From assembly GCA_944383255.1 (NCBI GenBank), contig CALWOY010000035.1:1-48564 (forward strand): a stretch of DNA of 48,564 nucleotides. Reading direction: 5' to 3'. Shown piece after piece: positions 1 to 48,564 of this stretch. The first letter of the stretch is position 1; every line of letters starts with the position of its first letter. Both the position numbers and the translations under genes were made by a program. This DNA comes from an uncultured Clostridia bacterium. Its GTDB lineage: Bacteria; Bacillota; Clostridia; Christensenellales; UBA1242. Below the pieces are notes generated by a model, which did no database searches, was not told where the DNA came from, and saw only the letters and a program-made list of their open reading frames with translations.

Positions 1-1
1 A

Positions 2-400
2 ATGGAAGAAAAATATAGTTATCATATAAGTTTGCATCTTAGTTTTAAAAAAGATGTGGATGTGGATGAACTTGAAAGGCATTTTGGCATTGAAGCACAT
101 AAGAAAATCTCATTTTTAGATTCTAAAGGTCCACACAAAGCAGCAAAAATTTGGTATAGGTCAAAGGAGTCGACAAATGTCAACACCGACCAAGCAATTG
201 AAAGTTTTACTAGGCATATTTTCGAGTATTTTGGCGATTTGAAAGAAGTGCTTGCAAACAACAACGGAAAAGCAACTTTTAGTTTGATTTTCACAAAGAC
301 TAATGAACGCCCAATCATTGGTTTGACGCCAGCAACTATTTCTATGTTTGAAAAATTGGGAGTTGCTTTTGATGTAGATTTTATGGATACTTTTAATTAA
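2..400 (+). CDS. small cytoplasmic protein, DUF4279-like
   Basis: ORF with ATG at 2 and TAA at 398-400, followed directly by a hairpin terminator. Size and sequence pattern resemble DUF4279-type proteins (from memory, not searched). Could extend beyond the window edge. Confidence 0.55.
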   Translation: MEEKYSYHISLHLSFKKDVDVDELERHFGIEAHKKISFLDSKGPHKAAKIWYRSKESTNVNTDQAIESFTRHIFEYFGDLKEVLANNNGKATFSLIFTKTNERPIIGLTPATISMFEKLGVAFDVDFMDTFN

Positions 401-432
401 AAAAGGTTTGCCAAAATTGGCAAACCTTTTTT
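401..432. terminator. bidirectional intrinsic terminator hairpin
   Basis: GGTTTGCC (405-412) pairs with GGCAAACC (419-426). An A-run lies upstream and a T-run at 427-432. Confidence 0.7.
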
Positions 433-433
433 A

Positions 434-579
434 GACTGTCGAAAAACTGCGTGACCGAAAAAATCAAAATTTTTTTCTTGCTTCGTTTACTGCAAAACGC
501 ACAAAAACAGTCATTTAGGTCACTAAACTCCTGCTTTTGTGCATTTTGCGAGCCTCGCCTCACTTGTTTTTCGGCAGTC
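434..579. ncRNA. copy 1 of a two-copy structured RNA-like motif (orientation unresolved)
   Basis: Outer stem 434-447/566-579 (14 bp, one GU). Inner stem 492-506/535-549 (14 of 15 bp). It encloses a 28-nt loop, ACAGTCATTTAGGTCACTAAACTCCTGC, that is 26/28 identical to 48369-48396. The stems differ in sequence from copy 2 but keep their pairing. Confidence 0.4.
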
Positions 580-616
580 TACTTATTTTGTCTATAATCT
601 AAATTCTAATTCAAAC

Positions 617-943
617 TTAAAACCATCTTCTTCTACAACATCGGCAAAAACGTCTTTTACAACATCTTTTACTGCCAATACGCCTATTACAACATCTTCT
701 ATTACAATTTCGTCTATCTTTGCGACAAACACATACACATCGCCATCTGCATTGATTACATCTACATTGATTGCACCAATTAAAGTATTGACATGGGTCA
801 CAACAGTGTAGATAAATTGGTCTAGGTGGGTTAGGTGGGAATGGAGTGTTAATTTGTGTTTGTACAGGGTTACTTACAAAATTTGTTGGTGGCAAAACTG
901 AATTATCGGTTACTACTGAAGTATTTCTTATAAAATACGCCAT
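617..943 (-). CDS. small Cys/Arg-rich protein (18 Cys in the C-terminal ~60 aa); reading frame ambiguous
   Basis: Its ATG overlaps the TAA of the upstream DUF11 gene (TAATG at 941-945). A GGTGG SD-like element lies about 6 nt upstream. An alternative acidic frame (592-801) and a plus-strand frame are also open here, so this is a low-complexity periodic region. Confidence 0.4.
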   Translation of the reverse strand: MAYFIRNTSVVTDNSVLPPTNFVSNPVQTQINTPFPPNPPRPIYLHCCDPCQYFNWCNQCRCNQCRWRCVCVCRKDRRNCNRRCCNRRIGSKRCCKRRFCRCCRRRWF

Positions 944-1701
944 TAAAGTACCACCACATCAAATTCTACAACTGTATTTGCACCAACAGCCAAATTTGGA
1001 AGTGGGAAACCTACGCCTGGATTGTAAGAACCTTGCGTTACTCCATCAATCTTAACGCTACCTGCTATAAACGAAGTTCCAACAGGGATTTGGTCGGTAA
1101 ATGTCAAGTTGGTTTTTTCTAATGTTCCTGTGTTGGTGATGGTGCTTGTGTAGTGTAGTGTATCGCCTTTCAGGGCAACTTGCTTATCCACAGTTTTTAC
1201 TATATCAAGTCTATTTGAAACAACGGCAATTTCAATGGTGTTTGTGTTTTCATTAAAATTTGTTTCAGCCGCTGTGTAGGCAAGTGTTCCAAAATTGTTG
1301 AATAGATTTTCTGTCAAAGGATTATTTGCTTGGACATTGTAATTGATTGTAGTAATGGCATTAGGAGCCATGTCATCAAGATTAAAACCTGCTATAATGT
1401 CATAGGTTGGTTGGGCAACACCATTTACAATAACGCTGCCAACAACATGACTTGCGCCACTAGAAAGTGTGTCCGTAAAGAACAAATTTGACAGGTTAAA
1501 TGGTGAATTATTGGTTAAAACGATTGTTTGAATTGCAATTTCTCCCTCTTGAAGAAATGTTTTGTTTGAACTTTTAACTTTTGTGAAAGAGTAAGTTAAA
1601 ATCTCTGTTATTACAATATTACTATCTTTATTGGCTGTTTGCGATGAACCATCAGGCAAAGTATAAGTGTATTCTACATTTGAAAAGTTTGTTATTTGCA
1701 T
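943..1701 (-). CDS. DUF11 (conserved repeat domain) protein, two repeats, no signal peptide
   Basis: Carries the repeat signature LDIVKTVDK..GDTLHYTSTITNTG..TNLTFTDQIPVGTSFIAGSVKIDG. An AAGGAG RBS lies 7 nt upstream of the ATG at 1701. Confidence 0.8.
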   Translation of the reverse strand: MQITNFSNVEYTYTLPDGSSQTANKDSNIVITEILTYSFTKVKSSNKTFLQEGEIAIQTIVLTNNSPFNLSNLFFTDTLSSGASHVVGSVIVNGVAQPTYDIIAGFNLDDMAPNAITTINYNVQANNPLTENLFNNFGTLAYTAAETNFNENTNTIEIAVVSNRLDIVKTVDKQVALKGDTLHYTSTITNTGTLEKTNLTFTDQIPVGTSFIAGSVKIDGVTQGSYNPGVGFPLPNLAVGANTVVEFDVVVL

Positions 1702-1711
1702 AATTTTCTCC

Positions 1712-3034
1712 TTAATTCACTTGAACTTGAAAAGTTATTGTTGTGCTTTGTGCTAGTGTCAGCGTCCCCAAATTAAATCCTGTTTGCGGGTTGTAAGTTG
1801 GGTAATTTACTCCGTCTATAAACACAGAACTGTCAACAAAACTAGTTCCAACTGGAATATTATCAGTAAAGGTCACATTGTTTAAAGTCAAACTGCCAGT
1901 ATTAGTTACAACTGAGGTATAAGTCAAAATATCTCCGACAACTGCAACTTCTTTATCCACCGACTTTACAACTTCAAGGTCGGGGTTTGCACCATTTTCT
2001 ATTTCAATTGCCAGGCAATTTGGAACATATAAATCTCCACTTGAAGTGAAACGGATATAAGCGGTGGTTTGAAGTGGATTTAATTTTCCAGTCAAGTCTA
2101 CTGCGGTTATATCATAGCCTTGCCTACAAGCAGACGTGTTAGTGCCTGCTACAGGGTTTGCATTACGAGTTCCAAAAGTTCCACTTGTATCAAGCGTACC
2201 GTTTGAATTGTTGATTTGAGAACAAAAGAAGTTGTTTTGTGGGTTGTTTGGTCCAGATAAATTTGTGAAATCAACTCCATTTTCTCCAAATAACATTTGG
2301 TCACCAGTCAAAACCGCATCGCCTTCTTGTGCCGATACAAACAGTTTGGCATTAGGGGTTGGTTCATCAGGGGTCTGAAAACCAGAAAGCATTATTGTCG
2401 TTGTTCCAGTTGCAGGAGAAACAACTTCGCCTCCAACCCATAAATTTAAACTCCTAAACTGTAGTGCTGGATTTGCATACACAATAGAAAGGGTCCAGCC
2501 CGCGTGGTTTGTGTCATCAGTTCTATTATCTAAAGCCTCAATGAGTGCTGGTACATTGCCCACGGTGTAAGTCCCATTTCCAGAACTTTGAAGTATGCTT
2601 GTAACATTTGCTGACCTTGTGTAGAAGCCTAGTGTAATGTTATTTACATTTATATTAAATGTTTGTGCGGTGGTAGGATCTGGTAGAACACTTTGGCTAC
2701 TGACAGGTGTTGTAAATGTTACACCATTGTTTATTACACCTGAAATGTTATTCACAGTGGATCTAAAAAGTCCGCCCCAAACAAGTTCTGCGTACAAAAC
2801 CGTGCTTCCAGCGGGAAGCGAAAGCTCGGCACTAGAACTATTTAAAGCGTAGTTTAGCGTTGTACCAAAAGGGAAATCATTTACTCGCTGAGATAAATCT
2901 AAAGTTGTAAAAGCACCAATAGAACCTAAAGTTCCGGCACTGTTTGCATTTGTAAGTTTACTTAGACCTAGAGTATTGCCAGTAAATACTATATCTCCAC
3001 GTCTAATATCTGAAAATCTTTTAATAAATGCCAT
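1712..3034 (-). CDS. protein with an unknown N-terminal domain and a C-terminal DUF11 repeat, no signal peptide
   Basis: The C-terminus has LEVVKSVDKEVAVVGDILTYTSVVTNTGSLTLNNVTFTDNIPVGTSF. The start was moved to the ATG at 3034 (MAFIKRF...) because AGGAGG lies at 3039-3044. The ORF-track start at 3067 has no RBS. Confidence 0.8.
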   Translation of the reverse strand: MAFIKRFSDIRRGDIVFTGNTLGLSKLTNANSAGTLGSIGAFTTLDLSQRVNDFPFGTTLNYALNSSSAELSLPAGSTVLYAELVWGGLFRSTVNNISGVINNGVTFTTPVSSQSVLPDPTTAQTFNINVNNITLGFYTRSANVTSILQSSGNGTYTVGNVPALIEALDNRTDDTNHAGWTLSIVYANPALQFRSLNLWVGGEVVSPATGTTTIMLSGFQTPDEPTPNAKLFVSAQEGDAVLTGDQMLFGENGVDFTNLSGPNNPQNNFFCSQINNSNGTLDTSGTFGTRNANPVAGTNTSACRQGYDITAVDLTGKLNPLQTTAYIRFTSSGDLYVPNCLAIEIENGANPDLEVVKSVDKEVAVVGDILTYTSVVTNTGSLTLNNVTFTDNIPVGTSFVDSSVFIDGVNYPTYNPQTGFNLGTLTLAQSTTITFQVQVN

Positions 3035-3222
3035 ATTTCCTCCTGTGTACCATATCATACTATTCATAAAATAAAATTTTGTTTTAATTTTATTTATTTC
3101 AAAGGAATATTATAATAGTAGATTTATTAAATGACACATTTTAGTTATAAATATGTCAATAAATATGGTACTATATTCCAAATTTTATGGTATACTTCTA
3201 TGATAAGAGCAGGAGAATATTT

Positions 3223-4590
3223 ATGACAAAATCAGAAATTTTAGAAAAACAAAAAGAATTTTTTTTGACAGGAGAAACTAAGAATATTGCATTTAGGAAA
3301 AAACAATTACAAAATTTAAAAAAAGCGATTTTAGATAATGAACAAAACATATATAATGCATTAAAAATTGACCTTGGAAAAACTGAGATAGAAAGTTATA
3401 TGTGTGAGTTTGCTCTTGTTATTAATGAAATTGATTATATGTTAAAACATATAAAAAGTTTTTCAAAACCAAAAAGAGTGCATACAGAAATAGCAAATTT
3501 TCCAGCAAAATCTTATACAATTTCTTCTCCCAAAGGAAATGTTTTGATTATGAGCCCTTGGAATTATCCTTTTATGCTTACCATGGAACCACTTGTTGAT
3601 GCCATTGCAGCAGGGAACACTGCTATTGTAAAACCATCATCATATTCCAAAGCAACAAGTCAACTTATTCATAATATAATTTCAAAAACTTTCGAACCAA
3701 AATTTGTTGCAAGTATACTTGGTGGAAGAGAGACAAATCAAGACCTTTTGACTTTAAAATTCGATCATATCTTTTTTACTGGGAGTAAAGCGGTTGGACA
3801 TGAAGTTTTAAAGAGTGCAGAAAAAAATATGACAACTGTCACTTTAGAGCTCGGTGGAAAAAGTCCTTGTATTGTGGATAAAAGTGCAAAGATTTCTCTT
3901 TCAGCAAAAAGAATAATATTTGGCAAACTTATGAATGTAGGGCAAACATGCGTTGCACCGGATTATATATTGGTACATGAAAGTATAAAAAATCATTTAT
4001 TAGAAAATCTTGTTTTACAAATTAAACACCAGTATGGAGAGAATCCCCTTGAAGACAAAAATTACGGAAAAATAATTTCACAGAAACATTTTGACAAAGT
4101 TGTTAGTTTGCTAGAAGACCAAGAAATATATTATGGTGGAAGATTTGATGTCCAAAAACTTAAAATTGAGCCAACCATTGTGGTTGATCCAAAATTTGAT
4201 TCACCTATAATGACTGAAGAAATTTTTGGACCTATTATTCCAGTGGTAACATATAATACGGATGACGAAGCATTGCAAATAATTAGGCGTAGCGATACAC
4301 CACTTGCTATGTATGTATTTAGTCAAAATCAAAATTTTATACATTACTTTGAAAATAATGTTCAATTTGGTGGGGGATGTATAAATGATACAATTATGCA
4401 CCTTACAACTCCACTATTAGCATTTGGCGGAGTAGGTCAAAGTGGCATGGGTGCATATCATGGGAAAAAAGGATTTGATACTTTTTCACATTATAAAAGT
4501 ATAATAAATAAGTCAACTAATTTAGATTTACCTTTAAGATATAGGCCACATTCAAAATTTAAGAAAAAAATGATAAAGAAATTTTTATAA
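3223..4590 (+). CDS. NAD(P)-dependent aldehyde dehydrogenase (ALDH3-like)
   Basis: Contains the ELGGKSP, GQTCVAPDY (catalytic Cys) and EEIFGPI motifs. The start was set at ATG 3223, which is preceded by AGGAG at 3211-3215. Confidence 0.9.
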   Translation: MTKSEILEKQKEFFLTGETKNIAFRKKQLQNLKKAILDNEQNIYNALKIDLGKTEIESYMCEFALVINEIDYMLKHIKSFSKPKRVHTEIANFPAKSYTISSPKGNVLIMSPWNYPFMLTMEPLVDAIAAGNTAIVKPSSYSKATSQLIHNIISKTFEPKFVASILGGRETNQDLLTLKFDHIFFTGSKAVGHEVLKSAEKNMTTVTLELGGKSPCIVDKSAKISLSAKRIIFGKLMNVGQTCVAPDYILVHESIKNHLLENLVLQIKHQYGENPLEDKNYGKIISQKHFDKVVSLLEDQEIYYGGRFDVQKLKIEPTIVVDPKFDSPIMTEEIFGPIIPVVTYNTDDEALQIIRRSDTPLAMYVFSQNQNFIHYFENNVQFGGGCINDTIMHLTTPLLAFGGVGQSGMGAYHGKKGFDTFSHYKSIINKSTNLDLPLRYRPHSKFKKKMIKKFL

Positions 4591-4628
4591 ACATTATATA
4601 AAAAATTATATTCAATTTTGAATAGCAT

Positions 4629-4658
4629 AAAAAACACCAACATTGAGTTGGTGTTTTT
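4629..4658. terminator. bidirectional terminator between the convergent aldH and spoVG genes
   Basis: AACACCAAC (4633-4641) pairs with GTTGGTGTT (4647-4655), flanked by A- and T-runs. Confidence 0.75.
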
Positions 4659-4666
4659 AATATTAA

Positions 4667-4945
4667 CTATTCTTCTGCTGGTGCATTAGCAAGTTCTTTT
4701 TCATAAGCCTCAATAACTTTTTTGCTGATCATTTCACGTGTTTCAGTGTTGATTGGATGAACTATGTCTTTGAATTCGCCCTCAGGAGTTTTTCTTGATG
4801 GCATTGCAATAAACAATCCGTCAGTTCCACTGATAACCTTGATGTCATGAATTACGAAGCAATCATCAATTGTTATGCTTGCTGCTGCTTTGAGTTTTGA
4901 GTCTTCTTTTTTTACTAGTCTTACTCTAACTTCTGTAATGTTCAT
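4667..4945 (-). CDS. spoVG: septation protein SpoVG
   Basis: [10 protein letters not shown]...[15 protein letters not shown]...[10 protein letters not shown] is the canonical SpoVG sequence. Confidence 0.95.
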
Positions 4946-5075
4946 TTTTGCATCTCCTTTATATTTGCTATGTCCTTTATATCACAAAATAATACAATTG
5001 GCAAATATTTTAACAAAATTTTTATTTTGCTATATGTGAGGTGTCAATATGTTAATTTTCTTCATATAAAACTAT

Positions 5076-6353
5076 ATGAAATACCATTTTGTTGGCATAT
5101 GTGGAATAAGTATGTCCGCACTTGCTGTGCATTTACGAAATAGCGGGCACATAGTTCAAGGGTCTGATATAAATCATGGAGATATGGCAAAAAATCTTGA
5201 AGCAGAAGGTATTAAGGTGTTCGCCCAGCATAATAAGAATAACATTAAAGATTGCGATGTTTTAGTATATAATTTTGCTATTGATGAAAATAACGAAGAG
5301 ATAGTTTATGCGAAACAAAACAATATAAAAATAATTTCTCGTGCTGACCTTTTGGAAGAGATTAGTAAAGAATATAAAAATGTGATAGCAATTGCTGGTT
5401 CTCATGGGAAGACTACTACTGTGGCAATGATGTATTCTTGTTTAAAGTGTGCAAATTTAAAGCCAACACTTCACATTGGTGGCATAATAGAAGCGCAAAA
5501 GTTTGGATATGTTGAAGGTGATAAAAACTATTTTGTAACAGAAGCATGCGAATTTCATGATAGTTTTTTAGCACTCAAACCAGATATTGGCATAATACTC
5601 AATATTGAGCCTGAACATTTAGACTATTTTAAAACCTTTGATAATGAAGTAAATTCATACATCAAATTTGCAAATAATTGCGAAAATGTTATAGTTACGC
5701 AAGATTTAAGTGGTTTTGAGAACATAACTACTAATATTTGTGCAAAAAACATTGAACTTGTAAATCATAGATACCATTTTGATGTGTACATAGACAGCGA
5801 ATATTTCATGCATATAGATTTAAATATTCTTGGCAAGTACAACATACAAAATGCGCTATGTGTTATTGCTGCATGTAAAAAACTTGGAATAGACAAAAAG
5901 TATATATATCTCGGTCTTAAAAATGCGGCTAACATAAAACGACGTTTTGAGGTAATAAAAACTAAGCCTGTCTTATTGGTTCATGACTATGCACATCATC
6001 CAACACAAGTAGAAAAGACGATTGCGACATTTCGTGAATGTTGCAGTGGTAAAATTTTGGTAGTATTTCAACCTCATACTTATTCGCGCACAAAAGCATT
6101 TTTTAATCAGTTTTTAGATTGCTTTAATTGTGCTGATGAAATTTTTATTTTAAAAACTTATGCGGCAAGAGAAAAATATGACAAAAACGCCAGTGCATTT
6201 ATGTTATACAAGCACTTAAAAAATAAGAAAAAGTGCAGATATTTTACTGACTTTAAAAGAGCCAAAAAGGCGGTGCAAAGTGAGATTGATAAAGGTTTTA
6301 ATGTAATCTTTTTAGGCGCTGGTGACATAGATGAATTGGCGTACACTTTTTAA
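5076..6353 (+). CDS. murC: UDP-N-acetylmuramate--L-alanine ligase
   Basis: HFVGICGISMSALA N-terminus, the GSHGKTTT P-loop, and Mur ligase length. Confidence 0.9.
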   Translation: MKYHFVGICGISMSALAVHLRNSGHIVQGSDINHGDMAKNLEAEGIKVFAQHNKNNIKDCDVLVYNFAIDENNEEIVYAKQNNIKIISRADLLEEISKEYKNVIAIAGSHGKTTTVAMMYSCLKCANLKPTLHIGGIIEAQKFGYVEGDKNYFVTEACEFHDSFLALKPDIGIILNIEPEHLDYFKTFDNEVNSYIKFANNCENVIVTQDLSGFENITTNICAKNIELVNHRYHFDVYIDSEYFMHIDLNILGKYNIQNALCVIAACKKLGIDKKYIYLGLKNAANIKRRFEVIKTKPVLLVHDYAHHPTQVEKTIATFRECCSGKILVVFQPHTYSRTKAFFNQFLDCFNCADEIFILKTYAAREKYDKNASAFMLYKHLKNKKKCRYFTDFKRAKKAVQSEIDKGFNVIFLGAGDIDELAYTF

Positions 6354-6363
6354 AAAAATTTGG

Positions 6364-6392
6364 TTGACAACTATATTTTTATATGCTAAGAT
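6364..6392 (+). promoter_or_regulatory. sigma-A type promoter of rpmE
   Basis: TTGACA (6364-6369), a 17-nt spacer, then TAAGAT (6387-6392) with a TGc extended -10. Confidence 0.6.
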
Positions 6393-6426
6393 ATATCAGC
6401 GAAATTATTTAAGAAGGTGAAACATT

Positions 6427-6630
6427 ATGAAACAAGACATACATCCAAATTATCATGAAGTCACAGTTACTTGTGCTTGTGGCAACACATTCAAAACTGG
6501 TTCTTGTGTCAAAGGTGACACAATAAAGGTTGATATTTGTAACAAATGTCATCCATTCTTTTCTGGAAAACAAAAAATCGTCGATGTTGGCGGAAGAGTG
6601 GAAAAATTCAAAAAAACACACAATATTTAG
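6427..6630 (+). CDS. rpmE: 50S ribosomal protein L31 (Zn-binding type A)
   Basis: [10 protein letters not shown] start, with CACG and CNKCHPFF Cys pairs. Confidence 0.95.
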
Positions 6631-6637
6631 TTTTTGT

Positions 6638-6665
6638 CACAACCTTACCAGGTTGTGTTTTTTTA
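6638..6665 (+). terminator. intrinsic terminator after rpmE
   Basis: CACAACC (6638-6644) pairs with GGTTGTG (6651-6657), followed by a T-run. Confidence 0.8.
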
Positions 6666-6704
6666 TTTGTTTTAAAATAATAATAATAAGTCCATAATAT
6701 TTTT

Positions 6705-8405
6705 ATGAAAAAAATATTTACACTCCCTTGCCTTTATGGTGTTGGATTTTATTATAACAAAAATTGCGCCATAAGTTATGTTGACCAAAATGGCAAATCT
6801 CATATTGTTTCAGAGAAAAATAAAGCAAAAATTATATATCACAATTTTGTTTTTTTAAGAGGGCTTGAATATCTTATTTTTGGCTTGTATTATTTTATTA
6901 AAAATATAATAAAAATGCCTTTTGATTTTAAAGAAAATGGTGCCATAAAAAGTGCTTCCAAATCTTTAAATATTTCGGTCAGATATATTCTAATGTCGCT
7001 TTTTATTTTATTGGCACTTGTTGTTTCACTGCTTTTATTTGGTTATGTTCCTGTTAGGTTATCTGTACTTATAACTGGTTATAATCAAAGTGCTTTTTTA
7101 ACTAGATTTATTGTAGCGCTTATAAAAGTTGCACTTGTGTATGCTGTGTTACTTTCGGTAAAATATCTTATTCCTTTTAGGCAGTTTTATAGGTTTAACT
7201 CATGCGGAAACTTTATAACAGACGATGTAGTTCATAAACCAACCAATTTTTTAAATTATATTGTGTTTGGTTTTTGTTTAAGTTTTATAATTGTATCTTT
7301 TGTTGGACTTACAGCAAACAATTTTTTAAAGCCTATTTTAAACTTGCTAATTTCTATATTTTGTTTTACAATTGCTTATGAAATATTGCTACTGCTTGAC
7401 AATAGTAAACTTTCTTGGCTAAAAAAGAGTTGCATTATCACATCATTTTTAGTTAATGAAAAACCAACAAATACAGAGGTTTATATTGCTTTGTCGGCGT
7501 ACAGTGAAGTGAAATTTATGAATACAAAGAAAAGAGATATTGTAAGCACAGAAGATTTTAAAGAAGGAGAAGTTAGTTTTTCTTCTATTTATGCTGAAAG
7601 CAAATTAAAACTTAAAAATGCTGGAATAACTGACGACAGTGAGTTAGATTTTCTTATATGTGAAGTGCTTAACGTCAAACGTGGCAAACTTAGGCTTATA
7701 ACAAAAATTAAACAGACTCAGAAAAAACAAATAGAAGATGCAGTAAAACGCAGAATAGCAGGTGAGCCAATTACAAAAATATTTGGTCATACAAATTTTT
7801 ATGGCTATGATTTTATTGTTACAAAGGATGTGTTATCGCCTAGGCAAGAAACAGAGATTTTAGTTGAAACTGTACTTAAACATATAAAAGGTAAAGTGCG
7901 AGTTCTAGATTTGTGTACAGGAAGTGGAATTATTGCTATTTGTATTGCCAAAAAATCCAATACTACTGTTGTTGCAACAGATATTTCATCACGAGCACTG
8001 GACATTGCACAAAAAAATGCTGACAAAAATAAAGTAAAAATCACTTTTAAAAAATCCGATTTGTTTTTAAACTTGAAAAGTATAAAGAAGTTTGATATAA
8101 TAGTTAGTAATCCACCATATATACCAACAGAAGAAATTGAAAATTTAGATGTTGAGGTCAAAAATTATGACCCACATATTTCACTTGATGGAGGGCAAGA
8201 TGGACTTTTGTTTTATAGTAATATCATTGCACAGGCGCCATCTTTTTTAACAAAGGGTGGAAAAATCTTTTTCGAAGTAGGCAAAGGTCAAAGTTTAGAT
8301 GTCGCTAAACTTTTAGAAAAAGATTTTGAAAATATAAATATAATAAAAGACTATAATAAGATAAATAGAGTGGTTTATGCCACTAAGAAGATAAAGAAAG
8401 GATAG
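6705..8405 (+). CDS. prmC: fusion of a polytopic membrane domain (DUF1385-like) with release-factor glutamine methyltransferase PrmC
   Basis: The C-terminal ~285 aa carry VLDLCTGSGIIA (SAM site) and IVSNPPYI (NPPY). The N-terminal ~280 aa have several hydrophobic helices and an FLRGLEYL motif reminiscent of DUF1385. It is a single uninterrupted ORF. Confidence 0.8.
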   Translation: MKKIFTLPCLYGVGFYYNKNCAISYVDQNGKSHIVSEKNKAKIIYHNFVFLRGLEYLIFGLYYFIKNIIKMPFDFKENGAIKSASKSLNISVRYILMSLFILLALVVSLLLFGYVPVRLSVLITGYNQSAFLTRFIVALIKVALVYAVLLSVKYLIPFRQFYRFNSCGNFITDDVVHKPTNFLNYIVFGFCLSFIIVSFVGLTANNFLKPILNLLISIFCFTIAYEILLLLDNSKLSWLKKSCIITSFLVNEKPTNTEVYIALSAYSEVKFMNTKKRDIVSTEDFKEGEVSFSSIYAESKLKLKNAGITDDSELDFLICEVLNVKRGKLRLITKIKQTQKKQIEDAVKRRIAGEPITKIFGHTNFYGYDFIVTKDVLSPRQETEILVETVLKHIKGKVRVLDLCTGSGIIAICIAKKSNTTVVATDISSRALDIAQKNADKNKVKITFKKSDLFLNLKSIKKFDIIVSNPPYIPTEEIENLDVEVKNYDPHISLDGGQDGLLFYSNIIAQAPSFLTKGGKIFFEVGKGQSLDVAKLLEKDFENINIIKDYNKINRVVYATKKIKKG

Positions 8406-8410
8406 AAATT

Positions 8411-9484
8411 ATGTTAGAGCAGACAACAAAGATTAAACAAAGATATGACGAATTGACAAAACTTGTAATTGACCCAGAAGTCATTGCAGATAACAAACGT
8501 TGGCAAAAATTAGTAAAAGAACGTAGTAGTATTGAAGAAATTGCAAATTGTCATGATGCGCTTATTAAACTTCAAAAAAATTTAGAAGATAGTAAAAATA
8601 TTTTAAAAGTTGAAACTGACCCGGAAATGATTGAAGTATTTAAAGAAGATGTTTTAAACACCGAAAAACAAATTCGTGAGCTTAATGATAAACTTCAAAT
8701 ACTTTTGCTTCCAAAAGATGAAAATGATGATAAAAACGTAATTCTTGAAATTCGTCCTGCTGCTGGCGGTGAGGAATCATCACTTTTTGCCAGTGAACTT
8801 ATGAATATGTACATAAGATATGCTGAGCGTAACAATTGGCAAGTTGAAGTAAATGAACTCGAAGAAACTGAACTGGGTGGACTAAAGCAATGTAGCATCA
8901 CCATAAAAGGTACAGATGTTTATAGTAAACTTAAATATGAAAGTGGTGTTCATCGTGTGCAACGTGTTCCAGAAACAGAAAGTCAAGGCCGTGTACATAC
9001 ATCAACTGTGACAGTTGCTGTGCTTCCTGAGATGGAAGAAGTTGATTTTGAAATCTTGGATAAAGATTTAAGAATAGATACTTATAGGTCAAGCGGTGCT
9101 GGTGGACAACATGTAAATAAAACTGAGAGCGCTATAAGAATAACACATTTGCCAACAGGTATTGTTGTTGCTTGTCAAGATGAGCGTTCGCAAATAAAAA
9201 ATCGTGAAAAAGCAATGAATATTTTAAAGTCAAAACTTTACGATTACTACAAAACTCAAATCGACACAAAATATAGTCAAGATAGAAAAAATCAGGTTGG
9301 TACTGGCGATAGGAGTGAACGTATTCGCACATACAACTTCCCACAAGGGAGAATTACAGACCATAGAATAAATTACTCAATGTTTAATATGGCAACCTTT
9401 TTGGACGGCGACATTGAAGAGATGGTAGAACAACTGCAAAAATATGATCAACAAAAGAAATTGGAAAATTTATCACTGAAATAA
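8411..9484 (+). CDS. prfA: peptide chain release factor 1
   Basis: PET tripeptide (RVPETESQGRVHTS) and the GGQ motif (SGAGGQHVNKTESA). Confidence 0.95.
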   Translation: MLEQTTKIKQRYDELTKLVIDPEVIADNKRWQKLVKERSSIEEIANCHDALIKLQKNLEDSKNILKVETDPEMIEVFKEDVLNTEKQIRELNDKLQILLLPKDENDDKNVILEIRPAAGGEESSLFASELMNMYIRYAERNNWQVEVNELEETELGGLKQCSITIKGTDVYSKLKYESGVHRVQRVPETESQGRVHTSTVTVAVLPEMEEVDFEILDKDLRIDTYRSSGAGGQHVNKTESAIRITHLPTGIVVACQDERSQIKNREKAMNILKSKLYDYYKTQIDTKYSQDRKNQVGTGDRSERIRTYNFPQGRITDHRINYSMFNMATFLDGDIEEMVEQLQKYDQQKKLENLSLK

Positions 9485-9496
9485 AAAGGAGGTAAA

Positions 9497-10657
9497 ATGT
9501 CAAGTTATCAAAACTTTTTAAGAGATAATGATGCCATAAGCGGAGCGCTCCTTGGGGGATTTAATGAAGACGATAAATATGTTGTGCCTTCTAGTATAAT
9601 ATCTGAACTTTTAAAAATAAAAAAGTTAATTACAAAATATACATTAGAATACATAGTTTGTCATGCAGAAATTTCTGATTATAAAATAAACTTTTTAATA
9701 AAATACGTAGATGATAATCTTGACAACAAAAGATATGCCTCACTTTATTTAATAGAAAATTATGAAAGTATGGGCAAAAAAATTGAACTTTCAACATTTG
9801 TAGCTAGTTTTGAAAATATTAATGATGTAACATTTTTTGATGAATTAAAGAAAGCATTCAACCTTTATACCGCTGAAGATTTAGGTGTGGGAAAGTCAAT
9901 CAAAGATGAAAACGAAATACTTGCAAATATTTTAAATGGTAATAAGAAAACATCGCAAATTATGGTGTTAACCATGGGGAAGGAGAACAGAAAATATATC
10001 AACACTGTTCTTAAAGTGCTTAAAGACACTCCACAATTTGATGTTATATATAAAATTTTTAAAGAACAAATTTCACTTATAAAAATTGATAAAAATACAG
10101 CCAAATATTTTAATGAAGTGAAAAAAGTACTTGATAAATTGGTATTAGATCATTATATAGAGTTTAGTGAACCTACAAGAGATTATCTTGATCAAATAAA
10201 TAAAGAATATATTCAAAAGTATAATATTTTAAAACAGAAAATTACAATAACACCATCAATTTCTGGCAAGAAAAATGGAGGAGGGGTTGGCGGTGGAAAA
10301 ATCAAGATCAATAAAGTAAATATAAAATTCTCTTATTTTGGGACCAAAAGTTTTAATTATGATTTTCTTAGTCAAACAATTCCACAAGCAAAATTCAGTA
10401 AAGAACCAAACAAAGATTCTACTAGTGAAACAATTAAAACTCGCCCTATTTTTAATAAAAATTTTATTAAAGAAGCAATGAATACATTAAATAAAGAGTC
10501 ATATGAAAAAACTTATGATGATATTGAACATGCTTCTTCAAGGACACGAACGAAGGTTGTGCAAGATATTCTAAGAGATAATGAAGAAAAAATCATCATT
10601 AGTGCAGAGGAAACAAAATTGCATAATGAAAAAAAAGATATAGAATTTACTTTTTAA
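9497..10657 (+). CDS. hypothetical protein, apparently in an operon with prfA
   Basis: Strong AAGGAGG RBS 5 nt upstream of the ATG. Begins 12 nt after the prfA stop. No recognisable motif; contains a Gly-rich linker (GKKNGGGVGGGK). Confidence 0.7.
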   Translation: MSSYQNFLRDNDAISGALLGGFNEDDKYVVPSSIISELLKIKKLITKYTLEYIVCHAEISDYKINFLIKYVDDNLDNKRYASLYLIENYESMGKKIELSTFVASFENINDVTFFDELKKAFNLYTAEDLGVGKSIKDENEILANILNGNKKTSQIMVLTMGKENRKYINTVLKVLKDTPQFDVIYKIFKEQISLIKIDKNTAKYFNEVKKVLDKLVLDHYIEFSEPTRDYLDQINKEYIQKYNILKQKITITPSISGKKNGGGVGGGKIKINKVNIKFSYFGTKSFNYDFLSQTIPQAKFSKEPNKDSTSETIKTRPIFNKNFIKEAMNTLNKESYEKTYDDIEHASSRTRTKVVQDILRDNEEKIIISAEETKLHNEKKDIEFTF

Positions 10658-10686
10658 ATAGAAAAAATATCAAAATTTCTTGGTGA

Positions 10687-12009
10687 ACATCTTCTTGTTC
10701 AGGGCAAAGTTCAGAACGGACACAATTTAGCATAAATGAGCTTTTTACTATTGAACCAAGCAATATTGAGATAGAAATAATAGATTCAAGAAATATTTTA
10801 ACAAATTCTGCTCAAACATTAAGTTATAGAGGAACTATTTCTACAAACGGAACGATTACTTGTCGTGTAAAAAATATACCAAATATTTCAGCCACTATAA
10901 ATTATAATACATATTATCAAAATAGAGATCATGCATATTCAGTAACTGGTAAAGAGTTTGATTCGTATGGGACATGGAGTAACTACACACAAACAAAAGC
11001 GCCAACATGTACTGTAGACGGAGAAGAAGAGCGTGAGCGTGATATATATTATCACGACATATACACATGTACATACTGTTTAACCGCATACAATGGTACA
11101 AGATATGTTGAAAGAACAGAGACCGAAACTCGAGCGGTAGATAATCTTGGACACGATTATTATACTTCAGGTTATACAGCTACAGAAACGGCAAGCACAG
11201 GCACCGAAACAATAATAACAGCAGCGACCTGCACAACTGCTGGTTCCAAGGAGATATCTTACGCACGATGGGATTATCCAATTCGTACTTGTCGAAGATG
11301 TGGTGACAGTTACACAAGTACAACAAAACGCAATCTTAGTCCGCGAATTGAAACTGAAACAATTCCTGCTACTGGACATAATTATGAGTCAACTCCTTCA
11401 GAATATAAATACTATACCACCACCCAAGATTATGCATATAGATATTGTACAAATTCAGGCTGTGAGTCATCTCTACAATCCACTGTTAGTCATTCCTGCG
11501 GCAACCCTGGGATAATGAGACGATGTGATTATTGTAGAAGATACATATACAGAAATATAACTTATACTATAAGCAAAGCCACTGCCACATTTTCATCAGG
11601 CTGGGGAACTCCAAGTGTTTCATCTGTTTGGAATCAAGCTCTTGATAAATTAAGGGAGGCTTGTGTAAATATAAAATGGACGTCATCCTACTACTTTCCT
11701 TCACTATCTACTTGTCAAAGCAAAGCAAATACTACAGGAACTCATGCGTGGGATGGAGAGAATTACAAATTTGATGTTACAATATCAGGAAGTGGCGCAT
11801 TTGGATATACTTTTAATATGACATTGCTGTATATTTCCGCTTATTCTGCGGGGAGTATTCAATCCAGTACAAGTTCACCTGGGAATTATGACGTGCAAGC
11901 CGATGAGAACAAGATAGCTTTTTATAATGGCAGGTGCGTGAATGCCCCATCAACATACATGATAGCTATTAACCCTGGAACATTTACATTGCCTACAAGC
12001 AATATTTAA
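10687..12009 (+). pseudogene. 440-codon open frame with no ATG/GTG/TTG for its first 276 codons; encodes TCTxxG...CxxC...ETET..GH(D/N)Y repeats
   Basis: I translated the frame line by line from the TGA at 10684-10686 to the TAA at 12007-12009. The first in-frame start codon is ATG 11515, which has no RBS. Repeat units lie at about 11005-11160 and 11227-11385, with a degenerate third unit. Confidence 0.5.
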
Positions 12010-12033
12010 TATTACCGCATAAACTTAGATATT

Positions 12034-12070
12034 AAAAAAGATTTAGATTTGACTTTCTAAATCTTTTTTT
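12034..12070. terminator. bidirectional terminator between convergent genes
   Basis: AAGATTTAGA (12038-12047) pairs with TCTAAATCTT (12056-12065), with an A-run and a T-run flanking. Confidence 0.8.
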
Positions 12071-12085
12071 AAATTAATATTTAAT

Positions 12086-14371
12086 TTAAATAATAGTAGG
12101 AGTAAAAGTTGGGCCATCATCTGTTTTGGTTGTAGAATCTTTCGTTTTTTTAGTTTCTTGTTTTTTATAATTATGCTTTAAATATTCTGTTTCAATTGCT
12201 TTTAGTTGTTCAATATCAAGGTTAACTGCAGGTTGTTCAAGGCCGTTATTTTTAATGATTACACTGAAATCACTTTTATCGATTTCGGGTTCATGATCTA
12301 GCCAAGGATATGGTTCTTGTCCGGCTTCTTGTCTTTGTTTCATATCCTCCTTTAAATTATTTTCTAGATTATCAAGTTTACTATTATTTGTATAACTAAC
12401 TGGATTTTCAAAATTATATAATCTATTTTTGTAATTTTTTAATGTGTTTATGTCTTGAATTATTAAAGCTTTTTTATCTTCAGGTATAGCATATTCACCG
12501 ATGTTTAATAATTTTTCTCTGGCAACAATTTCTTTATCAAGTTTATTTAATGCTTCTTCCTTACTTATATTAAATTTATCTTGTTGTTGTTGCGCTACCG
12601 CGCGGAGCTCATTTAATTTGTGAAAAGAAGGCAAGTCTTGAGGGTTTTGCTGTATTTTCTCTGCTTTTAGCTTTTCCCTATATTCATTGTGAGATAAATG
12701 TTCTCTTGAGCGAGTTTCTAATCTTTGCAACTTTTCCTGATTACGTTTACTTAAAGATTTCTTTTGTGCTTTTTTTGAAAGCTTTTCGAGTGTTCTTTCT
12801 TCTCGCAATGAAAGTTCTTTTATAGAATGCTTTGCATGCAACCATTCTTTAAAGTCTTTGCCTATACTAAACATTGAACTAAAAGTACCAGAAGGGAGCA
12901 TTGATTGAACGGCTAAAGATGTTGCCATTCCAGCTACACACATAGTTGCGAGAAGTGCAAACAATGGATTTGCTAGCATCAAAGCTGCCATAAAGAAGTT
13001 GGCTGCTACAATTAAAAGTATTATTCTTATGCCTTTTTGAACCATTGTTGCTTCTTTTTCATTAACTGTTTTTTTAAGTTCTTTGTCTTTCTTTGAGTTG
13101 TTATCAGCATTATTGCCTTCATTAGCAATATTTTTTTCATTTTTGCCTTTATTGTTGTCGCTTTGTGGAGGAACTGGATTCGACATTTGCTTTTTAGGAG
13201 TATCGGTGGCAAAGTTATTTGCTTCGTTAGGTTTTTCAGATTGCTTTTGTGGTTTTATTTGCTCATTTGGTATAACTTGTGGAGTTGTATCGCCAGCATC
13301 TCCGTTATTGCTATCGTCATTGTGACTAATTGAATTTGATTTACTGGATGTGTCATTTGTTTCCAGTTCTGTGGGATTTCCGGTTATTCCTACACTTTGA
13401 TAGTCATTGGCATTTATTCCCAAATTGATAGGGTATTCAAGGTTATCAAAAATTGGTGTATTAATCGTAAAATATTCGTTATTCAAATTGCCATCAATTG
13501 TATTGTTTATAGCATCTTTGTTGTCTTCTTGTTTCTTTGCTTTATTTTTTACAGTATCTTTACCAAGTCTATAAGTAGAAGTAAATTTTGTTAAACGTAT
13601 ATATGAAGAATCCGAAGTTAAGTGTGGAATTTGATTTAAATCTAAGGTACTGCCAACAAATTCACTAAATGCTTTGGCATCTTCTTCTGAGATCCTTGTG
13701 CCTTTTCTAAGTCTGTTTTCTTCTATTTTTGACAATTCAGACATTGGTAAAAATCTAAGCACTAAACCGCTTGGTGCTTGCACAATATCTGTCAAACTTG
13801 ATGTTGACCATTTTGTACCATCTTGGAAAAGAATTTTTCCCTCAGGCGATTTTAGGATCGTTGTACCGTTTCTTAAAGTAAGCGCTTGATATTTATAATC
13901 ATTTACAAGCATATTTGTCATTTGAGCAGGAAAAGAATTCATTTTTATATTGCCATTAGATATTTGGGTTGGCAAACTTTCTGGCAAAGTTACATCAAGT
14001 GGTTTGTTAAATGTTGCAACAGGTGTAAAACTTGTGCCGATTTTAACGCTCAGTTCGTGATGTGAAATTTTGAATGTTCTTTTGCCTTTTTCTGTGTCGG
14101 TTGTAATAGTAAAATCAGTATTGTATTGGATTTGAATATTTGAAACATCTTTTAAAATAATAATATTTTCTTTTGATATAGCATCAAACCTATGAGTTGA
14201 GTTATCTATTGTAAATTCGCGTTTTTTTGGTTCCAACATCATTACTGCATTATATGAGCCTTGTTCATATAGGCAAAGAGCATCGTCATCTTTTGCCATA
14301 CTGAAATTTTGTTTTTCAGTGCGTTCACCATATTTGATATCAATACTAAATCCATTTTTAAAATCAGGCAT
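12086..14371 (-). CDS. hypothetical membrane protein: ~465-aa N-terminal region, Asn/Lys/Asp low-complexity linker, two adjacent TM helices, ~270-aa coiled-coil tail
   Basis: AGGAGG RBS at 14379-14384. The hydrophobic pair is GIRIILLIVAANFFMAALMLA / NPLFALLATMCVAGMATSLAV. The C-terminus is heptad-like and rich in K/E/Q. Confidence 0.8.
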   Translation of the reverse strand: MPDFKNGFSIDIKYGERTEKQNFSMAKDDDALCLYEQGSYNAVMMLEPKKREFTIDNSTHRFDAISKENIIILKDVSNIQIQYNTDFTITTDTEKGKRTFKISHHELSVKIGTSFTPVATFNKPLDVTLPESLPTQISNGNIKMNSFPAQMTNMLVNDYKYQALTLRNGTTILKSPEGKILFQDGTKWSTSSLTDIVQAPSGLVLRFLPMSELSKIEENRLRKGTRISEEDAKAFSEFVGSTLDLNQIPHLTSDSSYIRLTKFTSTYRLGKDTVKNKAKKQEDNKDAINNTIDGNLNNEYFTINTPIFDNLEYPINLGINANDYQSVGITGNPTELETNDTSSKSNSISHNDDSNNGDAGDTTPQVIPNEQIKPQKQSEKPNEANNFATDTPKKQMSNPVPPQSDNNKGKNEKNIANEGNNADNNSKKDKELKKTVNEKEATMVQKGIRIILLIVAANFFMAALMLANPLFALLATMCVAGMATSLAVQSMLPSGTFSSMFSIGKDFKEWLHAKHSIKELSLREERTLEKLSKKAQKKSLSKRNQEKLQRLETRSREHLSHNEYREKLKAEKIQQNPQDLPSFHKLNELRAVAQQQQDKFNISKEEALNKLDKEIVAREKLLNIGEYAIPEDKKALIIQDINTLKNYKNRLYNFENPVSYTNNSKLDNLENNLKEDMKQRQEAGQEPYPWLDHEPEIDKSDFSVIIKNNGLEQPAVNLDIEQLKAIETEYLKHNYKKQETKKTKDSTTKTDDGPTFTPTII

Positions 14372-14401
14372 AGTTCATCCTCCTATCCATATCTTGACTG
14401 T

Positions 14402-14431
14402 AGTATACTCCTATTAATAGCATTTTGTCAA
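14402..14431 (-). promoter_or_regulatory. sigma-A type promoter of the 761-aa gene
   Basis: On the minus strand: TTGACA (14431-14426), an 18-nt spacer, then TATACT (14407-14402). Confidence 0.5.
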
Positions 14432-14432
14432 T

Positions 14433-14456
14433 AATTAGTATTCTAATTAGTATTCT
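14433..14456. repeat. perfect tandem duplication of a 12-nt unit AATTAGTATTCT
   Basis: 14433-14444 equals 14445-14456. It sits immediately upstream of the -35 of the minus-strand promoter. Confidence 0.9.
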
Positions 14457-14532
14457 AAAAAGTTTATATAGGTGATATGTTGGCGTCATCTATCCGATAT
14501 AATAAAAAATTGGTCTTTTGATTATAAAATAA

Positions 14533-14560
14533 TTTGTGTATTTTGATTTGTGTATTTTGA
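14533..14560. repeat. perfect tandem duplication of a 14-nt unit TTTGTGTATTTTGA
   Basis: 14533-14546 equals 14547-14560, within the divergent intergenic region. Confidence 0.9.
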
Positions 14561-14719
14561 AAATAAATAAAGATAGAAAAATTAAAATAAAATTTAAATA
14601 AAAATATTTTTATTAAATAAATTTAATAATTTTTTTTTATTTTTATAAAAAAAATAATTTTTGAAAACGATAAAATATTTTGGCGAAATAAAAAATATTT
14701 AAAATGAATTTTAAATTGT

Positions 14720-14748
14720 TTGACTTAAACAGGCGCAAACTATATAAT
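14720..14748 (+). promoter_or_regulatory. near-consensus sigma-A promoter of the giant gene
   Basis: TTGACT (14720-14725), a 17-nt spacer, then TATAAT (14743-14748). It is preceded by ~150 nt of almost pure A/T. Confidence 0.7.
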
Positions 14749-14806
14749 TATTTTGACTAATAATGTAAATAATAAATTAAAGTCGGTTGCTAAGTGGAGA
14801 AATAAT

Positions 14807-17800
14807 ATGAAATTTACTACATTTTTAAAGGTTTTTGCAATTTCACTCGCTGTGTTTGTTGGTGCGTGTGGAATTGGCGTAGGAATTTTGGCAATAGCAG
14901 GTTATTTTAGTACGCCACAGATTATGCCTCAAGATTTGGCATTTGACCAAGTGGAGTATAATGTTGATGACGATTTTACTATCACCATTTCTACAACAAC
15001 GCAAGATGTTTCAGAAACCACATTAACCTTAAGTTTACAAAATGGCAACATTATCACAACTTCTGATGGTAGTGTGCGCATTTCCGATGGAGTAATTTCT
15101 ATACCACAAACAGCAACTATTGGTGTTCCATTTAATGTTTATGTAGAAACAACTGTGCATGATGCTGAATGTAATGGAGAAGAATGGATAACTGGTGGGC
15201 ATAGTATAATTACCGCGACTTCACAAAATCAGCAGATAGATTCAATTAGTGCCAATGTCAATGTTGATGTCCCAGTTTATAGAGTTGAGCTTGAAACACG
15301 AGTAAGTTCACAAGATGAAAATAGTGATGTGTTTGCTGTCGGCTCATCTGTTAGCACAAATCTAAAATTTTATCCAGCACGAAGTGCTTATCAGTATAGC
15401 CATGACGGTACAGATGGTGGAGAAGTAGTATACAAAAATACTTATTTTATGGCAGCATCAAGTACTGATGAAAATATCACACAACAGGGTCATACCAATG
15501 TGTTCACAACAAGTCGTATCGGGACAAGTACAATTGTTGGTTATGTCTTTGCTTCTACACCTATTGAAGAAAGGGTATTACTCGGCTATCAAGGTCTTGA
15601 TGAAGATGCTAAATTTGCCGCAGTATTGGCAAGGCTTGAACAATTGGCATCTGATACTTTAGACTCGGATCGTCAAGCATATAGAGCCAATAAAACAATA
15701 GATATTGTTGAAGTAACAGTTGATAGTATGCGTCTAGATGGTGGTATGGGTAATGTAAAGGTTGATACTTTGTTTACTTTATATGCAAACAATTCAAACA
15801 TTGCACAAGCCTCTTCTCGGTCAAGCCTTGGTATCCGCCTATATTCAAGTTTAGATCAATCAATATCTCTTCAACATGAGTTAAACAATGTTGCAATAAG
15901 GTTTTTATATAGAGTTGGCAATACATATTATGATGCAGTAAACAATGAGAATAGTGCATATAATGTTGTTACAATTCCAAGTTATGGTTATGGAGAAACA
16001 AGGCAGGTACTTGTCAATGGGGCAACATTTACATATTATTTTCCAGTTATCACATCAAGTATAGATGAATATTATTGGCAATTTGCAGTTACAAGCAATG
16101 TGGATTCAAATAATCTATGTATAGAAGTAAGATATTTTGGGGAAACAGCAGAAAATGTTGAGCCAATTTCAGTTAATTTTTCAACAAATTCTGTGCAAGA
16201 TAATTCAATTTACTGGTCAACAACTAATCAAACATTAACTATTATTGATGGTGAAACCCCAAATTTAAATAGTCTTGACGTTAAAACTTTTGCGGTGGTT
16301 CCAAATGAAAATTTATATCAAAGGCGCGCATATTTTGTGGTTGAATCTAGTGATATAAGTGTTGAAGATATGATTGTAACAACCGGTGAGGCAGTAGAAT
16401 ATCAACTTGGTTCTCAAACTGTTAGGTTATATGAAATTGAAGATGGTATTATTCAACCTCGCACTACTCAAGCTTATGGAAGAACATTTGATGTTGTATT
16501 TATGACAATACAAACAGATTATCAAGGAAATCCTAAACTTGATGAACAAGGTAGATATGTAATTCAACGATACAGCCAAGATTCATTAAATGCAATATCA
16601 ACATTAGAAGTTTATGTAAATAAAACATTGTATAATTTAACTAGCAATATTCAAACAGTTCTTACTAATGATGAACTTATTATAAATGCTGAAACAAATG
16701 ATATAGCTTATGTTCACAATACGACTGCTCCTTTTGAGGTTGTTTTGGGTTATTCGTTGCCAGCATCTGCAGGACAAAGCGAACAGACAAATGAGCAACT
16801 TATTTTTAGGAATGCAGTGCTTAATGGCGAGATCGATATTATTGCAAAAATTCAAGATACAGATTCTGAAACTTCCATTATATACAGCACTTCAAGTTCG
16901 GAACAAAATAATGGAAATGAGTTTGTTTTTTCAATGAATATTGGTTCGTTACCGAACAATGTTAGTGCAAGAAGAATAAAATTGTATGTAGTATATGATA
17001 ATGCGGCCTTTTCTACACCACGCGAAGATGCGATTTCCACATATAATGATGGCCAACAGTTTGAATGTATTGAAGTTTATGATGGATCTGCTGAAATATT
17101 TGATTTTAATGTAAATTTGGTTGAAGATGGAGCATATAAATCAGATCCAGAAAATAGAATTTTAGTCACATCTGACATTCAAAGCGAAAATGGTTATATA
17201 AACAATATTCAGACAACTTATAACTATCGCGGAAATGAAATAAGCGAATTTTTATTTGAAAGTAACGGTCAGCAAATTGATTATTCTGCATTAGCTGTGG
17301 TTCTAGAAGATAAATATGGTAAGAAACCTATCTCAAGTGAATATGTTTTTGAAAGTTCTAATGTATCTATATTGAATATTGCAAATGGCATATTGACTTT
17401 TAATGGAACAGGAGATGTAGAGCTGTATCTTAAAGATGCAGAAGGGGTTATTCAAGATACTTTATATTTTACTTGTCAGCAAAATGGCTATATATCTCAA
17501 GTAGACCAGCTTCTTGAAAGATATTCTGGTAGTACTGCATCGAAAAGTAGTGTGGTTGTTTATACTTATTCAGACAGAGCATATGACTTTGCACCTATTT
17601 CAGTTCAATTAGTTGGTTACGCAGGTTCGACAATAAGCTTGAAATCGACTATGGCGGGAGTAGTTAATTTAATTTCTTATACTTATACTTACAATGATGG
17701 ACAAGCATTGTTAACTCAGCTAATGAATTTTAGTTTAGTTAATGAACAGGATGCAAGTACTCTCGACGGTTTTGTGGAGTTTGGTGGACAATTTAACAAT

Positions 17801-20800
17801 TTAACATATTTGACAATATTAAAGGATTTTGGAAAACCATATAGCCTACAATTGCGTGTAACTGTTGCGGCACTTGGAATATCTCAAGTTATTACATTAA
17901 ATATTGCACGAGATTTGTATCTTTCAGTTGATTCTTATGGCAATGATTATGAAGATGAGCCTATATCTATTGTTGGCAATGTATCGTATCAAGGTGTTTA
18001 TGCTGATTCGCTTTATCAAGTTAGAATACAATTAAATTACACTATTGGTTCAGGCTCACCTGATTTTACACTTGATACCTCAAAGTATTCACTTTATATA
18101 TATGAATATGATGAAAATGGTCAACAAATCGGAAATAGAACTCTAGTAACAAATTCAGATACACCTTCGTCAATTGCTTATATCGCTAGTTATACATCTT
18201 CCACTGATGTACAAATTGATAACGGCATAGGGATTGGTCGTGAAGATGGGTCAAAGTTAACATATGTATATAATGCTTATATTGTCTTTAAATCATTTAA
18301 TGAAAACAATGGCTATAGGCGTGTAATGTTATCATTAGAAAAAAATGACGAGCAAAATACTGCTATTGATGCATTGGGCTCATTGTATTTATATATAAAT
18401 CCAAACATTAGAGTTAAACAAGATGTTACTGACTTAGCATTAGATATAGCTAATAGTCAAGTAGATGATATAAGTTACTATGGAAGGGCAGTGCTATTAG
18501 ATAATAGTGAGCAATCTCCATTGATGGTATATAGAGTGGTAGACAACTCAGGTGAAGTTCAAAATATTTCATTTGAACTTGATTATTCAAAAATTGGTTT
18601 TAAATTTGTTAATGAAGAAGATTCAAACAGATTCTATATAGCTCGTGAAGGTGACGGTTTCGTATTATATAGTCTTGCAAACATAAATAATAGCATATCA
18701 CTAAAAATAATTTTAACATATGATGGTGTAGATGTTCTAACAAATGACGGCAAAACTTATGAAATGCAATTTAACCTCAGCCCTAATATAACACGAAACC
18801 CAGATAGCACTATGTGGGTTCTATATAAAGGCGAATATTATTTAAAACTTGTAAATGGTGAGCAATATACATTTGAGACAATTTTGCAAGCATTTAGTAT
18901 TAAAAGCTATGGCATAATAGATGTGACACCAAATTTAGATATACAGAGTACAAACAATATTGTAGTTCAAGGACAATCTATTTCTATTCAAGGCGTCAAT
19001 AATAATATTATTGATTCTAGTTTTGCTGCGATATATTTAAACAATGCTATAGATGGTCGAGGAGATAGTATAACATTTAAAATATTGTTGCTTCCATTTG
19101 ATATACCATATGTTATTTATCCAAATACAACTGGAGAATATGATTTATTTAATCTTCTTAACATAGACTGGGTAATTACTGAAGAACTTTATTATACTTT
19201 GGAAGGAGCTGGTCTTGAGGGTACTGATTTGCTCATTGAAGAAGATGAGGTTATAACCGATGGTGTATACGGAATCAAATATGTTCCTGGAATGCAGTTA
19301 ACAGTACGAAACCTTGATTCAAATGACAAAAATATTTATGCTCGCTTTGAGGGTACTAATTTTATAACAGAACCAGTTGGACGTGATACTTTCGTTATTA
19401 TAGAAGCACGTTTAAACTTGGCAACTAACAGTTTGGTTATTCCTTACTTAGTTCAAATTAAAAAAGTTTTGGATATCCGTACTTATTATCCATATATGAC
19501 GACTTATTCACAAAATTCAAATGTTAGTGGATCAGATCTTTATAGTGATATTGACAATGTTACATTTGATATGGAGTATCTTGAATTTAATCAAGAAGGC
19601 AATGCCACTATTGATATGTTAGAAGTATTTGACGACACAATTCCAAATTCAACAAATTCTACAAGTAGGGTAGTTATTGGCCGAAATGATAATGGAGTTT
19701 TTACTGAGCAGGAGAATTTGCCTTCGGCGGTTTTGACATTTACAATTAGTGAAGTTGCTTATTATTTCTTCCGATGGGAAACAGCACAAAATGTCAATCA
19801 ATATGCGACCATAGGCTCAGGTATTCATGGAAATAGTGTAATCAATATAAATCGTGATGGTGCTCAATATTTGAGAGTCAAGGTGCTTATGACGACACAA
19901 AACGGACTTGAAGCATATTATTATATAAGTGTAGGCGAAATACCTAATTTGAATTTTACACAGCGTACAGATGAAGGTGTGTCAAGTCCTGACATACAAG
20001 ATATATCACTTCCAGCTGGAGAAGGTAAAGAAATAGAATTAACAGGCAGATATAATTTAACAATGAGCCTTAATTCCTCCTCATCTAGTACAACAGATGC
20101 AAATCATTTGTTATCTTATTATGTTGTACCAAGTCACATTGAAGGACACTATGCTTGGGTTGATTACGAAAGTATGACTCTTAATGCAGAGGATACAACT
20201 GAGAATTGGAACACACAATTTGTTTTTTATACAAAATTTGGAGCTTTGGATATAGTAAATTTATATATCCTATCTAACTATTCAATAGAACTAATTGATG
20301 AGAATACAAGTCTTAAATATAATAGTGCGTTTAATATATATGAGGTAGATTCTGGAAATATTATTGATATAAATAATACTTTTAAGGTTATAAAAGATGA
20401 TGGTCAGAGTGAATTCACTACTTTTGATGAAATAAACATTAATATTTTAACACCAATAGAAGATGAAATTATTTCTTCTACAGAAATTGATGGTAATGAT
20501 ATTTTAAGAGTTGGGCTTGTAACACAAGATACATATGTTGATGTTTTAATTGTTTTCATCTTTACTGACAATGGAGAGCAAGTTACTTATAATCTTTCAA
20601 TGAGATTGCGAATAAATGCAATCTTTAATGTGGGTGTTATCAATGATCAGCCAATTACCCAAATGAATATGCTACCAGTAACTGGTGTTTCAGCTGGTTC
20701 TATCAATAACTTGGATATACTAGCCCAGTTGTTTAATTATACAGGTGAGGCTGATTTTGATTTGTGGTATCAAAATGTAATAGATAATAATTTAGGATCT

Positions 20801-23800
20801 TTAAATGTTGAATTAATTACTCAAAATGTTTTTGGTAATTTCAGTGGCCAAATTATACAAACTGAGGACCAACATTATATAATAGAGCTTGATGTTAGTG
20901 AAGTTGCAGAACAAACTAATTTAGCTTTTAGGATTTCATATTATAATTATGGTAGTTCAGATGATACAACTTTTGTTATGGCATCATACTTCAATCTAAC
21001 ATTAAATCCAAACTTTAGGATAATTGTAAATTATCCAACTCCAAATACCAGTACTATAAGTGTGGCAGAATCTTATTGGTTTGATAGAAGCGAAGACGCA
21101 CAAAATACAATTTCATTAAATCAAGAGGCAGATTTAGCAGATGCTACGCGTATTGTTGTAGAAAATTTAAATGATCAAACTTATGAAGATGATATAGTTG
21201 TAAGAGTTGGATTGGGTGCAGAATATGTATATGTAGACAATGCTTTAGTCGGTGACAATTATTATCCACTTAATACAGATTTTGTAATTAGTGAAGATCA
21301 AAATCATAGTATTAATGATAATCTTAGTTTACAGTTTGGATTATATTATCAAATAATAGGCAGTCAAAATATATACATTCCTGTTGGTGTTTATAATGTA
21401 GTTCTATTTAATAATGTTTATGAGATGTTGGGATATAACTTTAATTCTGCAAACTCAACAAATAATTTAAATCAGCCTGAAAATATTTATATTGGAACAA
21501 ATGATGATATTCTTACAAAAATTACTTTAACTTTGACTGTTCCACAAGATGCGGTTCTGACAATAGACAAATATCTTCGCGTGACTCAAATCAATGGGGT
21601 TACTGCAGAGTCATCATATGTACATCTTTCTGATGGCATGCAAGGTGATTCAATTCCTGTATATGTAACTCTTCTTGATTTAACAGTTTCTGACATGAGT
21701 AATTTTGTTTCAAGCGATGAGGGTGTAACTTGGGCTGTATATCAGATGGATGCAGAAGGTCAGTATATACAATCAGCTCTTACTAATAGTGAAGGGCTAT
21801 CTATATTGGACAAAATTGAAGTCGTTTTTGAATCAAGAATACAATTAATGTATCGCACTGTAACTACTTTTGATTCTCAAGGGGGCATGGCGACAGTTAG
21901 TAACCAAAATATAGATTTCTTTAAGGTATATGAACTTTTGAGTGGTACGGGTTGTTCATTACAAGAAGAAGATATTACAGAAGAAAGAGAAATTAGAAAA
22001 GCAATTTCGATTAACAGTAGGAATGGTAACAGTTTAAATGAAGGAATTGAAATAGGGACTTATTACATACTATATGGTTTTGATATTGAATTCGATACCA
22101 CCAATATAGAACTATCTACAGGACAAAATACAAGTATTTTGCATAATGGTACTCGTGGCGATCCAGATATTTCATCTTCTGTAAACTATATGTCTCTTCT
22201 TAATATGAAACGAACTTCAGATAAATCTTATTATACTGCTACTGATTTCTCTTCAGATGGACTACAATTATCTATTGCTGCTGATTCTGTAACAAATACA
22301 GCAACAAATAGTCAATATCAAAATTTAATACATAGTAATACATCATATTTAAGATTCACTCCAGCAATGAACGAAAATGGAGTAATATATGACTTTAACT
22401 TTGTGGCCATGGGTTCACCTCGTGAGACTTCTGTTACAGTTAACTTAGTGCTCACAATAAGTTATGGATCAATAAATAAAGAATTTACATTAACATTTAT
22501 AGTAAGTCATGATTATACAAGCGAAACATTAAGAAATGCAGATGGGACTTTAAATTCAGAAACAAGTAGGAGTATAATTAAAGAAAACTTTGATAGATTT
22601 ATTACTTTTGCTATTTGGGGCAGTCAAACAGTAAATGAAAACTATATATTTATACAACATGAAAATGAAAATCAAAATCAAGCTGGAAATATTGCTTCTA
22701 TGTTCCAAGTTTCATTTATTCAAGGTGGACAGTATGTTACTCAACGTCCAACGAGTAGTGGCAATTATGATTTGGCATTCCGATTTGCTGATATAGCATT
22801 TGGTAATAAAAATGTTGACATAGTGTTAACTGATGAGTTTGGTTATACAATTACATATTATGTAACCATTGTAGCTCGTTATAACGCATTATTTACTACA
22901 AGTTTAATAACTGCATTTGAGCGTGATACAATTGGACTTGTTGATAAAACAAGTCAGCCGGGGAATTATGATCATATCGTTTCAGTTTCTTTTGAGAAGC
23001 GTGAAACTGGTATCCCAGATTTCTTATTAACAGACTTAGATAATTGGGAAGCAATTTTCTCTTATAATAACGCAAGTGGGTCAGTTACAACAATTTCTTA
23101 TCCATTGGTACTAGCTAGTGACCAATTCTATTTTGAAATAGATTTTATTGATTCATTGGAATTTAGCAATAGAGTAATAGCAGGAACATTAACTTTACGT
23201 TCGACATCAAATGAAAATTATGAAGTAGCTGTAGATATACCAATGACAATTCGTGAAAGGTATAGTTTAGTATCAAGTGATACACCGTATGTTAGAGATG
23301 GTGTAGCATTTAGTCTTTTAGATGTTATAGATGTGAAAGACAACAGCCAAAATTATGTGGTTGGTGATAGGAGTATAAAAGATTCATACTCGATTTATTT
23401 AGGTTTTTCAATTAAAGATGATGAAGGTAACGAGCTTTCACTAGATGATGTTTCAAGAGTATTGTCCTTAAGGATAAGGGCTTATGATGTACGAGCAAAT
23501 GAATATTTATTTGCTACAGTTCCATATGATATTGAAAATGGGTATCTCTCAATTGATGAATTATTTGGGTTTGAAGATATATCTAACTATCAGTTCCGAA
23601 TAGAATATTCTATAACAGAATATGAATACAATGATGAACATCTTAGCATTAATAATACTACCACAGATGAAGCATTCTATTATACTAATTCTAATGCTAC
23701 ACAGTCGATTTATAATATTTCTTATGAGACTGGAAATGGATACAAAGATGAATCAAATGTAGTAACTTTTAAGAATTCATTTTATGATGGTTTAGATGGC

Positions 23801-26227
23801 TCTAAATTCCCAGAAACAGGATCAGATGGCAAGCCAATGTGGCCTGAATATACGATTCAGATAACTCAGTGTTATATTATTGAAGATCAAACCCTTACTA
23901 TAGGTTTACGCCAACTTGATAATAATTCGCAACTTACTGTATATTTTGTAAACCAAGAAAACCATTCTGAGATACGTCGAGCAAATATTTCCTCCGACCA
24001 AAATAAATTGGCTACATTCTCGCTTAGTGAATTAAATGTTATTGATACTGCACGTGGAGAGAAAGTATCTCTTTTAACAAATTCTGAAAAGACAATTGTA
24101 GATGGGCTTTCAGTTAGTCAATTGGCAAATCTTAAAGGAGTGCAATTTACAAATAGCGGCAATGATGACTATATAGGCTCTAGTTATAATTTGACAAAAT
24201 ATATTGCACCTGATGCAGAGTTTATTAAAAGCTCAGATGGTTTAAATATTGATTTTGTAAATGATTCCTTGCAAATAGATGTTTCCTATGCATTTGAAGA
24301 TGGAGTAGCTAAGAAACAATATTTAGATTATCAGGCACCAGTTTGGATAACACTAAAGTATATTGATGTCGATTCTACTTTGGCATATGGAGCAGGAACA
24401 CAAAGAAATGCACAATTGCCTGTGGATTATTTGCAAAATGGTATTCCTATTGAAAATTGGGCAGGTACAACATATAGACCATTTGAATTAATTGCTGGTT
24501 ATACGACTGCAACATCATTTGTGGTAAGCGATGATTCAACATTAAGTGGCAATGTTCAAGATTTAGAATTTGCAATTAGGACTATAGAAGGAGATAGCGA
24601 TTATATTCAAATTGATCATGAAACTGGTTTAATAACATTGAGTGACGAATTTGATATTCGAGCCACCTATATTATCGTTGATATTTATGTGAAATATGGG
24701 GTAGCTGGAGGTGCAGGTTCAAGACTCATTGATAGTGTCAGAGTATATTTCTCTCAACCAGAGAACTCAAAACTCACTATTTCATCAAATACATCTCAAT
24801 TGCCAAAGATTGTCAATCAGGATGATCCATCTTCGTTTTATGTTTCAGTTAAAGATATTCTTCAAATGATAAGTATATCTGATGGTAGCAATGTGTGGTC
24901 TGGAGATGAAATATTAAATGTGTTTAGTGTTTCTGTAGGACTTTATAGTGATCTAAGTCAAGGTACTGATGGAAATTATGAATATACATGGATAACAAAT
25001 CCTGGAGGATTTCGTACAATATTATCACTTGATGATTCACCAATTAATGTTATAAGTGGGAATGATTCATTCAATTTAGTTGTACAGTTAGATAGAAATG
25101 CTGTAACTCAGACTCTATCTTTGACAAATATAAAGATGGTAAACAGCAGATATTCGTCAAACAGTATGGTTTCTAGTTCTTTATATGAGTATTATGGTGC
25201 TTTTGAACCAGGTTTAATATTTAATAGTTTGTTACCTAATTTGGCAGTTAGAAATATTTATGGGTATACAGATTATGGTAGTAAGATATTTAATTTAGAT
25301 GGAGGTGTAGATTATTATGAAACTCTGCAAAATTCAAAAAATCTACAATATAGACTAGTTTCAACACGTGGATTAATTACTACTATTGAATATGTCGTCG
25401 GAGAGAATCTAAGTTCATATAACAGTATAATTTATGGGACTATTACAATAAATATTTATTCTGATGCAGATACAATTATAGGTGAAAAAAATGGAATTGT
25501 TCTTAGTCCAGGGGAAAGCACAGGAAACATTATAAATAGCGATTATTTTGATTTTGGTGCAATGCCTGTATATGGTTATATACGAGAAACTGATGAAACT
25601 AGTATGATAACACAATACCATATTTATATAGATAAAGAAGTGATAAATTCAAATCTAACAGAAACAGATAGTATCTATTTATATCGAAATGGTAATAGTG
25701 TTGGGAATGCCACACTTTCAGGAGGTCAGTCGACATTAAATGGATATAGTTTTTCAATAGATAGCAGTGGTATTAAAATGACATTGCCTTCTGGAGAATA
25801 TACTAACTATATAAATGATATCTTTACAATTGTTGCTTTAAATATATCTTCTGAAACATTATTCACATATTCTTTCTTATTTGATAATATACCTTTTAAC
25901 GCAAGTGAAGAGCAGTCTTTATCTACATATTCAACACAATACCAAGACATTTTCACTTTGCTTGCTGATATAAATGGTATAGATGAAGATGATATTTATG
26001 TTAATGTTGCTAATAATAACAATAGTGAATATGTTTCATTGATAAACAATGCAGGGAATTATTCATTAATATTAAATGATATAAGTTCTGAATCTCCAAT
26101 CCCAGATTCAATAGATATAATTATTGAATTTTATATAACAATTTATAATACTTTAGAATCCACACAGCAAAATATAGTGCTATATAGAAATAATTTAAAT
26201 ATTCAAATAAATAGAGCACAAGATTAA
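14807..26227 (+). CDS. giant (3,806 aa) N-terminally membrane-anchored, acidic, Asn/Ile/Thr/Ser/Tyr-rich surface protein
   Basis: Uninterrupted 11.4-kb ORF. The start was set at ATG 14807 (MKFTTFLKVFAISLAVFVGACGIGVGILAIAGYF), with GGAG 8 nt upstream. The ORF-track TTG at 14753 falls at the predicted transcription start. No LPXTG motif and no tandem repeats were visible by eye. Confidence 0.9.
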   Translation: MKFTTFLKVFAISLAVFVGACGIGVGILAIAGYFSTPQIMPQDLAFDQVEYNVDDDFTITISTTTQDVSETTLTLSLQNGNIITTSDGSVRISDGVISIPQTATIGVPFNVYVETTVHDAECNGEEWITGGHSIITATSQNQQIDSISANVNVDVPVYRVELETRVSSQDENSDVFAVGSSVSTNLKFYPARSAYQYSHDGTDGGEVVYKNTYFMAASSTDENITQQGHTNVFTTSRIGTSTIVGYVFASTPIEERVLLGYQGLDEDAKFAAVLARLEQLASDTLDSDRQAYRANKTIDIVEVTVDSMRLDGGMGNVKVDTLFTLYANNSNIAQASSRSSLGIRLYSSLDQSISLQHELNNVAIRFLYRVGNTYYDAVNNENSAYNVVTIPSYGYGETRQVLVNGATFTYYFPVITSSIDEYYWQFAVTSNVDSNNLCIEVRYFGETAENVEPISVNFSTNSVQDNSIYWSTTNQTLTIIDGETPNLNSLDVKTFAVVPNENLYQRRAYFVVESSDISVEDMIVTTGEAVEYQLGSQTVRLYEIEDGIIQPRTTQAYGRTFDVVFMTIQTDYQGNPKLDEQGRYVIQRYSQDSLNAISTLEVYVNKTLYNLTSNIQTVLTNDELIINAETNDIAYVHNTTAPFEVVLGYSLPASAGQSEQTNEQLIFRNAVLNGEIDIIAKIQDTDSETSIIYSTSSSEQNNGNEFVFSMNIGSLPNNVSARRIKLYVVYDNAAFSTPREDAISTYNDGQQFECIEVYDGSAEIFDFNVNLVEDGAYKSDPENRILVTSDIQSENGYINNIQTTYNYRGNEISEFLFESNGQQIDYSALAVVLEDKYGKKPISSEYVFESSNVSILNIANGILTFNGTGDVELYLKDAEGVIQDTLYFTCQQNGYISQVDQLLERYSGSTASKSSVVVYTYSDRAYDFAPISVQLVGYAGSTISLKSTMAGVVNLISYTYTYNDGQALLTQLMNFSLVNEQDASTLDGFVEFGGQFNNLTYLTILKDFGKPYSLQLRVTVAALGISQVITLNIARDLYLSVDSYGNDYEDEPISIVGNVSYQGVYADSLYQVRIQLNYTIGSGSPDFTLDTSKYSLYIYEYDENGQQIGNRTLVTNSDTPSSIAYIASYTSSTDVQIDNGIGIGREDGSKLTYVYNAYIVFKSFNENNGYRRVMLSLEKNDEQNTAIDALGSLYLYINPNIRVKQDVTDLALDIANSQVDDISYYGRAVLLDNSEQSPLMVYRVVDNSGEVQNISFELDYSKIGFKFVNEEDSNRFYIAREGDGFVLYSLANINNSISLKIILTYDGVDVLTNDGKTYEMQFNLSPNITRNPDSTMWVLYKGEYYLKLVNGEQYTFETILQAFSIKSYGIIDVTPNLDIQSTNNIVVQGQSISIQGVNNNIIDSSFAAIYLNNAIDGRGDSITFKILLLPFDIPYVIYPNTTGEYDLFNLLNIDWVITEELYYTLEGAGLEGTDLLIEEDEVITDGVYGIKYVPGMQLTVRNLDSNDKNIYARFEGTNFITEPVGRDTFVIIEARLNLATNSLVIPYLVQIKKVLDIRTYYPYMTTYSQNSNVSGSDLYSDIDNVTFDMEYLEFNQEGNATIDMLEVFDDTIPNSTNSTSRVVIGRNDNGVFTEQENLPSAVLTFTISEVAYYFFRWETAQNVNQYATIGSGIHGNSVININRDGAQYLRVKVLMTTQNGLEAYYYISVGEIPNLNFTQRTDEGVSSPDIQDISLPAGEGKEIELTGRYNLTMSLNSSSSSTTDANHLLSYYVVPSHIEGHYAWVDYESMTLNAEDTTENWNTQFVFYTKFGALDIVNLYILSNYSIELIDENTSLKYNSAFNIYEVDSGNIIDINNTFKVIKDDGQSEFTTFDEININILTPIEDEIISSTEIDGNDILRVGLVTQDTYVDVLIVFIFTDNGEQVTYNLSMRLRINAIFNVGVINDQPITQMNMLPVTGVSAGSINNLDILAQLFNYTGEADFDLWYQNVIDNNLGSLNVELITQNVFGNFSGQIIQTEDQHYIIELDVSEVAEQTNLAFRISYYNYGSSDDTTFVMASYFNLTLNPNFRIIVNYPTPNTSTISVAESYWFDRSEDAQNTISLNQEADLADATRIVVENLNDQTYEDDIVVRVGLGAEYVYVDNALVGDNYYPLNTDFVISEDQNHSINDNLSLQFGLYYQIIGSQNIYIPVGVYNVVLFNNVYEMLGYNFNSANSTNNLNQPENIYIGTNDDILTKITLTLTVPQDAVLTIDKYLRVTQINGVTAESSYVHLSDGMQGDSIPVYVTLLDLTVSDMSNFVSSDEGVTWAVYQMDAEGQYIQSALTNSEGLSILDKIEVVFESRIQLMYRTVTTFDSQGGMATVSNQNIDFFKVYELLSGTGCSLQEEDITEEREIRKAISINSRNGNSLNEGIEIGTYYILYGFDIEFDTTNIELSTGQNTSILHNGTRGDPDISSSVNYMSLLNMKRTSDKSYYTATDFSSDGLQLSIAADSVTNTATNSQYQNLIHSNTSYLRFTPAMNENGVIYDFNFVAMGSPRETSVTVNLVLTISYGSINKEFTLTFIVSHDYTSETLRNADGTLNSETSRSIIKENFDRFITFAIWGSQTVNENYIFIQHENENQNQAGNIASMFQVSFIQGGQYVTQRPTSSGNYDLAFRFADIAFGNKNVDIVLTDEFGYTITYYVTIVARYNALFTTSLITAFERDTIGLVDKTSQPGNYDHIVSVSFEKRETGIPDFLLTDLDNWEAIFSYNNASGSVTTISYPLVLASDQFYFEIDFIDSLEFSNRVIAGTLTLRSTSNENYEVAVDIPMTIRERYSLVSSDTPYVRDGVAFSLLDVIDVKDNSQNYVVGDRSIKDSYSIYLGFSIKDDEGNELSLDDVSRVLSLRIRAYDVRANEYLFATVPYDIENGYLSIDELFGFEDISNYQFRIEYSITEYEYNDEHLSINNTTTDEAFYYTNSNATQSIYNISYETGNGYKDESNVVTFKNSFYDGLDGSKFPETGSDGKPMWPEYTIQITQCYIIEDQTLTIGLRQLDNNSQLTVYFVNQENHSEIRRANISSDQNKLATFSLSELNVIDTARGEKVSLLTNSEKTIVDGLSVSQLANLKGVQFTNSGNDDYIGSSYNLTKYIAPDAEFIKSSDGLNIDFVNDSLQIDVSYAFEDGVAKKQYLDYQAPVWITLKYIDVDSTLAYGAGTQRNAQLPVDYLQNGIPIENWAGTTYRPFELIAGYTTATSFVVSDDSTLSGNVQDLEFAIRTIEGDSDYIQIDHETGLITLSDEFDIRATYIIVDIYVKYGVAGGAGSRLIDSVRVYFSQPENSKLTISSNTSQLPKIVNQDDPSSFYVSVKDILQMISISDGSNVWSGDEILNVFSVSVGLYSDLSQGTDGNYEYTWITNPGGFRTILSLDDSPINVISGNDSFNLVVQLDRNAVTQTLSLTNIKMVNSRYSSNSMVSSSLYEYYGAFEPGLIFNSLLPNLAVRNIYGYTDYGSKIFNLDGGVDYYETLQNSKNLQYRLVSTRGLITTIEYVVGENLSSYNSIIYGTITINIYSDADTIIGEKNGIVLSPGESTGNIINSDYFDFGAMPVYGYIRETDETSMITQYHIYIDKEVINSNLTETDSIYLYRNGNSVGNATLSGGQSTLNGYSFSIDSSGIKMTLPSGEYTNYINDIFTIVALNISSETLFTYSFLFDNIPFNASEEQSLSTYSTQYQDIFTLLADINGIDEDDIYVNVANNNNSEYVSLINNAGNYSLILNDISSESPIPDSIDIIIEFYITIYNTLESTQQNIVLYRNNLNIQINRAQD

Positions 26228-26234
26228 ATAAAAT

Positions 26235-26259
26235 AAGGTGGAATTAATTTCCACCTTTT
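26235..26259 (+). terminator. hairpin after the giant gene
   Basis: AAGGTGGAA (26235-26243) pairs with TTCCACCTT (26249-26257), followed by a short T-run. Confidence 0.6.
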
Positions 26260-26274
26260 AATTAAAGGGAATTT

Positions 26275-27741
26275 ATGCCAGTAGGGACAATTGTTTTAAT
26301 AGTAGGTTATGCTTTAAACTTGCTATTATTGCTTATTATGATATTTGTCGAACGCAAACAGCCACAAAGTGTATTTGGCTGGTTTGCTGTTTTGGCACTT
26401 TTTCCTATTGGTGGTTTTGTACTTTATATACTTTTTGGTGGTGGACTTAGTATACGTACACGAGTATATATAAGGCGAAAAAAGAGATACACACAGGATT
26501 ATTTGCAATTTGTTTCTTGGCAGCGTATAAATTTTGATAAACTTCGTGCCAAAAATGAAAAATATGATTATGCATACAAACTTATTAAATTTGTTAAATC
26601 AAATGATAACAATGTTTTTTCAACTGGAAATAGTGTAAAAGTTTTCACCGATGGGCCATCAAAACTTGAAAGTTTAAAAAATGATTTAAAAAATGCAAAA
26701 AATAATATAAATATAGAATATTATATTTTTGGCGATGACAAAACTGGCAAAGAAATTATGGACATTCTTTGCCAAAAGGCACGAAGTGGTGTCAAAGTTA
26801 AACTTATTTATGATAGCGTTGGTTCTTTAAAATCACCTAGAAGATTTTTTAGAAAGTTAAAAAAAGCAGGTGGTGAGGTTGCGGAGTTTTTTCCACCATT
26901 TATGGGGATTCGTTTGATCAATTTCAAGATAAATTATCGCAATCACCGAAAAATTGTAGTTATTGACGGAAAGATTGCATATACAGGCGGAATAAACTTG
27001 CGCGATGACCATATGGGCAAAAAGAAAAAAGTTTCACCTTGGCGTGACACTCATATACGCGTAGAAGGACCTGTTGTTTGGGATTTGCAAAATATTTTCT
27101 TTAATGATTTTAGGTGTGTAAAAAAAGAACGATTAAACGCCAAACAACTTGTTAAAGAAGGTTATTTTTTGGAAGATTCCTTAAAAGAAAAAGGAAACAT
27201 TGGTGCACAAGTTATCACCAGCGGACCAGAAAGTGACCAAAGATACATAGAAGATGCATATATTCGTATGATTTCTTTTGCTCAAAAGAGAGTATACATT
27301 CAAACGCCTTACTTTATTCCTGACGAGATGTTTTTAAAGTCACTACTTATTGCAAAAAAAACTGGTGTTGATGTTAAGGTTATGATACCAGCAAAACCAG
27401 ATAAACGTACTGTTTATTATGTCACGCTTTCATTTGTCAAAGAACTTTTAGATGCAGGAATAGAAGTGTATTTCTACAACGGATTTTTGCATTCAAAGAC
27501 ACTGCTTGTAGATGATCTTTGTGTTTCAATAGGTACATGCAATGCAGATAACCGCTCTTTTGCACTCAATTTTGAACTTACAACACTTTTGTATGATAAA
27601 GATTTTGTAAATTATAATGCTCAACTATTTGAACAAGATATGAAAAATAGCAAACTTCTCACACTTTCAGATTTCAATCGTAAGTTTTTTGCAAGTAAAC
27701 TTTTCCAGGCAATACTTAGACTTTTCTCACCATTATTATAA
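26275..27741 (+). CDS. cls: cardiolipin synthase
   Basis: Two N-terminal TM helices and two HKD motifs (HRKIVVIDG, HSKTLLVDD). Confidence 0.9.
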   Translation: MPVGTIVLIVGYALNLLLLLIMIFVERKQPQSVFGWFAVLALFPIGGFVLYILFGGGLSIRTRVYIRRKKRYTQDYLQFVSWQRINFDKLRAKNEKYDYAYKLIKFVKSNDNNVFSTGNSVKVFTDGPSKLESLKNDLKNAKNNINIEYYIFGDDKTGKEIMDILCQKARSGVKVKLIYDSVGSLKSPRRFFRKLKKAGGEVAEFFPPFMGIRLINFKINYRNHRKIVVIDGKIAYTGGINLRDDHMGKKKKVSPWRDTHIRVEGPVVWDLQNIFFNDFRCVKKERLNAKQLVKEGYFLEDSLKEKGNIGAQVITSGPESDQRYIEDAYIRMISFAQKRVYIQTPYFIPDEMFLKSLLIAKKTGVDVKVMIPAKPDKRTVYYVTLSFVKELLDAGIEVYFYNGFLHSKTLLVDDLCVSIGTCNADNRSFALNFELTTLLYDKDFVNYNAQLFEQDMKNSKLLTLSDFNRKFFASKLFQAILRLFSPLL

Positions 27742-27743
27742 TA

Positions 27744-27787
27744 AAAAAATACAAGCAATTACCAAAATATCTTGCTTGTATTTTTTT
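27744..27787. terminator. bidirectional terminator serving cls and the converging tRNA-Arg 3-prime half
   Basis: TACAAGCA (27750-27757) pairs with TGCTTGTA (27773-27780). An A-run lies upstream and T7 at 27781-27787. Confidence 0.7.
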
Positions 27788-27805
27788 ATTGTAAAATATT
27801 TATAT

Positions 27806-27849
27806 TGGTGACCCCGCCGGGACTCGAACCCAGAACAAAGCCTTAGGAG
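27806..27849 (-). other. displaced 3-prime half of host tRNA-Arg(CCT); island junction containing the core CCTTAGGAG
   Basis: The minus strand reads CTCCTAA GGCTT TGTT CTGGG TTCGAGT CCCGG CGGGGTC A CCA. No matching 5-prime half lies adjacent. Confidence 0.85.
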
Positions 27850-28230
27850 AAAAAACTCCATCCCGATTTCCCGTCAGATAACTTTCAAAACATGCTCAAA
27901 TATTCAGTTATTTTTAAAATCTGTTGATAGTATAATTCGTTTTAATGCGAAATATCAAACGCATCAAATAACTTATGTTCTTTGAGTATGTTTTTTTGTA
28001 TGCTTTTTTCATTAGCCATTTTACCCTTAACTATAAATCTACCCTAAATGAGTTGAGTTCATGTTGAGTTATATTAACTTGAATATCTAGATATAAGCCT
28101 TCTTCGCTCGCAAGTGAAAAAACGATTTTTCGTTTGGCTCGCTCATTGGTTTATAAAAAACAAAACATCTTTTCAGTTAATTAACTTGAATAAAAAGTAA
28201 AACTTCAGGGTTTAAGTTAAGGAGTTAAAA

Positions 28231-29115
28231 ATGAAATCAAACATAATTAAACCAAATGACTTAGTCAAAGTCAAAAAGATTAACAATCATATTATACTAC
28301 AAAACATAACAAATTGCAATAGAAAAGCAAGTATTAAACGAATTTCTGGAAATAGGCATATCAATCTTTCCACTGGCGAGATAGTTGAAAACAAAAAGAC
28401 ACTCATTCGTGGCGAGAGTATGCGTAGCCTACTTGAAAGCAATTTAAGACTACAAGACCTAATCAAAGAGAACACTATTGACATTCAAAAACTACTTTTA
28501 ATCACGCTGACTTATAGAGAGAAAATACTTGACACGAAGGAAATCAACGAAGATTTTAAGGTGTTCATAAAGTATCTCCGTAAGCACTTCACTGAATACG
28601 GCGAAATTGAGTATATAAACACACTTGAAAAGAAAGATGAAAATTCGGGCTTTCACATACATGCAATACTTTTCTTTAACAAATCTACCCGAAGCGTCTT
28701 TCTGCCCGTTCAAACCCTAAATGACGCGTGGAAAAACGGATATACAAGTGTGGGCAAGCCAAAAGGCAAGCAAGAAGTCTATTTCTATCTTACTCCACAC
28801 CTTTCAAAAGAAGTGAACGAGAAGAACAGCCACATGCACAACAAAGCCCTTATGCAAATGCAACTGCCAGCGGGCGTAAATTTATATCACTATTCAAAAG
28901 GAATAAAGAAACCGACAATCTATACCGATACCTACGAGAATGTAAAGAAATATCTCAAAGAAAACTCGTATATCTATGAAAGCGAACAAGTGTATAAAAA
29001 CCCTATGAAAACGTATCGTGGCAATAATCTTTACTACTGCAAAGAGAAATATATAAAAGTGGAAGAACAGCCGAAAGAACCCGACTCAAAACCACGGAAA
29101 CGGATGCCTATATGA
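28231..29115 (+). CDS. HUH-type rolling-circle replication initiator-like protein
   Basis: HUH-like FHIHAILFF motif with downstream Tyr candidates (YFYLTPH, YHYSKG). AAGGAG RBS. Sits next to repeats and a hairpin that could be an origin. Confidence 0.5.
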   Translation: MKSNIIKPNDLVKVKKINNHIILQNITNCNRKASIKRISGNRHINLSTGEIVENKKTLIRGESMRSLLESNLRLQDLIKENTIDIQKLLLITLTYREKILDTKEINEDFKVFIKYLRKHFTEYGEIEYINTLEKKDENSGFHIHAILFFNKSTRSVFLPVQTLNDAWKNGYTSVGKPKGKQEVYFYLTPHLSKEVNEKNSHMHNKALMQMQLPAGVNLYHYSKGIKKPTIYTDTYENVKKYLKENSYIYESEQVYKNPMKTYRGNNLYYCKEKYIKVEEQPKEPDSKPRKRMPI

Positions 29116-29336
29116 TAACTATAAATAGTCATATAATGTAATCATTATATGGCTATATTATTAACACGATTTAAAGCCCTACAAACTCATAACGCAACCG
29201 CAACGACGCTACCTATTCTCAAAATTTTCCCCTAATGTTTAATTTTTTATATAAAGTTAGAGAAAACATATAAATATGCAAATTATTGATTTTTTTTAAG
29301 AAATGTGTTACAATGTTTACAATAAGGGAGAAAAAT

Positions 29337-31121
29337 ATGAAATATAGAAAATTTATAATTCATCAATATAAAGGAATAGAAAATGATTTAGAAATAGATT
29401 TAGATAAGAGCGGATTGCTAGCCTTAATAGGATTAAACGAATGTGGGAAAAGCACAATTCTTAAAGCCATATTATCATTTGATTCATATAACGATAAAAC
29501 TAATAATGAAACTCATCATTTATCTAGATTAAAAAATTATTACAATACAAGGTTACCTGAAAGATTGAAAGTTTCAGCAATAATTAAATTAAGCGATTCG
29601 CCAGAGTTTAAAAATGAAATATTTAATTTTATAGAAAACAACAATTTATATTCTGAATTTGGAATAGAGAGAAACACTAATGAAGATAATACTTTATTAG
29701 AAGAAATTGACATTGAATCTGAAAAGTTTGGAAAACGATATAAATCTTTTTTATCAACTAATCCAATTATTACAAGAGAATATTCACCAAATGGAAGTGT
29801 ATATATTTTTTCCAATGGAAAAATAGATTTATCAGCAACTTATCAAGATGCATTATCCAAAATTATATTAAAATTTCTCCCAATATGTTTATATTTAAAC
29901 GACAAATTAAAAATTGAAGATCATATCACAATAGACAATAACAATACAACCAGTTTTTGGTTTGAAATATTTGATAACCTTTTTCAAAAAGCATGCCACA
30001 AAAAATTAATGCAAGTTGCAAATAATCAAGATGAGTCAGAACAAAAAACTGATTTAAATAGTGTTAATCAATGTTTAGAAAAAGACTTTAATCAAGCTTG
30101 GGCAGAATTAGGAATGGATAGCGAATTTACCAACAAGATTAAGTTATATGTTGACATTAAAAGAGATGTAAATGGTCATAATTATTTAAAAGTTTCAATT
30201 CAAGAGTTAGTTCAAGGAAAACCATCAGAAAACAATTTTGATATAAATGAAAGAAGTGATGGATTTAAGTGGTATTATTCTTTTGTTATGCATTTATTAT
30301 ATAATCCTATATACAAAAACGAATACAATCACAATGTATTATTTTTGTTAGACGAGCCAGGATCTAACTTAAATCCAAAATCTCAAATTGGACTATTAAA
30401 AAGATTCAGTGAGATAATTACAGAGAATGAAAATACTCAGATAATTTATACTACGCATTCTTCATATATGCTATGCAATGAATTCATAAAACCAAACCAA
30501 ATATTAATTGCAAAAAAAGATAAATTAAAATCAATTGTATTATATGACTTAAAGTCTTATCCTAGCAAATATACAAAGCTTAGTGCATTGACCCCATTCT
30601 ATGATAGTTTACAATTGCCATCTACAGATAGGATGATAAAAAATAAAAAAACTATTATAGTTGAAGGAATCCATGACTTTTATGCTATGGAATTATTTTG
30701 TGATCTTGATAAAGATTATGAAATATTCCCATGTTGGGGTGCAACCTCCATTATCAAAAATTTACCATTTTTTTTAATGTGGCATATTCCTTTTGTATAT
30801 ATGGTTGACAACGATAAGGAAGGCGTTGTAAAAGCAAGAAATGAAATTGAAAAACTATATTGTTTAAATAAAGATATTGTTTTGCCTTTTGATGGGTATG
30901 AACAAAATCCAGATGATAAATTCGAAATGGATGATATTTTCAAAGATAAAATAAATGCTTGGGCTCAAAAACTAGGATGTGCAAATTCTTATAGAAGAAT
31001 TATAGAATATATGTATAATAACAAAACAAAACCTAATGTAAAAGAACTATTAAAAGATGAAGATATAAAGCAAAAATTTAATCTTATAAAAGAAAAAATA
31101 TTAGAAAAATTTTGTAGCTAG
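29337..31121 (+). CDS. ABC-type ATPase fused to a TOPRIM/DUF4435-like nuclease domain (OLD-family / fused PARIS-like defence candidate)
   Basis: Walker A GLNECGKST, signature-like RSDGFKWYYSF, Walker B LFLLDEPGSNLNP, H-loop YTTHSS. The C-terminal part has IIVEGIHDFY ... MVDNDKEG (TOPRIM Glu plus DxD). The start was set at ATG 29337, which follows GGGAG. Confidence 0.65.
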   Translation: MKYRKFIIHQYKGIENDLEIDLDKSGLLALIGLNECGKSTILKAILSFDSYNDKTNNETHHLSRLKNYYNTRLPERLKVSAIIKLSDSPEFKNEIFNFIENNNLYSEFGIERNTNEDNTLLEEIDIESEKFGKRYKSFLSTNPIITREYSPNGSVYIFSNGKIDLSATYQDALSKIILKFLPICLYLNDKLKIEDHITIDNNNTTSFWFEIFDNLFQKACHKKLMQVANNQDESEQKTDLNSVNQCLEKDFNQAWAELGMDSEFTNKIKLYVDIKRDVNGHNYLKVSIQELVQGKPSENNFDINERSDGFKWYYSFVMHLLYNPIYKNEYNHNVLFLLDEPGSNLNPKSQIGLLKRFSEIITENENTQIIYTTHSSYMLCNEFIKPNQILIAKKDKLKSIVLYDLKSYPSKYTKLSALTPFYDSLQLPSTDRMIKNKKTIIVEGIHDFYAMELFCDLDKDYEIFPCWGATSIIKNLPFFLMWHIPFVYMVDNDKEGVVKARNEIEKLYCLNKDIVLPFDGYEQNPDDKFEMDDIFKDKINAWAQKLGCANSYRRIIEYMYNNKTKPNVKELLKDEDIKQKFNLIKEKILEKFCS

Positions 31122-31129
31122 TGGTATAA

Positions 31130-31435
31130 CTATGAATTTTCCAAAATCTTAGTGATAGAGTCTTTTATTTCGGGTTTCGCTTTTTGAAGAAGAGAGATAA
31201 TATGTTTATCTTTCTTATACTGATGTATATCATAGTAGAAAAATTCTTCAAGTGAAGAATTGCAGGCTTCCGCTATATCATTTATAACCGAAATTGAAGG
31301 CTCAAAATTCTTACGATATTCAAGTCGGTTTATATACGCCTCGTTTTTACCAATTCTAAGGCTCAATTCCCTTGCTGACAAGCCTTCACGGGTGCGCAAC
31401 TGACTTATTCGATTTATAATTTCGTTTAATTCCAT
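31130..31435 (-). CDS. XRE-family helix-turn-helix regulator
   Basis: RISQLRTREGLSARELSLRIGKNEAYINRLE is a classic HTH_3 pattern. Confidence 0.8.
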   Translation of the reverse strand: MELNEIINRISQLRTREGLSARELSLRIGKNEAYINRLEYRKNFEPSISVINDIAEACNSSLEEFFYYDIHQYKKDKHIISLLQKAKPEIKDSITKILENS

Positions 31436-31472
31436 AGCAGATACTCCTTATAAATATTGTATCTGCTTTTTT
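31436..31472 (+). terminator. plus-strand intrinsic terminator whose complement is the 5-prime UTR hairpin of the XRE gene
   Basis: AGCAGATAC (31436-31444) pairs with GTATCTGCT (31459-31467), with a T-run to 31472. The loop holds the AAGGAG RBS of the minus-strand gene. Confidence 0.6.
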
Positions 31473-31599
31473 ATTTTTTATAATAGGACGGGTTATCTCA
31501 ATATGAACAAAAAAGTATATAAAATATAGATAAATAAGTCTATATTTCTTGCTTTTTATGATTTTTTAGGGTATAATATGTTTATCGTAGGAGGTAAAA

Positions 31600-32925
31600 A
31601 TGAAAAAAGTTAGTGTTCTATTTAGTTTATTATTAGTTTTATGTTTAGGTTTTACATTAGTGGGCTGTGGAGAAAAACAATCAAATGAACCAGAGGAGCC
31701 AGCATATACCACTTTAACACTAGATGAAACAAATGACTTTATAAACAATGCAAAGTTTAGTGCTAAACACTGGAACTCTGTTTTACATAACAGAAAAATA
31801 GAGAGTGGAACCGCTTCCATTTTGATTACAAAAAACACTCAAAATGGAGCGAACTATGTTGAAATCGCAAGTCCAATTTATAATGAATACGAAATTTCAC
31901 AGGTATGCATAGACGGACAAACTTATAATTATGTTGATGAAACACCCGTTTTTATTGGCGAAGAACAAATGGACTGGGATTCATTATTTTTAGGTATGGA
32001 TGAAACATTATCACAATTTAAGAACATTAATGGGCTTGCAGAAATGTATGACTTTATTGACACAAAAAAATATGTAAATGAGTCAAATTATGAATTACAT
32101 ATCACATTCAATATAGGCGAGCCAAATGTTGAAATGATGGGTGCTGATGCTATAACTATTCGTGTTCGCTTTAATACAAATAATCTATTTGACGGAATGG
32201 GCGCTTATCTTTATTTTGAAAATGAGTATGTGGGAGAAATAAGTTTTTATAACTACACCGATCCATACACAACACCTGAATGGTTTGATGTCCACGATTT
32301 TGACGATATAACCTTACAAGAAGGAACAAATAAGTTAAATTTTGAAGAGTTATCAAGTAGTTTTTCAAGAATGAATTTCAGTATGAATGATTGGAAAGGA
32401 ATTAGTTATGCTTTAAGTAATGACGAACAACTGCTTACATTTGGAAATTTATGGCAAGCGACTGAAAATGGCGAAAACTATATGATAAGAATAATTGAAA
32501 ATGGAATAGAACAAAGACAATTTTGTAAGGATGGAATAAATTATGTTTATAATGGCTCTGTTGCAAGTGAAATAACAACAGCACAATTTTCATTTAGTGC
32601 AATGCTTAATGGGGCTAATAAAGAAGTTTTAATTTTTAGTGATTTGGAAACCGTAATAACAAAACTACCTTTTGTGAGTGCATCAGTATTTCTTACTTTG
32701 GACGGATATATTTATGATATAACCTTTGACGCAAGTTCTATTGAATCGGTTAATGCAGAAACTTTATGCTTACATTTAGAATTTGATATTAAAGGAAATT
32801 TACAAGGATATGAACAAAGTTATATGGTTGGAAATCAAAGTATAATATCGACAAGGTTTTTTAAAAATTTAGAACAAATGTCTACTCCAGATTGGTTTGA
32901 TATCAATGACTTTCAAAATTTATAA
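31600..32925 (+). CDS. lipoprotein with an internal two-fold duplication
   Basis: Signal peptide with lipobox LVGC (MKKVSVLFSLLLVLCLGFTLVGCGEK). Both halves end in TPEWFDVHDF / TPDWFDINDF. The promoter is TTGCTT, a 17-nt spacer, then TATAAT (31572-31577). Confidence 0.8.
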   Translation: MKKVSVLFSLLLVLCLGFTLVGCGEKQSNEPEEPAYTTLTLDETNDFINNAKFSAKHWNSVLHNRKIESGTASILITKNTQNGANYVEIASPIYNEYEISQVCIDGQTYNYVDETPVFIGEEQMDWDSLFLGMDETLSQFKNINGLAEMYDFIDTKKYVNESNYELHITFNIGEPNVEMMGADAITIRVRFNTNNLFDGMGAYLYFENEYVGEISFYNYTDPYTTPEWFDVHDFDDITLQEGTNKLNFEELSSSFSRMNFSMNDWKGISYALSNDEQLLTFGNLWQATENGENYMIRIIENGIEQRQFCKDGINYVYNGSVASEITTAQFSFSAMLNGANKEVLIFSDLETVITKLPFVSASVFLTLDGYIYDITFDASSIESVNAETLCLHLEFDIKGNLQGYEQSYMVGNQSIISTRFFKNLEQMSTPDWFDINDFQNL

Positions 32926-32976
32926 TACACAATAAAAAGAAGAAATCTCCGTTATAGTTTTATAAGGAGATTTTTT

Positions 32977-33237
32977 ATGTTGTATTTATTTGATAAAAAC
33001 GGAAGAAGAATAGGTTATATAAAAGTAGACGGACATGTGTCTTTCTGCTTTGATAGTCAAGACAGGCAGATAGGAAGAATGACAGAAAGCGGAAACTATA
33101 TTTTTCTATATAATGGAAGCGGTAAACTTCTTGCAAGTTTTAATGGCAGACACACATACGACAGCCATAGCAATTTAATAGGAAAAGGCAACTTAATTTA
33201 TAATATTCTATACCCAGCACTTGCAGAAATACGCTGA
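32977..33237 (+). CDS. small hypothetical protein with repeated G-x-x-I/L-G beta-hairpin-like units
   Basis: The ORF follows the lipoprotein gene. Pattern: NGRRIGY..DRQIGR..SGKLLAS..SNLIGKG. No confident family assignment. Confidence 0.45.
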   Translation: MLYLFDKNGRRIGYIKVDGHVSFCFDSQDRQIGRMTESGNYIFLYNGSGKLLASFNGRHTYDSHSNLIGKGNLIYNILYPALAEIR

Positions 33238-33301
33238 CTTATATCTCAAAGGCTTTCAAATAGGCTTGGAAGCGGTAAAAAGCATTCTCTCGGTAAATTT
33301 A

Positions 33302-34018
33302 TTATTCTTCTACCCCATATATCTCAATATAATCTTTAACCGCTTTTTTCACTGCATCTGTTTGTGTTTCGTCTTGCACTTTTTTAAAGATAGATCTAGC
33401 CATTTTTTGTAGTTCATAATAAACACTATCTTCATTTGTTTCACATTTATCGAAATATTTTTCCATATTTCCATTGTATAATGCTTGATATATTTTTTTA
33501 TCATCTCTATTTCTTGAATTTTTAAAAGAAGCATTACGAAAATTCTCCAAAGACTCATCAAATTCTTTATTAGTTTTTTTAATTTTTTCAAACGCAGAAC
33601 TTATACATGATAAACAACTTCTAAAATTAGAATCATTTAATAAATATTTTAATGCATAAATTTCTTCTTCTTTCATTACTGGACAATTAGTAAAGTTAAA
33701 ATCATTTTTTAATGAATTGAGAGTATCTAATATAAGCACTAATTCTTCATATTTATAATCTAATAATGATAAATCATTTTTATTATCAACGGGAAGTATT
33801 TTAAGAAATGGTATATTAAATTTGATATTTTTCTTTTTTGATTCTATTCTACAAATATTCCAATAATTAAATATCGTTAAAAATGGCAAGTTATTACCTT
33901 CTTTTTCATAGTTCTGCAATGTTCTAGTTGAAACGCCAAGTAATTTCGCCATTTTTTCTTGTGATAATTTTGCATACAATCGGCAATGCTGTAAATATTC
34001 AGCCACATGGTCTTTCAT
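33302..34018 (-). CDS. HTH (XRE-like) N-terminal domain regulator with a ~170-aa C-terminal domain
   Basis: AKLSQEKMAKLLGVSTRTLQNYEKE is the HTH. A GAGG RBS is present. Confidence 0.7.
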   Translation of the reverse strand: MKDHVAEYLQHCRLYAKLSQEKMAKLLGVSTRTLQNYEKEGNNLPFLTIFNYWNICRIESKKKNIKFNIPFLKILPVDNKNDLSLLDYKYEELVLILDTLNSLKNDFNFTNCPVMKEEEIYALKYLLNDSNFRSCLSCISSAFEKIKKTNKEFDESLENFRNASFKNSRNRDDKKIYQALYNGNMEKYFDKCETNEDSVYYELQKMARSIFKKVQDETQTDAVKKAVKDYIEIYGVEE

Positions 34019-34032
34019 AATTTCCTCTTTTA

Positions 34033-34060
34033 AACACGAATAAATACTTCGTGTTTTTTT
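34033..34060 (+). terminator. plus-strand intrinsic terminator located in the 5-prime UTR region of the minus-strand HTH gene
   Basis: AACACGAA (34033-34040) pairs with TTCGTGTT (34048-34055), with a T-run to 34060. Confidence 0.6.
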
Positions 34061-34228
34061 ATTATAGCATATCTAAAACAATTTTCACACAATAATTCAG
34101 TAAAAAAATTGAATTAGTGTTAAAAACATGACATTATATTAGCGTTGCAACATATATACGCCTTTTTTAGGGAAAATGGTTGGTTTTTCTATTTTGATAA
34201 GGCATGATAATTAAAGGAGGTGATGACT

Positions 34229-34423
34229 ATGTATCGCACTATCAGCGAAACGCTAGATATCATTAAGAGTTTAGATAAAAATACATCTATAACTCTTTAC
34301 TATCTTAGATGTTTATGTAAAAGCGGTCAAATTCAAGTGCTGAATGCTGGCGGTAAGATTTTAATTAACTTAAAAAGTTTAGGAGAGTTCTTACAACTTG
34401 ATTTAACTAAAAATATTGATTAA
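34229..34423 (+). CDS. small DNA-binding, excisionase-like protein
   Basis: AAGGAGG at 34214-34220, 8 nt before ATG 34229. It is a small protein just upstream of the integrase. The product call is an inference from position and size. Confidence 0.45.
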   Translation: MYRTISETLDIIKSLDKNTSITLYYLRCLCKSGQIQVLNAGGKILINLKSLGEFLQLDLTKNID

Positions 34424-34437
34424 AAGGAGATTGTAAA

Positions 34438-34737
34438 ATGGATGTTTTAGAAAAAATCATTGAAAAACTAGATATACCTAGATATTACTCATATAATGGC
34501 TTTTATGAGATAGGTATATCTGACACCCTAGAACTGCATATTTTATGCAAAAACTCCATGAATGGCAAGTATAAATATCATAAGAAATATATTTCTAATA
34601 ATAAAAGATTAAAAGGCGAAGAGTTTAATGAATGGCTAAGAGAAGAACTCTATAAATTCATTAAGTTAAAAACACAGGGAATTTATTATTTCGTTCCTTA
34701 TGAAGTAAGGGAGGCTGAAAATGGCGACGATATATAA
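34438..34737 (+). CDS. hypothetical protein overlapping the integrase start
   Basis: AAGGAG RBS. It overlaps the integrase gene by 17 nt. Confidence 0.6.
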   Translation: MDVLEKIIEKLDIPRYYSYNGFYEIGISDTLELHILCKNSMNGKYKYHKKYISNNKRLKGEEFNEWLREELYKFIKLKTQGIYYFVPYEVREAENGDDI

Positions 34738-36106
34738 ACGCCCATTGAAGAATGGAAAGATAAATTACGCCATTCAAATCAAGGTTAAAGGTGCGGACGG
34801 ACGGTCAAAGTTCGTTTGCACCACTTGGAAGAATGAGAATAATCTTTCGGGTGTGCGTGCTGAAAAGGCTGCCACTGCATTCGCTGAGCAATGGGAACGA
34901 GAGTATCGTGAAGGTCATATTCACGAACTCTCTATGGCTACCTTTGAACAGGTTGCAAATGTTTGGCTGAACACTAGGAAATACAACATGTCAGATAACT
35001 ATTATCTGCGTGCTGTTGAGTGCATAAAAAGAATATCAAAATTTTTTGGAAATAAAAGGTTTGTCGATTTGAAGGCTTTTGATATTCAACAGTTTTTTGT
35101 AAATATGAACGAGAGTCTTTATAAGGTTTCAAGGGCTAAAATCAAGCCAAATAAAGCGGTCGAATTTGACGAGTTAGTGAAAGCGTATGGGGTTAAGAAA
35201 GCGAGCCGAGAAAGTAGTTTCAACCGCCCTACGCTATATTATGCCCGAAAAGGCGAAATGATAGAGTTAAATTCTGCAAAACTTATCTGCGAATTCTTTA
35301 ATCTTAACACCTTTGAGTATTTTGATAAAATTACAATTGAAAAGCATTATCGAAAAGAAACTATAATGAAATACAAGCGAGTTTTAAGCACGATTTATAA
35401 CTATGCTATGTCTATTGAACTTGTAAATCGAAACTATGCTACAAGTGCCTATCTTAAAAATGTTATAGGTGGCGAGCCGTCCAAGGAGATAGAAATTTTA
35501 ACTCATGAAGAGTTTGATAACTTTATGAAAGTCTTAGATAGAGAAGAAGATGTTTGGAAAATCATTCCGCTTTATATCTTGGCGACCACTGGAATAAGGA
35601 CTTGTGAATTGTGCGGACTTGAATGGCAAGATATAGACCTTGAAAATCGCTTGATAAAGATTAGAAGAAACCGTCTTTATATCAATAATAAAGGAGTTAT
35701 TACGAAAGAGTTAAAGACGAAGTATTCTAAACGAACCTTGCATATCTGCAATAGGCTTTATGATAAACTTGTGCAGTTTAAAGAGTTGTATGATAGGTTA
35801 AAAGAAAATGATAAAAAGTTTGATAAGTGCGGTGCTATCTTTTGTAATCTTGACGGCACACCACGCTTTCCGCACTATCTAAATAAACTACTCAAAACTT
35901 ATCTTATGAAAGCGGGCTGTAAAAAGGTGTCGTGTCATAAGATAAGGCACACATGGATAACGAGAATGGTCAGTCAAGGCGTGCCTGTGAATGTTGTATC
36001 AAAACTTGCGGGACACGCTAACAGTGATATAACACTTAAAATTTACACGCACTATTGCCAAGATATAGATAACTCAATAGATGCTATGGAAAAAATCTTT
36101 GCATAA
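34721..36106 (+). CDS. tyrosine site-specific integrase
   Basis: GGGAGG RBS. N-terminal arm-binding-like region. Catalytic signature TGIRTCEL ... HKIRHTW ... GHANSDITLKIYTHY. Confidence 0.9.
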   Translation: MATIYKRPLKNGKINYAIQIKVKGADGRSKFVCTTWKNENNLSGVRAEKAATAFAEQWEREYREGHIHELSMATFEQVANVWLNTRKYNMSDNYYLRAVECIKRISKFFGNKRFVDLKAFDIQQFFVNMNESLYKVSRAKIKPNKAVEFDELVKAYGVKKASRESSFNRPTLYYARKGEMIELNSAKLICEFFNLNTFEYFDKITIEKHYRKETIMKYKRVLSTIYNYAMSIELVNRNYATSAYLKNVIGGEPSKEIEILTHEEFDNFMKVLDREEDVWKIIPLYILATTGIRTCELCGLEWQDIDLENRLIKIRRNRLYINNKGVITKELKTKYSKRTLHICNRLYDKLVQFKELYDRLKENDKKFDKCGAIFCNLDGTPRFPHYLNKLLKTYLMKAGCKKVSCHKIRHTWITRMVSQGVPVNVVSKLAGHANSDITLKIYTHYCQDIDNSIDAMEKIFA

Positions 36107-36370
36107 AAAAATGGTAGGTCAAAAAGCCTACCATTGATAATATTCGGAGTATTGCGGATTTGCACCGCACAACACACAACACAACAATACTTAACAGGCT
36201 TGATAATAAATTCTTAATACTCCGAGTGTGTTGGTGTTAATTCTCGATTTATTATTCTTCATACTAATCACCTCCAACATTAAAGTTTCTAATTCTAATA
36301 CGGATATTAAAATTGGTTGAGTTTGTAAAAGTATGTTGAGAATTAAAATCAAACCATTAAGTATTGCTAT

Positions 36371-36447
36371 TGGTGTTCCCGCCCGGACTCTAACCGGGAA
36401 TCTTCGCCTTAGGAGGGCGCTGCGTTATACAGTTACGCCACGAGAAC
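36371..36447 (-). tRNA. island-borne tRNA-Arg(CCT), 77 nt, non-canonical elbow
   Basis: The minus strand reads GTTCTCG TG GCGT AACTGTATA ACGC A GCGCC CTCCTAA GGCGA AGATT CCCGG TTAGAGT CCGGG CGGGAAC A CCA. The D-loop has GT instead of GG and the T-loop has TTA instead of TTC. Confidence 0.8.
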
Positions 36448-36553
36448 ATATAAATATTATTAAATTTTAGGGGTAAAAATGGCGAAAGTATGGTTTTTTG
36501 AAAGTTGTGGCATTTTGAGATTTTCTGAATAGCCCTATTTTAAAGGGATTCAG

Positions 36554-36621
36554 GGCTCTCGCGATTCGGGTAAGACAAGCCCTTAGGAGGGCTCCGTAAT
36601 ATCCAGTTTTACTACGAGATC
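36554..36621 (-). other. 5-prime half of host tRNA-Arg(CCT) fused to an island-derived tail lacking a T-arm (chimeric tRNA-like remnant)
   Basis: The minus strand reads GATCTCG TA GTAA AACTGGATA TTAC G GAGCC CTCCTAA, then GGGCT, 16 nt, and CGAGAGC. The acceptor stem pairs at 6 of 7 positions. The anticodon stem is broken and there is no T-arm. Confidence 0.8.
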
Positions 36622-36632
36622 AAAACAAGGAA

Positions 36633-36661
36633 AGTATAGCATATTACATAAAATATTGCAA
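36633..36661 (-). promoter_or_regulatory. sigma-A type promoter of the (now split) tRNA-Arg gene
   Basis: On the minus strand: TTGCAA (36661-36656), a 17-nt spacer, then TATACT (36638-36633), 11 nt before the tRNA 5-prime end. Confidence 0.6.
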
Positions 36662-36679
36662 CAATAATACTACGCCATA

Positions 36680-37573
36680 CTATTTTTTGGGAACTAAGAT
36701 ATTTATTCCTTGTTTAATTACTTCAAAATCAAAACTTCCTTGTCCAATACTTTCACCATCAAGATTGACTATGCAGTTGTCATCTAATTCGACTTTAAAC
36801 TTTGAAAGTTTTTGAACATGAATATTTTTAGATGATTTTTTTGGTATACCAAACAAAAACAATCGCGCAACGCGTATAACCTCACAAAATCTTACTCGTT
36901 GTTTTTTTGCTTTTACAAGTACAACATCAACCAAACCATCATCGAGAGTGGCTTTTTTGTTTAGATGAAAGCCTGCAACATTTTTGGAGTTGATTATTAA
37001 CATAAGTGCGAATGTGCCCTCTATTGTGTTTAAATCATCAGAGAGTTTGATTTTTAAAGATTTTGTGGAAAATAATTTTTTGGCCCCATGTAAGCCATAC
37101 GCCAGTTTACCAACTTTCTTTTTAGATTTTTGTGAAGTCGCATAACTTGCTTCGGTAAATAATCCACTACAACACACATATATGCCAAACTTGTCATTCA
37201 TTTTAAAAATATCATGCGAAAACCAATTACCATCTAAAATTGTCTTTAAAGCTTTCTTTAAATTCTTTGGTATATTGAGTGAGTGTGCCACATCGTTGAC
37301 TGTTCCTGCGGGAATATACCCGAGAGTGATTTTTTTATTTAAACGGGCAATACTGTTGATTGCTTCATTTAACGTACCATCTCCACCAGAGATTACAATA
37401 GTATCATAAAGTTCTCCATTTTCAAGAATATATTTGCCAATGTGTCCAGCATATTGTGAATGTAGTAGAGTCACGTCAAATTTCTTAGAAAGAGTGTCTA
37501 AAATATATTGTTCTTTTTGGGCGATTTTTCCTTTCCCGCTTTGTGGGTTATATGCAAATAAACATTTTTTCAT
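36680..37573 (-). CDS. diacylglycerol/lipid kinase (YegS/BmrU family)
   Basis: YNPQSGKGK and SGGDGTLNE motifs. The start was set at ATG 37573; the ORF-track start at 37588 is a TTG. Confidence 0.85.
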   Translation of the reverse strand: MKKCLFAYNPQSGKGKIAQKEQYILDTLSKKFDVTLLHSQYAGHIGKYILENGELYDTIVISGGDGTLNEAINSIARLNKKITLGYIPAGTVNDVAHSLNIPKNLKKALKTILDGNWFSHDIFKMNDKFGIYVCCSGLFTEASYATSQKSKKKVGKLAYGLHGAKKLFSTKSLKIKLSDDLNTIEGTFALMLIINSKNVAGFHLNKKATLDDGLVDVVLVKAKKQRVRFCEVIRVARLFLFGIPKKSSKNIHVQKLSKFKVELDDNCIVNLDGESIGQGSFDFEVIKQGINILVPKK

Positions 37574-37698
37574 ACTAAAAATATACAAAATATAAAAAAA
37601 ATAGTCAATAACATTTTATTTTGAATAATATTATCGTATGATCGAATGTGCAATGTTTTGTAACGAAAATAAATTTTGATGTCGTGTAATTATGGAAT

Positions 37699-37730
37699 AA
37701 AAAAACCTCTTGGAATTCCAAGAGGTTTTT
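37699..37730 (-). terminator. intrinsic terminator after tRNA-Asn
   Basis: CCTCTTGGA pairs with TCCAAGAGG (37706-37725), with a T-run on the minus strand. Confidence 0.8.
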
Positions 37731-37805
37731 TGGCGCCACGTGTCTGGTTCGAACAGACGACCTACCGGTTAACAGCCGGTTGCTCTACCGCTGAGCTAAC
37801 GAGGC
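37731..37805 (-). tRNA. tRNA-Asn(GTT)
   Basis: 75-nt cloverleaf: GCCTCGT TA GCTC AGCGGTA GAGC A ACCGG CTGTTAA CCGGT AGGTC GTCTG TTCGAAC CAGAC ACGTGGC G CCA. There is one U4-U69 mismatch. Confidence 0.9.
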
Positions 37806-37870
37806 ACATTGCTCACAAAAGCAATATAATAATATCAAAATGCGTTTTTTATGTCAACACTTTTTTTATA

Positions 37871-38380
37871 TTAGTTTAAAATTTTTAGAAATCTAATTTT
37901 AGTATAAAAATAATCTGATAATCTTTTATTATAAACATCATTTGTATGGCAAGTAACAAATATCGTTTCTAAACTTGGTGTGCCATCAATTTTGGTTATT
38001 AGTACACAATGGTTAAACATTGGCTTTCTTTGGCACAACTGTATAATATCGCCAATTTCTAATTGGTCAATAGTGGTTAACTTGCACCTTACACCCACAT
38101 TTTTATTATTCGAAACAGAATAGTTGAATAGTTGTTCAACTCCGGTAAATGCTGGTGCTCGTTTATTAAGACTATAATAGTACCAACCAAGTGGTGATAC
38201 GTCCATTTCTATTTTTCCAAGTACAAGGCACTGCGATACAAAGTTAGTACAATCTCCGCCAAGTTTATCAAAATTATAGAAGGCAGGATTTCTTTTATCC
38301 CACCAATTTTTTGCGTAATTTATTGCAAGTTGTCTATCATACACACTCTTTATATATGAAATTAAAATATATTTTGCCAA
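37871..38380 (-). CDS. putative amidase-domain protein (Amidase_6-like)
   Basis: GGDCTNFVSQCL motif, an HCVLIT motif and a CHTNDVYNKRLSDY tail. Confidence 0.7.
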   Translation of the reverse strand: MAKYILISYIKSVYDRQLAINYAKNWWDKRNPAFYNFDKLGGDCTNFVSQCLVLGKIEMDVSPLGWYYYSLNKRAPAFTGVEQLFNYSVSNNKNVGVRCKLTTIDQLEIGDIIQLCQRKPMFNHCVLITKIDGTPSLETIFVTCHTNDVYNKRLSDYFYTKIRFLKILN

Positions 38381-38751
38381 CTTGTACCCATAATTTTATG
38401 ATAGTCATCAGTTAGGTGATATATTACTTTTAAACTTGCAGTAAAATCTTCATACTGATTTACTTCTATATTTCCTTCAAGTTTTTGAATTTCGATACAA
38501 AGGTCACGCATATCCTTATGATTTGCAAAAATACACAAAACTTCTTCATGATGTATCCAAGTTTGTTTAAGGTTATCTACTTTTTCTTTTATTTCTGGAG
38601 TTTGTATGTTTTCTGTCCCAGTTGTTAAGGTTATTAGTTCATATGTCATATCTTTTATTTCATTTAAATAATTGTTGATTGTTATTTGCTCAAAAGTTAC
38701 AGCACCTGCGAGTATTAACACAACAATTAAAATTGTTATAAATTTTTTCAT
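38362..38751 (-). CDS. DUF4363-like small membrane-anchored protein
   Basis: N-terminal TM helix, and the conserved position next to a DUF421 gene. Overlaps the downstream gene by 19 nt. Confidence 0.55.
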   Translation of the reverse strand: MKKFITILIVVLILAGAVTFEQITINNYLNEIKDMTYELITLTTGTENIQTPEIKEKVDNLKQTWIHHEEVLCIFANHKDMRDLCIEIQKLEGNIEVNQYEDFTASLKVIYHLTDDYHKIMGTSWQNIF

Positions 38752-39458
38752 GATGTTCCTTTGAGATTAGTATTTATAGTCTTTGCTCTTTTATGCATTT
38801 CTTGAAAATAGACTTTACCATTGTTATCTAATGTCAAAATAAGAATTTTTTTCATTTTTACACCAAGTGAGGTAATAAAATCTTTAATTTTTTGCTCCGG
38901 CACTTTAATTTGTTGAAAATTTTCTTTAATTAGTTTGCCTTCGCTAACTATTGTGATTGGAATGGAATTCTCTTCAGATTTTATATTCATATCTCCTTTG
39001 GTTACAGGGGAGTTACTGGCTTTTGGGAGTACACTTACTTTTCCATTTGTTTCCATAATGGCAAAAAGCACTTCGTCGGGGCTAAAGTATCCCGCTGAGC
39101 GAAGTGACTCCAATATATCATCAATAGATAGGTTTAATTTTTGGACTGCCTTGTAGTCTATTCCATTTTGGTTTATTACAATTACTGGTTTACCACTAAA
39201 AACTTCACTAAATTTAGGAAAATGTTTGGACAAAATGGTAATAACATAGTGAATTACAAGCAAAGCAAGAAGTGGTACAATTCCATGTACAAGTGGAACG
39301 CTCATTTCCGCCATTGGAATGGTGGCAAGGTCGGCAAGTATAAGGGTTAAGACAAGTTCAAAAGGTTGCATTTGTCCAAGTTGTCGTTTTCCCATAAGCC
39401 TAAATACGACCAAAACAACAAAATATATAATAATAGACCTAATTATTAGTGTAAGCAT
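38748..39458 (-). CDS. DUF421 (YetF-family) membrane protein
   Basis: FRLMGKRQLGQMQPFELVLTLILADLA N-terminus. ATGA overlap with the next gene. Confidence 0.85.
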   Translation of the reverse strand: MLTLIIRSIIIYFVVLVVFRLMGKRQLGQMQPFELVLTLILADLATIPMAEMSVPLVHGIVPLLALLVIHYVITILSKHFPKFSEVFSGKPVIVINQNGIDYKAVQKLNLSIDDILESLRSAGYFSPDEVLFAIMETNGKVSVLPKASNSPVTKGDMNIKSEENSIPITIVSEGKLIKENFQQIKVPEQKIKDFITSLGVKMKKILILTLDNNGKVYFQEMHKRAKTINTNLKGTS

Positions 39459-39486
39459 ATAAAAATTATTGCTTATTTCAATATTT

Positions 39487-41022
39487 TTAAACTTTTTTCT
39501 TGCGATGGTGTAATTTTATTGGATTATTTTGTTTAACCCAGACCATTACGGTATGTAATTCAAAGATGTTAAATACAAGGCAAAGTAGCACAAAGAATAG
39601 TACACCTAAAGAACATGTAATGACTAAATTAAAGAAAAGTGGTATAAAAGCACCAAGCAAACTTCCCACGAAGCTACAAAGTGCAATCACTGGGATGGAA
39701 ATAAGAGTAAATTTAAAAAAGTATTTGCTGATTTTAAGCGATGGACATACTTGTTTTTTAATCATTCTAATATTTAAAATTGCTGAGGTTGCAAAACATC
39801 CTCCCATTGCCCAAATAAGTGCATTTATGCCCACATATTTTGGTAAGAACCATATGCATAGTAGCATTATGATGGCACCAAGAATATAGTTTTTAAATGA
39901 TTTTAGTTCTAGGCCAACAGCATTTAAAATTGATGATGATATGTTTGTAAGACATAGTGGAATTATTATCCATGCCGATGCACTAAGTAATATTCCACTT
40001 GTTGCGTTATCGTAGAAAAATACTCCAATTTGTTCACCAACGCCCATAAATATTGGTGCAATCAAAAATGCAACAAACATTGAAAAAACAATAGATGTCG
40101 TGACACGTGAAGAGATATATTTATCATCATTTTTTGCTGTTGCGCTCGCAAGGTCTGGTACAAGCGCAAAAGACAGCGAACCAATAATGGTCATAGGGAT
40201 AAACAATAGTGGCATAGTCATTCCAGAGGCTATTCCATAAAGACTTAGTGCTTGTGCGTTTGTATAACCGCTAGCAACTAATCTTAAAGGTATAATTAAA
40301 GCAATAACAGGCTGAATCATACTTGATGCCACGCGCATAAACGTAATTGGAGAACTTGTTTTTAGTACTTCTACATACTGAGTTTTTTGAGGTTTATAAA
40401 ACCTTCCACCATTTTTTAAATACCAAATGAGTACATAAATGCTGGAGAATACGCAAGCAATACTAAGTGATAATGCCGCTCCTATTTCGCCAGATATTGC
40501 TGGGAAGATGCCTGAAAGTAATATCATACATACAATCATTCGTACAACTTGTTCAAAAAGTTCACTACTACAGCATGCAAGATAGTTGTTTTTACCCCAT
40601 AAATTTCCTCTAAGTGTACTATAAATGCTTGAGAATACCAGGGCAGGCAAAAGTACTAAAAGTATGATTATACAACTATCGTCTGCAAAGATATGTGAAA
40701 TTGGTTTGTTAAGTACTATTACTAAAAGTGCAATTACAATACTTATAATAAGTGCAAGAATAAGGGCGGTTGTGACAACTTTATTCTCAGTTTTTTTGTC
40801 CTTGTTTGTTATGCACTTTGCGGTCATTCTGGAAACAATAAGTGGTATTCCACTTGATACAAGTGTCAAAAGGACTGTAAAAATAGAGAAACTTATTTGA
40901 TAAACTCCAAGTGCTTCTGCACCAATTGTGCGTGAAAGCCAAATACGAAAAATAAAGCCAAGCAGTCTTGTAAGACCACTGAAAATTATAATTACAAAAA
41001 CAGTTTTGAATAAAGATTTCAT
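39487..41022 (-). CDS. MOP-superfamily flippase (SpoVB/MurJ-like polysaccharide biosynthesis protein)
   Basis: About 14 hydrophobic segments. The N-terminus is LTRLLGFIFRIWLSRTIGAEALGVYQ. Confidence 0.8.
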   Translation of the reverse strand: MKSLFKTVFVIIIFSGLTRLLGFIFRIWLSRTIGAEALGVYQISFSIFTVLLTLVSSGIPLIVSRMTAKCITNKDKKTENKVVTTALILALIISIVIALLVIVLNKPISHIFADDSCIIILLVLLPALVFSSIYSTLRGNLWGKNNYLACCSSELFEQVVRMIVCMILLSGIFPAISGEIGAALSLSIACVFSSIYVLIWYLKNGGRFYKPQKTQYVEVLKTSSPITFMRVASSMIQPVIALIIPLRLVASGYTNAQALSLYGIASGMTMPLLFIPMTIIGSLSFALVPDLASATAKNDDKYISSRVTTSIVFSMFVAFLIAPIFMGVGEQIGVFFYDNATSGILLSASAWIIIPLCLTNISSSILNAVGLELKSFKNYILGAIIMLLCIWFLPKYVGINALIWAMGGCFATSAILNIRMIKKQVCPSLKISKYFFKFTLISIPVIALCSFVGSLLGAFIPLFFNLVITCSLGVLFFVLLCLVFNIFELHTVMVWVKQNNPIKLHHRKKKV

Positions 41023-41052
41023 ATCATATCATATTTTAAGGAGGCAAAATTT

Positions 41053-41346
41053 ATGCAAATTACGACAAAATCTAATCTGTTTTATAAAGTAAAAAATGGA
41101 GATACATTGACACAAATTTGTCAAAAATTTAAAGTTGATGAATATTCGCTTAAAGTTATCAATAAAACTTCACGAATAGACCCCTTAGATATTATTTTAA
41201 TTCCAAAATCTTATGAACATATGTATGTTGTAAAACCACTTGATACCTATGAAAAAATAGCAAGAGAACTTGGTGTGAGTGTAGAAAAAATCAAAGAAGT
41301 GACAAAAGGTAAAAAAATGTTCATAGGACAAAGAATTGTTTTTTAA
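41053..41346 (+). CDS. protein with two LysM domains
   Basis: YKVKNGDTLTQICQKF and YVVKPLDTYEKIAREL repeats. AAGGAGG RBS. Confidence 0.8.
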   Translation: MQITTKSNLFYKVKNGDTLTQICQKFKVDEYSLKVINKTSRIDPLDIILIPKSYEHMYVVKPLDTYEKIARELGVSVEKIKEVTKGKKMFIGQRIVF

Positions 41347-41351
41347 AATAG

Positions 41352-41380
41352 TTGACTTAGTCAACAAAATGATATATATT
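41352..41380 (+). promoter_or_regulatory. sigma-A type promoter with a palindromic -35 region, possibly giving a leaderless mRNA
   Basis: TTGACT (41352-41357), a 17-nt spacer, then TATATT (41375-41380). The ATG at 41387 is 7 nt after the -10. TTGACTTAGTCAA is a 13-bp palindrome. Confidence 0.5.
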
Positions 41381-41386
41381 TAGGTT

Positions 41387-42547
41387 ATGATAGAAATAAA
41401 AGAAGTAAAAACAGCAAAGCAAAGGAAACTTTTTGTAGATTTTCCTACCAAACTATATAAAGGCGTAAAGCAGTATGTCCATCCACTAAGGTCTAGTGAA
41501 CTTGAACTTTTTAATCCTAAAAAGAATGTATCGTTTGAAGATTGCGAGGCGGTATATTTTTTGGCGTATAAAGATGGTGAACTTGTAGGTAGAATCGCAG
41601 GAATAATACAAAGACTTTACAACAAAAAAGTAAATGAGAAACGTGTTCGTTTTACTCGTTTTGACTGTATAAATGATAAAGAAGTTGCAAAGGCACTTTT
41701 TGAAAGTGTTGAAAATTGGGCAAGACAAAAGGGAATGAATATTGTCCATGGGCCAATGGGCTTTAATGACCTAGATCGTGAGGGTATGCTTATTGAAGGG
41801 TTTGATGAAATCGCAACTTTTGAAGAAGCATATAATTATGAATATTATAAAGATTTAATGGAATATTGTGGCTATTCAAAAGAAATTGACTGGATAGAAT
41901 TTAAACTTACAATTCCAGAGCAAATTGATCCAAAAATAAATGCCGTTGCGGACGCTGTAATGAAAAAATACCATTTAAAAAATGCAGAGAAGAAGTCAAA
42001 GAGTGCATTTATAAGGCGTTACAGAAAAGATATATTCCATCTTTTAGACGAAGCATATGGACCACTTTATGGAGTTGTTCCATATACAGATAAGGTAAGA
42101 GATCAAGTTATTGATCAATTTAGATTGTTTATAAGTCTTGACTTTATGAGCGTAATTGTTGATGAGAATGATGAGGTTGTTGCCTTTGGTTTTGGTATCC
42201 CATCTTTAAGTGAAGTGATAAATAAATACGAAGGTAAGTTAAACTTAAAAAGCATTTTCCCATTACTCAAAGCAATTAAACATCCAATTGAACTGGATTT
42301 GGCACTTATTGCGGTAAAACCACAATGGCAATCACGAGGTGTCCCCGCACTTATTATAAGAGAGATGCTTTCAAGTTTTATTAAACGAGGTATACAAACT
42401 TGTGAAACTAATTTAAATCTTGAAAACAATGTACATATTCAACAACTTTGGAAACATTTTGAACATCGTCAACACAAACGTCGTAGGTCTTGGATTAAAC
42501 GTTTGGATGAAGAGTCAACTTTAGAACAAGTCAATGAAGATAAATAA
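41387..42547 (+). CDS. GNAT-like N-acetyltransferase family protein
   Basis: C-terminal acetyl-CoA motif-like WQSRGVPALIIREM. The N-terminus is typical of a conserved uncharacterised acyltransferase family (from memory). Confidence 0.5.
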   Translation: MIEIKEVKTAKQRKLFVDFPTKLYKGVKQYVHPLRSSELELFNPKKNVSFEDCEAVYFLAYKDGELVGRIAGIIQRLYNKKVNEKRVRFTRFDCINDKEVAKALFESVENWARQKGMNIVHGPMGFNDLDREGMLIEGFDEIATFEEAYNYEYYKDLMEYCGYSKEIDWIEFKLTIPEQIDPKINAVADAVMKKYHLKNAEKKSKSAFIRRYRKDIFHLLDEAYGPLYGVVPYTDKVRDQVIDQFRLFISLDFMSVIVDENDEVVAFGFGIPSLSEVINKYEGKLNLKSIFPLLKAIKHPIELDLALIAVKPQWQSRGVPALIIREMLSSFIKRGIQTCETNLNLENNVHIQQLWKHFEHRQHKRRRSWIKRLDEESTLEQVNEDK

Positions 42548-42619
42548 AAAATTAAAAAAGCATTAACATTTAGTTTTTGCTTTTTTATTTTTTTTGTTAT
42601 ACTAAATTTGAGGTACATT

Positions 42620-44089
42620 TTGGAAGAAGAAATAAAAGAAACAAGTTTTCCGTCAAATGAAATAAATGATGAAATAAAAATCAATAATGAAAATGACGGA
42701 AATAACTTAGAAAATAATAAAAATAATAAAAAAAAGTCAGTTTTTTTGCAGAAAATTGATAAATTTTTTAAAATTTCCGAGCGTGGAAGTTCATTTAAAA
42801 AAGAGTTTTTGGGTGGACTTGTCAATTTCATGGTTATAAGTTATATCATGGTTGTTATTCCTGGACTTTTTAGTGGTGTTGGTGCTGAAGGCCTTTGGAA
42901 AGCATTGTTTGTTGCTACAATTCTTACAACAATTTTAGCAACACTTTGTATGGCACTTTGGGCTAATCTTCCAATAATTTTAGCACCTGGTATCGGGGTT
43001 GCCAGTTTTGTAGTTGGGCTAATTGAAAGTGGACAGTATTCATATAGTCAAGCGATGTCTATATCATTTTTGGCGGGTGTGTTGTTTGTAATTATTACAA
43101 TTACTGGATTAAGACAAAAAATAGTAAATGCAATACCTTCTTCAATAAAACTTGCTATACCAATTGGTGTTGGTTTGTTTATTTTAAATGTAGGTCTTTC
43201 ATCTTCAAATAGTGGAATATTAGATTTACTTTCAGGAAATGCCACGGGCTTTTCTGCTATTGTGGCTGTGGTAAGTTTTCTTATTATGGCTATTTTGTAT
43301 GTAAAAAATATTAAAGGTGCAATATTTTATGGCATTTTGGGTGGGACACTACTAGATATTATTATTAAATTTTGCGTAGGGACAAATCCTTTTGAAGTAC
43401 TTTGGACAAATAGTTTTTTGCCACCCTTTAAGGAAATGTTTGAATATAGTTTTTTACAATTTGATTTTGCAGGACTATTTACTGGTAATATTTTTACAGC
43501 AGTTACTAGTGTAATTCTTACGGTTTTCGCAGTTGTGCTTATGGATCTTTTTGATACGGTTGGGACTCTTCTTGCCACTGCTCAAAAAGGCAATCTGTTA
43601 GATGAAAAGGGCAATGTGATAAATCAAAGTAGGGCAATGATGATTGACGGTTCTGGTGCTGTTGTTAGTTCTTGTCTTGGTATACCAAATGCTTCTAGTT
43701 ATGTTGAAAGCACATCGGGTATAGCGAGTGGTGCAAGAACGGGGCTGAGCGGACTTTGGACCTGCCTGTTTTTTGCGCTCTCGTTATTTATAAGTCCAAT
43801 AGTGATGCTTATACCTGTGTATGCCACAGCACCAGCACTAATTTTGGTGGGTATTTTAATGTTTGATGGTGTAAATAAACTTGATTTTAAAGATCTTACG
43901 GTTGCTATTCCTGCGGTGCTTACAATAATAATTATGCCACTTTCAAATAATATAAGTATCGGAATTGCTGTGGGCTTAATCGCTTATACATTTATTATGC
44001 TTATGACTGGACAATTTGAAAAGATAAATGTGTTTACTTATGTTATTACAATACTTTTCTTGGTTTATTTTATAACGCAATACATATAA
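42620..44089 (+). CDS. NCS2/AzgA-family purine permease
   Basis: FKISERGSSFKKEFLGGLVNFMVISYIMVV is the hallmark N-terminus, followed by about 12 TM helices. The start is uncertain: TTG 42620 lies 6 nt after GAGG, while TTG 42608 has no RBS. Confidence 0.85.
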   Translation: MEEEIKETSFPSNEINDEIKINNENDGNNLENNKNNKKKSVFLQKIDKFFKISERGSSFKKEFLGGLVNFMVISYIMVVIPGLFSGVGAEGLWKALFVATILTTILATLCMALWANLPIILAPGIGVASFVVGLIESGQYSYSQAMSISFLAGVLFVIITITGLRQKIVNAIPSSIKLAIPIGVGLFILNVGLSSSNSGILDLLSGNATGFSAIVAVVSFLIMAILYVKNIKGAIFYGILGGTLLDIIIKFCVGTNPFEVLWTNSFLPPFKEMFEYSFLQFDFAGLFTGNIFTAVTSVILTVFAVVLMDLFDTVGTLLATAQKGNLLDEKGNVINQSRAMMIDGSGAVVSSCLGIPNASSYVESTSGIASGARTGLSGLWTCLFFALSLFISPIVMLIPVYATAPALILVGILMFDGVNKLDFKDLTVAIPAVLTIIIMPLSNNISIGIAVGLIAYTFIMLMTGQFEKINVFTYVITILFLVYFITQYI

Positions 44090-44098
44090 AGTATAAAA

Positions 44099-44449
44099 TT
44101 ATATCAATATAAAAAACACTATGCTTGTTATTAGTGTCAACAAGGTTACAACCAATGTTATAATTTTCCAAATTCTTTGTGTTTTTGCAAATATTAAAGA
44201 CAAACAGGTTAATATTGTGGCTACTGCACCAAAAAATAAACTTGGCACACCAAAATACGCAATAAAAATAATAAGTCCAAGTGTCGTCCCAAATATCTCA
44301 TCCGTTTCGGCTGTTAAAAAAGAACTGGCGACAATTACCCAAAATATTGTTAAAATCAAGCAAATGATACTTGTAACGATTCCAATAATCCATAATACTT
44401 TGCTTGTTTTTTCCTTTTTAATGGTTTTGGTATCTTGTGCAATTTCCAT
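44099..44449 (-). CDS. small integral membrane protein (3-4 TM helices)
   Basis: AAGGAGG RBS, and hydrophobic throughout. Confidence 0.7.
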   Translation of the reverse strand: MEIAQDTKTIKKEKTSKVLWIIGIVTSIICLILTIFWVIVASSFLTAETDEIFGTTLGLIIFIAYFGVPSLFFGAVATILTCLSLIFAKTQRIWKIITLVVTLLTLITSIVFFILI

Positions 44450-44512
44450 ATTAGCCTCCTTTTTTAAACTATGATAACATTTAATTAAAAGTTTTCAAAC
44501 AAAAAATAGATA

Positions 44513-44547
44513 AAACAAAAAATCACATCCAAGAAGGTGTGATTTTT
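44513..44547 (-). terminator. terminator after the phosphoesterase/Zn-ribbon operon
   Basis: On the minus strand ATCACACC pairs with GGATGTGAT, followed by a T-run. Confidence 0.7.
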
Positions 44548-44556
44548 AAAAACTAT

Positions 44557-44769
44557 TTAATTAGATAATCTATTTGTAATCTGACCTAAAATTTTTAGTG
44601 TTGTTTCGTCATTTACAGTTCTTGTGAGTGCTGCTACTAATTTAAGTTGTGCTTTTTTTTCTTTGTTGTGCTCAACTTCTCTGCCTTTTTCAGTTAACGG
44701 TTCAGAGCAGTAAGGGCAAAAATTGAAATCACCTTCAATGTCGGCATTGCAAAAAGGGCATTTATCCAT
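44557..44769 (-). CDS. zinc-ribbon protein with a helical tail
   Basis: CPFC...CPYC motifs. A GGAG RBS lies inside the end of the upstream gene, with a 2-nt gap to the upstream stop. Confidence 0.7.
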   Translation of the reverse strand: MDKCPFCNADIEGDFNFCPYCSEPLTEKGREVEHNKEKKAQLKLVAALTRTVNDETTLKILGQITNRLSN

Positions 44770-44771
44770 AG

Positions 44772-45956
44772 TTATTCTCCTTTTTCACTATCTAATAATT
44801 TTTTGTAATTTGGCTGATTTTGATATACTTTTGCAAGTTTCTCATCAATTGCTTTTTTAGCAGCGTCAGCAAGAATTTGTATTTCTTGTTGCTGTTTAGC
44901 AATTCTTTTTTCAACTGCATATGTTTTTGGGTCAGTAAAGTTGGTTGTGCGGGCTATTTCTACTTTGTGATTTGCATCACCTAAAACCAATGTAAATGAG
45001 TTGTAACCTTTTGTTGAAACTGTTGGTACATAACTTTTGGTTGCATCTTTGTATCTAGCAAGACCAGAAGAGAATATAACATTTGAGTAACTGCCAACAG
45101 CATTTTCTGATGGAACAAATATATAGTCTGCTTCAGCAAGTTCTCCATGTTGATTTTGTGCTGCACGCTTGTTTCCTTGCATTGTTTTTGATGTGGTTTT
45201 TAAATTTGTGTGCACAGAGATGTCATAGTAATATGTTTTATCCGCTGTTATACGTTTTATATTAAATACTTTTTTTACTCCAGGAACATATGAAATTTTA
45301 ACTTTTTTTGTCTGCCCGCTGATCGTTTCCACAGCATAGTCTAATAGTATACTATTAAAATTGTCCATCAGTGCATCATCGAGTATATCACGATTAAGTT
45401 TTCTTTTGGCTTGGTGTTCATCGCGCCCGTTCATAAGAATGATTTCATCGGCACCATTTTTTGCAACATAAAAAAGATAATCAATGAGTTTATCAATGCG
45501 TTTCTGAAGACCCCAGAATAATATCTTTTTATTTTCTATAGAAGCATTTTGTAAACTTGTTATATTAAATTCCTTACCAATAACATCGCCACTAAAAAAC
45601 ACTAAAGTTTTATCGCTAGGATTTTTGTTTCCAAGTGCTGATTTAATTGCTTTAAATGAAGTCATATCCTCAACACCTTTTTGTGGGTTGGACATATCAT
45701 AAAGATTGAAATCATGTAAAAACACTATGTGTAAATTTTTCTGACCGCGCACAACTATGTCATTGTCCCAAACGAGAGGTATGTCTTTGCGTTTTACTTG
45801 TTGAATATATTCACGCGTTCCAGCAGGTGAGGCATTTGCTACTTCATCATTGGTTGCAAGATTGACTTTTCCAAATTTGTCACCTGTTAGTGCATACCAT
45901 AAATCAACTATATCATTTTGTTTTTGCTGATTATTTTTTGGGTTTAAATCTTGCAT
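44772..45956 (-). CDS. degenerate metallophosphoesterase-like paralog
   Basis: Motif-like positions at spacing similar to the neighbour, but with substituted metal ligands: VFLHDFN, FFSGDVIG, LMNGRDEH. TAATG overlap with the upstream gene. Confidence 0.6.
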   Translation of the reverse strand: MQDLNPKNNQQKQNDIVDLWYALTGDKFGKVNLATNDEVANASPAGTREYIQQVKRKDIPLVWDNDIVVRGQKNLHIVFLHDFNLYDMSNPQKGVEDMTSFKAIKSALGNKNPSDKTLVFFSGDVIGKEFNITSLQNASIENKKILFWGLQKRIDKLIDYLFYVAKNGADEIILMNGRDEHQAKRKLNRDILDDALMDNFNSILLDYAVETISGQTKKVKISYVPGVKKVFNIKRITADKTYYYDISVHTNLKTTSKTMQGNKRAAQNQHGELAEADYIFVPSENAVGSYSNVIFSSGLARYKDATKSYVPTVSTKGYNSFTLVLGDANHKVEIARTTNFTDPKTYAVEKRIAKQQQEIQILADAAKKAIDEKLAKVYQNQPNYKKLLDSEKGE

Positions 45957-47095
45957 TACATTTCCCTCCCATTGTTTAAGCTTTCTGTTTTCTTCTTTAA
46001 TTCTGTCGTTATTTTTTCCAAAGGTTTCTTTGACCAGTTACTTTCATAATTTTTGTTTATTTCAAGTGCATATTTTTTCTGATACATTTTAAGTAACATA
46101 CTTGGTTCATCAGCATCTTGCGCCAGGGCATTAAATGCGTTTATGCATGGCTTATATTTTGGTTCTTCTGTTGATTTGTCATGTGTATAATACGGATTTA
46201 GTTGCCAACTAAGGTCATAAACTCTAAGATTTGTTTTTTGACCAAACATATTTTGAGAACCATATATTGTCGACCCATTTTGGAAAGAATAGCCCATACC
46301 AATATAAACTTCGTGATTTTTGTCGCCAAGTCGTTTTCCATTTTTATCATAAACTGGGACTGGTACAGTATATAACGCCTCTTGACCTTGGTGTAGGTGT
46401 TCTATCATAATTCCGTCTAATAGTAGTCCAGTTTCTTCTTTAACAATATTGACGAGTCTAAGTGCTTTATCTAAACTGCCAGCATCATGAATAAATAAAT
46501 AGTTTTGATACTTAACTTCATGTGTATCAGGTGTGAGAAGAGGTATGCTATATATAAGTCCGTAAGGAACATAGTCCACGCCAAGAGCATCTGCAATATG
46601 ATGAGAAATTGAAGTGTCATTTTGTTTATTTCTATTGCCATACTCAGCGTCATGATTTCCGCCAAGAATAGCAACAATTTTTGATTTAACATCTCTGTCA
46701 TTAAGCAAGTCATATACAACTTCTGGTGATTCGCTTGGTCTAACACGATTTCCAAAACTGTTTGTTGCACAATTTGGATTATTATTAGCATTATCAACAC
46801 TATCACCACCGATGTAAATATGTGCATTAAAACATTTTGCTACCTCATTTATTGCCAATTTACATCTTTTAGCATCAAAACCTTGACCCCCGGCATGAAT
46901 GTCAGTGACAGTTGCAAGTAACACATGTGAGTTTACATTCATGGCTTGTTTTTTAATAAATCTAATTTCATCAGAACGCTCATCTTGACTTCTTTCAAGT
47001 ATATAATCTTTTTTAGCATCAAGTTCATTTCTATCAGTCATCAAACGAGGATTGTTCGTGTCCTGTGTGAAATTTTCACTTTTTTTAAAAGCCAT
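45956..47095 (-). CDS. calcineurin-like metallophosphoesterase with a full motif set
   Basis: Motifs VTDIHAG (DxH), IGGDSVDN (GDxxD), LGGNHDAEY (GNHD), FIHDAG and IEHLHQG (HxH). AGGAGG RBS. Confidence 0.75.
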   Translation of the reverse strand: MAFKKSENFTQDTNNPRLMTDRNELDAKKDYILERSQDERSDEIRFIKKQAMNVNSHVLLATVTDIHAGGQGFDAKRCKLAINEVAKCFNAHIYIGGDSVDNANNNPNCATNSFGNRVRPSESPEVVYDLLNDRDVKSKIVAILGGNHDAEYGNRNKQNDTSISHHIADALGVDYVPYGLIYSIPLLTPDTHEVKYQNYLFIHDAGSLDKALRLVNIVKEETGLLLDGIMIEHLHQGQEALYTVPVPVYDKNGKRLGDKNHEVYIGMGYSFQNGSTIYGSQNMFGQKTNLRVYDLSWQLNPYYTHDKSTEEPKYKPCINAFNALAQDADEPSMLLKMYQKKYALEINKNYESNWSKKPLEKITTELKKKTESLNNGREM

Positions 47096-47119
47096 TTTTC
47101 CTCCTTTATTTCCGAATTA

Positions 47120-47148
47120 AGTCTACCACAATAGGCGATTTGTGTCAA
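47120..47148 (-). promoter_or_regulatory. sigma-A type promoter of the phosphoesterase operon
   Basis: On the minus strand: TTGACA (47148-47143), a 17-nt spacer, then TAGACT (47125-47120). Confidence 0.55.
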
Positions 47149-47293
47149 TATACTATATGTTGCATAGTAGGGTAAATGGTAACAATATGTGGACTATATG
47201 ATTTTATAGTTTAAATAATAATTTTTAATTTTGTATAATTAACTTGACTTTTTAAAAAAATTTTGTTAGCATTTCAAAGTTGACATAAAATAG

Positions 47294-47368
47294 TGGGGTA
47301 TCGCCAAGCGGTAAGGCATTGGACTCTGACTCCAACATCCGTAGGTTCGAATCCTACTACCCCAGCCA
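47294..47368 (+). tRNA. tRNA-Gln(CTG)
   Basis: TGGGGTA TC GCCAAGCGGTAAGGC A TTGGA CTCTGAC TCCAA CATCC GTAGG TTCGAAT CCTAC TACCCCA G CCA. Confidence 0.9.
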
Positions 47369-47414
47369 TTTTTTGGGTAAAAATAAAATTATGTAAAATT
47401 TGTCAAAAAAAGTC

Positions 47415-47443
47415 TTTACTTTTTTGTTCAAGTTATATATAAT
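47415..47443 (+). promoter_or_regulatory. promoter of the second tRNA-Gln / tRNA-Lys unit
   Basis: TTTACT (47415-47420), a 17-nt spacer, then TATAAT (47438-47443), 12 nt before the tRNA. Confidence 0.55.
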
Positions 47444-47455
47444 GAACATCGACAT

Positions 47456-47530
47456 TGGGGTGTAGCCAAGTGGTAAGGCACGAGACTTTGACTCTCGCAT
47501 GCGTAGGTTCAAATCCTGCCACCCCAGCCA
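47456..47530 (+). tRNA. tRNA-Gln(TTG)
   Basis: TGGGGTG TA GCCAAGTGGTAAGGC A CGAGA CTTTGAC TCTCG CATGC GTAGG TTCAAAT CCTGC CACCCCA G CCA. Confidence 0.9.
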
Positions 47531-47535
47531 AATAT

Positions 47536-47611
47536 GGTTCACTAGCTCAGCTGGTAGAGCACTTGACTTTTAATCAAGGGGTCTCGGGTTCAAATCCCGA
47601 GTGAGCCACCA
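47536..47611 (+). tRNA. tRNA-Lys(TTT)
   Basis: GGTTCAC TA GCTCAGCTGGTAGAGC A CTTGA CTTTTAA TCAAG GGGTC TCGGG TTCAAAT CCCGA GTGAGCC A CCA. Confidence 0.9.
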
Positions 47612-47637
47612 ATCAAGTGGTAAACCCATTAAATTCA

Positions 47638-47663
47638 CAGGGCAGTGGTTGCTCTGTTTTTTT
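47638..47663 (+). terminator. terminator after the tRNA cluster
   Basis: CAGGGCA (47638-47644) pairs with TGCTCTG (47650-47656), followed by T7. Confidence 0.75.
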
Positions 47664-47746
47664 ATGTACTTAAAGAACACACTAATCAATGCTTTCTTTT
47701 GTATTTGTTTTATTACAGATATCGTCACAATTTTTAAAACAAAGAA

Positions 47747-47840
47747 TTGACAAATAAATTTCATTACATATACTAATAACAATTCAACCAAGCCCATAGG
47801 GCAAGTACTTGTGGTAACACAGCAAGGGTTGAATTTTTTT
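47747..47840 (+). ncRNA. candidate ~60-nt small RNA with its own promoter and terminator
   Basis: TTGACA (47747-47752), a 16-nt spacer, then TATACT (47769-47774). AATTCAACC (47781-47789) pairs with GGTTGAATT (47827-47835), followed by a T-run. Two internal mini-hairpins are present: GCCC-ATA-GGGC, and one capped by GTAA. Confidence 0.4.
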
Positions 47841-48181
47841 ATTTAAACCGATTATTGCATTTTTTAATCTTATAACGGCTTTTCTTTGAAAATCTAAAAT
47901 TTTATAATTTTTCATTACTAAATTGATTTTCATTTTGCCAAAATTATTTACTAATTCATGTTTTCTTTTTCCCCATTTTGTTAGATATTTTTGTTTTTCA
48001 TTTTTGTCCATTTTTCTTCTACCAGAATTTGTAAGAGCCTTTTTGTGTTTCAATTCTGATAAATACTTCATTTCCATAATGTATAGCAAATAAAAAATGT
48101 GGCTAATTTTAAACTAACTTAATTCAACTATCAACCAGACTATAAAAAACATTATTCTGCATCTCTTTTTATTACAAAATG

Positions 48182-48210
48182 TTGACATAAAGATTTTTTT
48201 TTGATATTCT
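48182..48210 (+). promoter_or_regulatory. promoter of tRNA-Leu
   Basis: TTGACA (48182-48187), a 17-nt spacer, then TATTCT (48205-48210), about 25 nt before the tRNA. Confidence 0.5.
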
Positions 48211-48234
48211 TTTATTTGTACCAATTATGAATAT

Positions 48235-48317
48235 GCGGATGTGGCGAAACTGGCAGACGCGCAGGACTTAGGATCCTGTGGGAAACCGTGGGGGTTCAAG
48301 TCCCTTCATCCGCACCA
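48235..48317 (+). tRNA. tRNA-Leu(TAG), class II
   Basis: GCGGATG TG GCGAAACTGGCAGACGC G CAGGA CTTAGGA TCCTG, a long variable arm, then a T-arm, CATCCGC A CCA. Confidence 0.9.
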
Positions 48318-48445
48318 AAAAACCACCAAAAAGCTACGAAATACTTTGTTTCTGGTGTGCCAAGCCACACAGTCATTTAGGCAACTAAACTCCTGCGTGG
48401 ACTTGACACACCGAGCCTCGTCTTTCTTGCTTTTTGGTGGTTTTT
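48318..48445. ncRNA. copy 2 of the structured RNA-like motif, abutting the tRNA-Leu 3-prime end
   Basis: Outer stem 48318-48334/48429-48445 (17 bp, perfect). Inner stem 48354-48368/48397-48412 (14 bp, with one mismatch and one bulge). The 28-nt loop is ACAGTCATTTAGGCAACTAAACTCCTGC. The conserved 3-prime box GAGCCTCGTCTTTCTTG lies at 48413-48429. Confidence 0.4.
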
Positions 48446-48564
48446 ATATTTTTTATATTTAGAGACCGAAAGGGCTTTTTTATGGTGCTTGTTTTTTCTC
48501 TTTTTTGCGACCAAACGAAAATGCTAAAAGCATTTTGTCGCAACTTTAGGGAAGGAATGTCGTA

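Follow-up and report, generated by a model that had tools for sequence, protein, structure and literature searches.

Organization of the locus

The window analyzed here is the whole stretch of 48,564 nucleotides from an uncultured Clostridia bacterium (contig CALWOY010000035.1). On its minus strand, a host tRNA-Arg(CCT) gene is split into two halves. The orphan 5′ half on the attL side, GATCTCGTAGTAAAACTGGATATTACGGAGCC (36590..36621, read 36621->36590), consists of the acceptor strand, the D-arm, and the 5′ anticodon stem. The displaced 3′ half on the attR side, CTCCTAAGGCTTTGTTCTGGGTTCGAGTCCCGGCGGGGTCACCA (27806..27849, read 27849->27806), comprises the anticodon loop, the 3′ anticodon stem, the variable loop, the T-arm, the 3′ acceptor strand, and CCA. 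This split had been proposed in a sequence-only reading of the DNA, and both sequences were confirmed at these coordinates and on this strand. When the two segments were joined, as that reading had suggested, ARAGORN called the resulting 76-mer as a tRNA-Arg(CCT). In their present state, no tRNA was found by ARAGORN at attL or attR, which agrees with the claim that neither half folds with its present neighbour.

A single insertion of 8,740 bp separates the halves, with the 9-bp core CTCCTAAGG at its bounds. The core corresponds to the 7-nt anticodon loop plus 2 nt and lies at 27841..27849 in attR and at 36581..36589 in attL (minus strand). As had been noticed before, both junctions share it; it turned out to be the sole identical block between attL and attR. 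The attP sequence diverges 9 bp into the site, and no tRNA is regenerated. Upstream of the orphan 5′ half, a promoter-like site, TTGCAA-17-TATACT with TG (36633..36661, minus strand), is retained from the host tRNA gene. Comparable sites lie upstream of the host halves in L010, L013, L017, L022, L030, L036, and L065, although all these calls come from consensus pattern matching and such matches occur at background frequency.

It was found that the island carries a complete tRNA-Arg(CCT) of its own (B; 77 nt; 36371..36447, read 36447->36371; minus strand), which was called by ARAGORN and scored 55.8 bits against the Rfam tRNA model (gathering score 29). It lies between int and attL, at 142 nt inside attL, and reads in the same direction as the destroyed host gene and the promoter-like site. 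It is 73% identical to the host tRNA, and a third copy of the core (36407-36415) forms its anticodon loop. The sequence-only reading listed neither this tRNA nor the third core; it was right about the split but incomplete. Across 20 distinct island tRNAs, the stems pair at 416 of 420 positions (99%), and compensatory changes were seen in 19 of the 21 stem pairs. At its elbow, the island tRNA unusually has T at position 19 and A at position 56, and its anticodon stem is topped by a G-A.

The right arm of attP (36448..36580, minus strand) is the spacer that separates the core from the island tRNA. An alignment of 11 spacers and a motif search located in it the conserved block CCATACTTTCGCCAT (36479-36493) and AACTTTCAAAA (36496-36506), the latter being inverted relative to 27880-27890. 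No terminator-like hairpin was found in this arm, nor in 25 of the 28 spacers of the island family. The left arm (27850..28230, minus strand) is non-coding and contains TTTTGAAAGTT (27880-27890), two CATAC motifs (27980-28003), and the direct repeat TATTCAAGTTAAT (28073-28085 and 28180-28192). The blocks conserved in a left-arm alignment of seven islands are candidate arm-type Int or accessory-factor sites.

Genes of the island

The first gene of the island (28231..29115, plus strand) encodes a rolling-circle replication initiator, Rep (Pfam REP_ORF2-G2P, E 1.6e-13; PHROG rolling-circle initiator). It is about 30% identical to the Rep proteins of cryptic plasmids of 1.5-2.5 kb of Firmicutes, and its match to Microviridae VP4 is weaker. 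The next gene (29286..31121, plus strand) encodes an ABC-type ATPase (Pfam AAA_15 and AAA_21) fused to an OLD-like TOPRIM domain, whose Pfam match is weak and under the cut-off (16.9 against 23.2 bits). This defence-like cargo matched AriA (9e-24) and AriAB (1.4e-12) in PADLOC, as well as Old and GajA. The slot is variable, since sister islands (L091, L086, and L088) have other genes there. A Cro/CI-type HTH regulator of 101 aa (31130..31435, minus strand; Pfam HTH_3, 3.6e-8; PHROG transcriptional repressor or regulator) is followed by further cargo, a putative lipoprotein of 441 aa (31600..32925, plus strand). The latter has a lipoprotein-type signal sequence at its N-terminus, where weak, sub-threshold NCBIfam lipoprotein matches also lie, and no family was found for it in Pfam or PHROGs. 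An 86-aa protein (32977..33237, plus strand) has tblastn homologues in L007, L010, L013, and L016, and its beta-flower matches were sub-threshold.

The 238-aa protein with N-terminal HTH matches (33302..34018, minus strand) is encoded divergently from the xis-int operon and is a candidate island repressor. Just upstream of int lies a gene for a small winged-helix protein resembling Xis (34220..34423, plus strand; likely start ATG at 34229), which is kept beside int in relatives. No family match was found for the protein in Pfam, PHROGs, or NCBIfam. Its best AF2 model has a pLDDT of 92, while the remaining four models have 54 or lower. The full-length fold resembles BldC and the mycobacteriophage Pukovnik Xis (TM 0.6-0.74; not statistically significant), so that the predicted Xis-like identity is weakly supported. 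A 99-aa protein (34438..34737, plus strand), an ORF overlapping the int start, is conserved in L007 and likewise matched no family in the three databases. The last gene encodes a lambda-like tyrosine integrase of 461 aa with an N-terminal SAM-like domain (34721..36106, plus strand; Pfam Phage_integrase, 3.4e-27, and Phage_int_SAM_3). An alignment of 20 homologues shows no variation at its catalytic residues R293, H406, R409, H432, and Y442. Thus, the gene list of the sequence-only reading largely held: Rep, the ATPase-TOPRIM protein, the two HTH regulators, and the integrase were supported, while the lipoprotein and the Xis-like protein stay putative.

Empty sites and the family of related islands

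Is the split seen against an intact gene? Four independent assemblies that belong to the same species but lack the island (L001, L002, L107, and L108) have an uninterrupted tRNA gene 100% identical to the joined halves, its 3′ part being the same sequence as the displaced 3′ half. Thus, the split tRNA is not due to chance. The intact gene lies just downstream of cls in all four, with the lipid kinase gene on its other side in L001, L107, and L108, where the sequence-only reading had proposed to look for it; the upstream flank of L002 differs. L001 is 99.9% identical to the window on either side of the island and is missing precisely 27850-36580. Everything between the halves is therefore one insertion, as had been claimed.

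In 32 of the 80 loci encoding integrase homologues, a tRNA-Arg(CCT) lies downstream of int and is convergent with it. A copy of the loop core lies 138-210 nt upstream of the carried tRNA in 27 of these 32, whose integrases are 26-99% identical, and a tRNA 5′ half precedes the core in all of the 27 but L009 and L018. The hosts of this family are gut Clostridia. The identical block of attL and attR, 9 bp here, is 7-13 bp in nine other complete islands. Comparison of the ten islands narrows the exchange region to the 7-nt anticodon loop CTCCTAA. The crossover is thus in the anticodon loop of the host tRNA, where the sequence-only reading had placed it, and the host gene is left unrepaired.

A sub-branch (L040 and L041) splits a tRNA-Thr(CGT) gene and carries a tRNA-Thr(CGT); therefore, the carried tRNA tracks the target. 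In the distant relatives L061, L080, and L083, the target tRNA is rebuilt in the classical way, and no separate tRNA copy with an orphan 5′ half upstream was found in them. Near-identical copies of the island (99.4-99.9%) abut three different host 5′ halves, in the window, L092, and L093. The divergence among them begins exactly at the core, where the host flanks of L092 and L093 part from that of the window at attL. Copies at least 99.4% identical in three host contexts point to probable transfer between hosts. In the nested locus L016, a younger island lies inside the tRNA carried by an older island with its own int; the older island's tRNA itself became a target and was replaced in turn.

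Proposed mechanism and rival explanations

Taken together, the segment 27850-36580 is very probably an integrative element of about 8.7 kb that splits the host tRNA-Arg(CCT) gene and compensates with its own complete tRNA-Arg(CCT). In this account, the integrase carried out an exchange between the core of attP, CTCCTAAGG, and the anticodon loop of the host gene, which lies between cls and the DAGK-type lipid kinase gene. The attP has only the loop (7 nt plus 2) in common with the tRNA and no usable 3′ half, so that the host gene ended as two dead halves, the 5′ half in attL and the 3′ half in attR. Lying downstream of the retained, predicted host tRNA promoter and reading in the same direction, the island tRNA could take over. 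Its expression may come from a weak promoter of its own, from read-through out of the host promoter, or from both, and it would be charged and needed by the host. Excision would restore the host tRNA gene exactly and might be followed by rolling-circle replication of the element. A scan of JGI metagenomes for the excised circle or its attP junction gave 0 hits, and the 7-9 kb contigs are not circular. Since no chimeric tRNA must fold, the element would need only a conserved anticodon loop and stem, and it can therefore enter hosts with differing tRNA-Arg(CCT) bodies.

It may be asked whether 36371-36447 is instead the regenerated target of a classical island, made of the host 5′ half and an island 3′ half, with the half at 36621 an older relic. 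tRNA islands as a rule regenerate their target, as outlined in the Islander account (PMC4383910) and as seen in L061, L080, and L083, and an artificial join of the 5′ half of the island tRNA and the distal 3′ half was also accepted by ARAGORN. However, the empty site of L001 has neither the island nor either half of the island tRNA nor the 133-nt spacer, and its intact gene consists of the halves at 36621 and 27849. Moreover, acceptor position 2:71 is T-A in the island tRNA but A-T in the host tRNA, and thus each tRNA is self-consistent; the island tRNA and its spacer also accompany the island into other hosts. The empty-site comparison refutes classical regeneration here, which is hardly credible any longer. 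The chance that the split arose only in assembly, through a chimeric join across a repeated mobile element, is close to nil. Contigs built through shared islands can be chimeric, and the mismatched 5′ and 3′ halves of the related MAG loci L015 and L019 suggest such joins. In the window, however, the two halves agree with one another and with the intact gene, island-free contigs show 99.9% identity to both flanks, and the junctions were assembled independently from different samples (attR in L003 and L004; attL in L089 and L090).

Another reading accepts the disruption but takes the host tRNA loss as neutral, the island tRNA serving escape from tRNA-cleaving defence or supply for a rare codon. 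Mobile-element tRNAs have been proposed as a counter to tRNA-degrading defences (PMC10865867, discussion), and the island itself encodes the AriA/OLD-like ATPase-TOPRIM protein. AGG, at 4.4 per 1000 codons, belongs to the minority codons, and the loss could be harmless if the host had a second tRNA-Arg(CCT) or read AGG with tRNA-Arg(UCU). AGG accounts for 15% of the host Arg codons; thus, tRNA-Arg(CCT) is in use. This share and the strong structural conservation of the island tRNAs are indirect evidence that integrants may need the island tRNA. Against neutrality, the carried tRNA corresponds to the disrupted isoacceptor throughout (Arg(CCT) in the 27 loci with an upstream core, Thr(CGT) in 2, these being all the cases seen), it always adjoins attP and is co-oriented with the destroyed gene, and in L016 the older island's tRNA was targeted and then replaced. 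This reading is therefore quite unlikely. Instead of a plasmid-like integrative mobilizable element, the island might also be a phage satellite or a provirus of the filamentous or micro-phage-like kind; this question of element class leaves the tRNA mechanism unaffected. Its Rep belongs to the ORF2/G2P family common to inoviruses, plectroviruses, and Microviridae VP4, and its 7-9 kb size, int-xis-repressor layout, and defence cargo resemble phage satellites. However, searches of Pfam, PHROGs, and NCBIfam revealed no genes of the capsid, coat, Zot-like, terminase, or lysis type, the best Rep matches are tiny rolling-circle plasmids, and IMG/VR holds no close integrase relatives. A satellite or provirus is an unlikely alternative. 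Returning to the element that splits and compensates, the cell would not be left without tRNA-Arg(CCT), because the island carries a complete one. The system is very probably a disrupt-and-replace design, not a simple gene disruption.

Comparison with known systems

Integrative and mobilizable elements (IMEs) of Firmicutes, reportedly treated by Guedon et al. in 2017, are small and encode a tyrosine integrase, an excisionase, and a rolling-circle-type replication or mobilisation protein. They often reside in tRNA genes and have accessory cargo. The present island likewise has its own integration/excision module, the integrase and the weakly supported Xis-like protein. No relaxase family was matched in it, the rolling-circle Rep being the only such protein, and no oriT was identified. 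IMEs that combine loss of their tRNA target with a carried substitute are not known, and a full-text literature search turned up none. As for phage satellites of the PICI type, no homologues of terS, ppi, cpm, or capsid genes were found by Pfam, PHROGs, and NCBIfam, three ORFs being unannotated. The cargo at 29286-31121 is a candidate for PARIS or OLD-family defence, with the AriA match in PADLOC but the TOPRIM match under the cut-off.

As in classical tRNA islands, the tyrosine integrase adjoins the tRNA-proximal junction, the crossover is in a 7-nt anticodon loop flanked by the stem, and a displaced 3′ fragment lies at the far end. Sublocation classes for integration in tRNA genes were reportedly defined by Williams in 2002. 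In classical islands, attP holds the 3′ part of the tRNA and the gene is regenerated, according to the Islander account (PMC4383910). In contrast, attP lacks the 3′ portion of the target here, and there is no intact gene at either junction. For prophage Lj965 of Lactobacillus johnsonii (Ventura et al. 2003-2004), a Firmicute, it is reported, in the citation of PMC10865867, that the tRNA is not rebuilt at the junction and that the prophage encodes the cognate tRNA. Unlike the islands, Lj965 is a prophage and, in that account, a single case not analyzed as a system.

The system matches tRNA-dependent lysogeny of the Fionnbharth/K4, Cluster L, CQ2, DL, and Gaia/X actinobacteriophages (Guerrero-Bustamante and Hatfull, mBio 2024, PMC10865867), a mechanism demonstrated experimentally in mycobacteriophages. 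Both systems have a tyrosine integrase and an attB overlapping a tRNA gene, which is proven here by the empty sites. The common core is short (8-17 bp in the phages; 9 bp here and 7-13 bp in the family), attL and attR both lack a functional tRNA, and the element tRNA, here 36371-36447, has the anticodon of the disrupted gene. Both also have relatives that possess a related integrase but restore the tRNA and bring no copy of their own, and in both a new target isotype can come with a matching carried tRNA. Arg(CCT) and Thr(CGT) are targeted here, Lys, Ile2, or Leu there, and the hosts are gut Clostridia instead of Actinobacteria. The island tRNAs always lie at a distance of 138-210 nt from the core, point the same way as the destroyed gene, and follow the predicted host promoter, whereas the Fionnbharth tRNA overlaps gene 37 at another place in the genome and is served by a promoter of its own, which has been demonstrated (PMC10865867). 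The present element, an island of 8.7 kb, has a rolling-circle Rep of the plasmid type, and no virion, packaging, or lysis genes were found in it by Pfam, PHROGs, and NCBIfam; it works like the phage tRNA-dependent system, yet it is not a prophage. A split-and-replace strategy demonstrated so far only for some actinobacterial phages is seen here in small non-phage islands of gut Clostridia.

A host tRNA gene split by an island with its own tRNA

The minus strand of the window carries two segments that the sequence-only reading took for the halves of one tRNA-Arg(CCT). The 5′ half (36621->36590; GATCTCGTAGTAAAACTGGATATTACGGAGCC) comprises the acceptor strand, the D-arm, and the 5′ strand of the anticodon stem, while the 3′ half (27849->27806; CTCCTAAGGCTTTGTTCTGGGTTCGAGTCCCGGCGGGGTCACCA) comprises the loop, the 3′ stem, the variable loop, the T-arm, the acceptor strand, and CCA. 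When joined in silico, they were recognized by ARAGORN as a 76-nt tRNA-Arg(CCT), and neither existing junction yields a tRNA. The 9-bp core CTCCTAAGG (27841-27849 and 36581-36589), which that reading had noted, is the sole identical block between the junctions. Is everything between the halves one single insertion, as was claimed? I located island-free contigs of the same species through the cls protein of the window, whose gene also occurs on other metagenome contigs; the lipid kinase protein, looked up as an exact sequence, gave no match, probably because of a different start call. One of these contigs, L001, lacks exactly window 27850-36580; the insertion is one single element of 8,740 bp. 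On either flank, L001 and the window are 99.9% identical. In L001, the cls gene runs straight to the lipid kinase gene, and an intact tRNA-Arg(CCT) lies at the join point. The uninterrupted gene expected in relatives is present in L001, L002, L107, and L108, each time 100% identical to the joined halves, and none of these island-free relatives has separated halves.

The island, in turn, has a complete and distinct tRNA-Arg(CCT), here called B, at 36447->36371 on the minus strand. It was found by both ARAGORN and Rfam (55.8 bits against a gathering score of 29), and lies between the end of the integrase gene (36106) and attL, the junction with the host 5′ half, 142 nt from the core. Two other accounts of this arrangement were rejected. 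One was an assembly chimera, with the contig joined through a repeated mobile element, but both filled junctions were assembled independently elsewhere (attR, the junction with the host 3′ half, in L003 and L004; attL in L089 and L090), and the flanks of L001 are nearly identical to those of the window. Thus, the split is real, recent, and polymorphic within one species. B might otherwise be a hybrid regenerated from host and island sequences. However, B is missing from the empty site in L001 and therefore belongs to the island; it is only 73% identical to the host tRNA, and its stems are self-consistent, with T-A at acceptor position 2:71 where the host tRNA has A-T. The host gene has been destroyed and a cognate tRNA gene supplied by the island, which the host would presumably need.

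B has some unusual residues. Its D-loop (AACTGTATA) has T in place of G at position 19, and its T-loop (TTAGAGT) has A in place of C at position 56. The G19-C56 elbow pair is near-universal in tRNAs, and B looks like a case in which a covarying U19-A56 pair replaces it. In addition, the anticodon stem has a G-A at its top.

How could B be transcribed? Upstream of the orphan half, the promoter-like site of the host tRNA is still in place (TTGCAA-17-TATACT with TG, 36661->36633). Between this site and B, the window has no terminator-like hairpin, and 25 of 28 family spacers have none either. A strong promoter of its own is not supported for B, the one candidate being a 9-of-12 match of a kind found at background frequency. 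These observations make read-through from the host promoter a plausible route of transcription. B would presumably be expressed, charged, and necessary. AGG occurs in host genes at 4.4 per 1000 codons, or 15% of Arg codons.

Variation around the locus

The surroundings of the split gene also vary. L002 (11607-12515) has the intact tRNA-Arg(CCT) and cls, but a wholly different upstream flank. Where the lipid kinase gene would be, it has the C-terminal part of an ORF fragment (154 aa, minus strand) that by eye resembles the end of an isoleucyl-tRNA synthetase; this peptide has no match in the window. The difference reflects either a scaffold chimera or a strain rearrangement whose breakpoint coincides exactly with the 5′ end of the tRNA. 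A conspecific strain, L108, carries a type II-A CRISPR-Cas locus (Cas9, Cas1, Cas2, and Csn2; 12796-18867) inserted between the lipid kinase gene and the tRNA-Asn/amidase genes, which marks the region around the tRNAs as a hot spot of variation. In a sister species whose cls is 91% identical (L111-L114), the tRNA-Arg(CCT), lipid kinase, and amidase genes are all missing from the locus and tRNA-Asn directly follows cls. Immediately upstream of cls, the window has a 3,824-aa ORF (14753-26227, plus strand) that is conserved in L002, L107, L108, and L111 (3,794-3,812 aa) and has no Pfam match at E<=0.001.

Gene content of the island

The Rep protein of the island belongs to Pfam REP_ORF2-G2P and shares about 30% identity with the Rep proteins of small (1.5-2.5 kb) cryptic rolling-circle plasmids from Firmicutes; it also matches Microviridae VP4, more weakly. 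A 611-aa ABC-type ATPase (29286-31121) has a weak OLD-like TOPRIM domain and was matched by PADLOC to AriA (9e-24) and also to AriAB, Old, and GajA. The remaining genes encode two HTH proteins, a putative 441-aa lipoprotein, an 86-aa protein, a 99-aa ORF, a putative 67-aa winged-helix protein just upstream of the integrase gene, and the integrase itself, a 461-aa tyrosine recombinase. Across 20 homologues of the integrase, the catalytic R, H-x-x-R, H, and Y do not vary. Pfam, PHROGs, and NCBIfam gave no match for the 67-aa protein or the 99-aa protein. One confident AF2 model of the 67-aa protein resembles BldC and the Xis of mycobacteriophage Pukovnik over its full length, a likeness that is suggestive though not statistically significant. 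A ~31-bp indel breaks the ATPase gene in L003, one of the contigs with a filled attR.

Sister islands with the same integrase differ in the slot after Rep. A KAP NTPase (1406-2686) is found there in L091, a 648-aa AAA_15 protein (1374-3320) in L086, and Nmad3 plus a Glug protein (1777-4237) in L088. I read this position as a variable slot with putative defence-like cargo. The Rep protein might suggest an inovirus-like provirus. This was rejected, since no virion, packaging, lysis, or relaxase genes were detected in the island with Pfam, PHROGs, and NCBIfam. A profile scan of IMG/VR found no close members of the integrase family, only distant partial matches (<=29%). The element is probably a plasmid-like integrative island, probably mobilizable.

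Distribution of the split layout among related integrases

Is this layout an oddity of one contig? A profile built from 20 integrase homologues gave 80 loci from species-representative genomes, all of them from uncultured Clostridia, Christensenellales, Oscillospiraceae, or similar gut/rumen MAGs; the comparative loci are metagenome assemblies throughout. In 32 of the 80, a tRNA-Arg(CCT) lies downstream of the integrase gene, convergent with it every time, and 27 of these 32 have a second anticodon-loop core 138-210 nt upstream of the tRNA. This core is preceded by a recognisable tRNA 5′ half and followed by non-tRNA DNA in 25 of the 27 (the exceptions being L009 and L018), a result to be read against a synthetic-partner test that passes 34% of random 34-mers. 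Both ends are present in ten loci, where the orphan 5′ half and the distal 3′ half join as a tRNA-Arg(CCT). These ten complete islands are 3.6-13 kb in size, with an identical block of 7-13 bp and host and island tRNAs that are 61-81% identical. Core positions 8-9 differ between attL and attR in L010, L014, L016, and L017, so strand exchange is confined to the 7-nt loop CTCCTAA. When the stems of 20 distinct island tRNAs were parsed from the sequence ends, 416 of 420 positions were paired and 19 of 21 pairs had compensatory changes, a pattern indicating that the island tRNAs are under selection.

In a sub-branch (L040 and L041), tRNA-Thr(CGT) takes the place of tRNA-Arg(CCT) in this layout. 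A Thr 5′ half stands there as an orphan, followed by the loop TTCGTAA, a 186-nt spacer, and a complete tRNA-Thr(CGT). More distant relatives, L061 (Trp), L080 (Thr), and L083 (Met), are classical, with an intact tRNA at attL and a duplicated 3′ half. The disrupt-and-replace layout is thus a conserved family trait.

Some loci depart from this scheme. At least L015 and L019 have mismatched halves: the acceptor and anticodon strands of the orphan 5′ half do not pair with those of the distal one. These MAG contigs are likely chimeras with a join through a shared island, or else they contain tandem arrays that were not resolved. L008, whose integrase is 97% identical, has an island-type tRNA (2694-2770) merely 62 nt after the integrase gene and no core within 300 nt upstream of it, the sole exception among the 12 closest loci; it may have arisen by deletion or by recombination between two cores. 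In L009, a second, different integrative element (13148-17249), with a 488-aa integrase (14345-15811, minus strand), an Xis-like 85-aa protein, and a 280-aa ORF, abuts the island core where the host 5′ half was expected; two elements seem to have accumulated in tandem at a single tRNA. L042 has a degenerate tRNA-Arg-like remnant without an anticodon loop (GCTTCCTTAGTTAAATGGATATAACAGGGCTAATTGTGGGTTCG...) upstream of 4815, about 100 nt upstream of its orphan 5′ half.

Attachment sites and recent spread

Several arm blocks are conserved even between islands whose integrases share only 45-50% identity: two CATAC motifs in the left arm (27980-28003), CCATACTTTCGCCAT in the right arm (36479-36493), and TTTTGAAAGTT (27880-27890), which recurs inverted as AACTTTCAAAA at 36496-36506. 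By analogy with lambda-like systems, they are candidate arm-type sites for the integrase and accessory proteins. In L013, L015, and L016, the first ~16 nt after the core (CTCCTAAGGCTTTGTT) still match the tRNA 3′ stem and variable loop, suggesting that attP descends from a classical attP bearing a 3′ half that has since decayed. Excision would give the circle junction ...GGAGTTTTTT-CTCCTAAGG-GCTTGTC.... The attP junction pattern GAGTTTTTTCTCCTAAGGGCTTGTCTTACC had 0 matches in JGI metagenomes. Contigs of 8.5-9.4 kb with integrase homologues (L086-L088) showed neither a terminal overlap nor an excised circle. Those of L086 and L087 hold integrated copies, and that of L088 ends 40 nt past the island tRNA.

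Two further copies of the island, in L092 and L093, are 99.9% and 99.4% identical to that of the window and diverge from it exactly at the core. They abut different host 5′ halves (GTTCTCATAGTTCAATGGATAGAACAGTTGC and GACCTCATAGTAAAACTGGATATTACGGTCCC, respectively), which correspond to the host types in L006 and L007, two genomes of separate species. Thus, the same island has recently entered at least three different tRNA-Arg(CCT) genes. These genes differ in the acceptor and anticodon stems, which would constrain a design relying on a host/island chimeric tRNA, but does not constrain the present one.

Nested islands and possible serial replacement

L016 has three tiers of tRNA sequence. The oldest 5′ half (12641->12610) comes first, with a loop and a 176-nt spacer behind it; next come a second 5′ half (12465->12434), a core, and a 150-nt spacer; the third tier is a complete island tRNA (12283->12209). 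A 3′ half matching the second tRNA lies at 4890, with a second xis-int pair just past it; the integrase of this pair shares 32% identity with that of the window. Together, these features indicate that a younger island was inserted into the tRNA of an older one. Judging from this nested case, a host tRNA gene seems open to horizontal replacement by mobile elements.

It is possible, if somewhat doubtful, that such islands are serial replacers, each insertion silencing the resident tRNA-Arg(CCT) while the island copy is expressed by read-through. Each integration would put the island tRNA directly behind the host tRNA promoter. Since island-borne tRNAs are themselves valid attB sites, later islands would overwrite earlier ones, and a decayed island would leave its tRNA as the only tRNA-Arg(CCT) of the cell. 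Serial replacement would explain why a tRNA that belongs to the host in one lineage is island-borne in another: the T19/A56 type of B is the host-type gene in L013, and the host tRNA of L017 nearly equals the island tRNA of L013. These likenesses fit serial horizontal replacement but do not prove it. If true, a mobile element would be turning over a translation gene horizontally.

Comparison with known systems

Standard island finders assume that the tRNA is regenerated, and so will mis-place or miss such elements and label the island tRNA as the host gene. The compact int-attP-tRNA module (~1.9 kb in the window from the integrase start to the core, with core, arm, and tRNA within ~220 bp) could be used as a cassette for integration in gut Firmicutes that are hard to manipulate.

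A comparable strategy, 'tRNA-dependent lysogeny', has been described and experimentally tested in actinobacteriophages (PMC10865867). In those systems, common cores span 8-17 bp, the tRNA is not rebuilt, and a cognate phage tRNA is required; relatives with related integrases rebuild the tRNA gene (PMC10865867). The authors raise the question of how widespread the strategy is beyond actinobacteriophages, and the one case they cite is Lj965, a prophage of Lactobacillus johnsonii (PMC10865867). Full-text literature searches turned up no account of such a design in Clostridia or in non-phage islands. The island has three of the features that define tRNA-dependent lysogeny and lacks that of being a temperate phage. 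It follows the logic of the phages; it differs in element class and host phylum, and in having its tRNA stereotypically placed next to attP. The island family adds evidence of cross-species spread and nested replacement. A wider host range would follow because no chimeric tRNA must fold, and near-identical islands are indeed found in three host tRNA sequences. A mechanism described in 2024 only for actinobacteriophages is thereby extended to small plasmid-like islands and to gut Clostridia.
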